A DNA stretch of 64,000 bases. Origin: Patescibacteria group bacterium. GTDB lineage: Bacteria > Patescibacteriota > Minisyncoccia > 2-02-FULL-40-12 > GWA2-44-9. Each line of letters starts with the position of its first letter. Position 1 is the first letter of the stretch. This document shows, piece after piece, positions 1 through 64,000 of the stretch. The notes under the pieces are model-generated. The model was not told where the DNA came from. It saw nothing but the letters and a program-made list of their open reading frames with translations, and made no database searches. The position numbers and the translations under genes are program-made. The DNA lies in contig JBBTSY010000009.1 in assembly GCA_038064515.1 (NCBI GenBank), positions 2,155-66,154 on the forward strand. Reading direction: 5' to 3'.

Positions 1-5
1 ATCTA

Positions 6-398
6 ATGCGCGTTGATAATAAGGTTTCAAGAGAAGATAAAATGTTCTATACTCGAACTATGTCTCCTAAAAGCTGGCATCAGCGCCACGTTGATCTCTA
101 CGAAGGCATTATCGTCATTCTCATCGGCGTAGTTATTTTTGGCGGATATTTTTCTTGGAAATATTGGCGTTTGGATGAATCATTGAGTTCAGCTGATAAG
201 ATTTATGCTCCCGCGGCGAGTGATGACCGAACTATTCAAGCTGAATTAGAGATCAGTGCAGAGCAGGCGATTGAAGCTCCCAGAACCAATCCGTTTACCA
301 ACATCAATCTGTCCGCATCAGTGGAAAATAAGGCTCGCCAGACTTCTTATCGGCATGCCTATCTCGGCTCTCTCTTGGGGTTTATTTTGAATCGCTAA
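6..398 (+). CDS. hypothetical small membrane protein with one TM helix (IIVILIGVVIFGGYFSW)
   Basis: Intact 130-aa ORF with a hydrophobic segment, followed by a hairpin terminator at ~433-460. Confidence 0.45.
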   Translation: MRVDNKVSREDKMFYTRTMSPKSWHQRHVDLYEGIIVILIGVVIFGGYFSWKYWRLDESLSSADKIYAPAASDDRTIQAELEISAEQAIEAPRTNPFTNINLSASVENKARQTSYRHAYLGSLLGFILNR

Positions 399-448
399 AC
401 AAATAAATTTTTCTTCATCTTGGTTAAACCCGACCGAAGTGTCGGGGC

Positions 449-477
449 TTGAAAGTTTTTAGAAAATAGGGTATGAT
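449..477 (+). promoter_or_regulatory. sigma70-like promoter TTGAAA-N17-TATGAT for the downstream GerMN-domain gene
   Basis: TTGAAA at 449-454 and TATGAT at 472-477 with a 17-nt spacer, about 38 nt upstream of the ATG at 515. Confidence 0.35.
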
Positions 478-514
478 ATGCAATAGAAGATAACTGCTTT
501 GGTGCGTTGATCCC

Positions 515-1393
515 ATGAAAAGATCACTTGTTTTTAGCGTAGCGATTGCCCTAATAGTGGCCATAAGCGCTTTCTTACTGCTTAAAAAGCCCGCTATCGC
601 TCCTGAAGAAACCCCGACTCCAACCGGGTTAATTTTTTCCTCGCCGCTTTCGGGAAAAGTGACCGCCACTCCGGTCCCGTCAGGCACGGCTATCATTCAG
701 AATATTATCGTCACATCGCCGTCTGTTAATGCAATTGTGGGAAATCCGATTACGGTAATCGGAAAAGCGCGAGTATTCGAAGGCGTTTTTCAATATGCGC
801 TTCGAGATATGACCGGCAAGGTTTGGTATCGGGCAAATGGTCAAACCGGCGCTCCAGAGGATAGTAATTACCAGCCGTTTACGGTAAAAATTCCGGTTCC
901 AGTTGGCACGCCTAAGGATCTTATTATCGAGGTATTCGAGTATTCCGCCAAAGACGGTTCAATTATTAATCTTGTTCGTGTGCCTGTTCGTTTTTCAACT
1001 CTGACAACTGCGACAGTTAAAGTTTACTTGAGTAGCCATCGTCTTAATAGCGGCGATGTTTGCAGTGTGGTTTTCCCGGTAGAAAGAACCATTATTAAGA
1101 CTCAAGAAACCGCGTACATCTCTCTTACGGAACTCCTTAAAGGTCCCACCGATAGTGACAAGGTTGAACAATATTACACCAGCATTCCTGAAGGTGTGAA
1201 AGTTAACTCTGTGCGCATTACTAATGGGATCGCGTATGCCGATTTTGATGGTACGCTTGAATATCAAGTGGGTGGGTCATGCCGCGTAGGAGTCATTCGA
1301 TTACAGATCACAAATACGCTAAAGCAATTTTCTTCCATCAAAGATGTCGTTATTTCTATCAATGGACGGATTGACGATATTCTCCAGCCGTAA
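515..1393 (+). CDS. secreted Gmad2 Ig-like plus GerMN domain protein
   Basis: N-terminal signal/TM (LVFSVAIALIVAISAFLLL). Central Gmad2-like region (VTSPSVNAIVGNPITVIGKARVFEGVFQYALRD). C-terminal GerMN-like region (LTELLKGPTDSDK...GIAYADFDG). Confidence 0.6.
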   Translation: MKRSLVFSVAIALIVAISAFLLLKKPAIAPEETPTPTGLIFSSPLSGKVTATPVPSGTAIIQNIIVTSPSVNAIVGNPITVIGKARVFEGVFQYALRDMTGKVWYRANGQTGAPEDSNYQPFTVKIPVPVGTPKDLIIEVFEYSAKDGSIINLVRVPVRFSTLTTATVKVYLSSHRLNSGDVCSVVFPVERTIIKTQETAYISLTELLKGPTDSDKVEQYYTSIPEGVKVNSVRITNGIAYADFDGTLEYQVGGSCRVGVIRLQITNTLKQFSSIKDVVISINGRIDDILQP

Positions 1394-1408
1394 TTTTCAT
1401 AAATAAAA

Positions 1409-1437
1409 CCTCCGCTTGAAGCGGAGGTTTTATTATT
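1409..1437. terminator. intrinsic terminator, bidirectional (CCTCCGC-TTGAA-GCGGAGG followed by a T-run)
   Basis: Perfect 7-bp GC stem with flanking A-run and T-run, placed between the GerMN gene end and the tRNA-His 3' end. Confidence 0.6.
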
Positions 1438-1511
1438 GGGGAGCTAGAGGGAATCGAACCCTCGACCGCGCTGCCACAGAGCGCTGTGATAACCGTTTCA
1501 CCATAGCTCCC
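1438..1511 (-). tRNA. tRNA-His (anticodon GTG) with genomically encoded G-1
   Basis: Cloverleaf read on the minus strand: acceptor GGAGCTA/TAGCTCC, anticodon stem GCGCT/AGCGC, loop CTGTGGC, T-arm GAGGG-TTCGATT-CCCTC. An extra 5' G pairs with discriminator C73. Own promoter TTGAAA-N17-TATTAT at 1528-1556 on the minus strand. Confidence 0.85.
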
Positions 1512-1581
1512 ATCTTTGCAATACTGCATAATACGGTATTTTAAAGCTTATTTCAATGCTTATTGAGTAGAAATAGATGCG

Positions 1582-1612
1582 AGCCGTACCATCTACAGGG
1601 TGGTACGGCTCG
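1582..1612 (-). terminator. hairpin terminator GAGCCGTACCA/TGGTACGGCTC for the DksA-like gene
   Basis: Perfect 11-bp stem immediately 3' of the minus-strand ORF that ends at 1632. Confidence 0.45.
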
Positions 1613-1631
1613 GACGGACACGGGTGTCACG

Positions 1632-2087
1632 TCATAGCTGGGTCGTCGGGCGAAGCTGTTTGCGATGTCGAGGAGCCCTAACAAGTAAGTCTTGTTCCCT
1701 CTCCGTTTCGATCCTTCGCTGACACTGACAGCACCGCCAGCTAAAAGGTGCCCCTTTCTCTATCGCATCACGAATTGCGACAAGGCGGGCTTCGACAAGA
1801 TCCTCCCGGCACTCCGGACAGGCGCCGAAGCTTCCCTCTTTGGCTAGACGATGTGCCGTCGTCAACTGATCTACCAGTTGACGAGATTGCGTCGCAAGCG
1901 CGATGTCAACACTAGGATCTTCCGCTAGTTCAGACTCCACACATCCCAGGTGGGGCAGTTCTGAATCTGCCCTTAACTTGCGAATTCGTTGTGCCGACAC
2001 GTCCACGACGTGGACGTATGTTCTCTGAACTAACTCGAGTATGAGCCTTAGGTGCTCATCTCGAGAGGCAGTTGTTCTGGTCGTCAA
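1632..2087 (-). CDS. DksA/TraR-family C4 zinc-finger protein; high-GC islet A
   Basis: CPEC...(x26)...CCQC zinc-finger spacing typical of DksA/TraR. TTG start with a strong SD (GAGGGAGGG) and a TTGACT-N17-TACTAT promoter on the minus strand. About 60% GC against ~40% in the flanks. Confidence 0.55.
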   Translation of the reverse strand: MTTRTTASRDEHLRLILELVQRTYVHVVDVSAQRIRKLRADSELPHLGCVESELAEDPSVDIALATQSRQLVDQLTTAHRLAKEGSFGACPECREDLVEARLVAIRDAIEKGAPFSWRCCQCQRRIETEREQDLLVRAPRHRKQLRPTTQL

Positions 2088-2187
2088 TGTTCACCCTCCC
2101 TCATAGCAGAAGTATCTATAGTACCCCAGAAGTCAGATTTAGTCAAAATCATTGAAAAAAAGCATATTTCTGCTAAAGTAATAAAAT

Positions 2188-3948
2188 ATGACGCACTCTG
2201 ACCTTCGTAAAAAATTTCTAGATTTCTTTCGGTCAAAACAGCACGTTGTTATCCCGTCTGCGCCTTTAGTACCCGTCAACGACTCGACGGTCTTATTCAC
2301 CACCGCTGGTATGCACCCACTAACCCCATATCTATTAGGTGAGCTACATCCGGCGGGCACACGCATTGCCAACGTTCAGAAATGCATTCGTACCGGTGAC
2401 ATTGATGAGGTCGGCGACGATACGCACCTCACTTTCTTTGAGATGCTCGGCAACTGGTCGCTGGGGGACTATTTCAAAAAAGACGCCATCGCTTGGAGTT
2501 ATGAGTTCCTGACTTCTCCGAAGTGGCTCAACATCGCGCCCGAACGGCTTGCCTTCTCGTGCTTCACGGGCGATGACGGCGCGCCGAAAGACGAAGAAGC
2601 TACTGCAATTTGGAAATCGTTAGGTATCCCTGATTCGCGCATTGTATTTTTGGGACGCGATGCGAACTGGTGGGGCCCCGCCGGTCAGACCGGCCCCTGC
2701 GGACCCGACACCGAAATGTTCTATTGGATAGACAACGATATTCCGGCACCGGAGCGATTTGATCCGTTCGATGTGCGCTGGGTTGAAATCTGGAACGATG
2801 TGTTCATGCAGTACCGCAAAACAGAATTAGGCATCTTTGAACTGCTCACAAAACCCAATGTTGATACCGGTATGGGCTTGGAGCGCACACTTGCAGTGCT
2901 CAATGGTAAATCTTCAGTGTACGACACTGAATTATTTGTGCCGTTGCTGAAAACGCTTCGCGAGCTATCAACGATTACTGAAGAGGAGAGCGAGCGCAAG
3001 CTCCGTATCATCGCGGATCACATGCGCGCCGCGGCGTTCATCATTACCGACGGCATCGAGCCTTCCAATAAAGATCGCGGATATGTCCTGCGGCGTCTTC
3101 TTCGTCGCGCGATAGTGTACGCGCAACAGTTGGGCATGCACACGGGCTGGCATAAACCGTTCATAGAAGCGCTTGTGGGTGTTTTGGGTGAAGCGTACCC
3201 CGAGCTGAAAACTAGTCAGGATATTATTGATCGCGCCATCATTATCGAAACGGACAAATTTGAAAAAACATTAGATAAGGGACTGCGAGAATTTAATAAA
3301 CTAAAAACAATCGCCGGTACCGATGCCTTCAACCTGTACCAGACCTACGGTTTCCCGTGGGAGCTTACGCACGAGCTTGCACTCGCACGAGGCATGCAAG
3401 TGGAGAAGTCGCAATTCGAAGCAGAATTTACAAAACATAAGGATCTCTCCCGCACGGCTTCTGTTGGCACATTCAAGGGAGGACTTGCCGACCATTCTGA
3501 TATAGTTGTGCGCTATCACACCGCCACCCACCTCATGCACAAAGCATTGCGCGATGTACTGGGCGCGCATGTGATACAGAAAGGGAGCAACATCAATGCC
3601 GAACGAACGCGGTTTGATTTCTCGCATCCCGTCAAAATGACGTACGAGCAGATTGCAAAAGTGGAAGCGCTAGTGAACGACTGGATTCGTCGCGACCTTC
3701 CGATGACACGCGAGATGATGCCCAAAGAAAAAGCGCTTGAACTCGGCGCGCTGGGCGCATTTGGCGAGAAATACGGCGACACTGTATCGGTGTATACTAT
3801 TACCGATCCGGCAACCGGGGAGGTTGTAAGCCGTGAATTTTGTGGCGGTCCGCATGTGGAGCGCACCGGCGCGATCGGAAAATTTAAAATTATTAAGGAG
3901 GAAGCGGTGAGCGCGGGTGTCCGCCGGATTCGCGCAACCCTAAATTAG
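2188..3948 (+). CDS. alaS: alanyl-tRNA synthetase, short form lacking the C-Ala domain
   Basis: Class II AlaRS catalytic core (FTTAGMHPL, FFEMLGNWSLGDYFK) and editing domain (HTATHLMHKAL, CGGPHV). 586 aa against ~875 for the full-length enzyme. Confidence 0.9.
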   Translation: MTHSDLRKKFLDFFRSKQHVVIPSAPLVPVNDSTVLFTTAGMHPLTPYLLGELHPAGTRIANVQKCIRTGDIDEVGDDTHLTFFEMLGNWSLGDYFKKDAIAWSYEFLTSPKWLNIAPERLAFSCFTGDDGAPKDEEATAIWKSLGIPDSRIVFLGRDANWWGPAGQTGPCGPDTEMFYWIDNDIPAPERFDPFDVRWVEIWNDVFMQYRKTELGIFELLTKPNVDTGMGLERTLAVLNGKSSVYDTELFVPLLKTLRELSTITEEESERKLRIIADHMRAAAFIITDGIEPSNKDRGYVLRRLLRRAIVYAQQLGMHTGWHKPFIEALVGVLGEAYPELKTSQDIIDRAIIIETDKFEKTLDKGLREFNKLKTIAGTDAFNLYQTYGFPWELTHELALARGMQVEKSQFEAEFTKHKDLSRTASVGTFKGGLADHSDIVVRYHTATHLMHKALRDVLGAHVIQKGSNINAERTRFDFSHPVKMTYEQIAKVEALVNDWIRRDLPMTREMMPKEKALELGALGAFGEKYGDTVSVYTITDPATGEVVSREFCGGPHVERTGAIGKFKIIKEEAVSAGVRRIRATLN

Positions 3949-3952
3949 TTTT

Positions 3953-4351
3953 ATGACTATCAAACCTAACTTCATTATTCTCTGTGATCAGGCGTTCCTG
4001 ACCGCGGGAACAAATAACCTCAATCTGATTGGGATCTTTACGACTATTCATGCGGAGCAATTTCCATTTACCTACCGCAGATTCGCGTTGGTTATCAATT
4101 TTGATTCCGATAGCCTGGGGATGCACGCGTTAGAAACCCGTATTGTTGATGAGAACGATAAAGAACTTATCAAGAGCGAGCTGAAAATCAATATCAGCTC
4201 CTCGCCATTCCAAGTAATCGCGAATTTTGAGAACTTTACATTCTCTATTCCCGGGAAATACGAGATAAAGATCTCTCTCGAAGGAAAAGGAATTGGATCT
4301 CGCGTACTAATCGTAAATCCAGTCGTTAAGCAGACAACACATATCGCCTAA
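3953..4351 (+). CDS. hypothetical protein, beta-rich, no recognisable motif
   Basis: 132-aa ORF tightly packed between alaS and dus. Confidence 0.45.
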   Translation: MTIKPNFIILCDQAFLTAGTNNLNLIGIFTTIHAEQFPFTYRRFALVINFDSDSLGMHALETRIVDENDKELIKSELKINISSSPFQVIANFENFTFSIPGKYEIKISLEGKGIGSRVLIVNPVVKQTTHIA

Positions 4352-4353
4352 TT

Positions 4354-5340
4354 ATGGTTTATGGCTTCTGGGAAAAACTTCAGCCAAAGGCTGATCCGCC
4401 TCTGGCGGGAAAACAGCCATTTTTCGTTTTGGCGCCGATGGCCGATGTCACCGATGCCGCATTTCGACAGATTATTTTACAATGCGGAAAACCCGATATC
4501 TTATATACGGAGTTTGTCTCGTGTGACGGATTGTGTTCTCGAGGCCGCGAACGGCTGATAAAGGACTTAATCTTTACAGAAAGTGAGCGCCCGATTGTTG
4601 CCCAGTTTTTCGGTTCAAAACCGGAGAATTTTTATAAGTGTGCCGAATTAGCAAAAAAACTTGGTTTTGACGGCATTGATATCAATATGGGTTGTCCTGA
4701 TCGCAAGATGATCAAGCAGGGCGCCGGTATCGGACTTTGTAAAACTCCTGAACTTGCGCGAGAGATCATTCGAGCTACCCAAGAAGGCGCGGCAGATATT
4801 CCCGTTTCCGTTAAAACACGCCTAGGTCTCTATGAAATAGATCTCGCCTGGATTCAAAATCTGCTCGACGCAAAGATTCCCGCGCTCATAGTGCATGGTC
4901 GCACTATGAAAGAAATGTCAAAGGTTCCCGCTCATTGGGATGTCATCGGCGAAGTTGCAAAAATGGCGAAAGATACCGGCACGCTAATCGTCGGCAACGG
5001 TGACATTATGAGTCGACAGGAGGGGATCGAGAGAGCGCAACAATACGGTATTGACGGCATTATGGTGGGGCGAGGCATTTTTTATAACCCTTGGTTTTTT
5101 TCAGTCAAAAACGAACCAGTCTCTGGCCGAAATACAAAAGATCGGCTGGCGCTTCTGCTTCAACACACTCTGCTTTTCAAGCAATTATGGGGCGATACAA
5201 AAAGCTTTGATCTGATGAAAAAATTCTATAAGGCGTATGTTTCGGGTTGGGATGGAGCAAAAGATTTACGGATTCAACTGATGAATGTAAAAAATGAACA
5301 GCAAGTAAGGGAAATTATAGAACCCTACGCAAATAGGTAG
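4354..5340 (+). CDS. dus: tRNA-dihydrouridine synthase
   Basis: VLAPMADVTD, DINMGCP and VKTRLG motifs of the Dus TIM-barrel family. Confidence 0.85.
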   Translation: MVYGFWEKLQPKADPPLAGKQPFFVLAPMADVTDAAFRQIILQCGKPDILYTEFVSCDGLCSRGRERLIKDLIFTESERPIVAQFFGSKPENFYKCAELAKKLGFDGIDINMGCPDRKMIKQGAGIGLCKTPELAREIIRATQEGAADIPVSVKTRLGLYEIDLAWIQNLLDAKIPALIVHGRTMKEMSKVPAHWDVIGEVAKMAKDTGTLIVGNGDIMSRQEGIERAQQYGIDGIMVGRGIFYNPWFFSVKNEPVSGRNTKDRLALLLQHTLLFKQLWGDTKSFDLMKKFYKAYVSGWDGAKDLRIQLMNVKNEQQVREIIEPYANR

Positions 5341-5404
5341 AGGTGTGACTGTAAAATAACACGCGGGAACCTTTTGGGGCTCCCGCGGGGGTGCGTGGAT
5401 AGAC

Positions 5405-5821
5405 CTAGTGGCGCCAGCGGGGTTTGTCGAAAAGGCCAGTCAGTGACTTGTAGCCCTTTCCAAAATCCGTTGGTTTGGTCATAAGGAACAACTTGTCCGG
5501 TGAGACATCTTCCTCCCGCTTGGCCAGACTTGGCCGATGTCCGCACGAACATGCTGGTTTGCGCGGTTCCTCGATGAACTCGTTGAGGAGTTCTTTGAAG
5601 ATGCCCGCGGCTGTTTCGGCCGCTTCGTCAAGAAACTCGGGCTGGGAGATGGTTACGATTCCGTCCTTGATGCTGACTATCGGCTCATCGTCGACAATCA
5701 GATCTTTGAGCTCCGCCATCTCCCTCTGGGCCAGTCTCACGAGCTCACGGTAGATCATGACTCGTCCTTCTCCCTTGAGGTGTGTTCGAATTCCTTTCGG
5801 AATGCCGCTGGTACGTGACAT
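5405..5821 (-). CDS. hypothetical protein; high-GC islet B
   Basis: ATG preceded by GGAGAAcc SD. TTGACT-N17-TATCAT promoter on the minus strand (~5880-5910) and a hairpin terminator at ~5363-5390. GC-rich codon usage. Confidence 0.5.
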   Translation of the reverse strand: MSRTSGIPKGIRTHLKGEGRVMIYRELVRLAQREMAELKDLIVDDEPIVSIKDGIVTISQPEFLDEAAETAAGIFKELLNEFIEEPRKPACSCGHRPSLAKREEDVSPDKLFLMTKPTDFGKGYKSLTGLFDKPRWRH

Positions 5822-5957
5822 TTTGGTTCTCCTGCTCCAACGCACTGTTGATTGTTTGCACATTCTCAAATGCGCGCGATACTGCTCGCGTAATGATACC
5901 ACTTTATAAACATCAAGTCAATTATACCAAATATGTAGGCGTGATATGATAATTTAA

Positions 5958-8900
5958 ATGAAATCAAAAAGAAAAACTCCTACGCCAAAACTATTTCAGG
6001 AATATTACAAACAGCTCAACCCAGAGCAGAAAAATGCCGTTGATGCAATTGAGGGTCCGATTATGGTGATCGCCGGTCCCGGGACTGGCAAGACCCAGAT
6101 ACTGACGCTTCGTATTGCCAACATTCTTCAGCAGACGGATACGCCTCCTGAAGCAGTTTTAGCTCTTACGTTTACTGAATCCGGCGTAGTCTCCATGCGA
6201 AAGCGTCTCGCTGAAATTATCGGGAGCGCCGCATATCGCGTTGTTATTACCACGTTCCATGGTTTTTGTAATGACATCATTCGGAGCTATCCGGAGGAAT
6301 TTCCCCATATTATCGGTTCCGAAAGTATTACCGAAATTGAGCAGATAGAAATCATGCAACAGGTCATCGATACAGCTTCCATCAAGGAGCTTCGGCCGTT
6401 CGGCGACCGGTTCTATTATCTCAAACCTGCTATTCAGGCTATCAATACGTTGAAGCAAGAAGGTATCTCGCCGGAACGCTTCCGAACCTTGATCGACGCG
6501 GAAGAAAAGGCGTTCTCCGCCATCGATGATCTGTATTATGAAAAAGGAGCCTACAAGGGCAAAATGAAAGGTACGTATCAGGATCAGCTCAAACATCTGA
6601 AGCGCAATGCCGAACTGGCAACACTCTATGCCGCCTACCAGAAATCTCTGCGCGATAATAAGTTATACGATTATAGCGATATGATAATGGAAGTTGTGGC
6701 CATGCTGGAGCGCGACCCAGAGCTTCTCCTCACGCTTCAGGAGAAATACCTTTACTTTTTAGTAGACGAGCACCAGGATACGAACAATTCGCAGAATCGC
6801 ATTCTTGAATTAATTGCTAGCTACCATGACAACCCCAATCTGTTCGTGGTGGGTGATGAGAAACAAGCTATTTTTCGATTTCAGGGCGCATCGCTGGAAA
6901 ACTTCCATTACTTCAAGAATCTGTACAAAGGTGCCCAGATCATCGATCTCCAACATAACTATCGTTCCACGCAGACTATTTTGGACGTAGCCGTCTCGCT
7001 AATGAATCCCGTTAGAAGTCTCGCTCGCGCCAGAGGCGCGAGTCTTAAGGACCTCGGCGAGGCTACTTCTAACGGGATGAAACGCGGAGAGCTTAAAGCC
7101 CACAGCACATATTCTGAACAAAAAATCGCCCTGTATGAATTCACGACACCCGATGTCGAACAATATTTCTTGGCGAAAAGCATTGCCGATAAAATCGCAT
7201 CAGGCACGAAGCCAGAAGAGATTGCTATTTTGTATCGGGACAACGCCGATGCGATGCCAATCGCCCTGATGCTGGAGAAGGTCGGTATTTCATTCGCGAT
7301 TGAATCCGATCAGAATCTTCTCCGCGATGAGGACGTCCAAAAATTACTCTATATTTTGCGGGCGGTGAAAACATTCGGCGAACCGGGAGCGCTCTTGAAA
7401 ATGCTTCACGTCGATTTTCTCAAGATTGAGCCACTCGATATTTATAAAGTCGCGGAGTATAGTCGGGCACAACGGATGAATCCGTATGACGTCATTAAGA
7501 GTGACAAAGAGCTCAAAGCCACAAAAGTAGGAGATGTCAAAAGCCTCATAGACTTGTATACTAAGCTTTCATCATGGAAAATCGCTTCTGCTAACAAGGG
7601 CGCCGCCGAAACATTTGAAACAATTGTCCGCGATTCGGGTTTCCTGAATTACATTTTAAGTTTGCCGGATGCGTTCGAAAAAATCGAAAAAGTCCGGACG
7701 CTGTTCGACCAGATCAAAGGATTAATACAGACTCATCGCGATTATACGCTTGATCAGTTCCTTTCGTATCTCGATATGTTGCAGGAACATGAAGTATTGG
7801 TAAAAAATAAATTAATCACCCGAAACAGCGGCAATGTACGGCTGATGACGGCGCATCGGTCGAAAGGATTAGAGTTTGAATACGTGTATCTGACGAATAT
7901 GTACGACGGACACTGGGGCAATCGCCGCCGGATAGGCCATTTCAAGATTCCTAAATCAGCCTTTGCCCTTTCAAGCGCGAGCCTGATCAATGAAACACTC
8001 GACAATGAAGACGAACGCAATCTGCTGTATGTAGCCCTGACGCGTGCCAAGAAAGAAGTCGCGCTATGCTACGCCCGGCAAGGATATAACGGCCGTGAAC
8101 AGATTCCTTCGCAATTTATGCAGGAGATTGATCAGGATTTAATCATCGAAGGCGACAGTCAAATGTATGAGAAGGCCTTCCTTAAGGAAAAAGAGATTCT
8201 CTTTGCGCAACCAGCGATTACTAAACCCGGAGTAAAGGATAAGGAGTTTCTTAATCAGCTTTTCCGAAAATATGGCTTATCGGTAACGGCGCTCAACAAC
8301 TACCTGGAGTGCCCTTGGCGGTATTTCTATATAAACCTGCTCCGTATCCCGGAAGCTCCCAATAAGCACCTGGCATACGGTAATGCCGTACATTCGGCTT
8401 TGCGTGAATTCTTCGATTGCTGGGTGCAAGGAGATGATAAAGGCTCGGAATTTCTCATTAAGCGTTTTAAAGAATCGCTTTCCCATCAGCCCATTACTCA
8501 AGGCGACTATAGCGAGGCTCTAGCCAAGGGCGAACAGGCGCTCGCGGGCTATTATACGAATTATCACAGTACCTGGAACAAGAATATCCGCAATGAATTT
8601 AAAATAGACGGCATCGAACTGACGCCTGATGTTCGCTTAAACGGTACCATTGACCGCCTAGAGATTTTGGATAGCGCAGGCCTGCCTGCGCAGGCAGGAA
8701 AGGTTAATGTCATAGATTACAAAACAGGAAAGCCGTTATCACGAAACCAGATCGAAGGCGCTACCGCAACATCAGACGGAAATTATAAGCGGCAACTTGT
8801 ATTTTATAATCTACTTCTAAATCGATTTGATGACGGCAAGTATCGATTTCAACAGGGGATCATCGATTTCATTGAACCGGACATTAGAGGGAGCTTTAGG

Positions 8901-9056
8901 CGAGAGGCATTTAGTATTGATCCTAAGGAAGTAAGTGATCTTGAAGAGCAGGTCATGGCAGTGGCAGGTGAGATTATGAATCTTGATTTCTGGGAAAAGG
9001 GCTGTAAAGAAAAAGATTGCGAGTACTGCAAGCTGCGTAAATTACTGAATTCATAA
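5958..9056 (+). CDS. UvrD/PcrA-type SF1 helicase fused to a C-terminal RecB/Cas4-like PD-(D/E)xK nuclease with a Cys cluster (AddA-like)
   Basis: Walker A GPGTGKT, DExQD (VDEHQDTN), LTRAK. Nuclease motifs SVTALNNYLECPWRY, GTIDRLE, VIDYKTGK, QLVFYNLL. Terminal CKEKDCEYC cluster. Confidence 0.85.
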   Translation: MKSKRKTPTPKLFQEYYKQLNPEQKNAVDAIEGPIMVIAGPGTGKTQILTLRIANILQQTDTPPEAVLALTFTESGVVSMRKRLAEIIGSAAYRVVITTFHGFCNDIIRSYPEEFPHIIGSESITEIEQIEIMQQVIDTASIKELRPFGDRFYYLKPAIQAINTLKQEGISPERFRTLIDAEEKAFSAIDDLYYEKGAYKGKMKGTYQDQLKHLKRNAELATLYAAYQKSLRDNKLYDYSDMIMEVVAMLERDPELLLTLQEKYLYFLVDEHQDTNNSQNRILELIASYHDNPNLFVVGDEKQAIFRFQGASLENFHYFKNLYKGAQIIDLQHNYRSTQTILDVAVSLMNPVRSLARARGASLKDLGEATSNGMKRGELKAHSTYSEQKIALYEFTTPDVEQYFLAKSIADKIASGTKPEEIAILYRDNADAMPIALMLEKVGISFAIESDQNLLRDEDVQKLLYILRAVKTFGEPGALLKMLHVDFLKIEPLDIYKVAEYSRAQRMNPYDVIKSDKELKATKVGDVKSLIDLYTKLSSWKIASANKGAAETFETIVRDSGFLNYILSLPDAFEKIEKVRTLFDQIKGLIQTHRDYTLDQFLSYLDMLQEHEVLVKNKLITRNSGNVRLMTAHRSKGLEFEYVYLTNMYDGHWGNRRRIGHFKIPKSAFALSSASLINETLDNEDERNLLYVALTRAKKEVALCYARQGYNGREQIPSQFMQEIDQDLIIEGDSQMYEKAFLKEKEILFAQPAITKPGVKDKEFLNQLFRKYGLSVTALNNYLECPWRYFYINLLRIPEAPNKHLAYGNAVHSALREFFDCWVQGDDKGSEFLIKRFKESLSHQPITQGDYSEALAKGEQALAGYYTNYHSTWNKNIRNEFKIDGIELTPDVRLNGTIDRLEILDSAGLPAQAGKVNVIDYKTGKPLSRNQIEGATATSDGNYKRQLVFYNLLLNRFDDGKYRFQQGIIDFIEPDIRGSFRREAFSIDPKEVSDLEEQVMAVAGEIMNLDFWEKGCKEKDCEYCKLRKLLNS

Positions 9057-9107
9057 AGAGGAGCCCCCGGCGTGCGTATGCCAGGGCTTCTGAACGAGAG
9101 GAGCGTT

Positions 9108-9221
9108 GCTACTTCGGCAGGCTCTCGTTGGTTACCACTTTGTCGATGTGGTAGATGAAAGAGATGATCAGGATGCTTCCTGCGATGAGCAGGAATGCCC
9201 CCAGACCGCGCAGAACTTCCA
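9108..9221 (-). CDS. putative 37-aa single-TM hydrophobic peptide (MEVLRGLGAFLLIAGSILIISFIYHIDKVVTNESLPK); islet C
   Basis: GGAGG SD 5 nt upstream of the ATG. TTGACT-N17-TATTAT promoter at ~9260-9290 on the minus strand. GC-rich. Below the ORF-track size cut-off. Confidence 0.35.
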
Positions 9222-9389
9222 TGGCTGCCTCCTTAAATGAGTTACTAACTCGCCAATAATAACATAGGTAAGCATAAAAGTCAATATATTACTCCTTTGC
9301 GATTTACATTATAAAACATTGATATGAATCTTATTGTTCTATCCACAGATTACATATTAATGTTATGGTTCCTGTGATACAGTGGTGAT

Positions 9390-11432
9390 ATGGCTTCAAC
9401 TAAAATTATTAATGTTGTAAGAGATGACCCTTTTGATGAGATTTTTGATTTATTTAAAAATGCCAGCGCCGAAGAAGTAATTTTTATTCTCCCCAAGAAA
9501 GCCAAAGCATTTATCAACGAAGAACAATTTAAACAAATTCAGACAACGGCTCGAGAGCAGGAAAAGAAGGTTTCTCTAATGTCCTCTAACGCCGATGTTA
9601 TAGCACTTGCCCGGCAATATAACTTTGAAGTATTACAGGATAAAGTTGATTCCTCGGTTAAACCTAAAAGGAAAGCAATAAAAGCAGGGCCGGTATCCGT
9701 ACTCGCCGTGGCAGATGAAGATGAAATCGTTCGAGAAGACAGTGATCTTCTCGACCCGCTCAATCCTTCCGACGGCATCATGGGTATCAATGATTCCGAC
9801 AAGGAGGAAGAAATTACACCGCCTATCAAAGAAGAGGACGAAAATCTCTTTGAGAACAAAGAAGACAGCGAAGATGAGCTTGAGGAAGAACTTAAGAAGG
9901 AAGATGAAAAGGAGGAAGACTCTGAACTTAAAGAAGACGCAGAAGATGATGCAGATCTCGTATCATATGAAAATACCACCGAGCCAGTGGCAAGTTTCGC
10001 GCGTGTACGCCGACTTGATGGCATGGTGCCATCGGATGGGGAGGGACAGAGTATCCATATTCATTCAGCCGGAGACGCAACGATTAAGCTTGGCGTGAAG
10101 AAGGAGAAAATAAGTCAAAAGAATGTCGAGGACATTGCCGAAGTATGGCAACACGAACCTTTTTCCAGAGGCGAAAGCATGTGGACGGGTATTTTAAACA
10201 AAAAAGAGAATATCCGGCCATCGTTATGGGCGCGTATTTTTTCCCGCTCGGCGGCGTTTCAATTGGAAAAACCTGGGCGGCGGCAGGAGATCAAACCAAA
10301 TCGTTCTCGAAAAATCATAGCCAGTATCACGATTGCTATCTTATTAATCGCGGGAGGAGTCGTTTATGCCACTACCGGAACTGCCATAGTGACCATCATC
10401 CCTTTCTCGAAGCATCTTGATTTTGAAATGAGCGCCAATGCCTCGGATCAATTTGCTTCCGTTGATGGCACGTTCAGTAAACTGCCGGGACAGCTTTTTA
10501 CCATTGAGAAAACTGTCATGCAGGAATTTTCAGCAACGGGCCAACGAGATGTCGCCCAAAAAGCCCGCGGAAAAATAACCGTCTACAACACATTCAGCAA
10601 CGCACCGCAGACTCTTATTGCAACTACGCGATTTGAATCATCAGACGCGCTGATTTTTCGGACTCTTCGCACGGTTACGGTGGCTGGCATGACAGGCAGC
10701 ACTCCCGGTTCAGTTGAGGTGGAGGTAATCGCCGATAAAGTCGGGGATACCTATAATATCGCCGCGGGACGATTTACAATTCCGGCATTTAAAGAAAAAG
10801 GCGATACAGCCCGCTACCAGAAGTTCTATGGCCAATCTATGGAAGCTATGAAGGATGGTATTAGCGGCGTGGCAAAGGTAGTTACCGAGCAAGATTTCAC
10901 GAAAGCTAAAGAAACAGTAACCCAGAAACTCAAAGATGAGATAAAAGAAGCACTAGACCAGGAGGCCTCCGGCCTCAAGATTGCTGATAGCGCTCCGATC
11001 ACTATTCTTAGCACTGATTCCAGCGTTCAAGCAGATCAACCAGCCGATATATTTACCGTAACGGTAAAGGGGCGGCTTAAAACAATAGGCTTTAAGGAAG
11101 AAGACGTATGGGCTTTGGTGCGCCAGTATGCCGAGAAAAACTTTGGCCTTACGGTCGTGCCGGACAAGATCGCCCTAGATTATAAAGAAGCAAATCTGAA
11201 TGAAGTCCGAAGCACGTTGGAGCTTACCCTGAAACTTTCCGGCAATGGTTACGGTCAAATCGACACCGATCAAATCACAAATGATCTTTTGGGCAAGGGA
11301 GAGCGCGATATTGTAGGGTACCTGAAGCAAGCTCAAGGCGTCGCCGAAGCCAAAGTGATCCTGTCACCATTCTGGGTTAAAAAAGTGCCAAAAAACAAGG
11401 AAAAGATTACGATTATAATAGATTATCAATAG
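9390..11432 (+). CDS. hypothetical membrane protein with an N-terminal cytoplasmic domain, a long Asp/Glu-rich low-complexity linker, one TM and a large extracytoplasmic domain
   Basis: 680-aa ORF. Acidic stretch EDEIVREDSDLL...EEDSELKEDAEDDADL. TM IIASITIAILLIAGGVVYA. Confidence 0.6.
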   Translation: MASTKIINVVRDDPFDEIFDLFKNASAEEVIFILPKKAKAFINEEQFKQIQTTAREQEKKVSLMSSNADVIALARQYNFEVLQDKVDSSVKPKRKAIKAGPVSVLAVADEDEIVREDSDLLDPLNPSDGIMGINDSDKEEEITPPIKEEDENLFENKEDSEDELEEELKKEDEKEEDSELKEDAEDDADLVSYENTTEPVASFARVRRLDGMVPSDGEGQSIHIHSAGDATIKLGVKKEKISQKNVEDIAEVWQHEPFSRGESMWTGILNKKENIRPSLWARIFSRSAAFQLEKPGRRQEIKPNRSRKIIASITIAILLIAGGVVYATTGTAIVTIIPFSKHLDFEMSANASDQFASVDGTFSKLPGQLFTIEKTVMQEFSATGQRDVAQKARGKITVYNTFSNAPQTLIATTRFESSDALIFRTLRTVTVAGMTGSTPGSVEVEVIADKVGDTYNIAAGRFTIPAFKEKGDTARYQKFYGQSMEAMKDGISGVAKVVTEQDFTKAKETVTQKLKDEIKEALDQEASGLKIADSAPITILSTDSSVQADQPADIFTVTVKGRLKTIGFKEEDVWALVRQYAEKNFGLTVVPDKIALDYKEANLNEVRSTLELTLKLSGNGYGQIDTDQITNDLLGKGERDIVGYLKQAQGVAEAKVILSPFWVKKVPKNKEKITIIIDYQ

Positions 11433-11492
11433 GCTGATATCGAATTGACATTCCAAATGATGTTTGTTAGTATACGGAGGCTCACGCTATGA

Positions 11493-11747
11493 GTGTATCG
11501 GGTCGTGAGAGTGTTTTTTATTTCAGGGTATATTTTGAGCAATCCGCAGAAAGAAAAAATCAACGGTTTAGTTATAGAGGCTTTGCCTGATACCACTTTT
11601 CGAGTGCAGTTGGAGAATGGCAATATCGTCCTGGCGTATCTTGCAGGTAAGATGCGCATGAACTACATCAAGGTTATGATTGGCGATAGAGTTGCCTTAG
11701 AATTAAGTCCCGATGGAGCTCGCGGCCGCATTACATACCGCTACTAA
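11493..11747 (+). CDS. infA: translation initiation factor IF-1; the real start is probably the internal TTG at ~11535, giving ~70 aa
   Basis: S1-like IF-1 sequence [58 protein letters not shown]. Confidence 0.85.
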
Positions 11748-11792
11748 GGGCTTTGCCCGCACGCAGCATAGCGAGTACGGTTGCAAAACCTT

Positions 11793-11856
11793 ACCCCGCC
11801 CTTTATGCTTGTGATCTTAAACACGAACTATGGGTGGCGGGCTTAAAGGGCGGGGT
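11793..11856 (+). promoter_or_regulatory. structured leader: perfect 13-bp stem (ACCCCGCCCTTTA/TAAAGGGCGGGGT) enclosing a 38-nt loop, just upstream of rpmJ-rpsM
   Basis: Seen directly in the sequence. The loop contains GGGTGGCGGG, which could alternatively pair with CCCCGCCC. Confidence 0.35.
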
Positions 11857-11908
11857 CATGAATTTTTGACTGCTCGCCTGGTGGCCCACTTCCTCGCAGA
11901 AAAATATC

Positions 11909-12022
11909 ATGAAAGTCAGAGCATCGGTAAAAAAAATGTGTAATAATTGCAAACTCGTCAGGCGCAAGCGTCGCCTATACTGTTTGTGTAAAAATCCCAA
12001 GCATAAGCAACGCCAGGGGTAA
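11909..12022 (+). CDS. rpmJ: 50S ribosomal protein L36
   Basis: [37 protein letters not shown], 37 aa. Absent from the ORF track because it is under 60 aa. Confidence 0.85.
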
Positions 12023-12049
12023 GTATGCTCGTTCGTAAGAATTTCTAAC

Positions 12050-12436
12050 ATGCCGCGTATTTTTGGAGTTTTAATTCCCGACAATAAAAAAATCCTTTAT
12101 TCCTTGCCATATCTGTATGGGATCGGTTTAAAGACGAGTGAGATCATTCTGAAATCTGCCGGTATTGATGGCGATAAGAGAGCTAAGGAGCTGACGGGCG
12201 AAGAACTTAGTAAGATTCAAAAGATTATTGAGCATAACTATAAAGTGGAAGGCGATCTCCGAAAAGAAATTAGCCAAAATATCAAACACTATAAAGAAAT
12301 CGGCACCTGGAAAGGTACGCGCCATGCTCGACGATTGCCAATTCATGGCCGTACGAAAACTAACTCGCGTACTACCAGAGGAAATGTGAGAAAGACGATG
12401 GGCTCTGGCAGAAAATCATCAAGCGAAAAGACTTAA
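12050..12436 (+). CDS. rpsM: 30S ribosomal protein S13
   Basis: MPRIFGVLIPDNKKILYSLPYLYGIGL... Confidence 0.9.
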   Translation: MPRIFGVLIPDNKKILYSLPYLYGIGLKTSEIILKSAGIDGDKRAKELTGEELSKIQKIIEHNYKVEGDLRKEISQNIKHYKEIGTWKGTRHARRLPIHGRTKTNSRTTRGNVRKTMGSGRKSSSEKT

Positions 12437-12441
12437 TTTGT

Positions 12442-12879
12442 ATGGGTAAAAAGCGAATTATCACAAAAACAGAAACTGACATTCAGGAGCAAGGCTCTGG
12501 TACTGTTGCTTCCAAAAAAGGAGTCAAAAAACAAGTCGTCAACGGCATTGCCCATATCCACGTTTCCTATAATAATACCCTAATTGCCATCAGCGATTTA
12601 AAAGGAGATATAATCTCCTGGTCATCCGCCGGCCTTCTTGGTTTTAGGGGAACAAAAAAGTCCACTCCGTATGCGGCAAATATGGTTGCCAAAGATGTGG
12701 TGGAGAAAGCTAAAAAGTATAATTTAAGCAATATTAAAATTGTTGTTCGCGGTATTGGACCAGCTCGTGAATCAGCCATCCGAGGTCTTGCCGGAACTGG
12801 CATGAATGTCACGTCTATCATGGACGAGACTCCAGTTGCGCACAACGGTGTTAAGGCTAAAAAGCCCCGCCGCGTATAA
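12442..12879 (+). CDS. rpsK: 30S ribosomal protein S11
   Basis: AHIHVSYNNTLIAISDLKGDIISWSSAG...VVRGIGPARESAIRGL. Confidence 0.9.
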   Translation: MGKKRIITKTETDIQEQGSGTVASKKGVKKQVVNGIAHIHVSYNNTLIAISDLKGDIISWSSAGLLGFRGTKKSTPYAANMVAKDVVEKAKKYNLSNIKIVVRGIGPARESAIRGLAGTGMNVTSIMDETPVAHNGVKAKKPRRV

Positions 12880-12909
12880 CATTATTTAGCGTATAAAACA
12901 TTTACAACC

Positions 12910-13545
12910 ATGGGACGTTATTTAGGGCCACGAGAAAAAATTGAACGACGAATCGGCGAAAAACTCTTCTTAAAAGGGGAGCGTTCATATTCTCAAAAGT
13001 CAGCCATGACTCGAAAACCGTATCCTCCGGGCATGCACGGCCAGGGACGGCTCAAGAAACTTTCTGAATTCGGCCAGCAACTCAAGTCTAAGCAAAAAGT
13101 ACGCAATATCTACCGACTCCTTGAGAAGCCGTTTAAAGCCTACGTAAAGAAAGTCCTTGAAAAGAAAGCCGAGCCGTATGAACCAATTATGCTTTCTCTC
13201 GAAAGCCGATTGGACAACGTTGTCTTCCGCATGGGTTTTGCTCAATCTCGCGATCAAGCTCGCCAGATCGTAAATCATGGCCATATCCTCGTAAACAACA
13301 AGAAGGCTTCAATCCCTTCTGTTGTTATAAAGCAGGGCGATGTTATCTCTATTCGTGAAGGCAGTAAGAAATCCCCATACTTCACGAGCTTGATGCCGCA
13401 ATGGTGGATGAAGTATGAAGCGCCGCAGTGGATTCTCCTTGATAAAGAAAAGGGAACGGCGACAATTAAGGCGAAACCAACGATGCTGGACAGCGGAATC
13501 AAAGTTGAAGATATCCAGGCTATTATTGAGTATTATTCACGTTGA
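12910..13545 (+). CDS. rpsD: 30S ribosomal protein S4
   Basis: MGRYLGPREKIERRIGEKLFLKGERS... Confidence 0.9.
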   Translation: MGRYLGPREKIERRIGEKLFLKGERSYSQKSAMTRKPYPPGMHGQGRLKKLSEFGQQLKSKQKVRNIYRLLEKPFKAYVKKVLEKKAEPYEPIMLSLESRLDNVVFRMGFAQSRDQARQIVNHGHILVNNKKASIPSVVIKQGDVISIREGSKKSPYFTSLMPQWWMKYEAPQWILLDKEKGTATIKAKPTMLDSGIKVEDIQAIIEYYSR

Positions 13546-13639
13546 CATTAATTAATTGCGTCAGCGATTCCCGAGCATCCGAGTTACCGACATATAACCT
13601 CCTACTCTCGTATGCCCCAGGAATCGAAGGCGTCAAAAT

Positions 13640-14404
13640 ATGATCCAGCTACCAGAAGATGTAAAAATAGTTTCCCGGGAAGGCAATAAGGCTGTTTTTG
13701 AAATTTCTCCTCTCCTGCCCGGCTACGGAGCAACGATCGCGAACCCATTGCGGCGTGTTTTATTTGCCTCGCTCGAAGGCGCTGCCGTAACGTCCGTTAA
13801 GATTCAGGGCATTGATCACGAATTCTCCAGCATACCCGGCGTGCTTGAAGATGTCATCGAAATCATCCTTAACATTAAAAAGTGTCGCTTTAAGCTTCAC
13901 ACAGAAGGTCCCATTACGGTTACATTGAATGTAAAAGGCGAAAGAGAGGTTACTGCCGGCGATATCAAGCTTAGCGCTGATGTTGAGATTATTAATCAGG
14001 ATCAGCACATTATTACGATCACTGATAAAAAGACCGAAATAAGCATGGAGCTCACAATCGAAAAGGGTATCGGTTATGTGCCGGTAGAACAAAAGCAGAA
14101 AGAAAAGCTTCCCATCGGTGTTATCGCTATCGATGCTATCTTTTCTCCTGTCCGCTTGGTTAACTTCAGAGTTGAAGATATCCGTGTCGGCCAGAGAATC
14201 GATTTTAATAAAGTAACGATGGAAATCGAAACCGACGGCTCAATTTCTCCAGAGCAGGCTTTTAAGAATGCCGCCGAGATTCTTGTAAATCACTTTAATG
14301 TGCTTTTACAGGTTGAGGTCAAGGAGCTGGAGAAGCCGACCAAACCTGCCCGCCTGCCCGGCCAAGGGCCAGGGAAAGTGAAAAAAGTGAAAAACGAAAA
14401 GTAA
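13640..14404 (+). CDS. rpoA: DNA-directed RNA polymerase alpha subunit, N-terminal domain only (no alpha-CTD)
   Basis: RpoA NTD homology. 254 aa, ending in a Lys/Pro-rich tail, against ~330 aa for canonical RpoA. Confidence 0.85.
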   Translation: MIQLPEDVKIVSREGNKAVFEISPLLPGYGATIANPLRRVLFASLEGAAVTSVKIQGIDHEFSSIPGVLEDVIEIILNIKKCRFKLHTEGPITVTLNVKGEREVTAGDIKLSADVEIINQDQHIITITDKKTEISMELTIEKGIGYVPVEQKQKEKLPIGVIAIDAIFSPVRLVNFRVEDIRVGQRIDFNKVTMEIETDGSISPEQAFKNAAEILVNHFNVLLQVEVKELEKPTKPARLPGQGPGKVKKVKNEK

Positions 14405-14408
14405 AAAT

Positions 14409-14756
14409 ATGAAACGCGGCAATAAACCAAAATTTGGACGCGAACGAAACCAGCGCAAGGCGTTGGAGAGATCGCTTGCCACGGCGTTGATTGATCATGG
14501 CAAGATTACGACCACCAAAGTAAAAGCGAAGATGCTTTCGACATACGTCGATAAGATGATCACTTTAGCTAAAAAGCAAAATCTTGCCAGTCGCCGCTTG
14601 CTTCAAACTAAAATCGGCGTTAAGACTGTCGACAAACTCATGAAGGACATTAGCCCGCGTTTTAGCGAGACGTATGGCGGTTACACGCGCGTGGTCCGTT
14701 TGGCTCGCCGCAAGAGCGACGGTTCCGAAATGGCAGTCATTGAATTTACTAAGTAA
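14409..14756 (+). CDS. rplQ: 50S ribosomal protein L17
   Basis: MKRGNKPKFGRERNQRKAL... Confidence 0.9.
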   Translation: MKRGNKPKFGRERNQRKALERSLATALIDHGKITTTKVKAKMLSTYVDKMITLAKKQNLASRRLLQTKIGVKTVDKLMKDISPRFSETYGGYTRVVRLARRKSDGSEMAVIEFTK

Positions 14757-14761
14757 GCGAT

Positions 14762-15103
14762 ATGATTACCCACGAAATTGACGCAACAAATCAATCATTA
14801 GGACGTCTTGCCTCGAAAGTGGCGATGCTATTGCGCGGCAAAGATTCGCCCGACTATCAGCCGCATATTATGCCGAAAGTGCAGGTAACCATCATCAATA
14901 GCGATAAAATTAAATTTGCCGGTTCTAAAATGGATACGAAGATCTACTATCACTATTCAGGTTTTCCGGGTGGAATGAAGGAGCGGTCATTAAAAGCAGA
15001 ATGGACTAAACAACCCAAGGAAGTTATTCGCAAAAGCGTCTATCGCATGTTGCCCAATAACCGATTGCGCGATAAAATCATCCGAAATCTTAAGTTTGCA
15101 TAA
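14762..15103 (+). CDS. rplM: 50S ribosomal protein L13, short form
   Basis: L13 family (LGRLASKVAMLLRGK). 113 aa. Confidence 0.85.
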   Translation: MITHEIDATNQSLGRLASKVAMLLRGKDSPDYQPHIMPKVQVTIINSDKIKFAGSKMDTKIYYHYSGFPGGMKERSLKAEWTKQPKEVIRKSVYRMLPNNRLRDKIIRNLKFA

Positions 15104-15707
15104 TATGCCAAAAATATCCAAAAAAACCAAAGTCAAGGAAAAGAAACAGATTAAACTGAAAATTCCTGAATCGCAAGCCGCCCCATCTAGAGTAGCCGAG
15201 ACTGATGTTATAGGAAACACACAAACTGTCGACGTCGACGCTATAGATGCAGATTCTATTATACCTGAAAGTGAAGAAGAAGCCGGCGATAAAGAACGCT
15301 ACTATGAATCAGTTGGTCGTCGCAAGCGATCCATCGCTCGCGTACGTTTATATACTAAGAAGTCAACCGATACCATGAAAGAAGATCGGGCTCTGATGAC
15401 GGCCAACGGCAAAGATTACTTCGACTATTTCAATGATGTAAATCTTATTGCTCGTATTGAAGCTCCGTTACGCAAACTCAAGTCGCTTAATCGATTCAAG
15501 GTGATGGCACTTTTGCAAGGTGGCGGCATTGCCGGTCAGGCTGATGCTCTCCGGCATGGCTTAGCCCGCGCATTGGAACAGTTCGATCTTAACTTCCGCA
15601 AGAAGCTCAAGAAGTCTGGTTACTTGACTCGCGACTCCCGCAAGAAAGAGCGTCGCAAGTACGGTCTCAAAAAAGCCAGAAAAGCGCCTCAATGGAGCAA
15701 GCGATAA
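15096..15707 (+). CDS. rpsI: 30S ribosomal protein S9 with a ~65-aa N-terminal extension
   Basis: S9 core from ERYYESVGRRKRSIARVRLY to ...ARKAPQWSKR, preceded by a Lys/Asp/Glu-rich extension with no internal ATG. Confidence 0.85.
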   Translation: MHNMPKISKKTKVKEKKQIKLKIPESQAAPSRVAETDVIGNTQTVDVDAIDADSIIPESEEEAGDKERYYESVGRRKRSIARVRLYTKKSTDTMKEDRALMTANGKDYFDYFNDVNLIARIEAPLRKLKSLNRFKVMALLQGGGIAGQADALRHGLARALEQFDLNFRKKLKKSGYLTRDSRKKERRKYGLKKARKAPQWSKR

Positions 15708-15750
15708 AACGCTTAGCGGCTATGCCGTTCCGATACACTGAAAATGGGGG

Positions 15751-15779
15751 TTGTACAAATAACTATTTCGTGGTATGAT
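15751..15779 (+). promoter_or_regulatory. promoter TTGTAC-N17-TATGAT for islet D, followed by a ~95-nt structured GC-rich leader
   Basis: Hexamers at 15751-15756 and 15774-15779. Confidence 0.35.
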
Positions 15780-15875
15780 ATCAAGTGCCTAGACGCTAAG
15801 GCGTTACTGGCTGTCCGAATCGGCGCCTAAGGGTGCAACGGTGGGACATTCTTTGAAAATGAAAGGAAGGTCGCC

Positions 15876-16862
15876 ATGACTACATGGCAAGTCGCATTGT
15901 TCGTACTGTTCGCCGTGTCTGTGCTGACGTACCTGGCCGCCAAGGTCATCCAGCGACTCCAGGAGCGCTGGACTGTGCTACCGGACTTCGTCTGGAATCG
16001 CGTCGGCGGGGTTGTCGCAGTCTGTGCGGTCAGCGACTTCCACAATCCCCGGAACCAGAGGATTGGTGGGTATGTATTGGTTCCGGATACGCTGACTTTC
16101 AGTGACCATCAGCATCCCATCCCAGGTCGGTGGTTCAGCACATCTGTGCCATACTTGTTCACTGGCGGGTTCGACAGCAGGCAATACGAACATTCGTTGT
16201 TTGTGCCGTTCGCATCCGAGCGATACTTGGCGAACGATACGCAGGCTAACCTCCTTACCTTTACCGGTCCGCATGACAATCTTGACATGTTCGTACAGTC
16301 CAAGACGGAAGCTAACCTGCGGTATGATGTCCGGCGCCGGTTCGCGGCCTTCGTAACCCGTAACGAGAGTACGTTCTTGGGTATCCGATTCGCATCGCTG
16401 GTGATGGTCGTCGCATTCTCTGCCGGACTGTTTGTGAATGCCCTCTCGCAGAACGAGCAGGACCAGCAAGCAGCGCCGGCGGTACTGTACACCACAACAG
16501 TCGGTTCCTCCGACCTCACCGAGTTCCGGGGCACCCGGATGGAGATCAAGAAGCTGCCGGTCGGTGACCTGCCTGTTATTGGGCCGGAGATCACGATGGG
16601 CCCAGTGGTCACGGTCATGCCCATTGGTGGGGACATGAACTACGTGTGCATTCTGCGGCAGTCCGACGACGGCCGAATCTGCGGGTTCGCTACCGCGGCG
16701 CTGGGTCTGAAGAAGGGTGAAACGGGATACCTGCGGACTGGTTTTGCAACCTTGTGGATCAACTCTACCGGCGGCTCACATGCCGAGCTTGCCCGCTGGG
16801 CCATCTCCGAGCAGGAAGCCCTGGCCCTGCGTGACAAGGCGGGATACCGCATCAAGAAGTAG
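15876..16862 (+). CDS. hypothetical membrane protein; high-GC islet D (two predicted TM segments)
   Basis: 328-aa ORF, about 60% GC, AAGGAAGG SD, intrinsic terminator immediately downstream. Many overlapping antisense ORFs are typical of GC-rich DNA. Confidence 0.55.
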   Translation: MTTWQVALFVLFAVSVLTYLAAKVIQRLQERWTVLPDFVWNRVGGVVAVCAVSDFHNPRNQRIGGYVLVPDTLTFSDHQHPIPGRWFSTSVPYLFTGGFDSRQYEHSLFVPFASERYLANDTQANLLTFTGPHDNLDMFVQSKTEANLRYDVRRRFAAFVTRNESTFLGIRFASLVMVVAFSAGLFVNALSQNEQDQQAAPAVLYTTTVGSSDLTEFRGTRMEIKKLPVGDLPVIGPEITMGPVVTVMPIGGDMNYVCILRQSDDGRICGFATAALGLKKGETGYLRTGFATLWINSTGGSHAELARWAISEQEALALRDKAGYRIKK

Positions 16863-16877
16863 CAACACGCCCCCGCG

Positions 16878-16918
16878 GAAGAGGCCCTCGGTCTCTCTGT
16901 CGGGGGCCTCTTTTTATA
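16878..16918. terminator. intrinsic terminator GAGGCCC...GGGCCTC followed by a T-run
   Basis: GC stem followed by TTTTTATAAAAG, between convergent genes. Confidence 0.55.
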
Positions 16919-16931
16919 AAAGAAACTGTCG

Positions 16932-17975
16932 CTACGGAACCCTCAAATAACGTTCAACAAGAATTCTGTAAAGTTTAGCTCGCACCATGTCGGTTCTTTT
17001 CCATTCTTTTCGAGCGCGTCTTGCAAGGATATCAGCATAGACTGAATATCGGATTGCAGCCCAGTACATCTTATAGAATTGGACAACGCTTGTTGTGCTA
17101 TCAGTAAGACCTCCAAGATATGAAGTCACGAATAAATTACCGAGTTCGTCTTGTCCGTATGCATCGAAATCTTTTGCAATGGCGCCAACATCGTTTAGAG
17201 GATCGCCATATTCCCACTCCTTAAGCAATTGATTTACATCTATAAAATGATATGTACCGCGGACATAAAAAATATTTTCCGTATTTAAGTCGCCGTGAAT
17301 GCGTTGAGTAAATGGTTGTCTTGCCGCAAGCAATAGGTGAAACAAGCGGGAATATTTTTTATGCCATGCGGTTAGGTGATGATAGAAATTTGCGGCAACA
17401 ATCTTTTTCATGTGTGGTTCTTGCATCCAGTCAAAAGTTTCTTGCCAGCGTTGTTGAAGAGATCGTAGAGAAGCATAGCGAGCAAATCTTCTTCTGCGAG
17501 GTAATTTTTGGTGAATCCTGCGGAGGGTATCTGCGAGTAAAATAACGTCTTTGTTTTTTACCTTGTGAAGTCGGATCAACTCCGATAACTCACAATTTTC
17601 CGGTAATCTCTTGATCTTCAGAGCATAATCCAAAGTTTTGCCTCCAATATTAATTCCGATATTACTGTTGGTACCAGCCCGTATCGGTACCACGCCTATA
17701 TGAATCGATGGAGAAAAAATCTTATTAACCTTGTATTCTTCAAGTGTTGCTCGTTTTCTATTAGCAAGTGTGGTGTAGTTAATCTTGCCCTCAAAGCGAA
17801 CTGTCGGCTGTTTGATTTTATAAACAAAATTATCAGTAAGAAAGACAAAATTAACCAAGCTTTTTATAAGCTTAACCCTCTTGGTTTTAGAGTCGTAAGC
17901 CCTTGGGTTTAATAGTGCCTTTTCTAAATCAATCATGAGAGTCCAGTGCTGTGAACTTCCTTGTCTCTTTGTCAA
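16932..17975 (-). CDS. phosphotransferase (APH/ChoK/CotS-like kinase fold) family protein
   Basis: Catalytic loop HGDLNTENIF and IDVN...EYGDPLNDVG, matching the HGDxxxxN and DxxxGDPxxD motifs of the aminoglycoside phosphotransferase family. Confidence 0.6.
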   Translation of the reverse strand: MTKRQGSSQHWTLMIDLEKALLNPRAYDSKTKRVKLIKSLVNFVFLTDNFVYKIKQPTVRFEGKINYTTLANRKRATLEEYKVNKIFSPSIHIGVVPIRAGTNSNIGINIGGKTLDYALKIKRLPENCELSELIRLHKVKNKDVILLADTLRRIHQKLPRRRRFARYASLRSLQQRWQETFDWMQEPHMKKIVAANFYHHLTAWHKKYSRLFHLLLAARQPFTQRIHGDLNTENIFYVRGTYHFIDVNQLLKEWEYGDPLNDVGAIAKDFDAYGQDELGNLFVTSYLGGLTDSTTSVVQFYKMYWAAIRYSVYADILARRARKEWKRTDMVRAKLYRILVERYLRVP

Positions 17976-18693
17976 AGTGATAACCCCGCTTTTCTTTGCC
18001 GCGAAAAGAAAATTCTACTTCAGTATCACCGGTATTTCTGTTATGTTTCATCCGAATTTCAAAATCTTCGCCGGTTTTCAGGAGTTCGCCGGTCTCTTTC
18101 CCAAAAATTTCCTGAATAAGTGGTTGCATCGTCTCGAAATGAGTGGTGCCAATGATTCTCAAGCGTTTGCCCTGCGTATTTATGTGTTCGGCGGCGTATC
18201 GTAGATAGTTCATTATTCGGTCGATCCTTTTTTGTATCTCCGTTCTGGTTTCTACTTTCTCACTTTTTTCTCCTGCCCATGTCTCATGTTCTAAAAATAC
18301 TTCTTCGGGGTTTTTGCCTTCTTCTATGATTTTATCAAATAAATTAAATATGAAATCAGGGTCTTTTACTTCCATTTGTCGCAAAGAAGAAATGGAGCTT
18401 TGTTTTGCTATTTCTATGCCGTGTTTTTCAAAGACTTGTTTCATTACTTCAGCAGAGCCTTTTGCGCGCATGGCTGAAGAAGACCAAAAAACCACGATCT
18501 CTTGTTGTGGGTCTATAGTAGCGGCAATCTGTTCTGCAGTAGCTCTGATTTCTTCTTTGCCTCTTTCTGTTATATCAGGAAATTCTTCTGTGTATTCTGT
18601 CCCTCCATGCCTTACGAAATCAACGATAAGCTCCTGCGTTTTTGGCTCTTCTTCTTTGAGTTCCGGGGTAAATTTTTCTCTCTCTGATTCCAT
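17929..18693 (-). CDS. histidine phosphatase (phosphoglycerate mutase-like) family protein
   Basis: RHGGTEY N-terminal RHG catalytic motif. Overlaps the kinase gene as an operon. Confidence 0.65.
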   Translation of the reverse strand: MESEREKFTPELKEEEPKTQELIVDFVRHGGTEYTEEFPDITERGKEEIRATAEQIAATIDPQQEIVVFWSSSAMRAKGSAEVMKQVFEKHGIEIAKQSSISSLRQMEVKDPDFIFNLFDKIIEEGKNPEEVFLEHETWAGEKSEKVETRTEIQKRIDRIMNYLRYAAEHINTQGKRLRIIGTTHFETMQPLIQEIFGKETGELLKTGEDFEIRMKHNRNTGDTEVEFSFRGKEKRGYHFDKETRKFTALDSHD

Positions 18694-18722
18694 AATTCAG
18701 AATAGCATATGGCCAAGTCCAT

Positions 18723-19574
18723 TTACAGCTTTATGATATTAATGCCGCCGCGTTTGTCGATTTCGACGATTTTATAGCCATTGGTGTCGGCGAGAATATG
18801 ATCCTCGCCGCGGAACCAAGCGGCTTTTTTGATTGTTGCCGCAAAACGAGTGATAAGTTCTCGGTCGCCAGTCTTGTGATAGGGCTGGTAATCGGTGTCG
18901 TGAAGCCAGCCGACCCATACATCACGATCATTCCACCAAAGAATCTTTCGGCCATTGTCAGATATTGAAAATCCCGCAACATTGGGAGCATATAATGTTA
19001 GTGTGCCGTCCTTGTTTGTATAAAGAGTTTTATTTTCAAGAATAAATATTTCATCCGAGATAGGGGAGGCGCTAACTGACGCGGTAATACCGGGAGAGGA
19101 AGATCTGGTCGTTCGGGACGTGGTTTTGGGGACAGGTGAAGATGGCGGAATGGCAATTACAACATTGACCGATAGTAAAAGTTTTTCAAATTCTTCCAGA
19201 AGCTTTGGCGCTTCCGCTTCACTCATCGGTAGAATGATAATACGAGGAAAATCGGTGATATAACCTTCCTGCACGGTGACGGTTTTTTGCCACGGCGTAA
19301 ATCCTTCGCGGTCTAAACGGACAATATAGTTAGCGGGAAGGAGGCCGCTTATGGTGTGAGAATTTCCGAAGAGGGACGTCGTGCCGTCAAGCTCATCGTT
19401 TATGAATACTTTGGCATCGTCATTGACTTTAAGCTGGATCGTGCCCGTATGCAAAAACCGCTGTTCCTTAAAGCTGTATTTATATCCTTGGGCATAGACA
19501 ATAGCGATATAGCTGGCGCTGATAAAAATAAGAAGACCTAGATAAAAGAAAATTCGTCGGGCGTTTTTAGTCAT
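18723..19574 (-). CDS. membrane-anchored protein with a PEGA-like domain and a Ser/Thr/Pro-rich linker
   Basis: N-terminal TM. LKVNDDAKVFINDELDGTT...NYIVRLDREGFTPWQKTVTVQEGY resembles PEGA. Confidence 0.5.
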   Translation of the reverse strand: MTKNARRIFFYLGLLIFISASYIAIVYAQGYKYSFKEQRFLHTGTIQLKVNDDAKVFINDELDGTTSLFGNSHTISGLLPANYIVRLDREGFTPWQKTVTVQEGYITDFPRIIILPMSEAEAPKLLEEFEKLLLSVNVVIAIPPSSPVPKTTSRTTRSSSPGITASVSASPISDEIFILENKTLYTNKDGTLTLYAPNVAGFSISDNGRKILWWNDRDVWVGWLHDTDYQPYHKTGDRELITRFAATIKKAAWFRGEDHILADTNGYKIVEIDKRGGINIIKL

Positions 19575-19804
19575 GGAAGGTGTTAAAAATGTTCCTAAAG
19601 GATAGCATTTTTAAAGCTTTTTGACTAGTCGACCGGGAGTATGCCTGGTCATTTGATTTCACCTACTAAACCAGCTATAGTTGGTGGGATGAATCCCGCA
19701 CAAAGCAGCCCCAACGGGTCTGATAGTCAAAACTGTAGTATGTCACATGTATTCTATAATCATCAGTACAAAGCTATGCCCAGTTTTGTACTGCTTCTAA
19801 CGGG

Positions 19805-20806
19805 ATGAAAAAGATAGGCATTGATCTTGGAACCACTAATACAGTTGTTTTCGTGCCTAAAAAAGGCATAGTTATCAACGAGCCGTCTGTTGTCGCGGTG
19901 TCAGTTCTCGATAATAAAATTATAGCCGTTGGCAATCTTGCGAAGGAAATGATCGGCCGCACTCCCGATAGCATCATCGTGTCCCAGCCACTAGTAGACG
20001 GCGCCATTGCGGATTATCGGATTACCGGCGCGATGCTTAAATATTTCATAAAGAAAGCAATTGGCGTTTTTAGCTTTATGAAACCGGAAGTTTTAATTTC
20101 GGTACCGGCCGGTATTACGTCAACGGAAAAACGCGCCGTCATCGAATCAACGCTCAACGCCGGAGCAAAAGCAGTCTATCTCGTTAAAGAGCCGGTGCTT
20201 GCCGCCATCGGATCAAAAATTTCCATCAACAGCCCGATTGGAAATATGATCCTGAATATCGGCGGAGGAACAACCGAGCTGGCTGTAATTTCGCTGGGCG
20301 GCATTGTAAGCTGGTCATCAGTCCGTATCGGCGGTAATAAGTTTGATTTCACTATCGTTGAATACGTTAAAAAGAAGCACGGTCTTGCTATTGGCGAACG
20401 AACCGCCGAACTTATTAAAATAAATATTGGCAGTGCGGTGAAGCAAGCGCAAGAAGATAAAATCAATATCCGTGGCCGCGACCTTGCGACCGGACTGCCT
20501 AAGACTATCGAAATTACTACGAATGAAATTACAGAGGCTCTAAATGAAAGTTTGCGTGAGATTGTCCAGATCGTGAAGAGCGTACTCGAGGTAACTCCGC
20601 CGGAACTCTGTTCAGACATCATGGATCGCGGAATTGTAATATCGGGTGGCGGCGCGCTACTTCGCAATATTGATCAACTGATCACCCGTATAACAGGTGT
20701 TCCCGCCCGCATAGCCGACGATCCGCTTTTCTGCGTCGCTCGTGGTACCGGCATCGTGCTTGAAAACCTGGATGTCTATAAGAAAAATGTCATCGCAAAG
20801 CGCTAA
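19805..20806 (+). CDS. mreB: rod-shape-determining actin homolog MreB
   Basis: [17 protein letters not shown]...GGGTTELAVISLGG... Confidence 0.9.
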   Translation: MKKIGIDLGTTNTVVFVPKKGIVINEPSVVAVSVLDNKIIAVGNLAKEMIGRTPDSIIVSQPLVDGAIADYRITGAMLKYFIKKAIGVFSFMKPEVLISVPAGITSTEKRAVIESTLNAGAKAVYLVKEPVLAAIGSKISINSPIGNMILNIGGGTTELAVISLGGIVSWSSVRIGGNKFDFTIVEYVKKKHGLAIGERTAELIKINIGSAVKQAQEDKINIRGRDLATGLPKTIEITTNEITEALNESLREIVQIVKSVLEVTPPELCSDIMDRGIVISGGGALLRNIDQLITRITGVPARIADDPLFCVARGTGIVLENLDVYKKNVIAKR

Positions 20807-20955
20807 TGAATCCTCACACTCACCTGACGAGCTGTTCCTGGTGGCGAGGATGGTCATGGATAATAGCATAATATGTCGTGTAATAGTTTGCTGCGCTGTA
20901 AGCACTTCGCTTAGCGGAACGCGAGCCATTACTCGTCAGCGAGTGTAAGGATGAA
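20806..20955 (+). repeat. TIR-140 intergenic element, copy 1 (ATGAA-[TCCTCACACTCACCTGACGAG ... CTCGTCAGCGAGTGTAAGG]-ATGAA)
   Basis: 19-21 bp terminal inverted repeats. Conserved internal blocks CTGTTCCTGGTG and GGAACGCGAGCCATTACT. Overlaps the mreB stop codon and directly abuts the GT4 start codon. Confidence 0.7.
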
Positions 20956-22024
20956 AATCGCACTTGTTCATGATTGGCTTGACATGCTCGGCGGTGCGGA
21001 GCGGGTTCTTATCGAATTGCATAAGATGTTTCCCGAAGCGCCAATCTATACGTTATTTGCCGAAGAGCAATTTTTAAAAAAGTATCTGCCCGAAGCACGT
21101 ATCATAACGAGTGGCATTCAAAATCTTCCATTTCGCCGCAGTGCTTTATGGGCGCCGGCAATGTGCGTGGCGATAGAGTTGTTTGATCTCTCCGCGTACG
21201 ATATTGTCATTTCTTCATCGGTATTTTTTTCAAAGGGATTAGTGTTGCGTCCTCGGACAAAACATATTTGCTATTGCTATAGTCCTACGCGGCAGTTGTG
21301 GGATCGAAATATTGAATCAAGACGAGGGATATTTGCCGCGATAGGCAAGAATATTTTGAGACTGTGGGACAGCCATTCGTCTGGACGGGTCGATTATTTT
21401 GTGGCGATTTCAAAGCACGTCCAGGATCGCATACGAAAATATTATCGTCGCGATTCAAAAATCATTTACCCGCCCGCAACATCGTTTGCACGGAAAGCCT
21501 CAACGGCTCCCGGAGAAGATTATTACCTTATCATTTCGCGACTGTACCCCCACAAAAACCTCGACATTGCTATCGAAGCTTTTAATAAACTGGGGTATAG
21601 TCTCTATATCATCGGTGACGGGCCGCTAAGAAACAGGCTTTCAAAACTGGCAGACGCTAATATCCGATTTTTAGGAGAGCTAAACGATGACGAAGTGGCT
21701 CGCTATTATCAATATGCCAAGGCATTTATTATGCCGCAGGAGGAAGATTTCGGATTGACCGCTGTCGAAGCAATGAGTTTTGGCAAGCCGATTCTTGCTT
21801 TGCGCAAAGGCGGCGCCCTTGAAATTGTCCAGGAAGGAATTAGCGGAGAATTTTTTGACGATCCGATCGCAGAAGGGCTTGCCGACGGCGTACGCAGATT
21901 AAACGAACAAACCTACGATTCGGAGATGATTAAAACGGCCGCTAAGAAATTTTCTACTGATACTTTCCGTACCGAAATACAAAACCTCATCCATGAAACT
22001 TTTTCTCATCACCATCAATTATAA
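20951..22024 (+). CDS. glycosyltransferase family 4 (GT1/GT4 fold)
   Basis: EEDFGLTAVEAMSFGKPILALRKGGALEIV motif typical of glycosyl transferases group 1. Confidence 0.8.
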   Translation: MKIALVHDWLDMLGGAERVLIELHKMFPEAPIYTLFAEEQFLKKYLPEARIITSGIQNLPFRRSALWAPAMCVAIELFDLSAYDIVISSSVFFSKGLVLRPRTKHICYCYSPTRQLWDRNIESRRGIFAAIGKNILRLWDSHSSGRVDYFVAISKHVQDRIRKYYRRDSKIIYPPATSFARKASTAPGEDYYLIISRLYPHKNLDIAIEAFNKLGYSLYIIGDGPLRNRLSKLADANIRFLGELNDDEVARYYQYAKAFIMPQEEDFGLTAVEAMSFGKPILALRKGGALEIVQEGISGEFFDDPIAEGLADGVRRLNEQTYDSEMIKTAAKKFSTDTFRTEIQNLIHETFSHHHQL

Positions 22025-22859
22025 CGGATCTAAAGATACGATTGCCTTCGCCCGTTCGCTTAATCAGCAGACCGATCCTGATTTTTCATTGATTATCATT
22101 GATAATGCTTCGACTCCCGAGGAGCTTATCGCCGTTGAACAACTGCGGAATCTACCGTTTGTGAATCTCGTTCCCAGTGAGACGAATCTCGGGTTTTCCG
22201 GTGGTAATAATGTCGGCATTCGAAAGGCGCTCCAACAGGACGCCGACTGGGTACTACTCATTAATAATGATACGCATGTTGAGTTAAGCTTCATATTATG
22301 CCTTAAACAAGGCTTGAAAGAGCGGCAGGGAATCGTGGGCGTACCGTTGCAGAAAAATGAACGTGTAGCGTATGCCGGCAATGTGGCGTGGCTAAAACCG
22401 ACTCTTTTGCATCAGTACGAGCCGTTAAAGAACGGAATAAACCATTATGCCATCGGGGCAGGCCTTGCCATCCATCAAGGCGTATTTGGAAAGATCGGTT
22501 TCCTGGATGAGCGGTATTTTCTTTACTTTGAAGATGCTGATTTCACGCTGACGGCGCGGAAGGCCGGGATTTCCATTTCCTTTCTCACCGAACCGAAGAT
22601 TCATCACCAGATTTCTCAATCAACGGACAAGCTTGGGTCGCCACTACTCTTACGGTACCACTATCGCAATATGTTTTTATTCAATCAAAAACACGCACCC
22701 GCGCATATTAAGATTTTATTGCCCCTGTGGGTATTTTTAGGTATAGTGAAACAAACGCTAAAACTGATTTTTCTTCCGTCCGAACGTCCTGAATCGAAAG
22801 CAATTATCACCGGCATCAAGGATTATGTGATGGGAAAATTCGGCAAGCTCCATGCTTAA
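21993..22859 (+). CDS. glycosyltransferase family 2
   Basis: FLITINYNGSKDT...IIIDNASTPEE...GFSGGNNVG. GT-A fold with DxD. Confidence 0.8.
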   Translation: MKLFLITINYNGSKDTIAFARSLNQQTDPDFSLIIIDNASTPEELIAVEQLRNLPFVNLVPSETNLGFSGGNNVGIRKALQQDADWVLLINNDTHVELSFILCLKQGLKERQGIVGVPLQKNERVAYAGNVAWLKPTLLHQYEPLKNGINHYAIGAGLAIHQGVFGKIGFLDERYFLYFEDADFTLTARKAGISISFLTEPKIHHQISQSTDKLGSPLLLRYHYRNMFLFNQKHAPAHIKILLPLWVFLGIVKQTLKLIFLPSERPESKAIITGIKDYVMGKFGKLHA

Positions 22860-23955
22860 AATTGGCATTGAATGCGAATCTATCGAGTACGATTCGTACG
22901 GCATTGCCCGTGCAATCAATAAACTCCTCGAAGAAATAGTCCGTCGCCCAGAACTCCAGCAAGAGTTCAAATTTTATTTATATTTCAAATCCAAGATTCC
23001 AAACTATCCATATCTGAATAACCCCATTTTCACCAAACGCATTATCGGTCCTGACTCATTCAGCCTATATTACTACATCATGCTACCGATTCGTCTTCTG
23101 TTTGACGGCTTGCACGTCATGTATTTTCCTAATTACATGCTACCGCTGATCTTTGTGGGGAAATCGCTTGTCCTATCTGTGCACGATGCTTATTACGAGG
23201 CTCGGTCCAGGAACATTCCGTTTCGATATCGACTGGCGTATCGAATTTTTGCCACTTGGGGCGCGGTACATGGCACAAAAGTCATGGCTATCTCGGAGTT
23301 TGGCAAGCGGGAGTTGGAGCAGGTCTATAGAATTAACCCAAACCGCATCGTCGTAAATTATCTAGCCGTCGATCCGCCGGCGGACGTACCTCCGTATTCG
23401 CTTCAACGATATTTCCTTTTTGTCGGTCAGGCATTTCCCCGGCGCTTTCTTAGGGAGACGCTGTTGGCGTTTGAAAAGATCGCTCGCGCGTATTCAGATG
23501 TTAATTTTATCGTAGTCGGAAAAGATAAATATTCTCCATCGATTATTCAAAATCTCATCGGAGAGATTAATGAACATTTAGGGTCCGAGCGGATAATAAT
23601 CAAAGATCAGGTAAGCGATGATAAGCTTGCTTCTTTATATGCCGCCGCTCAGGCAGTCACATATATTTCTACCAAAGAAGCCTTTGGCTTGCCGCCAATC
23701 GAAGGATTGGCGTATAAGGCCATGCCGATCGTGGCCGATACCGCGATGAGTCATGAATTGTTCGACAAAGCGGCATTTTTCGTGAAGCGTCCCGATTCAG
23801 TTGAGGAAATTGCGCAGGTTTTAGAAGAATCACTGATAAATACCGAAAAGCGAAATGCAATTCTCGCGGCGCGTGAGGCCATCCTCCAGAAATTTACATG
23901 GCAGGGACATGCGGACCGGTTTCTCGCTATCGTTCGCGATATTGCTCAACGCTAA
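22852..23955 (+). CDS. glycosyltransferase family 4
   Basis: C-terminal KEAFGLPPIEGLAYKAMPIVAD GT1-type motif. Confidence 0.75.
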   Translation: MLKIGIECESIEYDSYGIARAINKLLEEIVRRPELQQEFKFYLYFKSKIPNYPYLNNPIFTKRIIGPDSFSLYYYIMLPIRLLFDGLHVMYFPNYMLPLIFVGKSLVLSVHDAYYEARSRNIPFRYRLAYRIFATWGAVHGTKVMAISEFGKRELEQVYRINPNRIVVNYLAVDPPADVPPYSLQRYFLFVGQAFPRRFLRETLLAFEKIARAYSDVNFIVVGKDKYSPSIIQNLIGEINEHLGSERIIIKDQVSDDKLASLYAAAQAVTYISTKEAFGLPPIEGLAYKAMPIVADTAMSHELFDKAAFFVKRPDSVEEIAQVLEESLINTEKRNAILAAREAILQKFTWQGHADRFLAIVRDIAQR

Positions 23956-23956
23956 T

Positions 23957-25537
23957 ATGCTTAAACTTCGACCCGCTCACTATCTCTTCATAATTCAGCT
24001 TCTGTTTTTTATCCTTGTCATTCTAGGAATTTTGCCGCGGGCGGTAATGCTGTATGTTACTGCTTTTATTGCAATAGTTTTAATGCGCCAGCCGCTCAAG
24101 GAAGGAGTTTTATTTTTCGTTCAATCAATTCCGTTCTTCGTGGCGCTGCCCTTTACTGAAGGCTTTGATAGTTTCAACGCCTGGCGCATCATTTTGCTTC
24201 TTCTTTTTTTGAAATGGGCTTTTGAAGTGGAATTAAAACCACGGTTGGTATCGCTACTGGATGCAATTCGCAGGCCGGGCGATTTCATAAAGAAGCATCC
24301 GTACGGCGCAGGAGGAGTTTTACTTTTGCTCCTGGCATTTTTATCGCTTATCGACGCACCGCAAGTAGGCGCCGGAATAAAGCGGATTATTTATTTCACG
24401 AACATCGCATTTATCGGAATAATCATTCACGATCTTATCCGGCGTGATAAAAATTTCACACTGGAACTTATTCGAGCGATTAGAATCCCGACGATGCTCG
24501 TGATCTTGGCGGGGTTTATTCAAGTTGCCTCGACATATTTTATCGATATCTATCAATTCATGCGCCTGTGGGGAGAGGGGATTCAATGTAATCAATTCGG
24601 CAGTCAGTGGTGCGAGATCGCGGTGCGCCTTGGCAACACCTGGTTTGCATATTATGGGGAACAGCTGTCGTTGCGAGTTTTTTCTCTGTTTCCTGATTCT
24701 CATTCTTTTCCGCAATTCGTACTTTTGGGCATACCGGCATTATTGGCATATGGAGTCTCAAATATCACCTCGGCGCCGGAACGTTTAAATCGCTTTAAGG
24801 TCCTCATTATGACCAGGGGGAGGCTTGCCATTCTTTGGGTGCCTGCGGCGCTTCTAATCGCAATTTTAAGCGGTACGCGAGGTATTTGGGCCGCTAGCTT
24901 AGGAGTTGTTCTTATGATTATCGCGATAAACTACCTTTTAGTCCATTTTCGAGCTTCCCAAACGCATAAAACGTTTTTTCGCTATATTACGTCCTACTTA
25001 ACGCTTTTCTTTTTGCTTTTCAGCATTGCGTATCCTATTTTTACGTCGCCGCAATTTTTATTATCAAAAGGGGATTTCGGCCTATTTAGAAACAGGGTTA
25101 GATCGATTATCGATTTTGGCGAGACATCGAATCGCCAGCGTATTGAGATTTGGAAGAAATCGGTTGCTTCAATCGGCCGCCAGCCATTTCTGGGCGTGGG
25201 GATTGGAAATTTTCCCGTCGTGCTTGGTCAGGATATCTTCCTTGCCCGTGCTGGATCATCGGCCCATAATATTTATCTCCATATCGCGGCAGAAATGGGC
25301 ATACCGGCACTGCTTGCAGTTTTGGGTCTCTTAAGTCTTTTCTTTATCCGCATCTACAAAACATACGTTCTGGAACAAAACCCATTTGTCATGACGTATC
25401 TTGCCGGAGCAATGCTCTTCATCCCCTGGGTTTTAATTTATTCTTTGACCGATGTAGCTCTTTTTGATGAACGCGCCATGCTCTTTTTTACAACAACTTT
25501 AGCGCTCATCGCGGGAGTGGACCGCTATTATGAATAA
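23957..25537 (+). CDS. O-antigen ligase/polymerase (Wzy_C)-like polytopic membrane protein
   Basis: More than 10 TM segments. AHNIYLHIAAEMGIPALLAVLGL resembles the Wzy_C signature. ATG at 23957 immediately after the upstream stop. Confidence 0.65.
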   Translation: MLKLRPAHYLFIIQLLFFILVILGILPRAVMLYVTAFIAIVLMRQPLKEGVLFFVQSIPFFVALPFTEGFDSFNAWRIILLLLFLKWAFEVELKPRLVSLLDAIRRPGDFIKKHPYGAGGVLLLLLAFLSLIDAPQVGAGIKRIIYFTNIAFIGIIIHDLIRRDKNFTLELIRAIRIPTMLVILAGFIQVASTYFIDIYQFMRLWGEGIQCNQFGSQWCEIAVRLGNTWFAYYGEQLSLRVFSLFPDSHSFPQFVLLGIPALLAYGVSNITSAPERLNRFKVLIMTRGRLAILWVPAALLIAILSGTRGIWAASLGVVLMIIAINYLLVHFRASQTHKTFFRYITSYLTLFFLLFSIAYPIFTSPQFLLSKGDFGLFRNRVRSIIDFGETSNRQRIEIWKKSVASIGRQPFLGVGIGNFPVVLGQDIFLARAGSSAHNIYLHIAAEMGIPALLAVLGLLSLFFIRIYKTYVLEQNPFVMTYLAGAMLFIPWVLIYSLTDVALFDERAMLFFTTTLALIAGVDRYYE

Positions 25538-26555
25538 ACCTCTCGTCACAATTAATTTGGTCGTCAATAACGGAGAAAAATATCTTCGTTATTGTCTGGA
25601 TCACGTCAGAAGGCAAACGTACGAGAATTTGGAGGTCAATGTCTTTGATAACGCTTCAATTGATTCGACACGTGATATTGTTCAAAGAGAATATCCTGAA
25701 TTTAACCTGATCGCACACCCCCAAAACTTGGGCATGTGGCCGGGTCAGGAGGAGGCGCTCAAATCAAGTCATGGCTTTTATATTGTCGGGCTCTCTGTCG
25801 ACGTAATGATGCATCCGCAATTTGTGAAAAACGCTATCCGGGTGTGCGAAGCTGATCCTTTGATCGGCGCTCTGCAAGCTAAAATACTGCGCTATGATTT
25901 CCAACAACTGGCAGACGGATCATATGACGCTTCGAAAATCATTGATACATGCGGATTTCGCCTTGCTCGATCGCGTCGGGTGATGAATGTTGGTCACGGA
26001 GCCTTTGATTATGGCCAGCATGACCAAGCAACTGAAATATTTGCCGCAGAAGGAGCGGTGCCATTTTTCAAAAAAGAAGCCCTGGAAGCCATCCGCATCG
26101 ACGGCGCTATTGTCGATCACGACTATTTCTGGTACGGAGACGACCTAGACCTTACTTGGCGAATGCAGCTATTTGGATGGAAGCAGTGGTATGATCCCGA
26201 CGTCATTGCATATCATGACCGCTCGACGACAAAAGGACACAGCCGGAGCATGATGGATTATTTCCGCAGAGTTAAGACACGACAGCAAATACCGATCAGA
26301 AAACGCATTCTCGACTGGTCGAACGTGCGGTTTACAATTATTAAAAATGATTATATAATAAACATCTTGAAGGACGCGCCCTACATCGCGATTAGGGAGA
26401 TTCAGGTTTTAGGTTTCGCGCTGCTGTTTGAGCCCCAGATTTTTCTAGAAATTCCTCGCTTTCTCGGGCTTCTTCCGGCGATGCTCCGCAAGCGTCGGCT
26501 CGTGATGGCGAAAGCGAAAAAATCTCCTCAAGAAATGCACACATGGTTCATCTAA
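25530..26555 (+). CDS. glycosyltransferase family 2
   Basis: VTINLVVNNGEKYL...VFDNASIDST GT2 N-terminal motif. Confidence 0.75.
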   Translation: MNKPLVTINLVVNNGEKYLRYCLDHVRRQTYENLEVNVFDNASIDSTRDIVQREYPEFNLIAHPQNLGMWPGQEEALKSSHGFYIVGLSVDVMMHPQFVKNAIRVCEADPLIGALQAKILRYDFQQLADGSYDASKIIDTCGFRLARSRRVMNVGHGAFDYGQHDQATEIFAAEGAVPFFKKEALEAIRIDGAIVDHDYFWYGDDLDLTWRMQLFGWKQWYDPDVIAYHDRSTTKGHSRSMMDYFRRVKTRQQIPIRKRILDWSNVRFTIIKNDYIINILKDAPYIAIREIQVLGFALLFEPQIFLEIPRFLGLLPAMLRKRRLVMAKAKKSPQEMHTWFI

Positions 26556-26571
26556 TTATCTTATTATCGGC

Positions 26572-26723
26572 ATGAATCCTCACACTCACTGAAGAGCTGT
26601 TCCTGGTGATGGCGAGGGTTTATATGAATATATCCATAATACACTGATTGTATGACTTGCTTGTCCGCAATACCAAGTAAGGCGGAACGCGAGCCATTAC
26701 TCTTCAGTGAGTGTGAGGATGAA
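26572..26723 (+). repeat. TIR-140 intergenic element, copy 2 (ATGAA-[TCCTCACACTCACTGAAGAG ... CTCTTCAGTGAGTGTGAGG]-ATGAA)
   Basis: Perfect 19-20 bp TIR with compensatory A/T changes relative to copies 1 and 3. Abuts the LCP start codon. Confidence 0.7.
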
Positions 26724-27744
26724 TTTACAGCCAGACTTTAATGAAAAGCCTCGCCTCCGTTTTAACCGCAAAGGGGTAATTTTGAGTTCAATCTTCATTG
26801 TTATGTTTCTACTTGGTGCCGGCTATACTGCGTATAATTGGTCTGATAGCCTATTAGTGGATGCTGGTAAAGCCAACTGGAAGGAGAATCTTTTTCCGTT
26901 TGGCGGCGATAAGCCGGTGGAAACCGATTACGTGATGCCGAAAGCCGAAGCCAACCGATATGATATTCTTATTCTTGGCGTTCGAGGAAAAGATGACCCG
27001 GACGGCGGAAATTTAACTGATACCATCATGCTGTTTAGCCTCGATAAGACAACGGGCCGATCAACACTCGTTTCTATCCCGCGCGATCTCTATGTGCGGA
27101 TCAGTAAAGACAAGAAGGAAAAAATCAATGCCGTATATGCCTATCTTGGCTTAAGAAGCACCGAAAAACTCGTTTCTCAAATCACCGGCGTGTATGTCGA
27201 TAATAGTATCGTTTTTGATTTCTCTTCATTCAAGAAAATCATCGATGATCTCGGAGGGATCGATATCGTTCTCGATAAACCATTTGAAGAAACAACGCAG
27301 TGGGGATATGTATTTAAGCTTCCAACGGGCCTCAACCACTTAGACGGGGAAAACGCTTTATATTATGTCCGATCCCGCTACTCCTCAAATGACTTTGATC
27401 GCGCTCGCCGACAGCAGCAAGTTATGTTTGCCATCAAAAATAAGGTGATTCAGATGGACTTTCTTTCAAGCCCTGTTCGCAGTTTGAGCCTCCTAAACAC
27501 GCTCAAGAAAAATATCAATACCGACATTAATCTCCTTGATATTAAAGGTTTGATTGAACTTGCTCAACAGGTAAACGTCGATAAAGTAAATCGCCATATT
27601 CTTTCCACGGCTGATTATCTCTATGAAAGTGTTGGTGAGGCGGGTGCTTATGTGCTTTTACCGCAGGGAGATAATTTCAATCGTCTTAAGACTTTTTTCC
27701 AGGATTTTCTGAAACCCGTCTCTGCCGTCTCAAAGAAATCATGA
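26719..27744 (+). CDS. LytR-CpsA-Psr (LCP) family cell-wall polymer ligase
   Basis: TM anchor plus ILILGVRGKDDPDGGNLTDTIMLFSL...SIPRDLYV LCP signature. ATG at 26719 is preferred over the GTG at 26707, which lies inside the repeat. Confidence 0.8.
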   Translation: MNLQPDFNEKPRLRFNRKGVILSSIFIVMFLLGAGYTAYNWSDSLLVDAGKANWKENLFPFGGDKPVETDYVMPKAEANRYDILILGVRGKDDPDGGNLTDTIMLFSLDKTTGRSTLVSIPRDLYVRISKDKKEKINAVYAYLGLRSTEKLVSQITGVYVDNSIVFDFSSFKKIIDDLGGIDIVLDKPFEETTQWGYVFKLPTGLNHLDGENALYYVRSRYSSNDFDRARRQQQVMFAIKNKVIQMDFLSSPVRSLSLLNTLKKNINTDINLLDIKGLIELAQQVNVDKVNRHILSTADYLYESVGEAGAYVLLPQGDNFNRLKTFFQDFLKPVSAVSKKS

Positions 27745-28592
27745 TGCTCTCTGTCATCATCCTAAGCTACCGTAACCCCGCCCTTTTGCGTCTCTGCTTG
27801 AAATCGCTTGTCGCGGCACTTCCGAAAGACTTCAACTATGAAATAGTCGTCGTTGATAATGCCACTCGGTCCGAGACCCGGAATGTGGTCTGTGACGAAT
27901 TCAAAGAAGCCTTTCGTTCTATTAAGTTCGTACCGATCAAGAAAAATTCCGGCTATACGCGAGGAATTAATGAAGGTATTAGTGCCGCTCAAGGCGAATA
28001 TTTCCTAGCGCTAAATCAGGATATCGTGGTGTTAAAAGGCGCTGTTGAAAAGCTTCTCTTGTATTTTAAAGATCATCTTGAAATAGGATTAATCGGTCCG
28101 GAGCTCCTTAATTTTAACGGCACACACCAAGACTCTTATTTTCGCTTCTACACACCCGTAACAATCTTTTATCGACGCATCGGATATCTGCCATTTGCTC
28201 GAAGAATACTAGACCCGTTTCTTTTAAGGGAAACAGATCCCTCAAAAGTCCAAAAGCCCGACTGGGTTTCGGGAGCGGCATTTATGACTTCTCGGGAGGC
28301 AATCAAAAAAGTCGGCCTGCTCGACGAAAAACTTTTCCATTATTTCAGTGACGTTGACTGGGCACGAAGATTTTGGGAGAATGGATATCAAGTTGTTTAT
28401 TATCCAGAAGCAAAGTTTTACCATTACCTGGGACGAAGTTCGAAGGGCAAACTGTTGATCTTCGATATATTTTTCAATCAAACAACCCGTTGGCATATCA
28501 AGGATTTCTGGAGATATTTCAGAAAATACGGATTCCTAACGCGGCATTCTGCGAGGAACATCTCACAGCCATCACATGCAACCACTTACTAG
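27741..28592 (+). CDS. glycosyltransferase family 2
   Basis: LSVIILSYRNPALL...VVVDNATRSET GT2 motif. Confidence 0.8.
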   Translation: MMLSVIILSYRNPALLRLCLKSLVAALPKDFNYEIVVVDNATRSETRNVVCDEFKEAFRSIKFVPIKKNSGYTRGINEGISAAQGEYFLALNQDIVVLKGAVEKLLLYFKDHLEIGLIGPELLNFNGTHQDSYFRFYTPVTIFYRRIGYLPFARRILDPFLLRETDPSKVQKPDWVSGAAFMTSREAIKKVGLLDEKLFHYFSDVDWARRFWENGYQVVYYPEAKFYHYLGRSSKGKLLIFDIFFNQTTRWHIKDFWRYFRKYGFLTRHSARNISQPSHATTY

Positions 28593-29811
28593 AAAAATTT
28601 TCATTCTTACTGTGCTTTTATCGCTCGGCGCAGGATTTATTTCCGGTTATTCTTATACGCGCTACCAAGAAGGGAACACGCTTAAAACAAGTCTTCGAGA
28701 ACTCATCAATAAGGAATCGGGTCAGCCGGACAATGTTGATTTTTCTCTATTTTGGGATGTTTGGGACACACTCCAGGCAAAATATGTTAATAATGACACC
28801 ATTGAAACTCAAAAGCTCATCTACGGGGCGATCTCGGGTATGGTTAACAGTGTCGGCGATCCATATACCGTTTTCTTCGAACCATCCACAAGTAAAAAAT
28901 TCCAAGAAGAAATTTCCGGCGCTTTTAGCGGCGTGGGCATGGAAATCGGCAAACGAAATAATTTGCTCACGGTTATTTCTCCGATTAAAGACAGTCCCGC
29001 GTTTCGCGCAGGCATCAAGGCGGGAGATCGCATTCTAGAAATTAACACTAGGGTCACAACTGACATGACGGTAGAAGAAGCCGTAAATCTCATTCGCGGC
29101 AACAAGGGTACAAAAGTGAAAATGATGTTGTCACCAAGCAATAGCAATGAGACCCGGGAAGTTGAAATTATCCGAGATACCATTAAGATTCCCGCAGTCC
29201 AATGGACCCTCCGCGATGGTAATGTTGCTCACATCGAAATTTTTGTCTTTAATTCCAACGTTGATGGCGAATTCAAAAAAGCAGTTCAGGAAATTATTAA
29301 ATCAAAAGCTAATCGCATCGTACTCGATCTTCGCAACAATCCCGGAGGTCTCCTTGATTCAGCGGTAAATCTTGCCGGATACTTTCTGGATAAGGGCAGT
29401 GTCGTGACAATCGAGAATTTCGGCGACGGAACCAAGAACGAATTCAAGGCTTCCGGCAATGCCGAGTTGAAAAATTACCCGACTGTCGTCTTGATTAACG
29501 GCGGTTCGGCCTCGGCATCGGAAATCCTCGCCGGAGCGCTCCACGACAACCGCAGTATCAAACTTATTGGCGAAACGAGCTTCGGAAAAGGTTCAGTGCA
29601 GGAACTGGCGAAATATGTTGACGGATCTTCATTAAAGGTTACCATAGCCAAGTGGTTAACTCCTTCCGGTATCTCAATTTCGGAAAAGGGCATTAACGCA
29701 GATATAGAAATTAAATTTGATCCTAAAGAAGTCGAATCAGGCGCCATCATCCAAGGGGAGCAGGGAAAAGACCCGCAACTTGATAAAGCGCTTAAAGTCG
29801 TCAAACAGTAA
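28576..29811 (+). CDS. ctpA: carboxyl-terminal processing (S41, tail-specific) protease with PDZ domain
   Basis: PDZ region. S41 catalytic region VVLINGGSASASEILAGAL...GETSFGKGSVQ. Confidence 0.85.
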   Translation: MQPLTRKIFILTVLLSLGAGFISGYSYTRYQEGNTLKTSLRELINKESGQPDNVDFSLFWDVWDTLQAKYVNNDTIETQKLIYGAISGMVNSVGDPYTVFFEPSTSKKFQEEISGAFSGVGMEIGKRNNLLTVISPIKDSPAFRAGIKAGDRILEINTRVTTDMTVEEAVNLIRGNKGTKVKMMLSPSNSNETREVEIIRDTIKIPAVQWTLRDGNVAHIEIFVFNSNVDGEFKKAVQEIIKSKANRIVLDLRNNPGGLLDSAVNLAGYFLDKGSVVTIENFGDGTKNEFKASGNAELKNYPTVVLINGGSASASEILAGALHDNRSIKLIGETSFGKGSVQELAKYVDGSSLKVTIAKWLTPSGISISEKGINADIEIKFDPKEVESGAIIQGEQGKDPQLDKALKVVKQ

Positions 29812-29815
29812 TATT

Positions 29816-30262
29816 ATGCGCGTAATCTTATTACAAAATATCAAAGGAGTCGGACAAATTGGCGATGTAAAGGACGTAAATGACGGATATGGCCGCAATT
29901 TTCTTCTTGCCCGCAATCTCGCCAAGCCGGCCACTACTACGGCTTTGAAGCAGGCGGAGGAGCTTCGCTCAAAGCGCGAAGTAATCATGAAGGAGCAAAA
30001 AAACAAGGCTCGCGAAGTCGCTGATAGGATTAAGGATGTAACGCTTGAACTCAAGGAAAAAACCAACGAGAAGGGCAAACTATTTGCCGCCGTCGGTAAG
30101 AAAGAAATTTCTCACAAATTTAAGGAAAAGACCGGAGTTCATCTGGAAGATGATATGATTCAGCTCGATGAGCATATTAAGACTGTCGGCGAGCATACCG
30201 TTCAGCTTGAGCTGGCTCCGGAAGTTATTGTGCCGCTCAAAATAATCATTACCGAGGCATAG
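29816..30262 (+). CDS. rplI: 50S ribosomal protein L9
   Basis: MRVILLQNIKGVGQIGDVKDVNDGYGRNFL. The ATG at 29816 is preferred over the upstream in-frame ORF start. Confidence 0.85.
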   Translation: MRVILLQNIKGVGQIGDVKDVNDGYGRNFLLARNLAKPATTTALKQAEELRSKREVIMKEQKNKAREVADRIKDVTLELKEKTNEKGKLFAAVGKKEISHKFKEKTGVHLEDDMIQLDEHIKTVGEHTVQLELAPEVIVPLKIIITEA

Positions 30263-30277
30263 ATGAGCTCTATAAAA

Positions 30278-30306
30278 CCCCTCCGCCATGGCGGAGGGGT
30301 TTTATA
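30278..30306. terminator. bidirectional intrinsic terminator (CCCCTCCGCC/GGCGGAGGGG) between the convergent rplI and rpmA
   Basis: 10-bp GC stem flanked by an A-run and a T-run. Confidence 0.65.
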
Positions 30307-30317
30307 GTCGATAAACG

Positions 30318-30593
30318 CTAGACGATGATATTTACTACTTTTACGACTCTTCGAGAACCGTCGTAATTCTTTTTTTTGGTCGTGGTGAATTTCACTTTAC
30401 CATCCATAACTGCATAGATAGTATAATCAGAACCCTGTCGGACGCCTTCGCCAGCTAGAAATTTACTTCCGCGCTGTCGGATGATAATATTGCCGGTTTT
30501 GGCAACTTGACCATCGTGGAGTTTCACGCCGAGATATTTTGGTTGTGAATCTCGTCCTAACTGTGTTGTACCTACGGCTTTTGTATGTGCCAT
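30318..30593 (-). CDS. rpmA: 50S ribosomal protein L27
   Basis: MAHTKAVGTTQLGRDSQPKYLGVK... Confidence 0.9.
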   Translation of the reverse strand: MAHTKAVGTTQLGRDSQPKYLGVKLHDGQVAKTGNIIIRQRGSKFLAGEGVRQGSDYTIYAVMDGKVKFTTTKKKNYDGSRRVVKVVNIIV

Positions 30594-30662
30594 TCTACGT
30601 GGAAATCCTACAGGGCTAGTGTTACAATAACTACCGTAGAATCCAAATTAAAATACTCGGAT

Positions 30663-31052
30663 ATGATAGCAAGAATTACTGCTTTCGTCAAATCTTTCTG
30701 GCACGACATGTTTGTTCTTGGGTGCATCGTCCTCATCGCGATAATCAGTTACAATTTAGGCCGCATTAATGCGCTTGAGAAGTCCCCGCTAAAAGTAGGG
30801 GAGGGGGCTAATATTTATAACGCCGCCACCGCTCCTATCCAAGACTCTTCCGGAAATATCACGGCAAGAACTCCAGTACCCCAAATTCCGCGTGATTCTA
30901 GGGTGGTGGTCTCCAAGAGCTCGACATCGAAAAAATACCATTATAGCTGGTGCTCGGGAGTCAAGACGATCTTACCCGCCAATCAGATCTGGTTTGAAAA
31001 TGAGGCCACTGCCCAGAAAGCAGGCTACACTCTTGCCGGCAACTGCCAATAA
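30663..31052 (+). CDS. membrane-anchored protein with a C-terminal YHxxxC...EATAQKAGYTLAGNC putative metal-binding domain
   Basis: TM (FVLGCIVLIAIISY). C-terminal pattern resembling small metal-binding domains. Start chosen at MIARITAF. Confidence 0.4.
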   Translation: MIARITAFVKSFWHDMFVLGCIVLIAIISYNLGRINALEKSPLKVGEGANIYNAATAPIQDSSGNITARTPVPQIPRDSRVVVSKSSTSKKYHYSWCSGVKTILPANQIWFENEATAQKAGYTLAGNCQ

Positions 31053-31079
31053 AAATAAGACGCTTCTATTCTGACGTAG

Positions 31080-31817
31080 TTATAAGAATCTTTTCAACCA
31101 GAAATCGTGTTCCCATTCCCAGAGAGATTTAGCCGCAAAAAAAGCTTTGATATTTGAATCATATCCAGCAAGCTCTTTAAATTCATATTCTCCTTTAATT
31201 GGCGCCCAGTTATGCTCGCAAGGGTAGCGATCATTTTTGATTTTTACGTTGCCACCCTTTTGACGCATCGTAGCTTTGCAACGAATGCATTTTTGATTCT
31301 GATCCAGACGCAGAACCCAAGAGGTGAGGGGAGGCATATTCGAATCTTCGCTTAATGCTTGCATGTACGCCGCAGTCTGTATGCCGTAATCGCGATATAT
31401 TGCTTGGGATGTCTTGATATCTAATACGCCAACCACGCCGTTTACCTCGGCAAGAATATCAATCGTGCCCGCATAACGATGTTTTCGGCTGATAATCCGT
31501 TCTTCGATTTTCAGCGGTATAACAAGATTACTCCCGTAGAAATCTAAAAACGCATCAATGCTCGGCTGGATTGCCAATGGAATATCAATTGGTTCCTTCT
31601 TTAGTATCGCCTCTACGGCATTATGAACGGCCGAACCTTCTTCGGCGGAGCGGTTCAGGATGGCTTCGCCAGCCTTAAAATTAGGCATACCGGCATAATA
31701 TGCATAGAGCGCAGGCTTTGATTTTATAGAGAGGATCGAAGTGACGCGGGGAAACCATTCTCCTTCGATATCATAACCGTTTTCATTTCGAAATTCTTTA
31801 GCAGTGCGATAGAACAT
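31080..31817 (-). CDS. PD-(D/E)xK RecB-family nuclease with a C-terminal zinc ribbon
   Basis: Motifs WFPRVTSIL, GTIDILAE, LDIKTS, QTAAYMQAL (QxxxY), plus CxxC...C..H. Confidence 0.6.
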   Translation of the reverse strand: MFYRTAKEFRNENGYDIEGEWFPRVTSILSIKSKPALYAYYAGMPNFKAGEAILNRSAEEGSAVHNAVEAILKKEPIDIPLAIQPSIDAFLDFYGSNLVIPLKIEERIISRKHRYAGTIDILAEVNGVVGVLDIKTSQAIYRDYGIQTAAYMQALSEDSNMPPLTSWVLRLDQNQKCIRCKATMRQKGGNVKIKNDRYPCEHNWAPIKGEYEFKELAGYDSNIKAFFAAKSLWEWEHDFWLKRFL

Positions 31818-31826
31818 TAAAGGCGG

Positions 31827-32498
31827 TTATTTAATATTAATGTATTTATTCCAGGCTTCGTAGAGTTTTTTGGTGGCGACCAGATCGCCAAAACAATATG
31901 TGGCAATCTTGAGATATTCCTTGTCATTAAAGAGCTGGGCCACTTCGTTGCCACTGATACCGTCAGATTTAGGGCTTTTAATGCCGAAGGCTTGGCACCA
32001 CATATGAAGGCTCATAGTTCGCCGCACAGCGCCGAAAAAGCCCAACCGATCATAGAGGTCAATATGTTCGTCGCCATATCGATAAGGCATGAGATTTTTA
32101 GTTGGCTTCACTTTCAGAATAGCTGAACGAACCATAATATACGGACAATCAAACGAGCGGCCGTTGAAGGTAACGAACTGATCGTAGTGCTGGATGATTT
32201 CCCAAAATTTTTCCAAAATTTCCTTCTCGGTAACCGGAAAATACTGGACTCCTTCCTCTTCAGATTGTTCTAGGTTTGCTTCGGGCGCTTGAAAATAAAC
32301 CGCACCCTTATCAGTGTCAGGATTTAAAATGCCAATCGCCACAATTTGGCCCGTAAGAGGGGAGAAGCTTAAATTGTTTTTTACTTCTTCGGCTTCCTCC
32401 GGACTGCGCGCGTTCTTTACGAGATACTCCTGCGAGATTTCATCAAGAGCATTAAAATCAACGCCCACGGTTTCAATATCAAAAATGAGTCGAGGCAT
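31827..32498 (-). CDS. 3'-5' exonuclease related to the PolB exonuclease domain (COG3298 / RNase H-like)
   Basis: Exo I FDIETVG, Exo III YCFGDLVAT. Confidence 0.65.
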   Translation of the reverse strand: MPRLIFDIETVGVDFNALDEISQEYLVKNARSPEEAEEVKNNLSFSPLTGQIVAIGILNPDTDKGAVYFQAPEANLEQSEEEGVQYFPVTEKEILEKFWEIIQHYDQFVTFNGRSFDCPYIMVRSAILKVKPTKNLMPYRYGDEHIDLYDRLGFFGAVRRTMSLHMWCQAFGIKSPKSDGISGNEVAQLFNDKEYLKIATYCFGDLVATKKLYEAWNKYINIK

Positions 32499-32883
32499 GG
32501 GGATATTCTACATTTATAGAGACTGAATCACAAGTATCACCGATAGGGAGGTGTGCTTGGACTGATGACCAACTTAAGAGATAGAAAATAGAACCGCCGC
32601 CGCGCCTATCCGGTCTAAACCACAGGGAAGCGGACTTATTTTAAAAGAGTACTAGTCGCACAATGTAGATTATGCGACTATGTTACTTGCAAAAAGCTTT
32701 TAAAATTAGATTTTCAGACTTTCTATAAATAGCTGAAATAACTCTCTTCCCTCTTCATCACCATGACTGTAATTTTAGCTGTTACTAAATACTCACTTTA
32801 TTTAATGGGCCGTAATCACCTACGGGGTCACTTCTCCGAACCCCGCTCCCCTACAATTTTAAAAAAAATGATGTCGCAAAAAA

Positions 32884-34128
32884 TTAATCATTTTTTATGA
32901 AAATTTGAACCTCTTCTCGAAAGAGTCTCCATGCCTTTCTGAACGATAGGATAGAAATGAAGTATCGGAAATCGACAATTTCTCGAATAACCCACCCTAG
33001 AAGCCCCTTTACGCTAATTCCGGCCCATAGATGAGCTACAGCATACTTACCGCCTACTGGAGCGATCCAGAAGGCATAGAATGGTACATGCTCGCGCAAC
33101 TTTCTATTTTGCAGTGTTCGAAAAATATTGTTTGCCACGACTTGGCCATGCCGAACGGCTACATAAGCAAGCGCGGGCTCCGGTCGTTGAGTTTTATGAT
33201 CAATAAATTCAATACTGTCTCCGACGGCAAAAATATGATCATAGCGAGGCGTGTTAAGATGCTCGTCAACGATAATCTTGCCGTCAGCAGTCAGGTCGAG
33301 TCCCTGTATTGTTTTAATGAAATCAGTTGCCCGTATGCCGGCAGTCCACACTATAATATGACCCGTTAATGAGCGGCCGTCCTTTAATTTTACTAAATCC
33401 GATTTAATCTCTTCTATCGTCGCATTTATTTTAATTGCTACGCCAAGTTCCGTTAAGCGACGAGTAATGATAGCGCGTTCCCGATCACTGATTTGAGGTA
33501 AAATCTTTGGTCCTGCCTCTGCGAGTGTAATAATGCTGTGTCCCGAACCAATTTGATATTTCTTCTCGAGGTGCTTTACGGCACAGGCAAGTTCAGCGGC
33601 AAGTTCAACGCCGGCAAAGCCGCCGCCGCCAACAACAAACTTTAAGGGAAGATCATGATCACCGCGACTGGCTTTTTCAAAGAGCATCATTAACTGATGG
33701 TTTAGCATGAGCGCATCTTCGATTGTTTTAAATTGAAAAGCGTATTCCTTTACGCCGGGAATATTAAAATCGGCCGTCTGACTGCCTAAAGCAAGTATGA
33801 GATAATCAAATGAAAACGAGATGTCGCTCTTTGTCGTAAGTATCCTTTGCTCAAGCGAGATATGTACAACTTCCGCTTGTACAAACTGAATCCTCTTTCC
33901 TTCAAAAATATCTCCGTAAGGAATAGAGACTGTTTTGCGGAGATTCACCGAAAAACGATCCTTTGCAAGACCAAATGCCGAGGCGATTTCATAAAGAGCG
34001 GGTGCGAAAAAATGATAGCCATTACGATCGATAAGGGTAATCTCTGCCCTATCCCCTAGTTTTTTTTCCAAATCAAGAGCGGCTCGTACGCCGCCAAATC
34101 CCCCTCCGACGATGATGATCTTACTCAC
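32884..34128 (-). CDS. ndh: type II NADH:quinone oxidoreductase (NDH-2)
   Basis: Two Rossmann GxGxxG motifs (IIIVGGGFGG, FVVGGGGFAGVE). Pyridine-nucleotide-disulfide oxidoreductase family. Confidence 0.8.
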   Translation of the reverse strand: MSKIIIVGGGFGGVRAALDLEKKLGDRAEITLIDRNGYHFFAPALYEIASAFGLAKDRFSVNLRKTVSIPYGDIFEGKRIQFVQAEVVHISLEQRILTTKSDISFSFDYLILALGSQTADFNIPGVKEYAFQFKTIEDALMLNHQLMMLFEKASRGDHDLPLKFVVGGGGFAGVELAAELACAVKHLEKKYQIGSGHSIITLAEAGPKILPQISDRERAIITRRLTELGVAIKINATIEEIKSDLVKLKDGRSLTGHIIVWTAGIRATDFIKTIQGLDLTADGKIIVDEHLNTPRYDHIFAVGDSIEFIDHKTQRPEPALAYVAVRHGQVVANNIFRTLQNRKLREHVPFYAFWIAPVGGKYAVAHLWAGISVKGLLGWVIREIVDFRYFISILSFRKAWRLFREEVQIFIKND

Positions 34129-34150
34129 AGATAGTTTTTTAGAATCTATT

Positions 34151-35380
34151 TTAGAGATAGTCCGAAGGATTTAGCGAACCATCGAAATAATTAAAATAGA
34201 GCTGTCCCGCTTTAGTATAAGTAAAGAAGTCTTGATAGAGGCTAAGGTGAACATGTGAACCCGTAGAATTGCCTGTAGAGCCTTCATATCCAACGGCTTG
34301 TCCCTGGGTCACTTTTGTACCGACGCGAAGAGGCGCAAACGCGCTCATGTGGCCATAGACACTTACTAGTCCAAAACTGTCATGTTGAACGGCTACCCAG
34401 TTCCCGAACCCTGAATTGAAACCGTTAGCAATAATCTCTCCGGAGCCGATAACCTTAATCGGGGTTCCATAACCTCCGGCGATATCAATCCCATTATGCG
34501 GAGATCCCCCGTATGCTCCTCGTTTTGCATAGGTCGTCATACCGTAGCCCTGCGTCAAACGATAGGAGTCCTCCGGATATGTAAAGAGCTTTGTTCCTCG
34601 AGGAGGAACTCCCGTAGCTTTTACACGTATGATAAATAATCCGCCCGCAACAGCATCAGATTCCAGCTGTTGCATCTCGAGAAAAAGTTGACTGCGCTTT
34701 TTTTCTGCGGCAGTAAGCATTTTCTGATATTCTGCTTCTTGGCCCTTAGTCTGAGCTAGGATGGTGTCCTTTTGAGATTTTACCCCGGTTAAAGAGGAGC
34801 GCTTTGCGCTCTGTTCCTGATTCAGAGAAATAAGCTCCCCTTTCTTATCTTCTAGTCCAACTTTAGAAATCTCCAGCTGCTGCTTTTGATTGCGAAGATC
34901 GCCAATTAATTCCAGAAGTTTATCATTCACGTTTGCCAGTTGTTGAGCCTCGCTCAAAAACGTCGAAAGATTTTCATTCTTCATGAGTGTAGCCATTAAG
35001 TTCTCGTTATCGCGCTGATTCAAAAAAATAAGCAGTTCACCGACTGTCTCCCGCCGACGATCAATAGTCTGTTGAGTTTCAAAAATATTTCCCTCCATGT
35101 CGGTAATTTCTACTTTTGTTTTACTGATTTTTGTAGACGTCAAAATAATCTGCTGTTCCAGGCCCTGGATCTCTTTCTTGATAATCGCGATGTCTCGCTG
35201 AAGCGTTTGGGCTTTTGCGCGTTCTTCAGCGATACTTCCTTTGAATTGCTTAGCTTGCTCTTCAAGCACTTCAATTTGTTTAAGTAATTCAGCAATGCGT
35301 GCTTCGTTGGCGGCAAATGCTGGCACGACAAAATTAAAGGTAGCAATACTGATGAGCATGGTGCTAATAAATCGTTTCAT
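34151..35380 (-). CDS. M23/LytM-family peptidoglycan endopeptidase with signal peptide and coiled-coil
   Basis: C-terminal HNGIDIAGGYGTPI...GSTGNSTGSHVHLS M23 motifs. Start MKRFISTMLISIA at 35380, directly abutting repeat copy 3. Confidence 0.8.
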   Translation of the reverse strand: MKRFISTMLISIATFNFVVPAFAANEARIAELLKQIEVLEEQAKQFKGSIAEERAKAQTLQRDIAIIKKEIQGLEQQIILTSTKISKTKVEITDMEGNIFETQQTIDRRRETVGELLIFLNQRDNENLMATLMKNENLSTFLSEAQQLANVNDKLLELIGDLRNQKQQLEISKVGLEDKKGELISLNQEQSAKRSSLTGVKSQKDTILAQTKGQEAEYQKMLTAAEKKRSQLFLEMQQLESDAVAGGLFIIRVKATGVPPRGTKLFTYPEDSYRLTQGYGMTTYAKRGAYGGSPHNGIDIAGGYGTPIKVIGSGEIIANGFNSGFGNWVAVQHDSFGLVSVYGHMSAFAPLRVGTKVTQGQAVGYEGSTGNSTGSHVHLSLYQDFFTYTKAGQLYFNYFDGSLNPSDYL

Positions 35381-35524
35381 CCTCACACTCACTGACGAGA
35401 TATGGCTCGCTCCGCACAGCGTAGTGCTAGGGAGAAGCTTTTTCATATTCGACAGATAATTACTGCCATACTCAATATCATCGCCATTTCTAGGAACAAC
35501 TCGTCTGTGAGTGTGAGGATTCAT
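35376..35524 (-). repeat. TIR-140 intergenic element, copy 3, reverse orientation, abutting the M23 peptidase start and overlapping the gltX stop
   Basis: Read on the minus strand: ATGAA-[TCCTCACACTCACAGACGAG ... CTCGTCAGTGAGTGTGAGG]-ATGAA. Confidence 0.7.
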
Positions 35525-36876
35525 GAAAGTTTATTGATTGCTGACCGTACGCGCGAAAGCACTTCTTCTTTATCTAACGCTGATATAATATCGACTGGAT
35601 CGGGCGACATTTTCTCTCCCGTCAGCGCAACACGAAGCGGCCAATACACCAGTCCCCTATTTCCTGCCTGGCCGGCTGAAAGTTTGTCCAATTCTTTACG
35701 CAATTCATCTTTGTTGTTTAATTCCAATTTTTCCAAAAGCGCGTGCGATGCTTCTAAAGATTTTTTAACGTCCTCGCGGGAAGAACTTTTCCATATCAAT
35801 AATTCTGCCTCGTACGAAGGCGCTTCCCAGAAATAGTGAAATGCATCCATATCGGTCAGTTTCTCAAGCCGTTCGGTCATGAGCGGGATTGCGGCTTTCA
35901 AAACGTTGTGTCCGATGAGCTTTTCGAAATCCGAGGGCGCAAGCTGGCGCACATACTGCGCATTAATCCAGTTCAGCTTCTGTATATTAAATATCGCTCC
36001 GCTCTTATGCACTTTTGCTAATTCAAATTCTTTTGCCATCTCTTCTTTGCTTAAAATATCCTTGCTGTACGTGTGGCCTAAAAAACCCATGAAGTTCACC
36101 AGTGCTTCGGGCAGATAATCTTTAGCGTAGTCCATAATATCAAGCGCGCCGTGGCGCTTTGAGAGTTTTGATTTGTCCGAACCTAAAATTAATGGCAGAT
36201 GTGCAAAGATGGGAGGCGTTTTTCCGAGTGCTTGATAAATAAGCATCTGCTTTGGCGTATTAGAAATATGATCTTCGCCCCGAATGACATGCGTTATCGC
36301 CATATCGATATCATCAATGACAACGGCAAAATTATATAGTGGAGTTTGTAAATCCTTAGCGAGACTCACATCGCTTATTACGCGCTGATTAAATTCAATC
36401 GTTCCTCGAATCGCATCATCAAAAGAAAGCTTCTTCTCCTCGGTCTGATCAACGACCAGCCGGATAATCTCGCCTGTTTCTTTCCCCTTCTCGCTGTTCT
36501 TGTGGTCGCACAGGTGGCGAGGCGCTTCTTTGCGCTCCATTTGGCCTTTCTTCTCCGCATCAAGCTCCTTGACCGTATGGTGGCACCAAAACGCCTTCCC
36601 GGATGCGAGAAGCTCTTTCAAATACTGCGTATACACAGTAAGACGCTGTGATTGACGAACAATTTCACCATCCCACTGAATGCCCAGCCATCGCAGGCTA
36701 TTAATAATGCTCTCTTCGTATTTTTTGTCAGAGCGTTCCAGGTCAGTGTCTTCAATCCGCAGGATGAGCTGACCGCCGTGCTTCTTGGCAAAAAGCCAAT
36801 TAAAAAGCGCCGTTCGTGCGTTACCAAAGTGTAAATTACCCGTAGGCGACGGTGCTATGCGAACTTTTACTGGCAT
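35521..36876 (-). CDS. gltX: glutamyl-tRNA synthetase
   Basis: HIGH (PSPTGNLHFGNARTAL) and KMSKS (KLSKRHG) motifs. Confidence 0.9.
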   Translation of the reverse strand: MPVKVRIAPSPTGNLHFGNARTALFNWLFAKKHGGQLILRIEDTDLERSDKKYEESIINSLRWLGIQWDGEIVRQSQRLTVYTQYLKELLASGKAFWCHHTVKELDAEKKGQMERKEAPRHLCDHKNSEKGKETGEIIRLVVDQTEEKKLSFDDAIRGTIEFNQRVISDVSLAKDLQTPLYNFAVVIDDIDMAITHVIRGEDHISNTPKQMLIYQALGKTPPIFAHLPLILGSDKSKLSKRHGALDIMDYAKDYLPEALVNFMGFLGHTYSKDILSKEEMAKEFELAKVHKSGAIFNIQKLNWINAQYVRQLAPSDFEKLIGHNVLKAAIPLMTERLEKLTDMDAFHYFWEAPSYEAELLIWKSSSREDVKKSLEASHALLEKLELNNKDELRKELDKLSAGQAGNRGLVYWPLRVALTGEKMSPDPVDIISALDKEEVLSRVRSAINKLS

Positions 36877-36925
36877 AATATGATTTTACCTTTTTTCCTG
36901 TCATTTTTCCAGCACTTCTGTGGAT

Positions 36926-36954
36926 ATTGACATTCCTAGTAGTATATGCTACTA
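36926..36954 (+). promoter_or_regulatory. promoter TTGACA-N17-TACTAT for islet E, followed by a hairpin leader (GTCGCagCTCTTgttgagAAGAGggCGAC)
   Basis: Hexamers at 36926-36931 and 36949-36954. Confidence 0.4.
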
Positions 36955-37012
36955 TTAATCCGATAGTCGCAGCTCTTGTTGAGAAGAGGGCGACAGAAAT
37001 GAGGGTGAAGAG

Positions 37013-37351
37013 ATGAGTGAGATGACGAAGTTGCAGCAGGCGGCGAAGGCGGCGTTCATTAAGGAGATCGGTAAGCGGATCAAGTGGCTCGCGGAGGACT
37101 GCTGGCCGGAAAACCTTGAGTACAGTATCTCAAGGCTCAACCAGATCGTGGAAGCAGCGCGATCCTTCGAGGTCACCGCGCTTGAGTCGCTGACCGACGC
37201 CGAAACGACAGAGTTGATGGGGATCATCAGGCCCATGCGAGCACTGGAGATGAAGGTGGAGACCCGCGAGACCATCATCTCCCTGCTCGAGCGGAAGGGG
37301 CTGGAGAAGGAGGTCTTCCACCCGGTCATCGTCGACGAAACCCCCGCCTAG
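37013..37351 (+). CDS. hypothetical protein; high-GC islet E
   Basis: 112-aa ORF, about 60% GC, GAGGGTGAAGAG SD, terminator at ~37377-37428. Confidence 0.5.
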   Translation: MSEMTKLQQAAKAAFIKEIGKRIKWLAEDCWPENLEYSISRLNQIVEAARSFEVTALESLTDAETTELMGIIRPMRALEMKVETRETIISLLERKGLEKEVFHPVIVDETPA

Positions 37352-37376
37352 AGCCGACCAACATCGGCGCCCGCTG

Positions 37377-37428
37377 ACCCCGCAGAGAACACCTGGTTTT
37401 ACACCATGTCCTCTGCGGGGTTTTCAAA
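37377..37428 (+). terminator. intrinsic terminator CCCCGCAGAG...CTCTGCGGGG followed by TTTTC
   Basis: 10-bp stem with a long loop and a T-run. Confidence 0.5.
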
Positions 37429-37467
37429 TACCTATAATTCTGTAAGACTAGGAATTATCAATAACTA

Positions 37468-37592
37468 AGTGAGGGTATATCCTTGAAGGAGCCTCTCGGA
37501 GGCGCATGCGCATGGTTAAGAGCATGCGACGAGAGCGAGCGCGAATTCCTCGCTGGGGAATTCGACGCGTGCTCCTGAAAGGATATATCCGA
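37468..37592. repeat. GC-rich nested palindromic element E (outer IR GGTATATCCTTGAAGGAGC/GCTCCTGAAAGGATATATCC; core CTCTCGGAGGCGC ... GACGCGT)
   Basis: Inverted repeats read directly. Shares core motifs with the elements at 48043-48141 and 54873-54972. Confidence 0.55.
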
Positions 37593-37599
37593 ACATTAT

Positions 37600-39528
37600 A
37601 TGTTTATAATCGAAGTCATTCCCCTCATCACCTTTCCGCCCCAGGTATCTCAAATCTTGAGCTATTTTTATGATCAGGCGCTCCCGAAAGGGGCCGTAGT
37701 TAAAGTTCAAATTCAAAAGAAAGAAGTCCAAGCAATAGTAGTCTTATCAACACCGCTCGAGCGCCAAAAAATAACGCTTAAAAAGTCTGCTTTTCAACTT
37801 AAGAAAATTTCTAAGGTTCTCGCTGATGAATCACAGGTAGGCTCTCATCAGTTTCAAACCGCCTTATGGCTTGCTAAACATTATTACGCTCCGCTGGGTC
37901 TATCTCTCAAGTCAGTGCTTCCACCATTTTTTAATAAGCGCGGCTATCAAACAACGCATGAATTAGTCCATGAAGAAATTCCTCCGTCTCGCCTCGCCTC
38001 TCCCCTACCTCTTTTTATCGAAGCTCGCGCCCACCAAACTGCAAGAAAACTCGAACCATTCATTAAAAAAGCCCTTAAAAAAGCAGGCCAAGTTCTTATT
38101 CTCTCACCCGACACCACAATGCTTAATTATCTTTTTGAATCATTTAAGAATCTCGGGGATTCCGCTCGTTTGTCATCCAAAATCTCCAACGCTGATTATT
38201 ATGACATCTGGCGACGAGTCGCGTCGGGTTCTTGCAAGATTATTTGCGCGACCCGTATCGGACTTTTTCTCCCCTTTCATGATTTGCGGATAATCATGGT
38301 GGAAGACCCCTTCCATGAATCTTATAAATCAGAGATGTCGCCGCGCTACAATACTTCCGATGTCGCGCTGAAAATCGCCGACTTCCACGGCGCGCGAACA
38401 ATCTTTATTGCTCCGATTCCCGATCTCAATATCGCATATGCTATTGATCAGCGGACCTTTACTTTACATCAAGAACGCCAAGTCTCACTCCCTGATACGG
38501 ACGTTGTTGATATCGAATATGAACGAAAAACCGGAAACTATTCGGTGTTCAGCCGCCTACTCCAGAAGCGCCTTATTGACGCCATTCGAGTTAAAGAACG
38601 TATTCTTCTCGTCTCGTCTCGGCGAGCTTATTCAGGAATTTTGATCTGTCATAATTGCGGGACCTTCGTAAAGTGCCCCAATTGCGAGATACCGATGCGC
38701 GTCCATAAAACCGCGGAATCAATGCTAGTATGCTACCACTGTTCAGCATACCAAAACTTTCCCAAAAACTGTGTTAATTGTCACAGCACTAAGCTTTCCC
38801 CTGCTGGTGTTGCTGGCAGTCAAAAAATCCAAGAACAATTGACTAAATTTTTAAGCGAACAAAAAATTGAAGACGTAGAATCGTTTATTTTGGATTCCGA
38901 CCTCACTCAAGATGATTCCCAAGAGCAAGAACTATTTGACGCAATAAAAAAATCAACCCAGCCGATCATTATCGCCACGCAGATGATCTTTAGCCATCGC
39001 TATCAGGAGCAATTTGATTTTATCGGCATCATTAATGCCGATGCGCTCATGAGTAATGCTGACTTTCGCGCTGAAGAGAGATTTTTTTACCAGTATGAGA
39101 AGCTTCTCGACTTTCAACCAGCGCGAATCACAATTCAGACATATAATCCGGAAAATTCCGCGATTATGATGGCCGCGCAGGAAAATTACAAGGCATTCTA
39201 CGAACGAGAACTGTCGAACCGAAAACTGCTTGGTTACCCCCCATTCTCCCGTCTTATAAAACTTACCTATGCGCATACTAGCGCAACTAAGGCATCTTTT
39301 GAGGCACGCGCTTTAAATGAAAAATTACGAATGGCTATTGCCCAGTTTAATTTCGGAGAAAGAATAAAAATCTTCGGCCCAAATCCCGCTTCGATAGCTC
39401 GAGAAAAGAACCAATACCACTATTCCATCATTTTAAAAATTGACCCTGAATTTCAGCCGCTTGCCAGCCTCCTTCGCTTTGTTCCTGCGCAATGGCATAT
39501 TGATGTTGATCCTCACCAAATACTGTGA
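37600..39528 (+). CDS. priA: primosomal protein N' (PriA) homolog with a degenerate ATPase (Walker A and DExH lost)
   Basis: PriA N-terminal 3'BD-like region, Cys4-Cys4 zinc region (CHNCG...CPNCE...CYHCS...CVNCHS) and C-terminal domain. Positions aligning to GVTGSGKT and DEEH read EARAHQTA and VEDPFHE. Confidence 0.75.
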   Translation: MFIIEVIPLITFPPQVSQILSYFYDQALPKGAVVKVQIQKKEVQAIVVLSTPLERQKITLKKSAFQLKKISKVLADESQVGSHQFQTALWLAKHYYAPLGLSLKSVLPPFFNKRGYQTTHELVHEEIPPSRLASPLPLFIEARAHQTARKLEPFIKKALKKAGQVLILSPDTTMLNYLFESFKNLGDSARLSSKISNADYYDIWRRVASGSCKIICATRIGLFLPFHDLRIIMVEDPFHESYKSEMSPRYNTSDVALKIADFHGARTIFIAPIPDLNIAYAIDQRTFTLHQERQVSLPDTDVVDIEYERKTGNYSVFSRLLQKRLIDAIRVKERILLVSSRRAYSGILICHNCGTFVKCPNCEIPMRVHKTAESMLVCYHCSAYQNFPKNCVNCHSTKLSPAGVAGSQKIQEQLTKFLSEQKIEDVESFILDSDLTQDDSQEQELFDAIKKSTQPIIIATQMIFSHRYQEQFDFIGIINADALMSNADFRAEERFFYQYEKLLDFQPARITIQTYNPENSAIMMAAQENYKAFYERELSNRKLLGYPPFSRLIKLTYAHTSATKASFEARALNEKLRMAIAQFNFGERIKIFGPNPASIAREKNQYHYSIILKIDPEFQPLASLLRFVPAQWHIDVDPHQIL

Positions 39529-39672
39529 GTCTCATAATAACATTCCCACTAGAGAATAATGTTTAGCAAAGGAGTGGGCTCTAGCTCACTCCTGAAAATG
39601 ATAATCGTCGAGACTTATCTATAATGAGTAGGTATAGAAAAATAAGAAGAATTATGGTAATTTGACCGAAAT

Positions 39673-40134
39673 ATGCCTATTCTGCCTCTTATCACGGTCC
39701 CGGCAGCCATTCTGCGGAAAAAACAAAAACCTCTTAGTCCAGTAGAGCTTTTAAGCGAACGCGTCCAGCAGCTTATCGAGGACATGCACAAAATCATGAT
39801 CGAAGCTAACGGTGTCGGCCTTGCCGCCAATCAGATCAATCAAGACCTTCAGCTATTTGTGATTAACAAAAAACTTGCTGAAGAAAATAAAGTCCCTGAT
39901 GCGTTTATTAATCCGGAGATCACCGAATATTCTCATGAAACTGATGAGATGGAAGAAGGCTGCCTTTCCATTCCCGCCTTCTACGTACCTATTCGTCGGG
40001 CAAAAAAAATAAAAATCAAGGCGCTAGATCAGCAAGGCAATAAGATTAAATTTAAGGTTCGCGGTTTTCTTGCCCGCGTTCTCCAACACGAGACTGATCA
40101 TATCAATGGTTTAGTCATTAAAGATCGAGTATAA
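39673..40134 (+). CDS. def: peptide deformylase
   Basis: GVGLAANQI, EGCLSIP, QHETDH motifs. Confidence 0.9.
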   Translation: MPILPLITVPAAILRKKQKPLSPVELLSERVQQLIEDMHKIMIEANGVGLAANQINQDLQLFVINKKLAEENKVPDAFINPEITEYSHETDEMEEGCLSIPAFYVPIRRAKKIKIKALDQQGNKIKFKVRGFLARVLQHETDHINGLVIKDRV

Positions 40135-40135
40135 T

Positions 40136-41074
40136 ATGCATAAGGATGTAGAATGTATTTTCTTCGGTACTCCTGCTTTTGCCGTACCATCCCTCAAAGC
40201 TCTCCATGAAGCTGGCTACGCGATCTCGGCCGTGGTTACTACTCCCGATCAGCCGGTAGGTCGAAAAGGGATTCTCGTTCCTTCTCCCGTAAAACAGGCG
40301 GCGCTAGAGTTGAATTTTCCCATACTTGAGCCGGATAAGCTTGATGATTCTTTTTTTGAAACATTCACTAATCTCCAATTTGATATTTGCATCATCGTTG
40401 CTTATGGGAAAATTATTCCAGCAAAATATCTTGTGATTCCCCGTTACGGCTTCGTCAATATTCATGCGTCACTTTTGCCAAAATATCGAGGTCCCTCCCC
40501 TATTCAAACCGCCATTTTCAACGGCGAAAAACAAACTGGCATCAGCCTCCAATTAATAGATGATCAAATTGATCACGGACCAATTATTGCTCAACAGATA
40601 TGTGAACTGCCCGGTCAGCAATACTACCCGGAGATCGCAAGAGTATTATCAAAAGAAAGCGCGCAGTTTCTTATAAGCGCGCTTCCTGATTATTTCAACG
40701 GTAAGTCCAAGCCGCGAGAACAAGATCATTCCCAAGCCACTTTTTGCCACCGACTTTCTCGGGAAGATGGGAAGATCGTTTGGTCGCGTTCGGCTGAAGA
40801 AATTTTCAATCAAATCCGCGCACTTAGTCATGAACCGGGAACGTGGACGACTTGGCAGAATAAAATACTGCGAATCAGTAAAGCAAAAGTTGCGTCAACC
40901 ATGTCATTTCCCGGAGCTCCAGGAACAATAATAAAATCTGGACCACTTATAGCCGTTCAGACCGCGACGCATCCCCTTATTTTACTTCGTATTCAGCTGG
41001 AGGGAGGAAAGGAAATGGATATTACTCAATTTATTTTCGGAAAACATAATTTTATTGGCTCTACGTTCGAATAG
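40136..41074 (+). CDS. fmt: methionyl-tRNA formyltransferase
   Basis: NIHASLLPKYRGPSPIQ and N-terminal formyltransferase fold. Adjacent to def. Confidence 0.9.
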   Translation: MHKDVECIFFGTPAFAVPSLKALHEAGYAISAVVTTPDQPVGRKGILVPSPVKQAALELNFPILEPDKLDDSFFETFTNLQFDICIIVAYGKIIPAKYLVIPRYGFVNIHASLLPKYRGPSPIQTAIFNGEKQTGISLQLIDDQIDHGPIIAQQICELPGQQYYPEIARVLSKESAQFLISALPDYFNGKSKPREQDHSQATFCHRLSREDGKIVWSRSAEEIFNQIRALSHEPGTWTTWQNKILRISKAKVASTMSFPGAPGTIIKSGPLIAVQTATHPLILLRIQLEGGKEMDITQFIFGKHNFIGSTFE

Positions 41075-41086
41075 CTGGTATAATTT

Positions 41087-41803
41087 ATGTACATGGAAAA
41101 AGTGCTCTCTGTCGACAACCTTGCCGTCAGTTTCGATAATCAAAATGTTCTTAAGGGTATTTCTTTTAGCGTTGAGAAAGGAGAAGTCCTCGCTATCGTA
41201 GGACCAAATGGTTCCGGAAAATCAGTTCTATTCCGAGCACTCCTCGGACTAATCCCCTATTCCGGCACTATCGCGTGGAATAAGAATCTGAAAACCAGTT
41301 ATGTTCCGCAAAAACTTTCTATCGAGCGTGATCTCCCACTAAATGTTGAAGAGTTTTTGGCGCTGAAAGAATCAAATCGAGAAAAAATCATTCAAGCCCT
41401 CCAAACTGTTGGTCTTGAAGACGAACATCACATTGAAAAGCATTTGCTTCGTCAGCGTCTTGGCTGGCTTTCTGGTGGCCAGCTTCAGCGCATTATGATC
41501 GCGTGGTCGCTCCTCGATGATCCCGATGTTCTTCTTTTCGATGAACCGACTTCCGGCATTGACTTAGGCGGCGAAGGAACAATCTATAATCTCCTCAAAA
41601 AATTAGGAGACCAACGCAATTTGACCATCCTACTCATCTCTCATGACCTCAACATTGTTTATAAATATGCCAACAACGTCATGTGTATAAATAAAGAAAT
41701 GGTCTGTCACGGTATCCCTAGTGAGGTATTGGATCCAAAAGCGCTAGCTCGGCTATACGGCGGAGAGACAAGCTTCTACAAACATGAACATTTTGAACAT
41801 TAA
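41087..41803 (+). CDS. metal (Zn/Mn) ABC transporter ATP-binding protein
   Basis: Walker A GPNGSGKS, signature LSGGQLQR, Walker B LLFDEPTSGID. Confidence 0.85.
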   Translation: MYMEKVLSVDNLAVSFDNQNVLKGISFSVEKGEVLAIVGPNGSGKSVLFRALLGLIPYSGTIAWNKNLKTSYVPQKLSIERDLPLNVEEFLALKESNREKIIQALQTVGLEDEHHIEKHLLRQRLGWLSGGQLQRIMIAWSLLDDPDVLLFDEPTSGIDLGGEGTIYNLLKKLGDQRNLTILLISHDLNIVYKYANNVMCINKEMVCHGIPSEVLDPKALARLYGGETSFYKHEHFEH

Positions 41804-42566
41804 TCCCCTCGGCCTTCAGCTTATCGTAGGCGTACTTATCGGTATTGGCGCTGGATTCTTAGGCTCCTTCATGGTGCTGAAGCGCATGTCACTTGTTGGC
41901 GATGCCCTTTCTCATGTCGCCTTACCCGGTATTGCCATTGCCATGATGTTGAGCTTTAACCCGTTCTTCGGCGCATTCGGTACCCTCTTCATCGGTATTA
42001 TTGGCATCTGGTTCTTAGAACGAAAAACAGCACTGCCATCCGAAACACTCGTCGGAATCCTATTCACGCTGTCGCTGGCAATCGGCATTCTTATCACTCC
42101 TGAACCAGAACTCCTTGAAGCGCTCTTCGGCGATATTAATAAAATAGGTTCCACTGATCTATTTCTCACCGCAGGCGCCGTACTTATTACGATAATCCTG
42201 ATGCAGAAAATATATAAGGGCGTTATTTTAGATATCATCTCTCGTGATCTGACTCGTTCGATGGGTATTTCGGTAAATACAACTAACCTCATCTTTTTAA
42301 TACTTGTCGCCGTCGTGGTTGCTCTCGGTTTGAAGGTAGCCGGCACTCTGCTCATGGGCTCGTTGGTGATTATCCCCGCCGCCGCCGCTAAAAACATCTC
42401 AATAAACCTCAAAGATTATACGCTTTATGCTGGTATCTTTGGCGCCTTGTGCGCCGCGTCGGGGATTTTGATTGCGTATTATTTTTCTCTGCCCCCCGGT
42501 CCTATGGTAGTACTCGCTAGCGGCGCGCTCTTCCTCGTTACCCTCTTGCTAAAGGAGAAAAAGTAG
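41784..42566 (+). CDS. metal ABC transporter permease (ABC-3 / ZnuB-like)
   Basis: 8 TM segments. Family resemblance to ZnuB/MntB. Confidence 0.75.
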   Translation: MNILNINPLGLQLIVGVLIGIGAGFLGSFMVLKRMSLVGDALSHVALPGIAIAMMLSFNPFFGAFGTLFIGIIGIWFLERKTALPSETLVGILFTLSLAIGILITPEPELLEALFGDINKIGSTDLFLTAGAVLITIILMQKIYKGVILDIISRDLTRSMGISVNTTNLIFLILVAVVVALGLKVAGTLLMGSLVIIPAAAAKNISINLKDYTLYAGIFGALCAASGILIAYYFSLPPGPMVVLASGALFLVTLLLKEKK

Positions 42567-42576
42567 GTTAGAATCT

Positions 42577-43158
42577 TTGAACATGTCCATTCCCGTTAAC
42601 GACCTAAAACCGAAGGTATTCTTTATTTTTGAAGGCCAGCCGTATCTGGTGCTTGAAACGCACCATCTTAAAATGCAGCAACGGCGGCCGGTCGTACAGA
42701 CCAAAATGCGTAATTTGCTGAACGGCAAGATGTTGGAGCGCAATTTTGCCCAATCGGATGTGTTTGAGGAAGCTGATATAACCCGCGGCAACGTGAAGTT
42801 TCTCTATAATCACCGTGGCGAGTTCTGGTTTGTTGATCCCAAAGATTCTTCCAAGCGCTTCCAACTTAAAGAAGAACTGATCGGTAATCAAGCGAAGTTC
42901 CTTAAGCCCAACACGATCTTGGAAGCGTTAAGCTGGGACGATAACGTCATCACTATTACTCTGCCCATTAAGATGACATTTCGAGTTATCGAAGCGCCTC
43001 CGGGCATCCGGGGCGATACGGCCCAAGGCGGCGTAAAGCAAGTAAAAATAGATACAGGAGCGACACTCAATGTTCCCCTCTTTATTGACGAGGGCAATGA
43101 GATCGTTATTAACACGGAAACTGGTCAGTACGTGGAGCGAGCGGATAAAGAAAAATAA
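42577..43158 (+). CDS. efp: elongation factor P with a divergent modification loop
   Basis: EF-P three-domain homology. The loop reads HHLKMQQRRPVVQTK where canonical EF-P has HVKPGKGxAFVRTK. Confidence 0.8.
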   Translation: MNMSIPVNDLKPKVFFIFEGQPYLVLETHHLKMQQRRPVVQTKMRNLLNGKMLERNFAQSDVFEEADITRGNVKFLYNHRGEFWFVDPKDSSKRFQLKEELIGNQAKFLKPNTILEALSWDDNVITITLPIKMTFRVIEAPPGIRGDTAQGGVKQVKIDTGATLNVPLFIDEGNEIVINTETGQYVERADKEK

Positions 43159-43179
43159 CTGTCCGCGCTTCAAAAAATA

Positions 43180-43725
43180 TCAGCGCGAGCGTTTTTCTTT
43201 CATAAGAGGCAGGATGGCTAGGGAAATCAACGACCATACAAAAAGAGCCAGTGGCGTACCGATAAAAGGGTAAATTACGCCCAGGCTTTTCTCGGAGGTT
43301 GCCTCGGGAATAAATGAAGCCATAACCGCTCCGATAAACCCAATCTGGAAAAGACTAATAAGCAGTACTTTTGTCAAAGCCATATCACCCATTGAAAGAC
43401 GCCTAAGCGAAGATCGGTAGAGAATGAAAAACGCACTGATGTAAAGAGCAAAGAATAATCCGACTTTAATAAAGTATGGTTCGAAACTTTCCGGAACTGC
43501 TTTTGTAAGCGTTTCTAAAAATGGGAAAAGATTCGTCAACGTGAGCGCAACATAGATAGCCAGGAGCGACATGAGAGCTCGCGTTTTGCCGATACTCATG
43601 CCGTATAGAAATACGGCAACAATGATAAGCATTACAAATAATTCTCTGGGTCCGGTGAGTCCGCTAAGATTAGCGGTAATGCTTGAAAGATTAGAAAATT
43701 TTAAAATGTCTCTAACGGGATCCAT
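43180..43725 (-). CDS. polytopic membrane protein (CvpA-like)
   Basis: Four or five TM helices. No catalytic motif. Confidence 0.45.
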   Translation of the reverse strand: MDPVRDILKFSNLSSITANLSGLTGPRELFVMLIIVAVFLYGMSIGKTRALMSLLAIYVALTLTNLFPFLETLTKAVPESFEPYFIKVGLFFALYISAFFILYRSSLRRLSMGDMALTKVLLISLFQIGFIGAVMASFIPEATSEKSLGVIYPFIGTPLALFVWSLISLAILPLMKEKRSR

Positions 43726-43794
43726 ATCACCATTATACTTGATTGCGATTTTTTATAAACCCGCTTAAACTTTATTTCATAAAATTTTGACTGA

Positions 43795-43831
43795 CAAAAG
43801 AAAAACGGCGGCACCTTTCAGTTAACCGCCG
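43795..43831 (-). terminator. intrinsic terminator (CGGCGG...CCGCCG followed by a T-run on the minus strand) for islet F
   Basis: Hairpin plus GTTTTTCTTTT on the minus strand. Confidence 0.5.
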
Positions 43832-43861
43832 TCTGCCAAGGTGAGACCTCAAAACTTCATA

Positions 43862-44197
43862 TCAGTGAAATTTCGCGATCTCGCCAATGAGCTCCTCAAG
43901 CTCCGCGAGTATGATACTGCTCCGCTCGTAGAACGCGTGGCGCCTGAATGGCTTTTCCTCGGTGATGCCAATGAGCTCGTGAATCTCCGCTCCTAGAGGA
44001 CCAAGTCCCCGCAGAGCGTTATCGATCTCGTGAGCTACTTTCATGAGATCGAGGCCGAGATCCTCGGCACGATCCACGACTGTTAGCTCCAACAAGCTTG
44101 CCTTGAGACGGTGAGCTGGCTCAAGGAGATCAACCGAATCAGCGTACGAAGATCCGAGGATCACGCCCAGCCGATCCTGCGGCTCAAAAGTCGTCAT
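43862..44197 (-). CDS. hypothetical acidic protein; high-GC islet F
   Basis: 111-aa ORF, about 56% GC, SD AGAGGGAGGGG, TTGACA-N17-TATGAT promoter at ~44226-44254 on the minus strand. Confidence 0.5.
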   Translation of the reverse strand: MTTFEPQDRLGVILGSSYADSVDLLEPAHRLKASLLELTVVDRAEDLGLDLMKVAHEIDNALRGLGPLGAEIHELIGITEEKPFRRHAFYERSSIILAELEELIGEIAKFH

Positions 44198-44450
44198 TGA
44201 TTCACCCCTCCCTCTAATCCGTCAAAGTATCATACACCTTTTATATCGATATGTCAAAAGCTAGGAATTTTGAAATTTCCAACCAGCCCAGATGCCCAAC
44301 CCTCCGCAAATTGCAGAGATAAAGATTGAGGTAAACGAAAGAGAGTTTAATCCCAGAAGTGCAGATAAAAAACTACCGAGCATAGATCCTACGAAAAATC
44401 CAATCCAGATAGACGATTTCATAACGACATAATACCATAAAAATGACCGA

Positions 44451-45275
44451 CTATTTAAGTCGAAGTGTGATGATTAAATCGCCAGCGGGCTTGCCTTCGC
44501 GGCCAGCGTTACCGCCTTTAGGAATGGCGATGGTATAGCCGTCCGCTAAATCTTTTGGCAGATGGAGTTCAAGCTTGCGTTTGCCCGGAATGCGTGTTTC
44601 ACCATTGCATTTATCGCAGATTTTTTCCGGAAGTTTTCGCTTGCCGGCACAAGTCGCGCAAATACCGACTCGAGTAAACGAACCAAATGGTGTTCGTGTT
44701 TGCTGACGGACCTGACCGGTACCGCCGCATGTTTTACAATCAATCATCTTGGCACCTTTTGCCAATCCGGTTGCCTTACACTCGTCACAAGTTTTCTGCG
44801 CTTCAAATTCAAAGATACGGCGCTGATCGAGATCTTTTTTATTGATCGTTACTTCTAGATAAATATCCTCGCCTTTTACGGAATCCGGCTGGGTATGGCG
44901 AGCGCCGCCAAAGGCATCAGAAAATACATCAAAAAAATCTTCGATGCCGCCCGATTGTTGATAACCGCCGCGGCTACCGCCAAAGATATCCCAAAAATTA
45001 CTAAAATCATAACCGCCTTGTTTGCCATGAGTTTCGCCGTAAGGCTCCCCTTGAAAGCCGCCGTCATTGTATGCAAAGCCGAAATTATCAAAATTTGATC
45101 GTTTCTTGGGATCGGAAAGCACTTGATATGCTTCGTTCAATTCTTTGAATTTAGCTTCATCGCCGCCAGACTTATCTGGATGGAATCGGTGCGCCAGCTT
45201 GCGATAAGCTTTTTTGATGTCGTCAGCGGAGGCGCTACGCCCCACGCCAAGAATTATATATGGATCCTTGTTCAT
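44451..45275 (-). CDS. dnaJ: DnaJ-like co-chaperone lacking the C-terminal domains (J domain, G/F region, four CxxCxGxG repeats)
   Basis: J-domain HPD motif (HRFHPDK). Zinc-finger repeats [30 protein letters not shown]. 274 aa. Confidence 0.8.
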
Positions 45276-46063
45276 AGCACTAATTCTTCTGCCTTGACGT
45301 CTTTTTCGACAATGGTTACGAATCCGGTGATTTTCAATACTTCAAATAATCCTCCAGCGATATATCCTGCCACCGGAATAAAAATAAATCCCAGCCCCTG
45401 CAAGACTAAAAATAAACCAAATGCCAAAAGAGGCGGAAAGTATTGCCGATAAGGTTCTGCCGAGCGATTTAATAATTCAGTAGTTTCTTTTATGATCTGA
45501 CTTTCCGCTTGTTCGCGTTGTCGGACTGGAAGCTGGTTTAGCTCGTTTCTTGCGATAAGCCGCGAAGCGCCCTCCACGGCTTTCGTAATTGAAACAGGAA
45601 GCTGGTTCTGGCGCGCGCTCGCCTGCACATCAGGATTGGCGAAATATACGAATGACAGCATAATTAACAGCGGCATAATTACTTTCCGAATGCCGGAGCC
45701 TACGGCAGCTCTAAAATCAATTTTTAAGTGATTGCGAACCGCGTTTGACATACCTTTCATTGCCCAGAAATGGAACAAAAACAGAATCACAAGTGCTAAT
45801 AAATTAAGCTTAGTAATTCCAAACACAAGTAAAAATGTAACACCTACAATCGCGCTTGTTCCAAAACGCCACGCATGAGAACTGAAAAATATCAAGGCTA
45901 TCGCAATAATCGCACTCGTAAACATAAGCACCACCAGCGGAACGAGCCAGGTGCCGTAATCAATCGTAGACCATGTCGGATCAGAAATCCACGGCTTCGC
46001 GACATACCAAAGAAGAAACGACGCGAGCAAGACAACAATGAGAATTGCTATGTGTTTTATCAT
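45272..46063 (-). CDS. hypothetical polytopic membrane protein inside the heat-shock operon
   Basis: Six or more TM helices. Start MIKHIAIL chosen to avoid overlap with the dnaK 3' end. Confidence 0.5.
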
Positions 46064-46079
46064 TAGGTTCAGTATACTC

Positions 46080-48023
46080 TTACTTCTGTTCGTGTGGATT
46101 CTGCTCAATTGTTTCTTCGGTTGGTTTGGCCTCCGACTGTTGGGCATCGGACTGCGCACCAGCGCCGGGTTGCTGGCCGGTTGGCGTTGAATTCGTCGAG
46201 CCATACATGGCTTGGCCTATTTTTTGAATAGCCGTTGAAAGTTCTTCTGAAGCCTTTTTAATATTCTCCGTATTATCACTGTCTTTTACACTTTTGAGCG
46301 CCACGATCTTTTCCTCAATCTGCTTTTTATCATCGGCTAATACCTTTTCACCGGCATCTTTCAGCGACTTTTCCGCCATGTACACAAGAGACTCGGCCAT
46401 ATTTTTGGTATCAATGAGTTCTCTTTTCTTTGCATCCTCTGCGGCAAACTTTTCAGCGTCTGCCATCATGCGCTTCTTTTCATCTTCGGAAAGGCCGGAA
46501 GAACCTTCGATGTGAATGGATTGTTCTTTACCGGTTGCCTTGTCTTTGGCTTTTACATTGAGAATGCCGTTAGCGTCAATGTCGAATGAAACTTCAACCT
46601 GCGGAACGCCGCGAGGCGCGGGCGGAATACCATCAAGAATGAATCGCCCAAGCGTCTTGTTATCCGCGGACATAGGCCGCTCGCCCTGCAAAACATGAAT
46701 TTCCACCGAGGGCTGATTATCAGCGGCGGTAGAAAACGTCTGCGTTTTAGAAACAGGAACGGTCGTATTCTTTTCGATCATTTTGGTCATGACGTTACCA
46801 AGCGTTTCAATACCAAGCGAAAGCGGCGTTACATCCAAGAGCAGGACATCGCGAATATCGCCTTGCATGATACCGCCCTGAATAGCGGCACCGATGGCCA
46901 CAACCTCATCCGGATTGATATCCTTGTGTGGTTCCTTACCGAAGAGATTTTTAACCGCTTCGCTGATGGCTGGCATACGGGTTTGACCGCCAACCAGAAT
47001 CACCTCATTAATATCGTTAATTTTTAATCCAGCTTCCTCGACGGTTTTCTTCGTTAACTCGATGGATTTAGCAATGAAATCACGAACGAGATCTTCCAGC
47101 TTAGCTCGCGTAAATGACATCGAAAAGTGCTTTGGTCCGGAAGCATCCGCAGTTAAAAATGGGATATTAACTTCAGTCTGGGCCGTACTGGATAGTTCAT
47201 GCTTCGCTTTTTCGGCCGCATCTTTTAAACGCTGGATTGCAAGTTGATCCTTTGAAATATCAATTCCCTGCTCCTTTTTAAATTCCTCTAATAAGAAATT
47301 AATAATTCGTTGATCCAGGTCATCGCCGCCAAGATGCGTGTCGCCGCCGGTAGCCTTTACTTCGATTGTATCTTCTGAAACTTCCAGCACTGACACATCA
47401 AATGTGCCGCCGCCGAAATCATAAACGACAATTTTTTCATCTTTTCTGCCAGAGGCAGATCCGCTTTTGGCGGACTTTCCAAAGCCGTACGCTAATGCGG
47501 CGGCGGTAGGCTCGTTAATGACGCGCTTTACTGTAAGTCCGGCAATTTCTCCGGCATCTTTAGTTGCCTTGCGTTGGGCATCATCAAAATAGGCAGGTAC
47601 GGTGATGATTGCTTCGGTAATTTTTTCGCCAAGCTTATCCTCTGCGTCGGTTTTGAGCTTTTGCAAAATCATAGCTGAAACTTCAGCCGGCTTGTACCAT
47701 TTATCGCCGATCTTTGCCTCAACATCGTGCTGTGACCCTTCTTTAATTTCATATGGCAGCAGTTTCTTGTCGCGCTGAACTTCGGCATCTGAAAATCGTC
47801 GGCCGATTAGGCGCTTTATAGAAAAGATCGTATTTTGCGGATTTGTAACGGCCTGCCGCTTGGCCGTGATACCAACGTATCGTTCTCCATTTTTGCCGGC
47901 CGCAACCATCGATGGCGTCGTGCGCATACCCTCTTTATTTTCAAGCATCCGTGGTTGACCGCCCTCAACAATAGCCATCGCTGAATTAGTTGTCCCTAAA
48001 TCGATTCCTAAAATCTTTGACAT
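46080..48023 (-). CDS. dnaK: molecular chaperone DnaK (Hsp70)
   Basis: [16 protein letters not shown] and other Hsp70 signatures over 647 aa. Confidence 0.95.
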
Positions 48024-48042
48024 TTGTATAAGTGGTTCTGAA

Positions 48043-48141
48043 GCAATGTGATATTTAGAGGGGCTCTCGGAGCGCGACGGCGCGAGAGTGAGCGCAAAAT
48101 CCAGCAGGATTTTGACGCGTACCCGATAATATCACATTGCT
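48043..48141. repeat. GC-rich palindromic element X in the grpE-dnaK spacer (perfect 13-bp outer IR GCAATGTGATATT/AATATCACATTGC; core CTCTCGGAGCGCGACGGCGCGAG; AT hairpin GCGCAAAATCC/GGATTTTGACGC)
   Basis: Read directly. Shares its core with the elements at 37468 and 54873. Confidence 0.6.
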
Positions 48142-48152
48142 GAAGAACCGAT

Positions 48153-48677
48153 TTATTTTATTATTTTTACTCGCGCCGGCCGGATCACTTTTTCATTTAA
48201 CATATATCCGGCTCGAAATTCCTCTGTTACCTTCTGCTCATCTCCTTGTCCTTCTTCCATCTGTACCGCTTCGTGAAGCAATGGATCAAATTTCTTGCCT
48301 ATTGATTCTATTTTTTTGATATGGTGCTTTCGCAACGCTCCGTACATTTTCGCCATACTATGCTCGATTCCTCTCAGCCATTCTCGATCGGTGTTCGGAG
48401 GCGCATGCTGGAGAGCGATCTCGAATGTATCAAGCACGTCAATCATATCAAGAAGAATCCATTCATTGCCATATTTGACTGCATCCTCGACTCGCCGCGC
48501 CTCATCTTTTTTGAAATTCACCAGGTCAGCTTGCGCTCGTTTCCATCCGTTCAGGTATTCCTCAACTTTATCATTAGCTTGCTGAAAAGCTTTATCCTGA
48601 ATTTGTTGAAGGGCTTGAGCTTCACTGGATTCCATCTCCTCTTCCAATGGAATGTTGATTTTATTGTGCTCTTTCAT
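48153..48677 (-). CDS. grpE: nucleotide exchange factor GrpE
   Basis: GrpE coiled-coil plus beta-domain homology. Operon position. Confidence 0.85.
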   Translation of the reverse strand: MKEHNKINIPLEEEMESSEAQALQQIQDKAFQQANDKVEEYLNGWKRAQADLVNFKKDEARRVEDAVKYGNEWILLDMIDVLDTFEIALQHAPPNTDREWLRGIEHSMAKMYGALRKHHIKKIESIGKKFDPLLHEAVQMEEGQGDEQKVTEEFRAGYMLNEKVIRPARVKIIK

Positions 48678-49452
48678 AATTTTCGACTGTTTCAGTTAAT
48701 GTATTTACTTTTTCGGCTGTATAGTTTATCAGCCCTAAATTATATTCATAATCCATGCGTATCGGTCCAATAATGGTTACTGACCCCATGCGATGCTGTG
48801 GCAAATGATATTTGGCATGAATCATCGTTTCCTCTTCAATCGCTCCGAACGGGTTTTCTCTGCCAATAAATATCTTAAAATGCTGAAGCTCATTTATGCC
48901 TCCGAAAAATTGACGCTCAAGCTGAATAAATCGTTCATCGAACTGGTCAAAAAAACTCATCAGTTCGAAAGTGCGACCAAATTCTCGGAACTCTGGAAAT
49001 TCCAGAAGACTAGCCAAGCCTTTCTGATAAAATTCGTCGCTAGCCGAATCATTTACGATTACTAAATTATCCGTAAGTTCATTAAGCAGATGCGCCACCA
49101 TCCGGTTTATTTCCCGCGGATCATGAGCAACTTCTGCAAAAGCATTATCAATGCGCCGCTTTGAGCGAGATTCTACACCGATATTTTCCTGCTGTAATAA
49201 TCCGTTTACAAAAAGCCGGTATGCCTTGTCGGTAGGAACTCTTCCAGCCGAGGTATGGGGCTGAACCAGGTAGCCGTCATTCTCTAGGGTCTGCATCTCA
49301 TTTCGGATAGTCGCAGGACTAACATCGAGATTACTTCGCTCGACAACCAGCGCCGAACCCACTGGTTCTGCGTGCTTAACATATTCTCGGACAATGAAAT
49401 CCAAGAGCTTTTTTTGTCGTTCGGTTACCATCACACCTTCTATTTTACTCAT
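48661..49452 (-). CDS. hrcA: heat-inducible transcription repressor HrcA
   Basis: Winged-helix N-terminus (LLDFIVREYVKHAEPVGSALV). Start MSKIEGV immediately after CIRCE. Confidence 0.85.
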   Translation of the reverse strand: MSKIEGVMVTERQKKLLDFIVREYVKHAEPVGSALVVERSNLDVSPATIRNEMQTLENDGYLVQPHTSAGRVPTDKAYRLFVNGLLQQENIGVESRSKRRIDNAFAEVAHDPREINRMVAHLLNELTDNLVIVNDSASDEFYQKGLASLLEFPEFREFGRTFELMSFFDQFDERFIQLERQFFGGINELQHFKIFIGRENPFGAIEEETMIHAKYHLPQHRMGSVTIIGPIRMDYEYNLGLINYTAEKVNTLTETVENYERAQ

Positions 49453-49478
49453 TAGCACTCTCGTGTCAAGAGTGCTAA
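49452..49478. promoter_or_regulatory. CIRCE operator TTAGCACTC-N9-GAGTGCTAA
   Basis: Perfect consensus inverted repeat with 9-nt spacer, overlapping the hrcA start codon. Confidence 0.85.
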
Positions 49479-49593
49479 TCCATTTTCTACGTTCAGGCCA
49501 CATGTTCAGCTTACTTGCTTCAGTACTTCCTCACCTTCGTTCCTCAACACATTTTACTTAGGGTTCGGGGCATATTTGTGATAAACTGCAAGC

Positions 49594-50844
49594 ATGTTTT
49601 CTAAGGTAAAGCGCTTATGGCGCGCTCTCGGTCCGGGATTTATTACCGGCGCTTCCGATAATGATATCGCCGGGATTGGCACCTATACAATCGCGGGAGC
49701 AAAAACCGGCAATGGACTGCTGTGGGTACTTCTATTTATTCTACCATTCATGATCGCTATCCAAGAAATGAGTGCCCGTATTGGGGCACTTTCCGGATGC
49801 GGCCTAGCTGGTAATATTAAAACCCATTATCCCAGGTGGCTTCTTATAATAGCGGCCACCATGATTGTCGTCGCTAATGTTTTCAATGTAGGCAGTAACC
49901 TATATGGTATGGCAGGAGCTCTTAACCTGGTCTTGCCCGTCCCCATCACGATGCTGGCAATTGGGACTTCCGTTGTCGTTCTAATTCTCATCATCAAGCT
50001 TCGCTATCAGCAGATTGTTTCCATCTTTAAATGGGTAGCTCTCACTCTCTTTGCGTATGTGTTCGCATTTTTATTTGTGGAAGCGGATTGGATGTCCATG
50101 CTTAAACATACGATAATTCCTTCATTTCACGTCAATCGGCAATCGCTCCTTATACTTTTCGCATTAATCGGCACTACCATCTCTCCCTATCTCTATTTCT
50201 GGCAGGCCAGTGAAGAAGCGGAAAATGTCCGAGAACGCCGTCCTCGAATTCGCGTGTGTAAATTTCGGACCGTAGCACCCGGCACGCTTCAAAAATTGGC
50301 ATTAGATACAAAATTAGGAATGGTGTTTTCGAATTTTATTTCTTTCTTCATTGTAGCACTTGCTTCCGCTACGTTATTCAAAGGAGGCGGAAATATTGAA
50401 ACACTTCGCGACGCTGCATCCGCGTTACACCCGATCGCCGGAGAATATGCGTATCTTCTTTTCACGGTTGGTCTTATTGGTTCCGGATTGTTGTCCATTC
50501 CCGTACTGGCCGGATCAGCCGCTTATGTTCTGTCTGAACTCTTTAATTGGAAGGGTAGTTTTGATAAATCATTTTTGGAAGCTAAAGAGTTTTATATCGC
50601 AATTATGCTTTCCATCGTCGTAGGCTTGCTCATGCCTCTTGTCGGCATCACCCCGTTACAGGCGCTCTTTTATACCGGCATTATCAATGGCTTAATCGCC
50701 CCTATTCTGATATTTATGATTATTCACATGTCGAATAATCCCAACATCGTCGGCGAGCATCGCTCAAAAGTTCACACCAACTATTTGGGATATGCAAGTT
50801 TTGCTATAATGTTGGCGGGTAGCATTTTTGTATTTGTGCATTAA
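49594..50844 (+). CDS. mntH: NRAMP-family divalent metal transporter
   Basis: N-terminal GPGFITGASDND motif. 11-12 TM helices. Confidence 0.75.
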   Translation: MFSKVKRLWRALGPGFITGASDNDIAGIGTYTIAGAKTGNGLLWVLLFILPFMIAIQEMSARIGALSGCGLAGNIKTHYPRWLLIIAATMIVVANVFNVGSNLYGMAGALNLVLPVPITMLAIGTSVVVLILIIKLRYQQIVSIFKWVALTLFAYVFAFLFVEADWMSMLKHTIIPSFHVNRQSLLILFALIGTTISPYLYFWQASEEAENVRERRPRIRVCKFRTVAPGTLQKLALDTKLGMVFSNFISFFIVALASATLFKGGGNIETLRDAASALHPIAGEYAYLLFTVGLIGSGLLSIPVLAGSAAYVLSELFNWKGSFDKSFLEAKEFYIAIMLSIVVGLLMPLVGITPLQALFYTGIINGLIAPILIFMIIHMSNNPNIVGEHRSKVHTNYLGYASFAIMLAGSIFVFVH

Positions 50845-50849
50845 AAAAA

Positions 50850-52247
50850 ATGAAAATTTACAACACTCTCACTCGAAAAGTCGAAGAATTAGTGCCGCTT
50901 CAAAGCAAGACGGTACATATGTTTGTTTGCGGACCGACGGTATACGATTTTATCCATATCGGCAATGCCCGTACATTTGTTATTTTTGACATGGTAGCGA
51001 AATATCTAAGATTTCGAGAATTTGAAGTTCGCTACATTCAAAACATCACTGATATCGACGATAAGATCATTAGCTGTGCCAGAGAAAATAATGAAGACGC
51101 GGAAATCTACGCCCAGCGCTTTGAAACGGAGTATTTTAAGGATATTAAAAGCCTCGGTATTGATGCCGTCAGCATCTATGTTCGCGCTACTGATCATATT
51201 GAGGCCATCATCAAGCAGGTACAAACACTGATCGATAAGGGGTTTGCCTATGAAATCAGCGATGGCATCTATTTTGATATCTCAAAATTTAAAGGCTACG
51301 GGAAACTATCCGGCCGCACTACCGTTAATGACGATGACGCCGTATCGCGAATTGACGAAAATCCAGGAAAGCGAAACTCGGGCGATTTTGCGCTCTGGAA
51401 ACGCTCCGAAGGTGACGAACCGTCATGGCAAGCTCCTTGGTTTCCGGGACGTCCCGGTTGGCACATCGAAGATACGGCCATCACCGAAGCGTATTTCGGT
51501 CCTCAATACGATCTCCATGGTGGCGGCCGGGACCTTATTTTTCCGCACCATGAAGCGGAGATTACCCAACAGGAAGCGGCATCAGGGAAATCCCCCTTTG
51601 TTAAATACTGGATGCATGCCGGCTTTCTTGAGAACAAATCAGCAAAAATGTCCAAGTCGCTTGACAATTTTGCCACTGTTCGCGATATGCTTGAAAGATA
51701 TCCGCGGGAAGTGCTTCGCCTTTACTTTTTAAGCGCGCATTACCGATCCCCGCTTGATTTTAGCGAAGAATCCTTCCGGCAAGCCCAGGCAAGCATTGAT
51801 CGAATCACGGAATTTATCAATCGCTTAAAATTCTTCGAGAATAAGAACCCGAATGCCCATCGTTTTGATGAAGAGGTCGGCAATGCCGCTAATAAAACAT
51901 ATGCAGGTATTATTGATGCGCTCGATGATGACTTTAATACGCCAAAAGCATTGGGCATATTTTTCGAATTTATCCGCCTTAGCAATCAGTATATCCATGA
52001 AGAGAAGATAGATTTTCATTTCGCTAAGCGAATAATGCATGTTTTGGACATATTCTCCAATGTCTTCGGCATCATCCCTCTGGCCACCAGTGTAATTCCT
52101 CTGGAAATCACTCAATTGGTTCAGGAGCGCCAATCAGCCAAAGAACACAAGGATTTTGAAAAAGCCGATCAATTGCGCCGAAAAGTAGAAACTCAAGGCT
52201 ATCTCATTGACGATACGCCCTACGGACCTCTCATAAAGAAAAGGTAA
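50850..52247 (+). CDS. cysS: cysteinyl-tRNA synthetase
   Basis: HIGNAR (HIGH) and KMSKS motifs. Zn-binding Cys (VCGPTVYD). Confidence 0.9.
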   Translation: MKIYNTLTRKVEELVPLQSKTVHMFVCGPTVYDFIHIGNARTFVIFDMVAKYLRFREFEVRYIQNITDIDDKIISCARENNEDAEIYAQRFETEYFKDIKSLGIDAVSIYVRATDHIEAIIKQVQTLIDKGFAYEISDGIYFDISKFKGYGKLSGRTTVNDDDAVSRIDENPGKRNSGDFALWKRSEGDEPSWQAPWFPGRPGWHIEDTAITEAYFGPQYDLHGGGRDLIFPHHEAEITQQEAASGKSPFVKYWMHAGFLENKSAKMSKSLDNFATVRDMLERYPREVLRLYFLSAHYRSPLDFSEESFRQAQASIDRITEFINRLKFFENKNPNAHRFDEEVGNAANKTYAGIIDALDDDFNTPKALGIFFEFIRLSNQYIHEEKIDFHFAKRIMHVLDIFSNVFGIIPLATSVIPLEITQLVQERQSAKEHKDFEKADQLRRKVETQGYLIDDTPYGPLIKKR

Positions 52248-52329
52248 TGTTTGGAAATCTTTTGATTTCAACAGGATATCCCCCTACTTATGCCTTGCTT
52301 CGTTTTCCTTGATCTAGAATAATACCCTT

Positions 52330-53709
52330 ATGCAGAACGGGACCACCACTATCATGACGCAATTGCCGCCTCAAAATTTAGACGCGGAAAAATCACTATT
52401 AGGCGCTCTCCTCATCGATAAAGAAGCCATCAATAAAGTGATAGATATCCTGGGTGCGGACGACTTCTATAATCGCAATAACCAGGTTATTTTTGATGCC
52501 GTGATGACGCTCTTTGAGAAGCGAGAAAACATCGATATTTTGAGCCTGTCGAATAAACTGCGCGAAATGGGCGCTTTAGAGCAGATCGGCGGCATGAGTT
52601 ATCTCACATCACTCGCCAATTCCGTGCCCACTTCCGCGCACGTTGCTACCTATGCCCGCATCGTTCAGCGCAAGAAAACTCTCCGCAATCTGATTGATAC
52701 TGCGCATCACATCATCAGTCTCGGTTATCGAGAAGAAGATGATATTGAAAACCTTCTCGATGAGGCTGAACAAAGGCTTTTTCAAGTTTCCCAAAAAACT
52801 TACGGCCAGAGCTTCAATCCCCTTGCCACCGGGCTGGAAGCGGCCATGGAACGCATCAGCAATCAAGATAGCGGCGTAATGCGCGGTCACCCCACAAAGC
52901 ACAGGCGTTTAGACGAATTGCTCGGCGGATTCCAAAAATCAGACCTGATCATTCTGGCCGCTCGCCCTTCGGTCGGAAAAACGGCATTCGCCATTGATCT
53001 GGCGTTACGCGCCGCGGAACAGAATATTCCGGTCGGCATGTTCAGTTTAGAAATGTCTATCGATCAAGTCATCGATCGATTCATTTCAACAAAATCAAGT
53101 ACGAGTTTATGGAAACTCCGTACCGGAAAACTTTCACACGACGGAACCGATGATTTTCTTAAGATCACTAATGCCATCAGTGACTTAAAAGAACTCCCCA
53201 TCTTTATTGACGACGCCGCTTCCCTTAATGTACTCCAAATGCGCGCTATGGCTCGTCGTCTGCAAGCTGAACATGGTTTAGGACTCTTAATCGTTGATTA
53301 TCTCCAATTAATGGCCGCTCGTAGAAACTATGATAGTCCCGTGCAACAGGTTACTGAAATCTCCCGCGGATTAAAGGGACTGGCGAAGGAACTGAATATT
53401 CCCGTAATCGCCATTTCCCAACTTTCCCGCGCCGTGGAGCACCGAGGCGACAATGCTAAGCCGAAGTTATCCGATCTTCGGGATTCCGGCTCTATTGAAC
53501 AAGACGCCGATGTGGTTATGTTTATCCATCGCGAGGATAAGGTAAATTTTCAAGCCGCCCAAGATAGCGGAAAACTAAATATGGCTCAACTTCTCATTGC
53601 TAAACATCGTAATGGCCCTACTGGCCAAGTAGATTTCCATATCGATCCTGATTCGCTTAAATTCCTTGAGATTGATAAAACTCACCAGGATATCGACTTT
53701 GCATTCTAA
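52330..53709 (+). CDS. dnaB: replicative DNA helicase DnaB (no intein)
   Basis: Walker A ARPSVGKTAF and the RecA-like C-terminal domain. Confidence 0.9.
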   Translation: MQNGTTTIMTQLPPQNLDAEKSLLGALLIDKEAINKVIDILGADDFYNRNNQVIFDAVMTLFEKRENIDILSLSNKLREMGALEQIGGMSYLTSLANSVPTSAHVATYARIVQRKKTLRNLIDTAHHIISLGYREEDDIENLLDEAEQRLFQVSQKTYGQSFNPLATGLEAAMERISNQDSGVMRGHPTKHRRLDELLGGFQKSDLIILAARPSVGKTAFAIDLALRAAEQNIPVGMFSLEMSIDQVIDRFISTKSSTSLWKLRTGKLSHDGTDDFLKITNAISDLKELPIFIDDAASLNVLQMRAMARRLQAEHGLGLLIVDYLQLMAARRNYDSPVQQVTEISRGLKGLAKELNIPVIAISQLSRAVEHRGDNAKPKLSDLRDSGSIEQDADVVMFIHREDKVNFQAAQDSGKLNMAQLLIAKHRNGPTGQVDFHIDPDSLKFLEIDKTHQDIDFAF

Positions 53710-54305
53710 TGAATCCTCGTTTTAAATATCTCGTCCGTTTATTCCAAAAACTCCCCGGCGTCGGCCAACGGCAGGGTGCGCGTTTTGTTTTATCATTATT
53801 AAATCGTGACGAACAGGAATTGCAAGAGCTTGGAGATGCTATCGCTACGCTCAAACAATCAGTCCGCTTCTGCAAAGAGTGCTTTAACGTAGCCGAGGAC
53901 GAGATCTGTCTTATTTGCGCTAATCCGCGGCGCGATACTTCCAAAATGCTTGTTGTCGAAAAGATAACCGATTTGGACTCTATTGAAAGAACTGGTCTTT
54001 ACCGAGGCCTATATCATGTGTTGGGAGGCAGTATTAACCCCGTGGAGGGTATGACGCCGGAACACCTTAAAATTCGAGAATTAAAAAGTCGCGTCCAGAA
54101 GCTTTCCAAAAATAAGGAAGAGTTCGAGCTTATTCTGGCTACTGGTACCGCCACCTCGGGGGAAACAACCGCACTTTATATTCGGGAACTTTTTCATGAT
54201 CAGCCGATTATACTTACCCGCTTGGGCCGAGGACTCTCGGCCGGTTCAAATCTCGAATATGCTGACGAAATCACATTAAAGCACGCGTTAGAACAAAGAA
54301 AATGA
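53709..54305 (+). CDS. recR: recombination protein RecR
   Basis: HhH, C4 zinc finger (CKECFNVAEDEICLIC) and Toprim. Confidence 0.9.
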   Translation: MNPRFKYLVRLFQKLPGVGQRQGARFVLSLLNRDEQELQELGDAIATLKQSVRFCKECFNVAEDEICLICANPRRDTSKMLVVEKITDLDSIERTGLYRGLYHVLGGSINPVEGMTPEHLKIRELKSRVQKLSKNKEEFELILATGTATSGETTALYIRELFHDQPIILTRLGRGLSAGSNLEYADEITLKHALEQRK

Positions 54306-54413
54306 AAAGGTAGAACCGATGTGTAACTAATGCTCGTCCCGAACGAAGTGCGGGACTGACGAAATCACATTAAAGCACGCGTTAGAACAAAGAAAATAAA
54401 AAGGTAGAATTAC
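54257..54413 (+). repeat. ~52-nt direct duplication of the recR 3' end (GACGAAATCACATTAAAGCACGCGTTAGAACAAAGAAAAT(G/A)AAAAGGTAGAA), separated by a 40-nt spacer containing the hairpin GTCCCGaacgaagtgCGGGAC
   Basis: Copies at 54257-54317 and 54358-54410 with one mismatch. Confidence 0.7.
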
Positions 54414-54423
54414 TACTCAAACA

Positions 54424-54456
54424 AAAATCTCCCTCGTTTAGAGGGAGATTTTTGTA
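54424..54456. terminator. bidirectional intrinsic terminator (ATCTCCCTC-GTTTA-GAGGGAGAT) overlapping the last codons of rplU
   Basis: 9-bp stem with an A-run on one side and a T-run on the other. Confidence 0.6.
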
Positions 54457-54746
54457 ATTTGGACTTTCGTAAATAGCTGACGATGGCCCTTCTTCTTTCG
54501 CTGGCGAGTTTTAGATTTAAATCTGAAAACCATTTTTTTCTTGCCTTTTCCCTCCGCGAGCACTTTTGCCGTAACCGTAGCGCCGGAAACCATAGGATTG
54601 CCTATTTTGATTGAGTCTCCGTCTGCGATAAGAAGCACTTCTTCAAAAGTTACTTTGCCGTCTTCCGAAGCGTGTTTTTCAATAGAAACAACGTCGCCTT
54701 CCTCAACTTTGTATTGTTTTCCTCCAGTTTTAATAATTGCGAACAT
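54438..54746 (-). CDS. rplU: 50S ribosomal protein L21
   Basis: [20 protein letters not shown]... The N-terminal extension in the ORF track is judged spurious. Confidence 0.85.
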
Positions 54747-54872
54747 TTCCTTAACAACAGCCTGCCCGTCCGAAGGAGGGCAAACATAATATAAAAATAA
54801 CCTACGCATGATACCAGATAGACCCAAAATGGTCAATCCGATAATAACAGGAAGGGTGGGGTTTTAGAGTAA

Positions 54873-54972
54873 CGCGGCATGCCTTCTCGGGAGGCTTACG
54901 GAGCGCGACGGCGCGAGTACGAGACGAATTTTCAGTAGAAAATTACGTCGTACTCTCCGAAAGACATGCTGC
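54873..54972. repeat. GC-rich palindromic element Y upstream of rplU (outer IR GCGGCATGCCTTCTCGG/CCGAAAGACATGCTGC; core CGGAGCGCGACGGCGCGAG; AT hairpin GAGTACGAGACGAATTTTC/GAAAATTACGTCGTACTC)
   Basis: Same architecture and core as element X. Confidence 0.55.
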
Positions 54973-55030
54973 TTTATTCTATTCAAATAATCAAATAAGA
55001 GTAATCAAATAAGAGCTTACTTTGTTACTC

Positions 55031-55058
55031 TTGACTTTTCCTGTAATAATGATATCAT
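55031..55058 (+). promoter_or_regulatory. promoter TTGACT-N16-TATCAT for islet G
   Basis: Hexamers at 55031-55036 and 55053-55058, followed by a hairpin-containing leader. Confidence 0.35.
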
Positions 55059-55124
55059 TATTACATCCAGTTCGCTGGCTAAGAATAACCAGCTTTTACA
55101 AAGAAGAAAGGCAAGGGTAAAAGA

Positions 55125-55733
55125 ATGAGTACGCTACAAGTTGCTCTTAGTGGGATCGCTCCCCAATTGAAGCTTGTGGAGCCTGGGCTGAAGCACACCG
55201 AGCGCGTGCTTCAGCTGATCATCGACGGGGCGGCCAAGATGGATCGCGCCGTCATGGGTATCGACAAGATCACCCGCCTCGTGGGCGCCATCGAGCTCCC
55301 CGACGCCGAGTCCACGGCCATCGCTTGGTTCCGCGAAAACGGCATCAAGCGACTCGCCGCCGCGGTTCTGGCGATCCGACTCTCGGACCATTCACTGGTC
55401 TACGAGATCCGGGTTGGCGATACCAAGATTCGAGACATCCATGTGGTGGGACGTCTGCGCAAGGCGGAAGCCTATGCGCAGGCCGTGGTCATTCCCAAAC
55501 AGAAGTGGCCCCTGCTCACCGTCAAAGGTCAGCCGGATTTCAAGGCCCTCCGTCAGTGGTCCTGGGACCCCGAAGGAGCGGTGGTGATCCGGTCGATGGG
55601 GACCACCCGCTTGGCCGTCGCGGAAGTATTCGCGACGGTGGCCAACAGCCTCGCCGAGAACCTCGGCATCGTGGGTTGCTCCCCGCCCCGCGCTGATCGC
55701 CGCCTTCAGGCGATCCGCCGTGGTAACCAGTAG
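55125..55733 (+). CDS. hypothetical protein; high-GC islet G
   Basis: 202-aa ORF, about 62% GC, AAGGCAAGGG SD, terminator at ~55757-55795. Confidence 0.5.
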   Translation: MSTLQVALSGIAPQLKLVEPGLKHTERVLQLIIDGAAKMDRAVMGIDKITRLVGAIELPDAESTAIAWFRENGIKRLAAAVLAIRLSDHSLVYEIRVGDTKIRDIHVVGRLRKAEAYAQAVVIPKQKWPLLTVKGQPDFKALRQWSWDPEGAVVIRSMGTTRLAVAEVFATVANSLAENLGIVGCSPPRADRRLQAIRRGNQ

Positions 55734-55756
55734 ACCCCGCCGCATCTGTAGAAAAA

Positions 55757-55795
55757 GTCGCACTCACACTTTTCTCTCGGGTGCGGCTTTTTCTT
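55757..55795 (+). terminator. intrinsic terminator after islet G
   Basis: GTCGCACTC...GGGTGCGGC stem followed by TTTTTCTTG. Confidence 0.45.
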
Positions 55796-55821
55796 GAAAA
55801 AACTGGAAATCAATGTACAAT
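55794..55821 (+). promoter_or_regulatory. promoter TTGAAA-N16-TACAAT for tRNA-Glu
   Basis: -10 element lies 12 nt upstream of the tRNA 5' end. Confidence 0.4.
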
Positions 55822-55833
55822 AAATACGCCTAT

Positions 55834-55907
55834 GGCGCCATCGTCTAGTCTGGTCAGGACACTTGGTTCTCATCCAAGAAACTGGGGTTCGAATCCCCAT
55901 GGCGCTG
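55834..55907 (+). tRNA. tRNA-Glu (anticodon CTC)
   Basis: Acceptor GGCGCCA/TGGCGCT, D-arm TCGTCTAGTCTGGTCAGGACAC (Glu-like), anticodon stem CTTGG/CCAAG with loop TTCTCAT, T-arm TGGGG-TTCGAAT-CCCCA. Confidence 0.8.
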
Positions 55908-55933
55908 CGAACGAAGTGAGTAGTGCCAATAAA

Positions 55934-57226
55934 CTATTTCGAGAGCCATTTTTTGCTTTGCCTAACAAGAAGCTCTTCTTTTCTTTCCGGCTCCGCCATA
56001 ATTTCTTCCACAATCTTTTCCATGCGCATCCCTTGCGAGCCCTTTACCAGCACAAGATCCCCTTCTTTAATAAGTTCCTGAACTTTTGATTTAGCCTCTT
56101 CCGAAGTGTGAAATGTATAAATCTGTTCCCGCGCCATCTGGTTGGCGGCTGAATCGGCGATAAATTTTGCCTTCTCCCCAACGCATACGAGCGCATGGAC
56201 AAGGTTGCCTACCTTATTTCCCGCCGTACGATGAACTTCAAGGCTATATCTTCCCAATTCAAGCATATCGCCTAGTACCGCTACCTTCCGAGGCGCCGAG
56301 CAATTCCGGAGCGTGTCTAGCGCAAGATGCATGGCGGCTGGCGCCGCGTTGTACGTATCATCAATAATGACACTACCTCTGATGCCCGGAATGATCCTAA
56401 GGCGTCCCGGCGTACCTCGATAACTCAAGAGACCCTTGTTTATTTCTACCAGATTCATGCCGAAATGAAGACCCACAATTGCCGCAGCCGCGCTAGCATA
56501 CGTCTGTGATCTTCCCAACGATCCTTCGATTTTCATGGGCATCAGGCTTCCATCCAAATGTAGCTTAAAATTAATGCCCTGGGGACGGCCGCGATCATCA
56601 GTGCTTAAATCGAGATTTGAAATACGGACTGAAGCACCATCGCCAAAACCGAATGTCCTCACTTGCGCCTTGGTCACTGTTTGCATATCCAGAACTACTT
56701 GGTCATCGAAATTAAGAATAGCAAGGCTGTGAGGGTCTAATGCTCGCACCAGTTCGGATTTCTCTTTTGCTAATGCCTCGGGGCCGGAAAAATATTCGAC
56801 ATGAACCGGAATCTCTCCGACCGCGGTCACGACGCCCACAGTAGGCTTATATAATTTGACAAGGCGCGCGATATCACCGGGATGATCGGCTCCATATTCA
56901 AGTACGAGGACTTTAGGATATTCTAGAGGAAAAATAAGACCGATAATTCCACGGGTTATGACTTTTGCCCACAGAAAAAAACTGCTCCCTTTCTGATAAT
57001 ATTCTTCGCTCCAATCGCCTATGATCGATAATGGAACGCCAAGTTCGTTATTTAAGTTACCGCCGCTCATCCGCACGCGCATGATAGTTCCCAAAACGGC
57101 GCCAATGGCTTCCTTGGTGGAAGTTTTACCAACATTACCCGTTACGGCAACAATGGCGGGTTTATATCGCGCCAAATATGCTTGCGCGAGTGTAGTAAGA
57201 ATTCTTTGAAGCAATGATTGCATCAT
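55934..57226 (-). CDS. murF: UDP-MurNAc-tripeptide D-Ala-D-Ala ligase (MurF) lacking the N-terminal domain
   Basis: P-loop VTGNVGKTSTKE at residue ~28. IIDDTYNAAP matches the MurF DDSYNANP signature. Confidence 0.7.
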   Translation of the reverse strand: MMQSLLQRILTTLAQAYLARYKPAIVAVTGNVGKTSTKEAIGAVLGTIMRVRMSGGNLNNELGVPLSIIGDWSEEYYQKGSSFFLWAKVITRGIIGLIFPLEYPKVLVLEYGADHPGDIARLVKLYKPTVGVVTAVGEIPVHVEYFSGPEALAKEKSELVRALDPHSLAILNFDDQVVLDMQTVTKAQVRTFGFGDGASVRISNLDLSTDDRGRPQGINFKLHLDGSLMPMKIEGSLGRSQTYASAAAAIVGLHFGMNLVEINKGLLSYRGTPGRLRIIPGIRGSVIIDDTYNAAPAAMHLALDTLRNCSAPRKVAVLGDMLELGRYSLEVHRTAGNKVGNLVHALVCVGEKAKFIADSAANQMAREQIYTFHTSEEAKSKVQELIKEGDLVLVKGSQGMRMEKIVEEIMAEPERKEELLVRQSKKWLSK

Positions 57227-58938
57227 TGTAGTGTCGGGGGGATATTATAATATTGGAGCATGAATTGAGCTATTTCTTTAAATGTCGGCGAAAGGCTATC
57301 TGCCGCGAAGGTGATGCCCTGTGGTTTATCAATTTTAATCATGATCGTAAAGCGCGCATCGTGAGCGGGAGCGAAGCCGACGAAATTATGGATATATTGA
57401 TTCTCTAGATATCCGCCTTTACCGTCTGCGATCTGCGCCGTACCTGTTTTACCGGCTATATCATACCCGGTAATGCGGGCTTTATCAAAGCCGTTCTTTA
57501 CAACACTCGTGAGCATGCCTTGCAGTTTTGCGGCTGTTTTTTCAGAAAGAGGAATACCGATGATCTCCGGTTGGGTTATATCCTCTCGTCCACCCTCATG
57601 AATCACCTTATCGACGATATAGGGCCGCATGAGCTTGCCGCCATTGGCAATCATCGAATAGGCATTAGTAAGCTGGAGCGGCGTAACGGCAATACCCTGG
57701 CCGAATGAAGCGGTCAGATGGTTGATCTTGCGCCCGGAATATAGATTCGCAATATTGCCGTTAACTTCTCCGGGAAGACTGATGCCGGTTTTCTGTCCGA
57801 AGCCCATATTAATGACGTAGTTAGTGAAATTATCATCGCCTACGAGATTCTCGACATACATGGCGCCGGTGTTAATCGACTTCTCTAATACTTGAGACAT
57901 GGTTGAAGTACCGAATACATTATTACTGAAATTCTTAATTGTGTAGCCGCCAACTGTCACCGAACCGGTATCTTCATAGGTAGTTTGAGGAGTGATCTTT
58001 CCGAGATCTAATCCGGTAGCAATAGTAAATGGTTTAAATGACGAACCTGGTTCAAAGATTTCCTGAACGTTTGAATTAAGAAATGATCGAGTCTCCGCCG
58101 ATGAGTAGACGTTTGGATCAAAGGAAGGCCGGTCTGCCATCGCCAAAATCTTGCCGGTTTTCGGTTCTTGGATAATAACGCTTCCGGCTATGGCACTCCA
58201 TTTTTTCATCAGCGCATCAAGCTGCTTTTCCGCAAAACTCTGAATGGAATTATCAATCGTCAGAATCACGTCATTAGGGCGCGTAACGATTTCGGTTTTA
58301 TTTTTGCCTCCGGCAAACCATTTGGTGAATAATGAAATTTTCTCTTCTGTGGCTGGCTCATCTTTGCCGAAGAGCTCGCGGTCATAGGAGGCTTCGATGC
58401 CGTATTGCCCGGCGCGGGAATTTCCGTCATAACCTAGAAATCCCAAAACATCGGCGGCAAGACCGTTATTTGGATAGAATCGATCCATCTCGTATGAAAT
58501 GGAGATGTCTTTATTATTTAAGTTCTTTATTCGCGCTACTTGATCCGCATTGATCCGACGAGCAATCACCTTGAGATTTACACTATCGGAACGAACCGCT
58601 TTCTCAACTGTTTTTTCATCGACTTCGGTTATGGCAACAAGCGAGCGAATAATTTCATCTTTTTGCTCGGCGGGAATCTTGGAAGGCACTACTCCGATTA
58701 CGGGAAATTTTTTGTTCGTAGCGGCAAGCATTGGGACATCAATACCATTCGCGATATAGATATTGCCGCGCGCAAGAATGTTATTGATATGATCAATATT
58801 TGCTTCGGCAATGCGAGCATAAAACGAATGATTCACATACGCCAAAATAAAAAGCCGATAGAAAACAACTCCGAAAAGAAGAAGCGTGATAGCGAAAAAA
58901 AAGTGGATTCGAGAATGTCCGTCCGAGCGTGCTCGCAT
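57223..58938 (-). CDS. ftsI: penicillin-binding protein, class B transpeptidase (FtsI/PBP2)
   Basis: SxxK (GSSFKP), SxN, KTGT (AGKTGTAQ). N-terminal TM. Confidence 0.85.
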   Translation of the reverse strand: MRARSDGHSRIHFFFAITLLLFGVVFYRLFILAYVNHSFYARIAEANIDHINNILARGNIYIANGIDVPMLAATNKKFPVIGVVPSKIPAEQKDEIIRSLVAITEVDEKTVEKAVRSDSVNLKVIARRINADQVARIKNLNNKDISISYEMDRFYPNNGLAADVLGFLGYDGNSRAGQYGIEASYDRELFGKDEPATEEKISLFTKWFAGGKNKTEIVTRPNDVILTIDNSIQSFAEKQLDALMKKWSAIAGSVIIQEPKTGKILAMADRPSFDPNVYSSAETRSFLNSNVQEIFEPGSSFKPFTIATGLDLGKITPQTTYEDTGSVTVGGYTIKNFSNNVFGTSTMSQVLEKSINTGAMYVENLVGDDNFTNYVINMGFGQKTGISLPGEVNGNIANLYSGRKINHLTASFGQGIAVTPLQLTNAYSMIANGGKLMRPYIVDKVIHEGGREDITQPEIIGIPLSEKTAAKLQGMLTSVVKNGFDKARITGYDIAGKTGTAQIADGKGGYLENQYIHNFVGFAPAHDARFTIMIKIDKPQGITFAADSLSPTFKEIAQFMLQYYNIPPTLQ

Positions 58939-58940
58939 AT

Positions 58941-59045
58941 GTGTAAGTTAACCTGCCTGCCCTCGGCCCCGCTTTGGCGGAGCCTCGCCTTCGGCGGGGC
59001 GTGGCCGGCAGGCAGGCCCGCCTACCTACTTACCGGACAGGCAGG
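58941..59045. repeat. GC-rich palindrome built from CCTGCCTG/CAGGCAGG units between ftsL and ftsI
   Basis: CCTGCCTGCCctcGGCCCCGC ... GCGGGGCgtgGCCGGCAGGCAGG with an inner hairpin GGCGgagcctCGCC. About 75% GC. Confidence 0.55.
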
Positions 59046-59425
59046 TCCTGACCCGACAGATGATATGCGACATTGCCGCTTTCAAACAAATAACTGACCT
59101 CCTTCGCTTCTATCATATTATGCTCGAGCGCAAAGGAGGTTAAGACAGAAGTATTTTCGAACTGTGCTTGTTGCTGGGCGAGTTCCATGCGTGTTTCTGA
59201 AAGCGTCTGAACTTCTCTATTCAACGCTTGCGTAGTGTACTGATCTGCCGCAATTGCATTAGCTTCAATGATATAAAAGAGAAGGAGTCCTCCAGCGAGC
59301 GCAACAAGAAGCATATTCAAAATAGTTGCGGGAGCGATAGGGGTAACTGCATAGGTCTCGTGTTGTACTTGCCGATGAACGGTTTGGTTTCCACTAGCGT
59401 ACGAAAATTGATAATAAGGGCTCAC
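59030..59425 (-). CDS. ftsL: FtsL-like bitopic cell-division protein (TM plus coiled-coil)
   Basis: Position between rsmH and ftsI. TM LLVALAGGLLLFYII followed by a coiled-coil. The C-terminus runs into the GC-rich palindrome. Confidence 0.5.
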   Translation of the reverse strand: MSPYYQFSYASGNQTVHRQVQHETYAVTPIAPATILNMLLVALAGGLLLFYIIEANAIAADQYTTQALNREVQTLSETRMELAQQQAQFENTSVLTSFALEHNMIEAKEVSYLFESGNVAYHLSGQDLPVR

Positions 59426-59504
59426 GTGCGCTGGTCAAGGCATTCCTACCCAACCAGATTAAACTTTTTATTTATATTTTCTGGGCGATTTTCATTCCTG
59501 CTTC

Positions 59505-60410
59505 TTACAATTTTTCAATAATCTTCATTTTTGCGCTTCGTGCTCTTTTATTTTTTTCTACTTCGGCCCATGTGGGCTTAATAGTATCTTTTGTTACCCA
59601 TTTGATAGTTCCGGCGACAACCTGTTCCTTAAACACCGTTCGAACAGTTTTGTCTTCTAGTCCATGGAAGGAAATCACCACTAGTCGCCCGCCGGGATTT
59701 AAAATTTTGATTGCCACTTCTATCCCCTTGCGAATTGTCTCGATCTCATCGTTTACCGCCACTCGTAATGCCTGAAATGTTTTCGTGGCGCAATGAATTT
59801 TGCGATGAGTGTACCACCCGGGTACCGCGCTCTTTACAACGCTGACCAAATCAGTTGTCGTCAGAATCGGTTGTTCCTTTCTGGCCTTGATCATGGCATT
59901 GGCGATGCTCTCGGCAAATTGCTCTTCGCCATACTTCGCTAGAATTCGCACCAATTGGCCCTCATCCCACGTGTTCACGATATCGGCGGCGGTAGTCTGC
60001 TCTTTCTTGGGATTGAACCGCATATCGAGTGGCTCTTCATTTTGAAATGAGAAGCCTCTCCCGCTTGAACCGTAGTGCCATGATGACACTCCAAGATCAA
60101 AGATCACGCCATCGGGATAAAAATCGTTCTCCTTCGCAATTTGCTCCATGTTGATATAGCTATCGTTCACCAAAATCATCTTCTCGAGCAAAGCGGAATT
60201 ATCCATCCTAAATTCCTCTACCTCAACCGGATCAAATTCAATGCCGAGAACCTTTACATTAGGAAAGCGACTGATGATTTCCCGAGTATGGCCTCCACCA
60301 TCAAGTGTGGCATCTATAATCTTTTTACCCGGAGTACTATCGACGGATTTGATAGGTTCAAGCTTGAGATATTCGATCACTTCATGTAAAAGGACTGGCG
60401 TATGGGGCAT
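59505..60410 (-). CDS. rsmH: 16S rRNA m4C1402 methyltransferase RsmH (MraW)
   Basis: SAM-binding DATLDGGGH and GVSSWHYGSSGRGFSF motifs. Confidence 0.9.
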   Translation of the reverse strand: MPHTPVLLHEVIEYLKLEPIKSVDSTPGKKIIDATLDGGGHTREIISRFPNVKVLGIEFDPVEVEEFRMDNSALLEKMILVNDSYINMEQIAKENDFYPDGVIFDLGVSSWHYGSSGRGFSFQNEEPLDMRFNPKKEQTTAADIVNTWDEGQLVRILAKYGEEQFAESIANAMIKARKEQPILTTTDLVSVVKSAVPGWYTHRKIHCATKTFQALRVAVNDEIETIRKGIEVAIKILNPGGRLVVISFHGLEDKTVRTVFKEQVVAGTIKWVTKDTIKPTWAEVEKNKRARSAKMKIIEKL

Positions 60411-60415
60411 ATGTT

Positions 60416-60850
60416 CTAAATCATGCCGAGCTCCCCCAACTTTTCGGCAATACTATCTGAATCTTTTTCTAATTTTTCTTTGTAGCTGGCCCACTTTTCC
60501 GAATCCCAGACTTCTAGGCGATTATACACTCCGGTGATAACGGCATTTTTCTTTAAGCCGGCATAATTTTTTAAATATTCAGGAATAAGGATTCGCCCCA
60601 ACACATCAAATTCGACTTCTACCGCTCCGGAGAGCAATAAGCGGGCAAATGCTCGCGTTCCCTGCTGGCTCATAGGCAAATTGCCGAGCTTCTGGGCCAG
60701 CTCCTCCCACTGTTTGATTGGAAACACAAACAGACAATTATCTAACCCTCTCGTTAACACCGCTCCTTCCCCAAGCTCCTTGCGGAATTTAGAAGGAATT
60801 GCAAGACGTTTTTTGGCATCCAGGCTATGTTGATATTCGCCAATTAGCAT
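60416..60850 (-). CDS. mraZ: transcriptional regulator MraZ
   Basis: Two DxxxR repeats (LDAKKRLAIP ... VDVLGRILIP). Confidence 0.9.
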   Translation of the reverse strand: MLIGEYQHSLDAKKRLAIPSKFRKELGEGAVLTRGLDNCLFVFPIKQWEELAQKLGNLPMSQQGTRAFARLLLSGAVEVEFDVLGRILIPEYLKNYAGLKKNAVITGVYNRLEVWDSEKWASYKEKLEKDSDSIAEKLGELGMI

Positions 60851-61074
60851 ATTTCCTTCTCATTTCCGCACAAAACGTGAGGATTGTATTAACACTTCTA
60901 TCCACTTCTTAACACTCTTAGGTTTATAATATACCCCTCTCTCCCACTCTGCAACAGGCAAAAAAACCTCCAACTGTTGATAACTTTTAAGGGACCCCGT
61001 TTAAAAATTGGTCTCCTAAAGACCAGCGTCCGGTGGGGGTGGTTTTTTGAAACTCAAATGCTAGAATCGAAGCA

Positions 61075-61620
61075 ATGACAGAAATTAACTTTTTCCAACG
61101 CCCGATAGCCATTACCGACCTTGAGATGACGGGACTCGATCCTCACAGTCATGAAATTATTGAGATAGGATTGGTTGTTGTTCGGCAACCGGACCTGAAA
61201 ATTATCGATACGCTCGATATCAAAGTACGACCGGAACACATCGAAACGGCAACGCCAGAAGCGCTCAAGGTAAACGGTTACCGTGCCGAGGATTGGACCG
61301 AAGCAATTCCTCTTTCAGGGGCACTAGAGCTCTACGCTCAAAAAACAGCAGGCGCAATATTCTGTGCTCAAACAATCAATAACGATTGGCCGTTTCTAGC
61401 CGAAGGATTTTACAAAACAGGCGTGCGCCACTCCATGGACTACCATATGATTGATATCCCATCCATTGCTTGGATAAAACTAAGATTCGCAGACATCGGG
61501 AAAGTTCGCCTAAGCGCACTTTGTAAGTATTTCGATATAGTACCCGAACCGGAAATACACCGCGCAATGAACGGGGCCAAACTCGGGCACGAAGTGCTTA
61601 AGAAACTTATTGAACCCTAA
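61075..61620 (+). CDS. DEDDh 3'-5' exonuclease (DnaQ / oligoribonuclease-like)
   Basis: Exo I ITDLEMTGLD, Exo II FCAQTINNDWPFL, Exo III H-containing motif EIHRAMNGAK. Confidence 0.7.
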   Translation: MTEINFFQRPIAITDLEMTGLDPHSHEIIEIGLVVVRQPDLKIIDTLDIKVRPEHIETATPEALKVNGYRAEDWTEAIPLSGALELYAQKTAGAIFCAQTINNDWPFLAEGFYKTGVRHSMDYHMIDIPSIAWIKLRFADIGKVRLSALCKYFDIVPEPEIHRAMNGAKLGHEVLKKLIEP

Positions 61621-61635
61621 ATTGCCAATGTGAAG

Positions 61636-61707
61636 TGGACGGTACAGGATTTGAACCTGTGACCCCTGCAATGTGAATGCAGTGCTCTACCGCTGAGCTA
61701 ACCGTCC
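61636..61707 (-). tRNA. tRNA-Val (anticodon CAC)
   Basis: Minus strand: GGACGGT acceptor, D-arm TAGCTCAGCGGTAGAGCA, anticodon stem CTGCA/TGCAG with loop TTCACAT, T-arm ACAGG-TTCAAAT-CCTGT. Confidence 0.8.
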
Positions 61708-61735
61708 AAACTACTTCATTACTATACTCTACCAG

Positions 61736-62221
61736 CTAGATCTCCAGCTTATTAATGATCTTTTCGTGAGGACCTTCTAATAGTACGCGAACGAAGCGAT
61801 CAAACATGCTAAAGCGATATTCGAACTCCTCCCGCTCCATAAGACCAAATTTTATCTCCTTTCCCACTTCAGCTTCGAGCGACTGCAGAAAATTCGTGAG
61901 CTTCCTTTTATTAATATCGTCGCCCACAATAAAGAGATCTGCGACTGGTTGAGTATCGAGCGCCGAATCTTCCATAGTATTTAAAAAGATTCCCGAGACA
62001 ATGGCAAGCTTAACGCGGCCCAAGACTGAAATCTTTTTCGCCAATCTATTCCGTTCATCCGGAGAAGATTTTAAAACGAGCGAACGAAGTTCTTGAAAAA
62101 ATTCAAAATTGGGATTTAGGAGAAAAAATTCGCTGCCGCTCTTTTTAAGCGATGATGATTTTCGAGAAGTCAACCGCTTGGAGCGTACGAATTTTTTTGA
62201 TTTGGATCTTCGGGATTTCAT
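61736..62221 (-). CDS. hypothetical protein with a basic N-terminus (KSRRSKSKKF...)
   Basis: 161-aa ORF downstream of and co-oriented with a wHTH regulator gene. Confidence 0.45.
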   Translation of the reverse strand: MKSRRSKSKKFVRSKRLTSRKSSSLKKSGSEFFLLNPNFEFFQELRSLVLKSSPDERNRLAKKISVLGRVKLAIVSGIFLNTMEDSALDTQPVADLFIVGDDINKRKLTNFLQSLEAEVGKEIKFGLMEREEFEYRFSMFDRFVRVLLEGPHEKIINKLEI

Positions 62222-62223
62222 TG

Positions 62224-62424
62224 CTATGGTCTTTTTCGCGTTTTATTCACTAATCGTATCTGGCGAAGGATACTAAGTTCCTGCCGAATCGTCGTAGGTG
62301 ACTCTTGCGTGCGGTGAGCGATTTCGCCCACCGAGAAACCTCTGGGATAGTTTCGATAAAGAAATTTAATGAGCTTCACTCGAGGTTTAGATCCAAACAG
62401 GTTATCAAGTATATTTTTTGACAT
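62224..62424 (-). CDS. small winged-helix (ArsR/TrmB-like) transcriptional regulator
   Basis: FSVGEIAHRTQESPTTIRQELSILRQIRLV HTH region. Start MSKNILD with AGAGGAA SD. Confidence 0.5.
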   Translation of the reverse strand: MSKNILDNLFGSKPRVKLIKFLYRNYPRGFSVGEIAHRTQESPTTIRQELSILRQIRLVNKTRKRP

Positions 62425-62546
62425 GGATGCTGGTATTCCTCTAGAATAGGGGTAACGATTAGATACTGCCATTCGAGCTCAAACAGAGTGTAGCCAAATG
62501 GTCTAAAAAATGCAACTGCGAAGCCGCTATTTCGCCACTTTCCTTT

Positions 62547-64000
62547 ATGGAGAAAATATACATTAAACCCACGTCTCAAGAAATCATCATTAAGGGAGCT
62601 TCGACCGAGGGCCACATGGACATTTTTTCGTATGATCCTTCGGGCGAACAAACCAAAAAATTAGGACACCTTTTTCTTATTGGACATGTTCAGCACGAGA
62701 CGAACGATATGACGTACTCCATCAACCTGATCTCTGCGCTCGCCAAGCGAGAATATTACTCAACTTTCAATATCACACCAAAAGAAGCGTTCGCCGCCAC
62801 ACTCAAAAAAATAAACGAAGTTGTTGAAGAATTTTTTGAACACAAAGGGCTCAAAATTAATATCGGCATCTTCGCCATCGCTGGTGAACAGATGTACATT
62901 TCCAAACTTGGGAAATTCAAAGTACTCCTCGCGAGAGATAATAAAACCATTGATGTGCTCAATAATGCTATGTTCGATCGTCAGCATGTCCAGGAGAAAC
63001 AATTCTCCAGCATTATCTCCGGCCAAGTGAACGAAAAAGATCGTATTCTCGCGTTTTATCCATGCCGCGCAACCACTGCTCGTGAGCGCTATCTGAAGAT
63101 GTATCTCCATAAGTATGATTCGGCAGGATTTACCCAACAACTCCAAGCAATCAAAAAAGAAAAAGACGGATTCAATTGCGCCATGGTTTATGTCCAACTT
63201 GATAAAGTTAAAGAAACTACAACCACGCCACGTACTCAACCACAAGAGCTTACTATTCCCCAGCTGGCCACCACTACAGCGGGGCCCCGCCTCACGGCGG
63301 TGGTCAGCGTCACAGAAGCTAAAACAAATGCTCAAAAAACACGTAACTCTGTTAAAAAACCCGTTGACACGACAGAATCACCTGAAATAAAAGAAGTCTC
63401 TCCGGCCGTATCTCTTATCCCCGAAAAAGAACCCGTCAAGGACATTATCACAACGCCAAATCATTACCTGGAAACAAACATTGAAGTCCCCCAAATAATC
63501 CCCAGCGAGTTTTTACGGGGCAAAAAAGATAATTTCATCAGTTCTGTCGTGCATCGCTTCCAGTTTGGTCATCTTACACCGAAGAAAAAAGCAGTACTCT
63601 CCCTTATCGCTGTCGCGCTCATAGTCGGCACATCATTTGCGGTTCGAGCCGTTATCAATATTAATCCTGAAGTGAACACGTTTAATGACACCATTAAGAC
63701 CGCCCAGGAACGACTTGAACTTGCCAAGATCAGATTAAGCCAGAATGACAAAACGGGTGCTCGAGGCATAATCAACAGCTCAATTGCTTCGCTCACCGCA
63801 TTAGCATCGGATGGAACGGAGTCAGTCGAGATTGAACTGCGGCAGTTGCTCGATGAGATTGATCAAGCTCAAGATGCTTCCACCTCCCTGGTAATCCAGC
63901 TCCCGCAGGATCAAGGCCGCGCTATACTTCTTTCTAGCGGCAAAAATATGTTTGCTTACCTTAGGGGAACCGAAGACGGCGTTGGCCACCTGCTAACTAT
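62547..64000 (+). CDS. hypothetical membrane protein, 3'-partial (runs off the window end). N-terminal cytoplasmic domain, Thr/Pro-rich linker, one TM (VLSLIAVALIVGTSFAV), extracytoplasmic domain
   Basis: My own translation gave an uninterrupted ORF of at least 484 codons from the ATG at 62547 to position 64000. It is absent from the ORF track, apparently because it has no stop within the window. Confidence 0.55.
   Translation, partial: MEKIYIKPTSQEIIIKGASTEGHMDIFSYDPSGEQTKKLGHLFLIGHVQHETNDMTYSINLISALAKREYYSTFNITPKEAFAATLKKINEVVEEFFEHKGLKINIGIFAIAGEQMYISKLGKFKVLLARDNKTIDVLNNAMFDRQHVQEKQFSSIISGQVNEKDRILAFYPCRATTARERYLKMYLHKYDSAGFTQQLQAIKKEKDGFNCAMVYVQLDKVKETTTTPRTQPQELTIPQLATTTAGPRLTAVVSVTEAKTNAQKTRNSVKKPVDTTESPEIKEVSPAVSLIPEKEPVKDIITTPNHYLETNIEVPQIIPSEFLRGKKDNFISSVVHRFQFGHLTPKKKAVLSLIAVALIVGTSFAVRAVININPEVNTFNDTIKTAQERLELAKIRLSQNDKTGARGIINSSIASLTALASDGTESVEIELRQLLDEIDQAQDASTSLVIQLPQDQGRAILLSSGKNMFAYLRGTEDGVGHLLT

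Follow-up and report, generated by a model that had tools for sequence, protein, structure and literature searches.

Hairpin repeats at priA, dnaK and rplU belong to a dispersed family of structured palindromes, probably small mobile DNA elements of Patescibacteria

Gene context and form of the three window copies

The window (the whole 64-kb stretch of Patescibacteria DNA analysed here) contains exactly three copies of a GC-rich, hairpin-forming palindrome, all on the + strand (Table 1), and the gene context of each was confirmed with Pfam. The 37.5 kb copy has the same strand as priA and stops 9 nt 5' of the priA ATG (37600). The 48 kb copy runs antisense to the genes of the hrcA-grpE-dnaK operon (dnaK start 48023, -; grpE stop 48153, -), and its full palindrome takes up 116 of the 129 nt of the grpE-dnaK spacer. 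The GrpE protein of the window, whose MAG comes from Hainich groundwater, is nearest to homologues from Yanofskybacteria. The 54.9 kb copy is found upstream of rplU, on the opposite strand, with the predicted rplU promoter (TTGACC-17-TATCAT, 54836–54808, -) on one side and the predicted promoter of a divergent gene (55031–55058, +) on the other. It is situated upstream of both predicted -35 boxes and, as promoter-like sites occur on both sides of it, probably lies outside both transcripts.

Table 1. Positions of the element copies and their parts within the window
Feature	Position	Strand	Remarks
Copy 1 (37.5 kb), priA-proximal	37471..37591	+	121-nt covariance-model span; extended P2 hairpin (GCGCATGC...GCATGCG)
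Copy 1, maximal extent	37463..37606	+	stretch in common with the near-identical L060 copy at an unrelated locus
Copy 2 (48 kb), grpE-dnaK spacer	48041..48141	+	best preserved of the window copies
Copy 2, full palindrome	48034..48149	+	GGTTCT to AGAACC; 2x2 internal loop
Copy 2, outer stem P1, 5' arm GCAATGTGATATT	48043..48055	+	perfect complement of 48128–48140
Copy 2, outer stem P1, 3' arm AATATCACATTGC	48128..48140	+	pairs with 48043–48055
Copy 2, P2	48064..48088	+	CTCTC, unpaired GGA(G), GCGC-GACG-GCGC hairpin, GAGAG
Copy 2, P3	48090..48120	+	GAGCGC, AAAATCC, AGCA loop, GGATTTT, G-(A bulge)-CGCG-T
Copy 3 (54.9 kb), decayed, between divergent rplU and hypothetical-gene promoters	about 54873..54972	+	covariance model, fold

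Each copy is 100–145 nt long. Its long outer stem, with a sequence peculiar to that copy, leads up to a three-way junction that is conserved: CTCTC-GGAG-(GC hairpin)-GAGAG-N-GAGCGC-(hairpin with AGCA loop)-G(A)CGCG-T. An identical 18-mer, GGAGCGCGACGGCGCGAG, is present in the 48 kb and 54.9 kb copies (48069–48086 and 54900–54917), and matches to it with up to three mismatches number 3 in the window against 0.08 in dinucleotide shuffles. The 37.5 kb and 48 kb copies have the motifs CTCTCGGAG, GAGAG-N-GAGCGC and GACGCGT in common. Degeneration of the 54.9 kb copy (CTTACGGAG, GAGTACGAGACG, TACGTCGT) has left it without a true GACGCGT box; changes also affect the stem of P2 and the base of P3, and its arms (GCGGCATGCC / GACATGCTGC) contain one G:T and one C:A mismatch. 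In the 37.5 kb copy the outer stem is GGGTATATCCTT/AAGGATATATCC, the P3 stem is GAATTCC/GGAATTC and the tip of P2 is longer than that of the 48 kb copy. Its maximal extent, which takes in the annotated start codon of priA as well as a partial palindrome on the outside, follows from an alignment with the copies at loci L060 and L079, where similarity to L060 begins at AACTAAGTGAGGG and stops at ATATGTTT. The 48 kb copy has a short inner helix (GGG/CCC) between P1 and the hairpins, and a one-base linker joins P2 to P3.

All three copies are predicted to fold far more stably than dinucleotide shuffles of themselves. The + strand values are -65.2 kcal/mol (z = -7.0) for the 37.5 kb copy, -54 kcal/mol (z = -8.6) for the 48 kb copy and -44 kcal/mol (z = -4.6) for the 54.9 kb copy. 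A covariance model based on 35 copies from outside the window was run over the whole window with filters off, and it scored the 48 kb copy at 84 bits (E 8e-24), the 37.5 kb copy at 66.5 bits (E 3e-18) and the 54.9 kb copy at 40.3 bits (E 6e-10); the next match in the window reached 14.8 bits. On the reverse strand the 48 kb copy scored 11.5 bits against 84 on the forward strand, so the conserved part is asymmetric. A match to the 18-mer at 3858–3875 and a partial match at 2983–3004 were set aside as chance: both are inside the alaS ORF, lack a fold and were missed by the covariance model.

The palindromes had been picked out beforehand by a sequence-only reading, and shuffles, folds and the covariance model agree that they are real. 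That reading located all three loci correctly, although the first two palindromes extend further than it gave them (Table 1). The core it saw in all three copies is indeed shared, while the GACGCGT box that it also ascribed to all of them fails for the degenerate 54.9 kb copy. Its perfect 13-bp inverted repeat exists and belongs, once the label is corrected, to the 48 kb copy; likewise, the 18/18 core identity that it reported is that between the 48 kb and 54.9 kb copies. Its suggestion that the elements might act as terminators, attenuators or protein-binding sites is unsupported: a terminator scan called none of the window copies, T-runs are absent, the 48 kb copy is antisense to its operon and the 54.9 kb copy is upstream of the -35 boxes. 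A specific regulatory or small-RNA role at priA, dnaK and rplU is thus not supported, and the three copies are best seen as passengers, any effects on expression (for example, of stable hairpins in transcripts) being incidental.

Distribution of the family

The two better window copies supplied a strict pattern, CTCTCGGAG N8-36 GAGAGNGAGCGC N14-30 GACGCG, which matched 35 stretches in a one-genome-per-species collection and 46 in JGI/ENA metagenome contigs. Among IMG/VR viral contigs there were 0 strict matches, and a phage origin was rejected on this basis. Individual MAGs hold several strict matches, up to 11. Long contigs with copies include Ga0265338_10000002 (856 kb) and Ga0196965_1000012 (220 kb). 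With the more diverged extra copies in the fetched loci included, about 67 distinct copies are recognised by the covariance model, so the similarity is not confined to the three window loci. The earlier proposal of repeats dispersed at the DNA level is borne out by these copies, which are spread over many genomes, with empty sites in relatives and identical elements at unrelated loci.

Almost all MAGs with genome matches are labelled Paceibacterota, Parcubacteria, Campbellbacteria, Minisyncoccia, 'Patescibacteria group' or 'Saccharibacteria', taxon labels being used as given by the depositors. The copies L009 and L025 come from a MAG that its depositor labelled Pseudomonadota. Two matches on GC-rich Deltaproteobacteria contigs (L027 and L086) were attributed to chance in GC-rich sequence, as they reached 25 bits over only part of the model. 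Several copies are at contig ends, and one locus looks chimeric.

The flanks examined were 2–15 kb pieces around the copies, with context ORFs called naively. Relative to the flanking genes, 12 copies are oriented opposite/opposite, 9 same/same and 9 mixed, which upholds the earlier remark that orientation is inconstant. The idea that the elements settle in 5' regions proved too narrow, since copies are also found inside ORFs, downstream of the 3' ends of genes, in spacers between cistrons and in regions between divergent promoters.

A search of the whole window against Rfam (4227 families) at gathering thresholds returned three tRNAs and nothing else. At E<=10, the regions around the 37.5 kb copy and the canonical copy L004 gave only generic long-hairpin matches; the sub-threshold hits are miRNA precursors with 22–36 bits, against the 53–124 needed. 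No account of the family turned up in the literature covered, albeit incompletely, on repeats of palindromic or hairpin form or on structured RNAs in CPR/Patescibacteria, and it has apparently not been described before.

Conserved structure

Across the family, the element is a nested palindrome of about 100–170 bp that combines a long, lineage-specific stem with a conserved asymmetric cap. The stem is nearly perfect (arm median about 28 bp, range 13–45). As a single strand the cap, of about 55–80 nt, forms a three-way junction whose two hairpins are short, covary and are unrelated to each other. Its conserved unpaired bases are the GGAG bulge, the bulged A and often a tandem GA/GA loop, which in many copies is part of a CTTC-GA-GGAG / CTCC-GA-GAAG segment directly below the junction.

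In the alignment of 67 copies, 93.7% of pair cells hold standard pairs, compared with 63.6% in column shuffles and 38–47% with slid partners, and changes on both sides of a pair were counted in 728 cells against 226 in shuffles. Covariation is seen at all 14 outer-stem pairs, at the tip of P2 and at 8 of the 9 P3 pairs. Within P2, the pairs of the inner hairpin covary (CG/GC/AU/UA) and the CTCTC/GAGAG stem is nearly invariant; in helix 5 of P3, both-side changes affect 8 of 9 pairs and 96.7% of cells are paired. The invariance of CTCTCGGAG, GAGAGNGAGCGC and GACGCG is partly circular, because the search pattern fixed them for most copies. The base of P3 covaries in the diverged copies that only the model found, from GCGC/GCGC to GAGA/TCTC or GGAA/TTCC. 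A structure-blind MAFFT alignment passed to RNAalifold gave the same three-way junction.

Copies inside protein-coding genes

Ten copies are inside housekeeping ORFs, in frame, free of stop codons and in both orientations. They are found in LigA (L019), TsaD (L051), PolA (L085), MnmA (L030, L011 and L031), TGT (L028, two copies in opposite orientations) and DnaE (L032 antisense and L070 sense, in the same domain). In-frame residence in essential genes of related genomes is the most informative property of the family and was missed by the sequence-only reading. The in-gene copies are read in at least two forward frames as well as on the reverse strand, so there is no family-wide peptide. Stop-free frames number 3.45 of 6 in the copies and 2.08 of 6 in composition-matched shuffles. 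A survey of the invaded proteins with a 41-aa element-encoded peptide returned no indexed candidates and was uninformative. Ten copies classed as intergenic have co-directional flanking ORFs; none of these copies splits a gene, and their flanks are distinct genes.

The insertion site in MnmA was compared among homologues. The insert is missing from 84 of the 120 closest homologues, which have a 25-residue segment (TGHYA...KDQSYF) instead, while about 19 of the 120 carry 34–50 extra aa at the same point, with differing element frames and strands. In a pair of syntenic mnmA orthologues (72% identity, 387 aa each), related caps lie in opposite orientation at the same site, which implies that the element inverts within its arms or that the site was hit more than once. 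In an AlphaFold model of MnmA (pTM 0.82), insert residues 154–181 have pLDDT values below 50 and no secondary structure, and form a loop between the strands at 144–148 and 188–192. The model suggests, for this one protein, that the insert is tolerated as a disordered surface loop. The same MnmA and DnaE sites are filled in distant genomes, and such cases could be ancient conserved inserts instead of signs of mobility.

The in-gene copies might alternatively be small hairpin introns, in which an enzyme, for example of the RNase III type, cuts the stem and the flanking exons are joined, leaving the insert untranslated. Long perfect duplexes do resemble RNase III substrates, and conserved sites in replication, repair and tRNA-modification genes are reminiscent of homing introns and inteins. 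However, all ten in-gene copies are in frame and stop-free, for which frame alone has a chance probability of (1/3)^10; about half of the MnmA inserts are antisense, an orientation that would present the complement of the asymmetric cap; and none of the copies was seen to divide a gene into halves in different frames. Introns of this kind are highly improbable.

Gain, loss and probable movement

Three syntenic relatives (GrpE 58–60% identical) keep the recR-dnaB-cysS-Nramp-hrcA-grpE-dnaK neighbourhood and have no copy anywhere in 45 kb (L039, L041 and L042). In L039 and L041 the grpE-dnaK spacer is only 16–17 nt, and in L042 an HSP20 gene follows grpE. The spacer upstream of rplU in L041 and L042 is missing some 125 nt, in which the third copy lies in the window. 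A priA-type copy is present almost unchanged, with its arms and some 10–15 nt beyond them, at L060, where the flanks are unrelated, priA is absent and the copy comes after a sugar-kinase gene. Another lineage, with the arms GGGGGAGGACTCTTGG.GTCC..., is found in ligA, tsaD and polA of three assemblies and specifies the same peptide in each. Two copies within one genome (L004 and L006) have identical caps and unrelated arms. Cap modules look reshuffled between copies, and weak arm motifs recur (GCAAAAG..., ...CCTTC).

The LigA alignment raised the idea that one arm was part of the target and was duplicated in inverse orientation at insertion. It was rejected on three grounds: the same arms and peptide occur in the TsaD and PolA inserts, the priA-type arms recur at an unrelated locus, and the length of the DnaE insert equals that of both arms plus the cap.

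Flanking direct repeats of at least 4 bp at the palindrome ends were seen in 4 of 58 copies, against 3.6 in a shuffled control; because the ends are not fixed to the base, duplications of 2–3 bp are below the resolution of this test. The annotated flanks (2–15 kb pieces) showed no transposase or other mobilising gene adjoining any copy, no RAYT (Y1 HUH) transposase was noticed in them, and no autonomous parent element or parent IS was seen around the copies. No filled/empty pair of sites was close enough for base-by-base junctions, so we infer transposition rather than observe it.

Patchiness also bears on whether the element is a DNA site used by the host, where a chromosome-organising, recombination or replication protein binds or cuts, or an invertible switch, and kept for the host's benefit. 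In favour of such a role, the cap shows conservation, cruciforms could be extruded from the long perfect inverted repeats, orthologous genes carry copies in both orientations at one site, and copies recur in or beside DNA-replication and tRNA-modification genes. This last bias may be trivial, as the small genomes of CPR bacteria consist largely of informational genes. Against a host site, copies are patchy among close relatives and show no positional regularity, residence in enzyme-coding loops is hard to square with a benefit to the host, and the decay of resident copies (see below) argues against purifying selection at each site. Such a role is therefore quite unlikely.

DNA element or RNA

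Whether the conserved structure acts as DNA or as a transcript was approached through strand asymmetries. Transition mismatches in the arms, counted symmetrically from the alignment, were 28 G:T and 25 A:C, and this near equality gives no sign of selection on one transcript strand. A fold-based count (G:T 37, A:C 10) was discarded as biased, because folding rewards G:U. In one subfamily there were 4 G:T and 1 A:C mismatches. Standard G:U pairs are rare in the stems of the 67-copy alignment. Position 48139 in the 48 kb copy has A instead of G in other strains of the species, with no compensation in the opposite arm, and the priA copy of a relative (PriA 88% identical) differs at 3 arm positions, of which 0 are compensated. 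These two cases and the 54.9 kb copy show that resident copies decay without compensation. Several of the strand and decay tests point to DNA.

The chief competing explanation is that the elements specify a structured RNA that works as a small RNA, as a cis-regulator or as a scaffold for proteins, with the junction as its functional part and the long stem as a helix for processing or stability. All helices covary strongly and unpaired junction bases are conserved across deep lineages; with a cap so conserved and helices fully compensated, a selected cellular nucleic-acid function would look alike. The + strand folds are the more stable in two of the three window copies, the tandem GA/GA loop and the loops rich in purines would turn into pyrimidine mismatches on the opposite strand, and the subfamily with 4 G:T to 1 A:C leans the same way. 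These loops and the more stable + strand folds speak for the cap-sense strand as the one that folds, be it RNA or single-stranded DNA. An RNA role, on the other hand, sits poorly with the absence of any Rfam family at E<=10 beyond generic hairpins, with orientations that follow no consistent pattern relative to transcription units, and with antisense copies inside ORFs (L028, L032 and L089). The 54.9 kb copy outside both predicted transcripts, the missing copies in close relatives, the uncompensated arm changes in resident copies and the overall lack of a G:U bias weigh in the same direction, and we consider a functional RNA unlikely.

Comparison with known repeat families

The closest match in behaviour is the Rickettsia palindromic elements (RPE). 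In the summary of Ogata et al. (2000) given by PMC10969869, RPE-1 to RPE-10 are described as palindromic sequences of about 100–150 bp, many of them in frame in unrelated genes, and RPE inserts are predicted to be compatible with the protein fold. Like RPE, the Patescibacteria elements are palindromic and non-autonomous, reside both between genes and in frame within them in reduced-genome, host-dependent bacteria, and have no known transposase. The behaviour in common thus comprises in-frame residence in unrelated genes, intergenic residence and, as predicted for MnmA only, tolerance of the insert by the fold. The two groups belong to different phyla, and their sequences are apparently unrelated. 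An RPE family has one conserved peptide in one frame, whereas the Patescibacteria elements are read in several frames and both orientations; unlike RPE, only their asymmetric three-way-junction cap is family-wide and the stem varies by lineage.

A looser analogy may be drawn with the GC clusters, double-hairpin elements and repetitive hairpin-forming elements of mitochondria (for example, those of sponges, PMC2800124), GC-rich hairpins that invade compact, AT-richer genomes, coding sequence included, and keep their structure more than their sequence, as the Patescibacteria family seems to do. They differ in being organellar, shorter and apparently without a conserved three-way junction.

The sequence-only reading had likened the window copies to MITEs and to REP/BIME elements, and neither likeness was sustained. 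The MITEs (Correia/NEMIS, ERIC/IRU, RUP, BOX, Nezha) are similarly small, non-coding, multi-copy, hairpin-forming and patchy, and are occasionally intragenic with in-frame fusions (PMC10969869). MITEs, however, have family-conserved terminal inverted repeats derived from a parent IS, together with target-site duplications, while in the Patescibacteria elements the outer arms differ by lineage with no family-wide terminal repeats, no target-site duplication was detected and no parent IS was seen. A second, separate repeat family in the window fits the MITE description better than the hairpin elements do.

REP, BIME and REPIN sequences are likewise GC-rich, palindromic, multi-copy and mostly intergenic in either orientation, and REP-type elements are thought to move as folded single strands through a trans-acting HUH (Y1) enzyme, RAYT. 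A REP is an imperfect palindrome of 20–40 nt with a conserved 5' tetranucleotide, and a REPIN is an inverted doublet of REPs. The Patescibacteria unit is instead 100–170 nt long, with one asymmetric cap, two unrelated hairpins and longer stems. REPs are also strictly extragenic, in contrast to the ten copies inside ORFs described above.

The attC sites of integrons carry R''/L''...L'/R' boxes (RYYYAAC ... GTTRRRY) at the outer ends of the palindrome, beside gene cassettes. Identity with attC was rejected: the boxes are absent, the outer ends differ from copy to copy and it is the middle that is conserved.

A probable mobile hairpin of Patescibacteria

Taking together the multi-copy dispersal of a common fold, its patchy presence, the identical copies at unrelated sites and the in-frame residence in both orientations, the three window loci are probably copies of a family of small, non-coding, non-autonomous selfish mobile DNA elements of Patescibacteria. 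The whole hairpin, arms included, would be copied into short intergenic spacers and into the loops of housekeeping enzymes, where it would be translated as a disordered peptide; it can take either orientation at one site. A trans-acting enzyme may recognise the folded, single-stranded cap and move the element. Selection for transposition competence would keep the stems paired in active lineages, and resident copies would decay.

A further reading, which we regard as conceivable though doubtful, is that of a structure-defined mobile element whose sole heritable identity is the cap, and which moves as a folded strand by means of a Patescibacteria-specific enzyme, with snap-back resynthesis of the arms. 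The moving form would be a folded single strand, either DNA or RNA copied back to DNA, and snap-back priming would re-make one stem arm from the other in each round. Snap-back would account for perfect yet unrelated stems beside identical caps in active lineages, as in L004 and L006, and also for the lack of a G:U bias, the absence of a visible target-site duplication and the flipping in place. If true, this would constitute a widespread engine of in-frame peptide insertion into essential CPR enzymes.

Patescibacteria (CPR) form a very large branch of the Bacteria, for the most part uncultured, with tiny genomes and with proteins and rRNAs noted for unusual insertions. A hairpin element that resides in spacers and in the genes for DNA ligase, replicative polymerase and tRNA-modification enzymes would account for some of the protein insertions, and also for some of the assembly breaks in MAGs. 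It would provide a second, independent case of selfish DNA inside protein genes, hitherto known mainly from Rickettsia, and the combination of no recognisable transposase with no target duplication points to an unknown mechanism of mobilisation. The covariance model allows annotators to mask these elements, and so to avoid miscalling them as riboswitches, terminators or novel protein domains.

Hairpin copies at priA and within MnmA

The annotated start codon and first codons of priA (ATGTTT; window 37600–37606, corresponding to L060 13660–13670) fall within the stretch that the priA-proximal hairpin copy has in common with a paralogous copy at an unrelated locus, L060. priA may thus owe its start to the element, or have had it displaced by the element. 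The priA-proximal copy is also present in a relative (L079), in which a weak covariance-model match (279–374, − strand; 26.7 bits) lies directly downstream of priA; the same model, searched against the window, returned no counterpart of this match at E ≤ 10.

In the MnmA homologue P0122, an insert of 50 residues is found at the point where the hairpin element sits, and this insert seems to combine fragments of the element that face both ways. A second homologue, P0236, carries at the same site an insert of another kind, 100 residues long and rich in lysine and glutamate. This position in MnmA looks like a general insertion hotspot.

Other features of the window

A second repeat family, unrelated to the hairpin element and with a unit length of about 145 nt, is represented by three elements. 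Their 23 bp terminal inverted repeats are conserved (ATCCTCACACTCAC(C)TGACGAG ... CTCGTCAG(C/T)GAGTGTGAGGAT), whereas the interiors have diverged between the three. Two of the three lie between genes; the remaining one overlaps an ORF (34151–35524, − strand) at its 5′ end. They look like classical MITEs.

The hrcA ORF (48661–49503, − strand) has a promoter-like site at its 5′ end, and a perfect inverted repeat of the CIRCE type overlaps this site. An HrcA operator is expected for the hrcA-grpE-dnaK operon, and this repeat is the predicted one. The promoter-like sites of rplU and of the hypothetical gene at 55125 form a divergent pair, and the −35/−10 layout of the rplU site is kept in a syntenic relative (L041). 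The ORF labelled from its context as a putative alanyl-tRNA synthetase is short for this enzyme, which fits the reduced proteins of Patescibacteria.

Coordinates of features in the window and of paired hairpin copies in other loci
Feature	Position	Strand	Remarks
Second repeat family	20809–20952, 26575–26720, 35378–35517		three elements
Putative alanyl-tRNA synthetase ORF	2188–3948		586 aa
CIRCE-type inverted repeat	49451–49479		ATTAGCACTC-N9-GAGTGCTAAT
Promoter-like site, hrcA	49469–49442	−	TTGACA-16-TAAAAT
Promoter-like site, rplU	54808–54836	−	extended −10 (TG)
Promoter-like site, gene at 55125	55031–55058	+	extended −10 (TG)
Inverted hairpin pair, L014	3410–3509, 6675–6776	+, −	brackets 3.1 kb including ftsZ
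Inverted hairpin pair, L028	2817–2915, 3197–3295	−, +	within a single tgt gene, 280 nt between copies

Possible assembly breaks and inverted pairs

Several hairpin copies lie at contig ends (L020; L024, 1–74; L082, 1–134). In the copy at L021 3741–3857 the two arms do not pair with each other, and its 3′ flank is identical to the 3′ flank of the copy at L007 1293–1340. The elements seem to break or chimerise metagenome-derived assemblies. Closely spaced pairs in inverted orientation, as in L014 and L028, could mediate inversions.

What the first reader, a model, noticed from the sequence alone, without database searches (positions are those of the whole stretch)
37600..39528. PriA homolog with Walker A and DExH motifs obliterated
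The protein retains the PriA N-terminal DNA-binding region, the double Cys4 zinc-binding insert and the C-terminal domain. The positions aligning to GVTGSGKT read EARAHQTA, and those aligning to VIDEEHD read MVEDPFHE. An ATPase-dead PriA could still nucleate primosome or replisome loading but cannot unwind. This suggests a helicase-independent restart pathway, or pseudo-enzyme status, in this lineage.
Basis: partly seen in the sequence, partly recalled or inferred. Interest (0 to 1): 0.55.

Follow-up and report, generated by a model that had tools for sequence, protein, structure and literature searches.

The report
Motor-less PriA restart protein in Patescibacteria
This gene encodes the replication-restart protein PriA, which in a large clade of ultra-small Patescibacteria keeps its fold and DNA-binding parts under strong selection but has lost every ATP-handling motif, so it probably works as a fork-recognising scaffold; one such case was already shown in Deinococcus.

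Summary
ORF 37600-39528 (+, 642 aa) is a PriA orthologue. It passes TIGR00595, has the 3'BD and PriA_C domains and eight invariant CRR cysteines, and sits in the gltX-priA-def-fmt arrangement. The AF2 model (pLDDT 90.6) matches fork-bound E. coli PriA with TM 0.84.

In an ungapped alignment with a canonical PriA, GVTGSGKT reads EARAHQTA and DEEH reads EDPF. Motif III (GSAT to IAPI) and motif Va are also lost, and the motif VI arginine fingers are deleted.

It is neither a frameshift nor a pseudogene:
- The other reading frames carry stops.
- dN/dS against an 88% identical relative is 0.12, similar to gltX, def and fmt.
- All 120 closest homologues lack the motifs, as do 127 of the 150 nearest 50%-identity cluster representatives, all from Patescibacteria/Parcubacteria-labelled MAGs where named.

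DNA-contacting elements (Ia, Ib, the aromatic-rich loop, IV, V, CRR, CTD) stay conserved, while the ATP-contacting motifs drift freely. Other Patescibacteria keep a canonical short PriA, so the loss is clade-specific and probably happened once.

Best reading: an ATP-independent fork-recognition and DnaB-reloading scaffold. This is the same kind of protein as the Deinococcus radiodurans PriA pseudohelicase (Lopper 2015), but more deeply eroded and in a new, much larger lineage. No biochemistry was done, and a second PriA elsewhere in the genome is not excluded.

The parts
37600..39528 (+). priA coding sequence, 642 aa. It is a PriA orthologue without ATPase motifs.
   Evidence: The ORF is listed. 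TIGR00595 scores 296.7 bits against a cutoff of 230.35. PDB PriA structures match at E about 1e-47. The AF2 model has pLDDT 90.6 and matches 8fak_H with TM 0.84. dN/dS is 0.12.
37642..37923 (+). 3' DNA-binding domain (3'BD), residues 15-108.
   Evidence: Pfam PF17764 matches at E 3.8e-10, 39.9 bits against a cutoff of 22.7. Many residues are invariant or nearly so in the clade, including P8, Y22, G31, Y95, L99 and P108.
37924..38004 (+). Short linker, residues 109-135, in place of the winged-helix domain, which is absent.
   Evidence: About 90 E. coli residues (about 110-198) have no counterpart here. This is the low-confidence stretch of the model: pLDDT is 52 for residues 121-130.
38020..38043 (+). 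Remnant of motif I (Walker A): E141-A148, EARAHQTA, aligned to GVTGSGKT.
   Evidence: See (the alignment is ungapped here). This is the least conserved motif position in the clade, at mean 0.31 against 0.94 in canonical PriA.
38302..38316 (+). Remnant of motif II (Walker B / DExH): E235-H239, EDPFH, aligned to DEEHD.
   Evidence: The query's own subclade reads [ED]DPxHE. The wider clade's consensus at DEEH is DDEE, at mean 0.47 against 1.00 in canonical PriA.
38323..38349 (+). Aromatic-rich loop (motif IIa), Y242-Y250, YKSEMSPRY. It is retained.
   Evidence: It aligns to E. coli Y327-Y335, which includes the ARL residues K328-Y335 that crosslink to the fork junction (PMC5175346). Conservation is equal in the degenerate clade (0.68) and the canonical clade (0.71). 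The same pattern, Y[KR]S[DE]M[ST]P[RK]Y, also found canonical Clostridia PriA genes.
38407..38418 (+). Remnant of motif III: I270-I273, IAPI, aligned to GSAT.
   Evidence: Conservation is 0.42 in the clade against 0.93 in canonical PriA.
38647..38781 (+). Cysteine-rich region with four CxxC pairs: C350/353, C359/362, C378/381 and C391/394. These would form two Zn sites.
   Evidence: All eight cysteines are invariant in 74 aligned homologues and at 100% in 139 clade members. This region has the lowest dN/dS in the gene, 0.039.
39100..39120 (+). Remnant of motif VI: K501-P507, KLLDFQP, aligned to QVAGRAGRAGKQG with a 5-residue deletion. The arginine fingers are lost.
   Evidence: Conservation is 0.37 in the clade against 0.92 in canonical PriA.
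39241..39513 (+). PriA C-terminal domain, residues 548-638.
   Evidence: Pfam PF18074 matches at E 4.8e-12, 47 bits against a cutoff of 26.9. The YPPF motif is conserved at 0.93 in both clades.
39673..41074 (+). def (39673-40134) and fmt (40136-41074), downstream on the same strand. They form the conserved priA-def-fmt arrangement.
   Evidence: The ORFs are, and the Pfam identities come from the syntenic locus. Both def and fmt follow priA in 19 of the 24 GTDB-scan Patescibacteria loci with the degenerate priA. Both also follow it in nearly all of the roughly 56 canonical Clostridia/Bacillota loci; a few of those stop at a contig end.
35521..36876 (-). gltX, divergent upstream neighbour. It is a synteny marker within the clade.
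   Evidence: gltX lies upstream of priA in 21 of the 24 GTDB-scan Patescibacteria loci, and also in L082 and L083.
52330..53709 (+). dnaB replicative helicase, the presumed client of PriA-directed reloading. Its Walker A is intact.
   Evidence: Pfam DnaB and DnaB_C match. The Walker A reads ARPSVGKT. The link to PriA is an inference from the known pathway, not shown here.

Best explanation
This is the organism's orthologous PriA replication-restart protein, converted into a pseudohelicase.

It keeps the PriA architecture minus the winged-helix domain: the 3'BD, two RecA-like lobes, the two-zinc cysteine-rich region and the C-terminal domain. The nucleotide-binding cleft between the lobes is dismantled. 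There is no P-loop, no DExH and no motif III, and the motif VI arginine fingers are deleted.

The proposed mechanism has three steps.
1. The 3'BD, the lobes' DNA-contact motifs (Ia, Ib, the aromatic-rich loop, IV, V), the CRR and the CTD recognise an abandoned fork and clamp the lagging-strand template without using ATP.
2. The bound protein serves as a landing platform. It brings the replicative helicase DnaB back to the fork, either directly or through an unidentified adaptor or loader.
3. Because it cannot unwind, it should act only on forks that already have single-stranded lagging-strand template. Otherwise it must rely on another helicase or nuclease to clear that arm.

Shown here: PriA orthology, the fold, the motif loss, clade-wide conservation, purifying selection, and differential conservation of DNA-contacting versus ATP-contacting motifs.

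Inferred: absence of ATPase and helicase activity, fork binding, DnaB reloading and the substrate restriction.

The loss most likely happened once, in the ancestor of a large Parcubacteria-group (Patescibacteria) clade. It was followed by strongly accelerated sequence divergence.
For: Orthology:
- TIGR00595 scores above its cutoff, and the Pfam 3'BD and PriA_C domains are present.
- PriA structures match at E about 1e-47.
- priA-def-fmt synteny is shared with canonical Clostridia PriA loci.
- There is only one PriA-like locus in the window.

Fold:
- The AF2 model has pLDDT 90.6 and pTM 0.88.
- The top PDB matches are all PriA. 8fak_H, the fork-bound form, gives TM 0.84, and the next non-PriA hit has E about 1e-9.

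A functional gene:
- dN/dS is 0.12 for the whole gene and 0.09-0.23 across the RecA-like lobes. The comparators are gltX 0.105, def 0.14 and fmt 0.24.
- Homologues are full-length down to 28% identity.

Clade-wide state:
- 120 of 120 nearest 90%-identity clusters lack the motifs.
- 127 of the 150 nearest 50%-identity cluster representatives lack them.
- All 24 Patescibacteria-type GTDB species loci lack them, while the 19 Clostridia/Bacillota loci examined keep DE[EA]H and GK[ST].
- An NJ tree built without the motif columns puts all 139 motif-less sequences in one clade, with canonical Patescibacteria forms at its base.

Selective retention:
- Ia, Ib, ARL, IV, V, the CRR cysteines and the CTD YPPF motif remain conserved in the degenerate clade (means 0.59-0.93, CRR cysteines 100%).
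- Motifs I, II, III and VI collapse to 0.31-0.47, and Va is deleted.

Precedent:
- E. coli K230R PriA assembles primosomes and behaves almost like wild type.
- D. radiodurans PriA lacks ATPase and helicase activity yet binds forks and DnaB (PMC4504706; PMC5778457).
- In E. coli, PriA must unwind a duplex lagging arm before the CRR can move and PriB can bind, which motivates the predicted substrate restriction (PMC13594977).
Against: - No biochemical or genetic data exist for this protein or for any clade member.
- No primosome partner (DnaD, DnaI, DciA, PriB or DnaT) was found in the 64-kb window. The downstream steps are therefore unknown.
- Whole genomes could not be searched, so a second, canonical PriA or a substitute restart helicase in the same genomes is not excluded.
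- The winged-helix domain contributes to fork binding in E. coli and is missing here.
- The SSB-tail pocket residues could not be mapped.
- The NJ tree is crude: identity-based distances and no support values.
Confidence: 0.8

Rival explanations
1. The gene is decaying or is a pseudogene. PriA function has been lost, and the ORF is a relic on its way out of a reduced genome.
For: All catalytic motifs are gone. The protein has diverged to 25-28% identity from canonical Patescibacteria PriA, while those canonical forms are about 50% identical to Chloroflexota PriA.
Against: - dN/dS is 0.12, as low as for gltX and def, and 0.04 in the CRR.
- More than 130 clusters have intact full-length ORFs.
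- 26 columns are invariant, including all eight zinc-binding cysteines.
- The predicted fold is confident.
- The start codon and N-terminus are conserved.
Confidence: 0.02
2. The motif loss is a sequencing or assembly artefact. The motifs would be present but hidden by a frameshift or displaced in the alignment.
For: There is none beyond the a priori possibility in MAG data.
Against: - The alignment with canonical P0240 is ungapped across motifs I and II.
- The other two reading frames of 37900-38420 are interrupted by stops and contain no GKT or DEEH.
- No [AG]xxxxGK[ST] occurs anywhere in the protein.
- The same state is seen in independent assemblies from ENA, NCBI, JGI and Logan.
Confidence: 0.01
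3. The protein is a non-canonical NTPase. It would still bind or hydrolyse a nucleotide using substitute residues, for example the near-invariant D236, H239 or E240, or the proposed second nucleotide site of PriA.
For: - D236, E240, Y242, K243, S244 and D245 are nearly or fully invariant in the clade.
- The lobes remain under strong constraint.
- The literature mentions a weaker second nucleotide site in E. coli PriA whose location is unknown (PMC5778457).
Against: - The P-loop segment is the most variable part of the core, with no residue above 29% in the clade.
- The motif VI arginines are deleted rather than substituted.
- A single K to R change already abolishes ATPase in E. coli PriA, and D. 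radiodurans PriA, which naturally carries K to R, has no measurable ATPase (PMC4504706).
- The conserved residues next to motif II belong to the DNA-contacting aromatic-rich loop, which canonical Clostridia PriA shares.
Confidence: 0.05
4. The protein is a neofunctionalised PriA-derived factor, not the restart initiator. It could be, for example, a fork-binding protector or regulator, or a partner of a different machine. Restart would then be handled by another protein elsewhere in the genome, such as a second PriA or a RecG-, Rep- or PcrA-type helicase.
For: - Divergence after the motif loss is very fast.
- The winged-helix domain is lost.
- Only 64 kb of the genome is visible.
- An AddA-like helicase-nuclease is present at 5958-9056.
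Against: - The gene occupies the ancestral priA position upstream of def-fmt, exactly as canonical priA does in Clostridia.
- All fork-recognition modules are retained.
- The canonical short form, also without a WH domain, exists in other Patescibacteria, so loss of WH predates the change.
- There is no second PriA in the window.
- Small Patescibacteria genomes rarely keep redundant copies; this last point rests on general knowledge and was not tested.
Confidence: 0.1

Closest known systems
Deinococcus radiodurans (Deinococcus-Thermus) PriA pseudohelicase (Lopper, Boone & Morrow 2015, PMC4504706)
   Same: Both are natural PriA orthologues whose motifs I and II depart from consensus. The Deinococcus protein was shown to lack ATPase and helicase activity while still binding ssDNA, fork DNA and DnaB. 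The functional reading is the same: a restart scaffold without a motor.
   Different: - In Deinococcus-Thermus the erosion is mild: the GKT lysine is replaced by arginine and the Walker boxes match poorly. Here the whole P-loop, DExH, motif III and motif Va are unrecognisable and motif VI is deleted.
- The phylum differs (Patescibacteria, Parcubacteria group), so the loss was presumably independent. This was not tested phylogenetically against Deinococcus sequences.
- The protein here is short (642 aa) and has no winged-helix domain.
- No biochemistry exists for this clade.
E. coli PriA K230R/K230A/K230D (priA300) engineered ATPase-dead variants
   Same: The Walker A lysine is lost. The variants still assemble primosomes in vitro and support near-wild-type growth through the PriA-PriB pathway (PMC5778457). 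This shows that the scaffold role can be separated from the motor role.
   Different: - The E. coli variants carry a single engineered substitution in an otherwise canonical enzyme.
- They depend on PriB and DnaT, which are proteobacterial proteins and were not found here.
- The E. coli mutants fail in the PriA-PriC pathway and in Mu replication. This implies a cost that the Patescibacteria clade must tolerate or bypass.
Canonical PriA (TIGR00595 / PRK05580; structures 4NL4, 6DGD, 8FAK)
   Same: - The domain order matches: 3'BD, helicase lobe 1, lobe 2 with the inserted CRR, then the CTD.
- The model matches 8fak_H with TM 0.84.
- The priA-def-fmt gene order is the same as in Clostridia/Bacillota.
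- The aromatic-rich loop and the eight zinc-binding cysteines are retained.
   Different: There are no ATPase motifs and no winged-helix domain. Identity to E. coli PriA is only about 22%.
Canonical short-form PriA of other Patescibacteria (e.g. ACD_63 P0240, 'Candidatus Torokbacteria' P0213, WS5 P0333)
   Same: The length is similar (650-680 aa), the winged-helix domain is also absent, and the proteins align end to end with the query.
   Different: These proteins keep GVTGSGKT, DEEH, GSAT and GRxGR and are about 50% identical to Chloroflexota PriA. The query clade is only 25-28% identical to them.

Membership tests
PriA (primosomal protein N', TIGR00595 / PRK05580) | The whole-protein match to the curated PriA equivalog model scores above its cutoff. 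| tested here: met
   TIGR00595 scores 296.7 bits against a cutoff of 230.35. The full-length PRK05580 sub-models match strongly but fall below their very high cutoffs.
PriA (primosomal protein N', TIGR00595 / PRK05580) | An N-terminal 3' DNA-binding domain is present. | tested here: met
   PF17764 covers residues 15-108 at 39.9 bits against a cutoff of 22.7.
PriA (primosomal protein N', TIGR00595 / PRK05580) | A winged-helix domain lies between the 3'BD and the helicase core, as in E. coli and K. pneumoniae. | tested here: not met
   About 90 E. coli residues have no counterpart in the query. Canonical short Patescibacteria PriAs also lack this domain, so it is not universal to the family.
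PriA (primosomal protein N', TIGR00595 / PRK05580) | The cysteine-rich region inserted in lobe 2 has eight Zn-binding cysteines. | tested here: met
   The cysteines are C350/353, 359/362, 378/381 and 391/394. They are invariant in 74 aligned homologues and in 139 clade members. Zinc binding itself was not tested.
PriA (primosomal protein N', TIGR00595 / PRK05580) | The PriA C-terminal domain is present. | tested here: met
   PF18074 covers residues 548-638 at 47 bits against a cutoff of 26.9.
PriA (primosomal protein N', TIGR00595 / PRK05580) | The overall three-dimensional architecture is that of PriA. | tested here: met
   The AF2 model has pLDDT 90.6. The nine best Foldseek PDB hits are all PriA, with TM 0.60-0.84. 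This rests on a predicted structure, not a solved one.
PriA (primosomal protein N', TIGR00595 / PRK05580) | The genomic position is that of priA in related bacteria (priA-def-fmt). | tested here: met
   The arrangement holds in the window, in L082 and L083, in 19 of the 24 GTDB-scan Patescibacteria loci, and in nearly all of the roughly 56 Clostridia/Bacillota loci.
Active SF2 DExH-type DNA helicase/ATPase | Motif I (Walker A), GxGK[ST], is present. | tested here: not met
   The aligned position reads EARAHQTA. No [AG]xxxxGK[ST] occurs anywhere in the protein.
Active SF2 DExH-type DNA helicase/ATPase | Motif II (Walker B), DExH, is present. | tested here: not met
   The aligned position reads EDPF.
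Active SF2 DExH-type DNA helicase/ATPase | Motif III (SAT) and the motif VI arginine fingers (QxxGRxGR) are present. | tested here: not met
   GSAT reads IAPI. QVAGRAGR reads KLLDFQP with a deletion, and no arginine is left.
Active SF2 DExH-type DNA helicase/ATPase | The protein shows DNA-stimulated ATP hydrolysis and 3'-5' unwinding. | not testable with these tools
   This needs purified protein.
PriA pseudohelicase (Deinococcus-type functional class) | The protein is a PriA orthologue with degenerate motifs I and II that is conserved across a lineage. | tested here: met
   
PriA pseudohelicase (Deinococcus-type functional class) | The protein has no ATPase or helicase activity but retains ssDNA and fork binding. 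| not testable with these tools
   This is inferred only, from retention of the DNA-contact motifs and of the 3'BD, CRR and CTD.
PriA pseudohelicase (Deinococcus-type functional class) | The protein interacts physically with its cognate DnaB. | not testable with these tools
   A cognate dnaB gene is present at 52330-53709. The interaction was not tested.
PriA pseudohelicase (Deinococcus-type functional class) | The protein shares descent with Deinococcus-Thermus PriA, that is, the same loss event. | not tested
The nearest canonical relatives are Patescibacteria, Chloroflexota and Clostridia PriAs, so an independent loss is likely.

The most novel reading that the evidence does not exclude
A major radiation within the Parcubacteria group of Patescibacteria would run replication restart with a PriA that is purely structural. 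This radiation accounts for at least 127 of the 150 nearest 50%-identity protein clusters.

On this reading:
- The RecA-like lobes have been frozen into an ATP-independent clamp on the lagging-strand template. The clamp may rest in the CRR-rotated, fork-engaged conformation, because the model resembles 8FAK (TM 0.84) more than free PriA (TM 0.69-0.71).
- The protein has co-evolved rapidly with an as yet unidentified DnaB-loading partner.
- Fork recognition and scaffolding, not unwinding, would be the indispensable core of PriA.
- Motor-less restart would be common across a sizeable slice of bacterial diversity rather than a Deinococcus oddity.
Probability: 0.45. Interest if true: 0.6.

Novelty: new member of a known kind. 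Interest (0 to 1): 0.45.

Why it matters
[quoted passage not shown] This locus shows a second, much larger lineage that has lost the motor, and the erosion is far deeper: all ATP-contacting motifs are erased, while the DNA-contacting motifs, zinc sites and fold stay under strong selection. Other Patescibacteria keep a canonical PriA.

This has three consequences.
- It is a natural separation-of-function experiment. It shows which parts of PriA are indispensable and supports the view that fork recognition and helicase reloading, not unwinding, are the protein's core job.
- It offers a clean comparative system. Canonical and motor-less short PriAs exist in related organisms, which helps in asking how restart works without PriB, DnaT or DnaC.
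- It matters for annotation. Pipelines name these proteins 'primosomal protein N'' or 'replication restart helicase PriA', although they almost certainly have no helicase activity.

I found no paper in the held library that reports this for Patescibacteria/CPR.

Tried and rejected
- Frameshift or hidden motifs: I translated all three frames of 37900-38420 and searched the protein for any P-loop. Nothing was found.
- Shifted motifs: I checked three independent alignments, against E. coli PriA, a 120-sequence MSA, and pairwise against the canonical short-form P0240. All gave the same register.
- Pseudogene: rejected by dN/dS and clade-wide conservation.
I repeated it with the 12-sequence alignment A2.
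- Primosome partners in the window: I scanned about 60 ORFs against Pfam. I found DnaB and RecR but no DnaD, DnaI, DciA, PriB or DnaT. This is uninformative, because only 64 kb is visible.
- A second PriA in the window: tblastn with E. coli PriA and two canonical Patescibacteria PriAs found only the one locus.
- Literature: searches for PriA together with Patescibacteria, CPR, degenerate Walker A or Actinobacteria returned nothing on this clade.
- Actinobacterial PriA: from memory, UniProt flags actinobacterial PriA (the PRK14873 type) as lacking detectable helicase domains. I could not verify this here and do not use it as evidence.
'Candidatus Torokbacteria' is not in the taxonomy dump.
- 'Saccharibacteria' labels: several binned assemblies carry this label, but their PriAs lie among Yanofskybacteria sequences in the tree ordering. 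I treat the labels as generic.
- Model conformation: the AF2 model resembles the fork-bound state. I note this but do not treat it as evidence for a conformational ground state.
Full report
**1. The object**

The window carries an ORF at exactly 37600-39528 on the + strand, encoding 642 aa. Its neighbours are a divergent gltX (35521-36876, minus strand) and, downstream on the same strand, def (39673-40134) and fmt (40136-41074). G+C content is about 45% and even across the window. An identical protein (P0001) and two near-identical cluster members are deposited as 'MAG: primosomal protein N' [Patescibacteria group bacterium]' (MEK7582568.1 and MEK7589551.1).

**2. It is PriA**

- Pfam finds PriA_3primeBD at residues 15-108 and PriA_C at residues 548-638, both above cutoff. 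There is a weak Zn_ribbon_PriA hit. The generic DEAD and Helicase_C models fall below their cutoffs.
- The NCBIfam equivalog TIGR00595 (priA) scores 296.7 bits against a cutoff of 230.35.
- phmmer against PDB sequences returns only PriA (4NL4, 6DGD, 6DCR, 8FAK) at E about 1e-47 to 1e-44, aligned over residues 156-615.
- An AlphaFold2 model built on 74 homologues is confident: mean pLDDT 90.6, pTM 0.88. The only weak stretch is residues 121-130.
- In Foldseek against the PDB, the nine best hits are all PriA. The best is fork-bound E. coli PriA, 8fak_H, with TM 0.84. The winged-helix-deletion PriA 6dcr gives 0.71 and free K. pneumoniae PriA 4nl4 gives 0.69. The next family, Mfd, is 30 orders of magnitude worse.

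**3. The motifs are gone, in register**

The same register appears in a MAFFT alignment with E. coli PriA (taken from NC_000913) and 120 homologues. It also appears in a BLASTP alignment with a canonical short-form Patescibacteria PriA, P0240, that has no gap through motifs I and II.

| Motif | Canonical | This protein |
|---|---|---|
| I (Walker A) | GVTGSGKT | E141-A148, EARAHQTA |
| II (DExH) | DEEHD | E235-H239, EDPFH |
| III | GSAT | IAPI |
| Va | KGxxFP | lost |
| VI | QVAGRAGRAGKQG | LLDFQP, with a 5-residue deletion that removes both arginines |

The protein contains no [AG]xxxxGK[ST] anywhere. The two alternative reading frames of 37900-38420 are full of stops and hold no motif. DnaB, an AddA-like helicase and an ABC ATPase in the same window all have normal P-loops.

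The winged-helix domain (E. coli about 110-198) is absent. Canonical 650-680-aa Patescibacteria PriAs lack it as well, so that loss is older than the motif loss.

**4. It is not a dying gene**

- Against the 88% identical orthologue in L082, Nei-Gojobori dN/dS is 0.12 (dS 0.50). The neighbours give 0.105 for gltX, 0.14 for def and 0.24 for fmt.
- By region, dN/dS is 0.09-0.23 in the RecA-like lobes and 0.04 in the cysteine-rich region.
- In 74 aligned homologues with 35-88% identity to the query, 26 columns are invariant. These include all eight CRR cysteines (C350/353, 359/362, 378/381 and 391/394).

**5. The state is clade-wide and selective**

- All 120 nearest 90%-identity clusters (36-100% identity) lack GxGK[ST]. 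The named ones are Candidatus Yanofskybacteria, Candidatus Taylorbacteria and 'Patescibacteria group'.
- An exhaustive phmmer search of 1.84 billion 50%-identity cluster representatives gave 16,270 PriA-like hits. Of the best 150, 117 lack motifs I, II, III and VI together, and 9 more lack I and VI but keep a DExH or SAT remnant. One has only a chance 'GKT', and 23 are canonical.
- In GTDB species representatives, all 24 Patescibacteria-type loci lack GK[ST] and DE[EA]H. These carry Yanofskybacteria, Portnoybacteria, Parcubacteria, Patescibacteria group, unclassified or generic 'Saccharibacteria' labels. The 19 Clostridia/Bacillota loci examined keep both motifs, as read in the alignment.
- NCBI taxonomy places Yanofskybacteria and Portnoybacteria in the Parcubacteria group of the Patescibacteria group.
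- I compared 139 motif-less proteins with 43 canonical ones:

| Element | Canonical | Motif-less clade |
|---|---|---|
| Motif I | 0.94 | 0.31 |
| Motif II | 1.00 | 0.47 |
| Motif III | 0.93 | 0.42 |
| Motif VI | 0.92 | 0.37 |
| Motif Va | 0.79 | deleted |
| Ia (LVPE) | 0.85 | 0.59 |
| Ib (GTRxALF) | 0.82 | 0.74 |
| Aromatic-rich loop (YKSxMxPxY) | 0.71 | 0.68 |
| IV (RRG) | 0.84 | 0.61 |
| V (TQ) | 0.84 | 0.59 |
| CRR cysteines | not computed separately | 100% |
| CTD YPPF | 0.93 | 0.93 |

Values are mean column conservation. The ATP-contacting motifs collapse, while the DNA-contacting and structural elements are kept.

- In E. coli the aromatic-rich loop residues K328-Y335 crosslink to the fork junction (PMC5175346). 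The query keeps K243, R249 and Y250. It has proline at the W333 position, as the consensus of the canonical relatives does.

**6. Orthology and history**

- Both def and fmt follow priA in the window, in L082 and L083, in 19 of the 24 GTDB-scan Patescibacteria loci, and in nearly all of the roughly 56 canonical Clostridia/Bacillota loci. The motif-less gene therefore sits where canonical priA sits.
- The window has no second PriA.
- Canonical short-form PriAs with intact GVTGSGKT, DEEH and GRxGR exist in other Patescibacteria. Examples are ACD_63 P0240, 'Candidatus Torokbacteria' P0213, MAGs labelled 'Parcubacteria group', and WS5. They are about 50% identical to Chloroflexota PriA.
- The query is only 25-28% identical to these canonical short forms. 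This indicates strong rate acceleration after the loss.
- A rough neighbour-joining tree, built with the motif columns removed, puts all 139 motif-less sequences in one clade. A handful of canonical Patescibacteria sequences sit at its base. This fits a single loss, but the tree carries no support values.
- Intermediates that keep DEEx or SAT yet lack motifs I and VI (P0148, P0155, P0157 and P0212) suggest that motifs I and VI went first.

**7. Mechanism**

Established knowledge:
- E. coli PriA K230R (priA300) lacks ATPase, helicase and translocase activity. It still assembles primosomes and behaves almost like wild type through the PriA-PriB pathway. Helicase activity is needed for the PriA-PriC pathway and for Mu replication (PMC5778457).
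- D. radiodurans PriA carries a natural K to R change in its GKT. It has no measurable ATPase or unwinding activity but binds ssDNA, forks and DnaB (PMC4504706).
- In E. coli, fork binding rotates the CRR so that it encircles single-stranded lagging-strand DNA. A duplex lagging arm must first be unwound (PMC10175261 and PMC13594977).

From this I infer that the Patescibacteria protein recognises abandoned forks and clamps the lagging-strand template without ATP. It would then recruit DnaB, which is encoded at 52330-53709, either directly or through an unknown adaptor. It should be limited to forks that already expose ssDNA, unless another enzyme clears the arm.

The motif loss, the fold, the selection and the synteny are shown. 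The lack of ATPase, the fork binding and the DnaB reloading are inferred. No partner protein was found in the window.

**8. Comparison and novelty**

This is the same kind of protein as the Deinococcus PriA pseudohelicase: a natural separation of PriA's scaffold role from its motor role. It differs in four ways:
- It belongs to a different lineage.
- The loss was probably independent.
- The erosion is much deeper, with five motifs erased or deleted rather than a K to R change.
- It has a short, WH-less architecture.

The review literature lists Deinococcus as the only exception to conservation of the PriA helicase. Four searches of the held library found no report for Patescibacteria/CPR. I therefore file it as a new member of a known kind, of moderate interest.

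**9. Limits**

- No biochemistry was done.
- Whole genomes were not searchable, so a second PriA or a substitute helicase cannot be excluded.
- The phylogeny is crude.
- The taxonomic labels of the MAGs are sparse.
- The structural comparison rests on a predicted model.

Noticed in passing
window 5958-9056 (+) and 9390-11432 (+): The first ORF is a 1032-aa UvrD-type helicase with a C-terminal PD-(D/E)XK nuclease. It looks AddA-like and has an intact Walker A, AGPGTGKT. It is followed by a 680-aa ORF with no Pfam hit, which could be a divergent AddB-like partner.
   Followed up: partly
window 52330-53709 (+) and 53709-54305 (+): The replicative helicase gene dnaB abuts recR, with the stop and start sharing a base. 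This is an unusual pairing of a replisome gene with a recombination-mediator gene.
   Followed up: no
window 31827-32498 (-) and 31080-31817 (-); also L082 1495-2913: A PolB-exonuclease-like 3'-5' exonuclease lies next to a weak PD-(D/E)XK nuclease-family protein. The pair is conserved in the closest relative.
   Followed up: no
window 13640-14404 (+) and 2188-3948 (+): RpoA is only 254 aa and has no alpha-CTD Pfam hit. AlaRS is 586 aa and ends right after the tRNA_SAD domain, so it has no C-terminal C-Ala domain. Both are apparently truncated housekeeping proteins.
   Followed up: no
window 45272-46204 (-): A 310-aa ORF with no Pfam hit sits between dnaK and dnaJ in the hrcA-grpE-dnaK-dnaJ cluster and overlaps the 3' end of dnaK. 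A 263-aa counterpart is called at the same place in L082.
   Followed up: no
window 37013-37351 (+): A 112-aa ORF lies directly upstream of priA on the same strand and has no Pfam hit. It is conserved at 72% in L082 but was not detected in L083 or in more distant loci. The 124-aa ORF on the opposite strand (36955-37329) is probably spurious.
   Followed up: partly
P0148, P0155, P0157, P0212 and similar representatives (not in the window): These are intermediate PriA forms. They keep a DEEx or DDEH Walker B and/or the SAT motif III but already lack Walker A and the motif VI arginines. This suggests an ordered decay, with motifs I and VI lost first.
   Followed up: partly
L004, L005, L007, L008, L015, L016, L028 (GTDB representatives): These MAGs are titled 'uncultured Candidatus Saccharibacteria bacterium', but they carry the gltX-priA-def-fmt locus and PriA sequences that lie among Yanofskybacteria sequences in the tree ordering. 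The labels are probably generic or wrong.
   Followed up: partly
window 3953-4351 (+): A 132-aa protein of family DUF6941 (E 1e-23) lies between alaS and dus.
   Followed up: no
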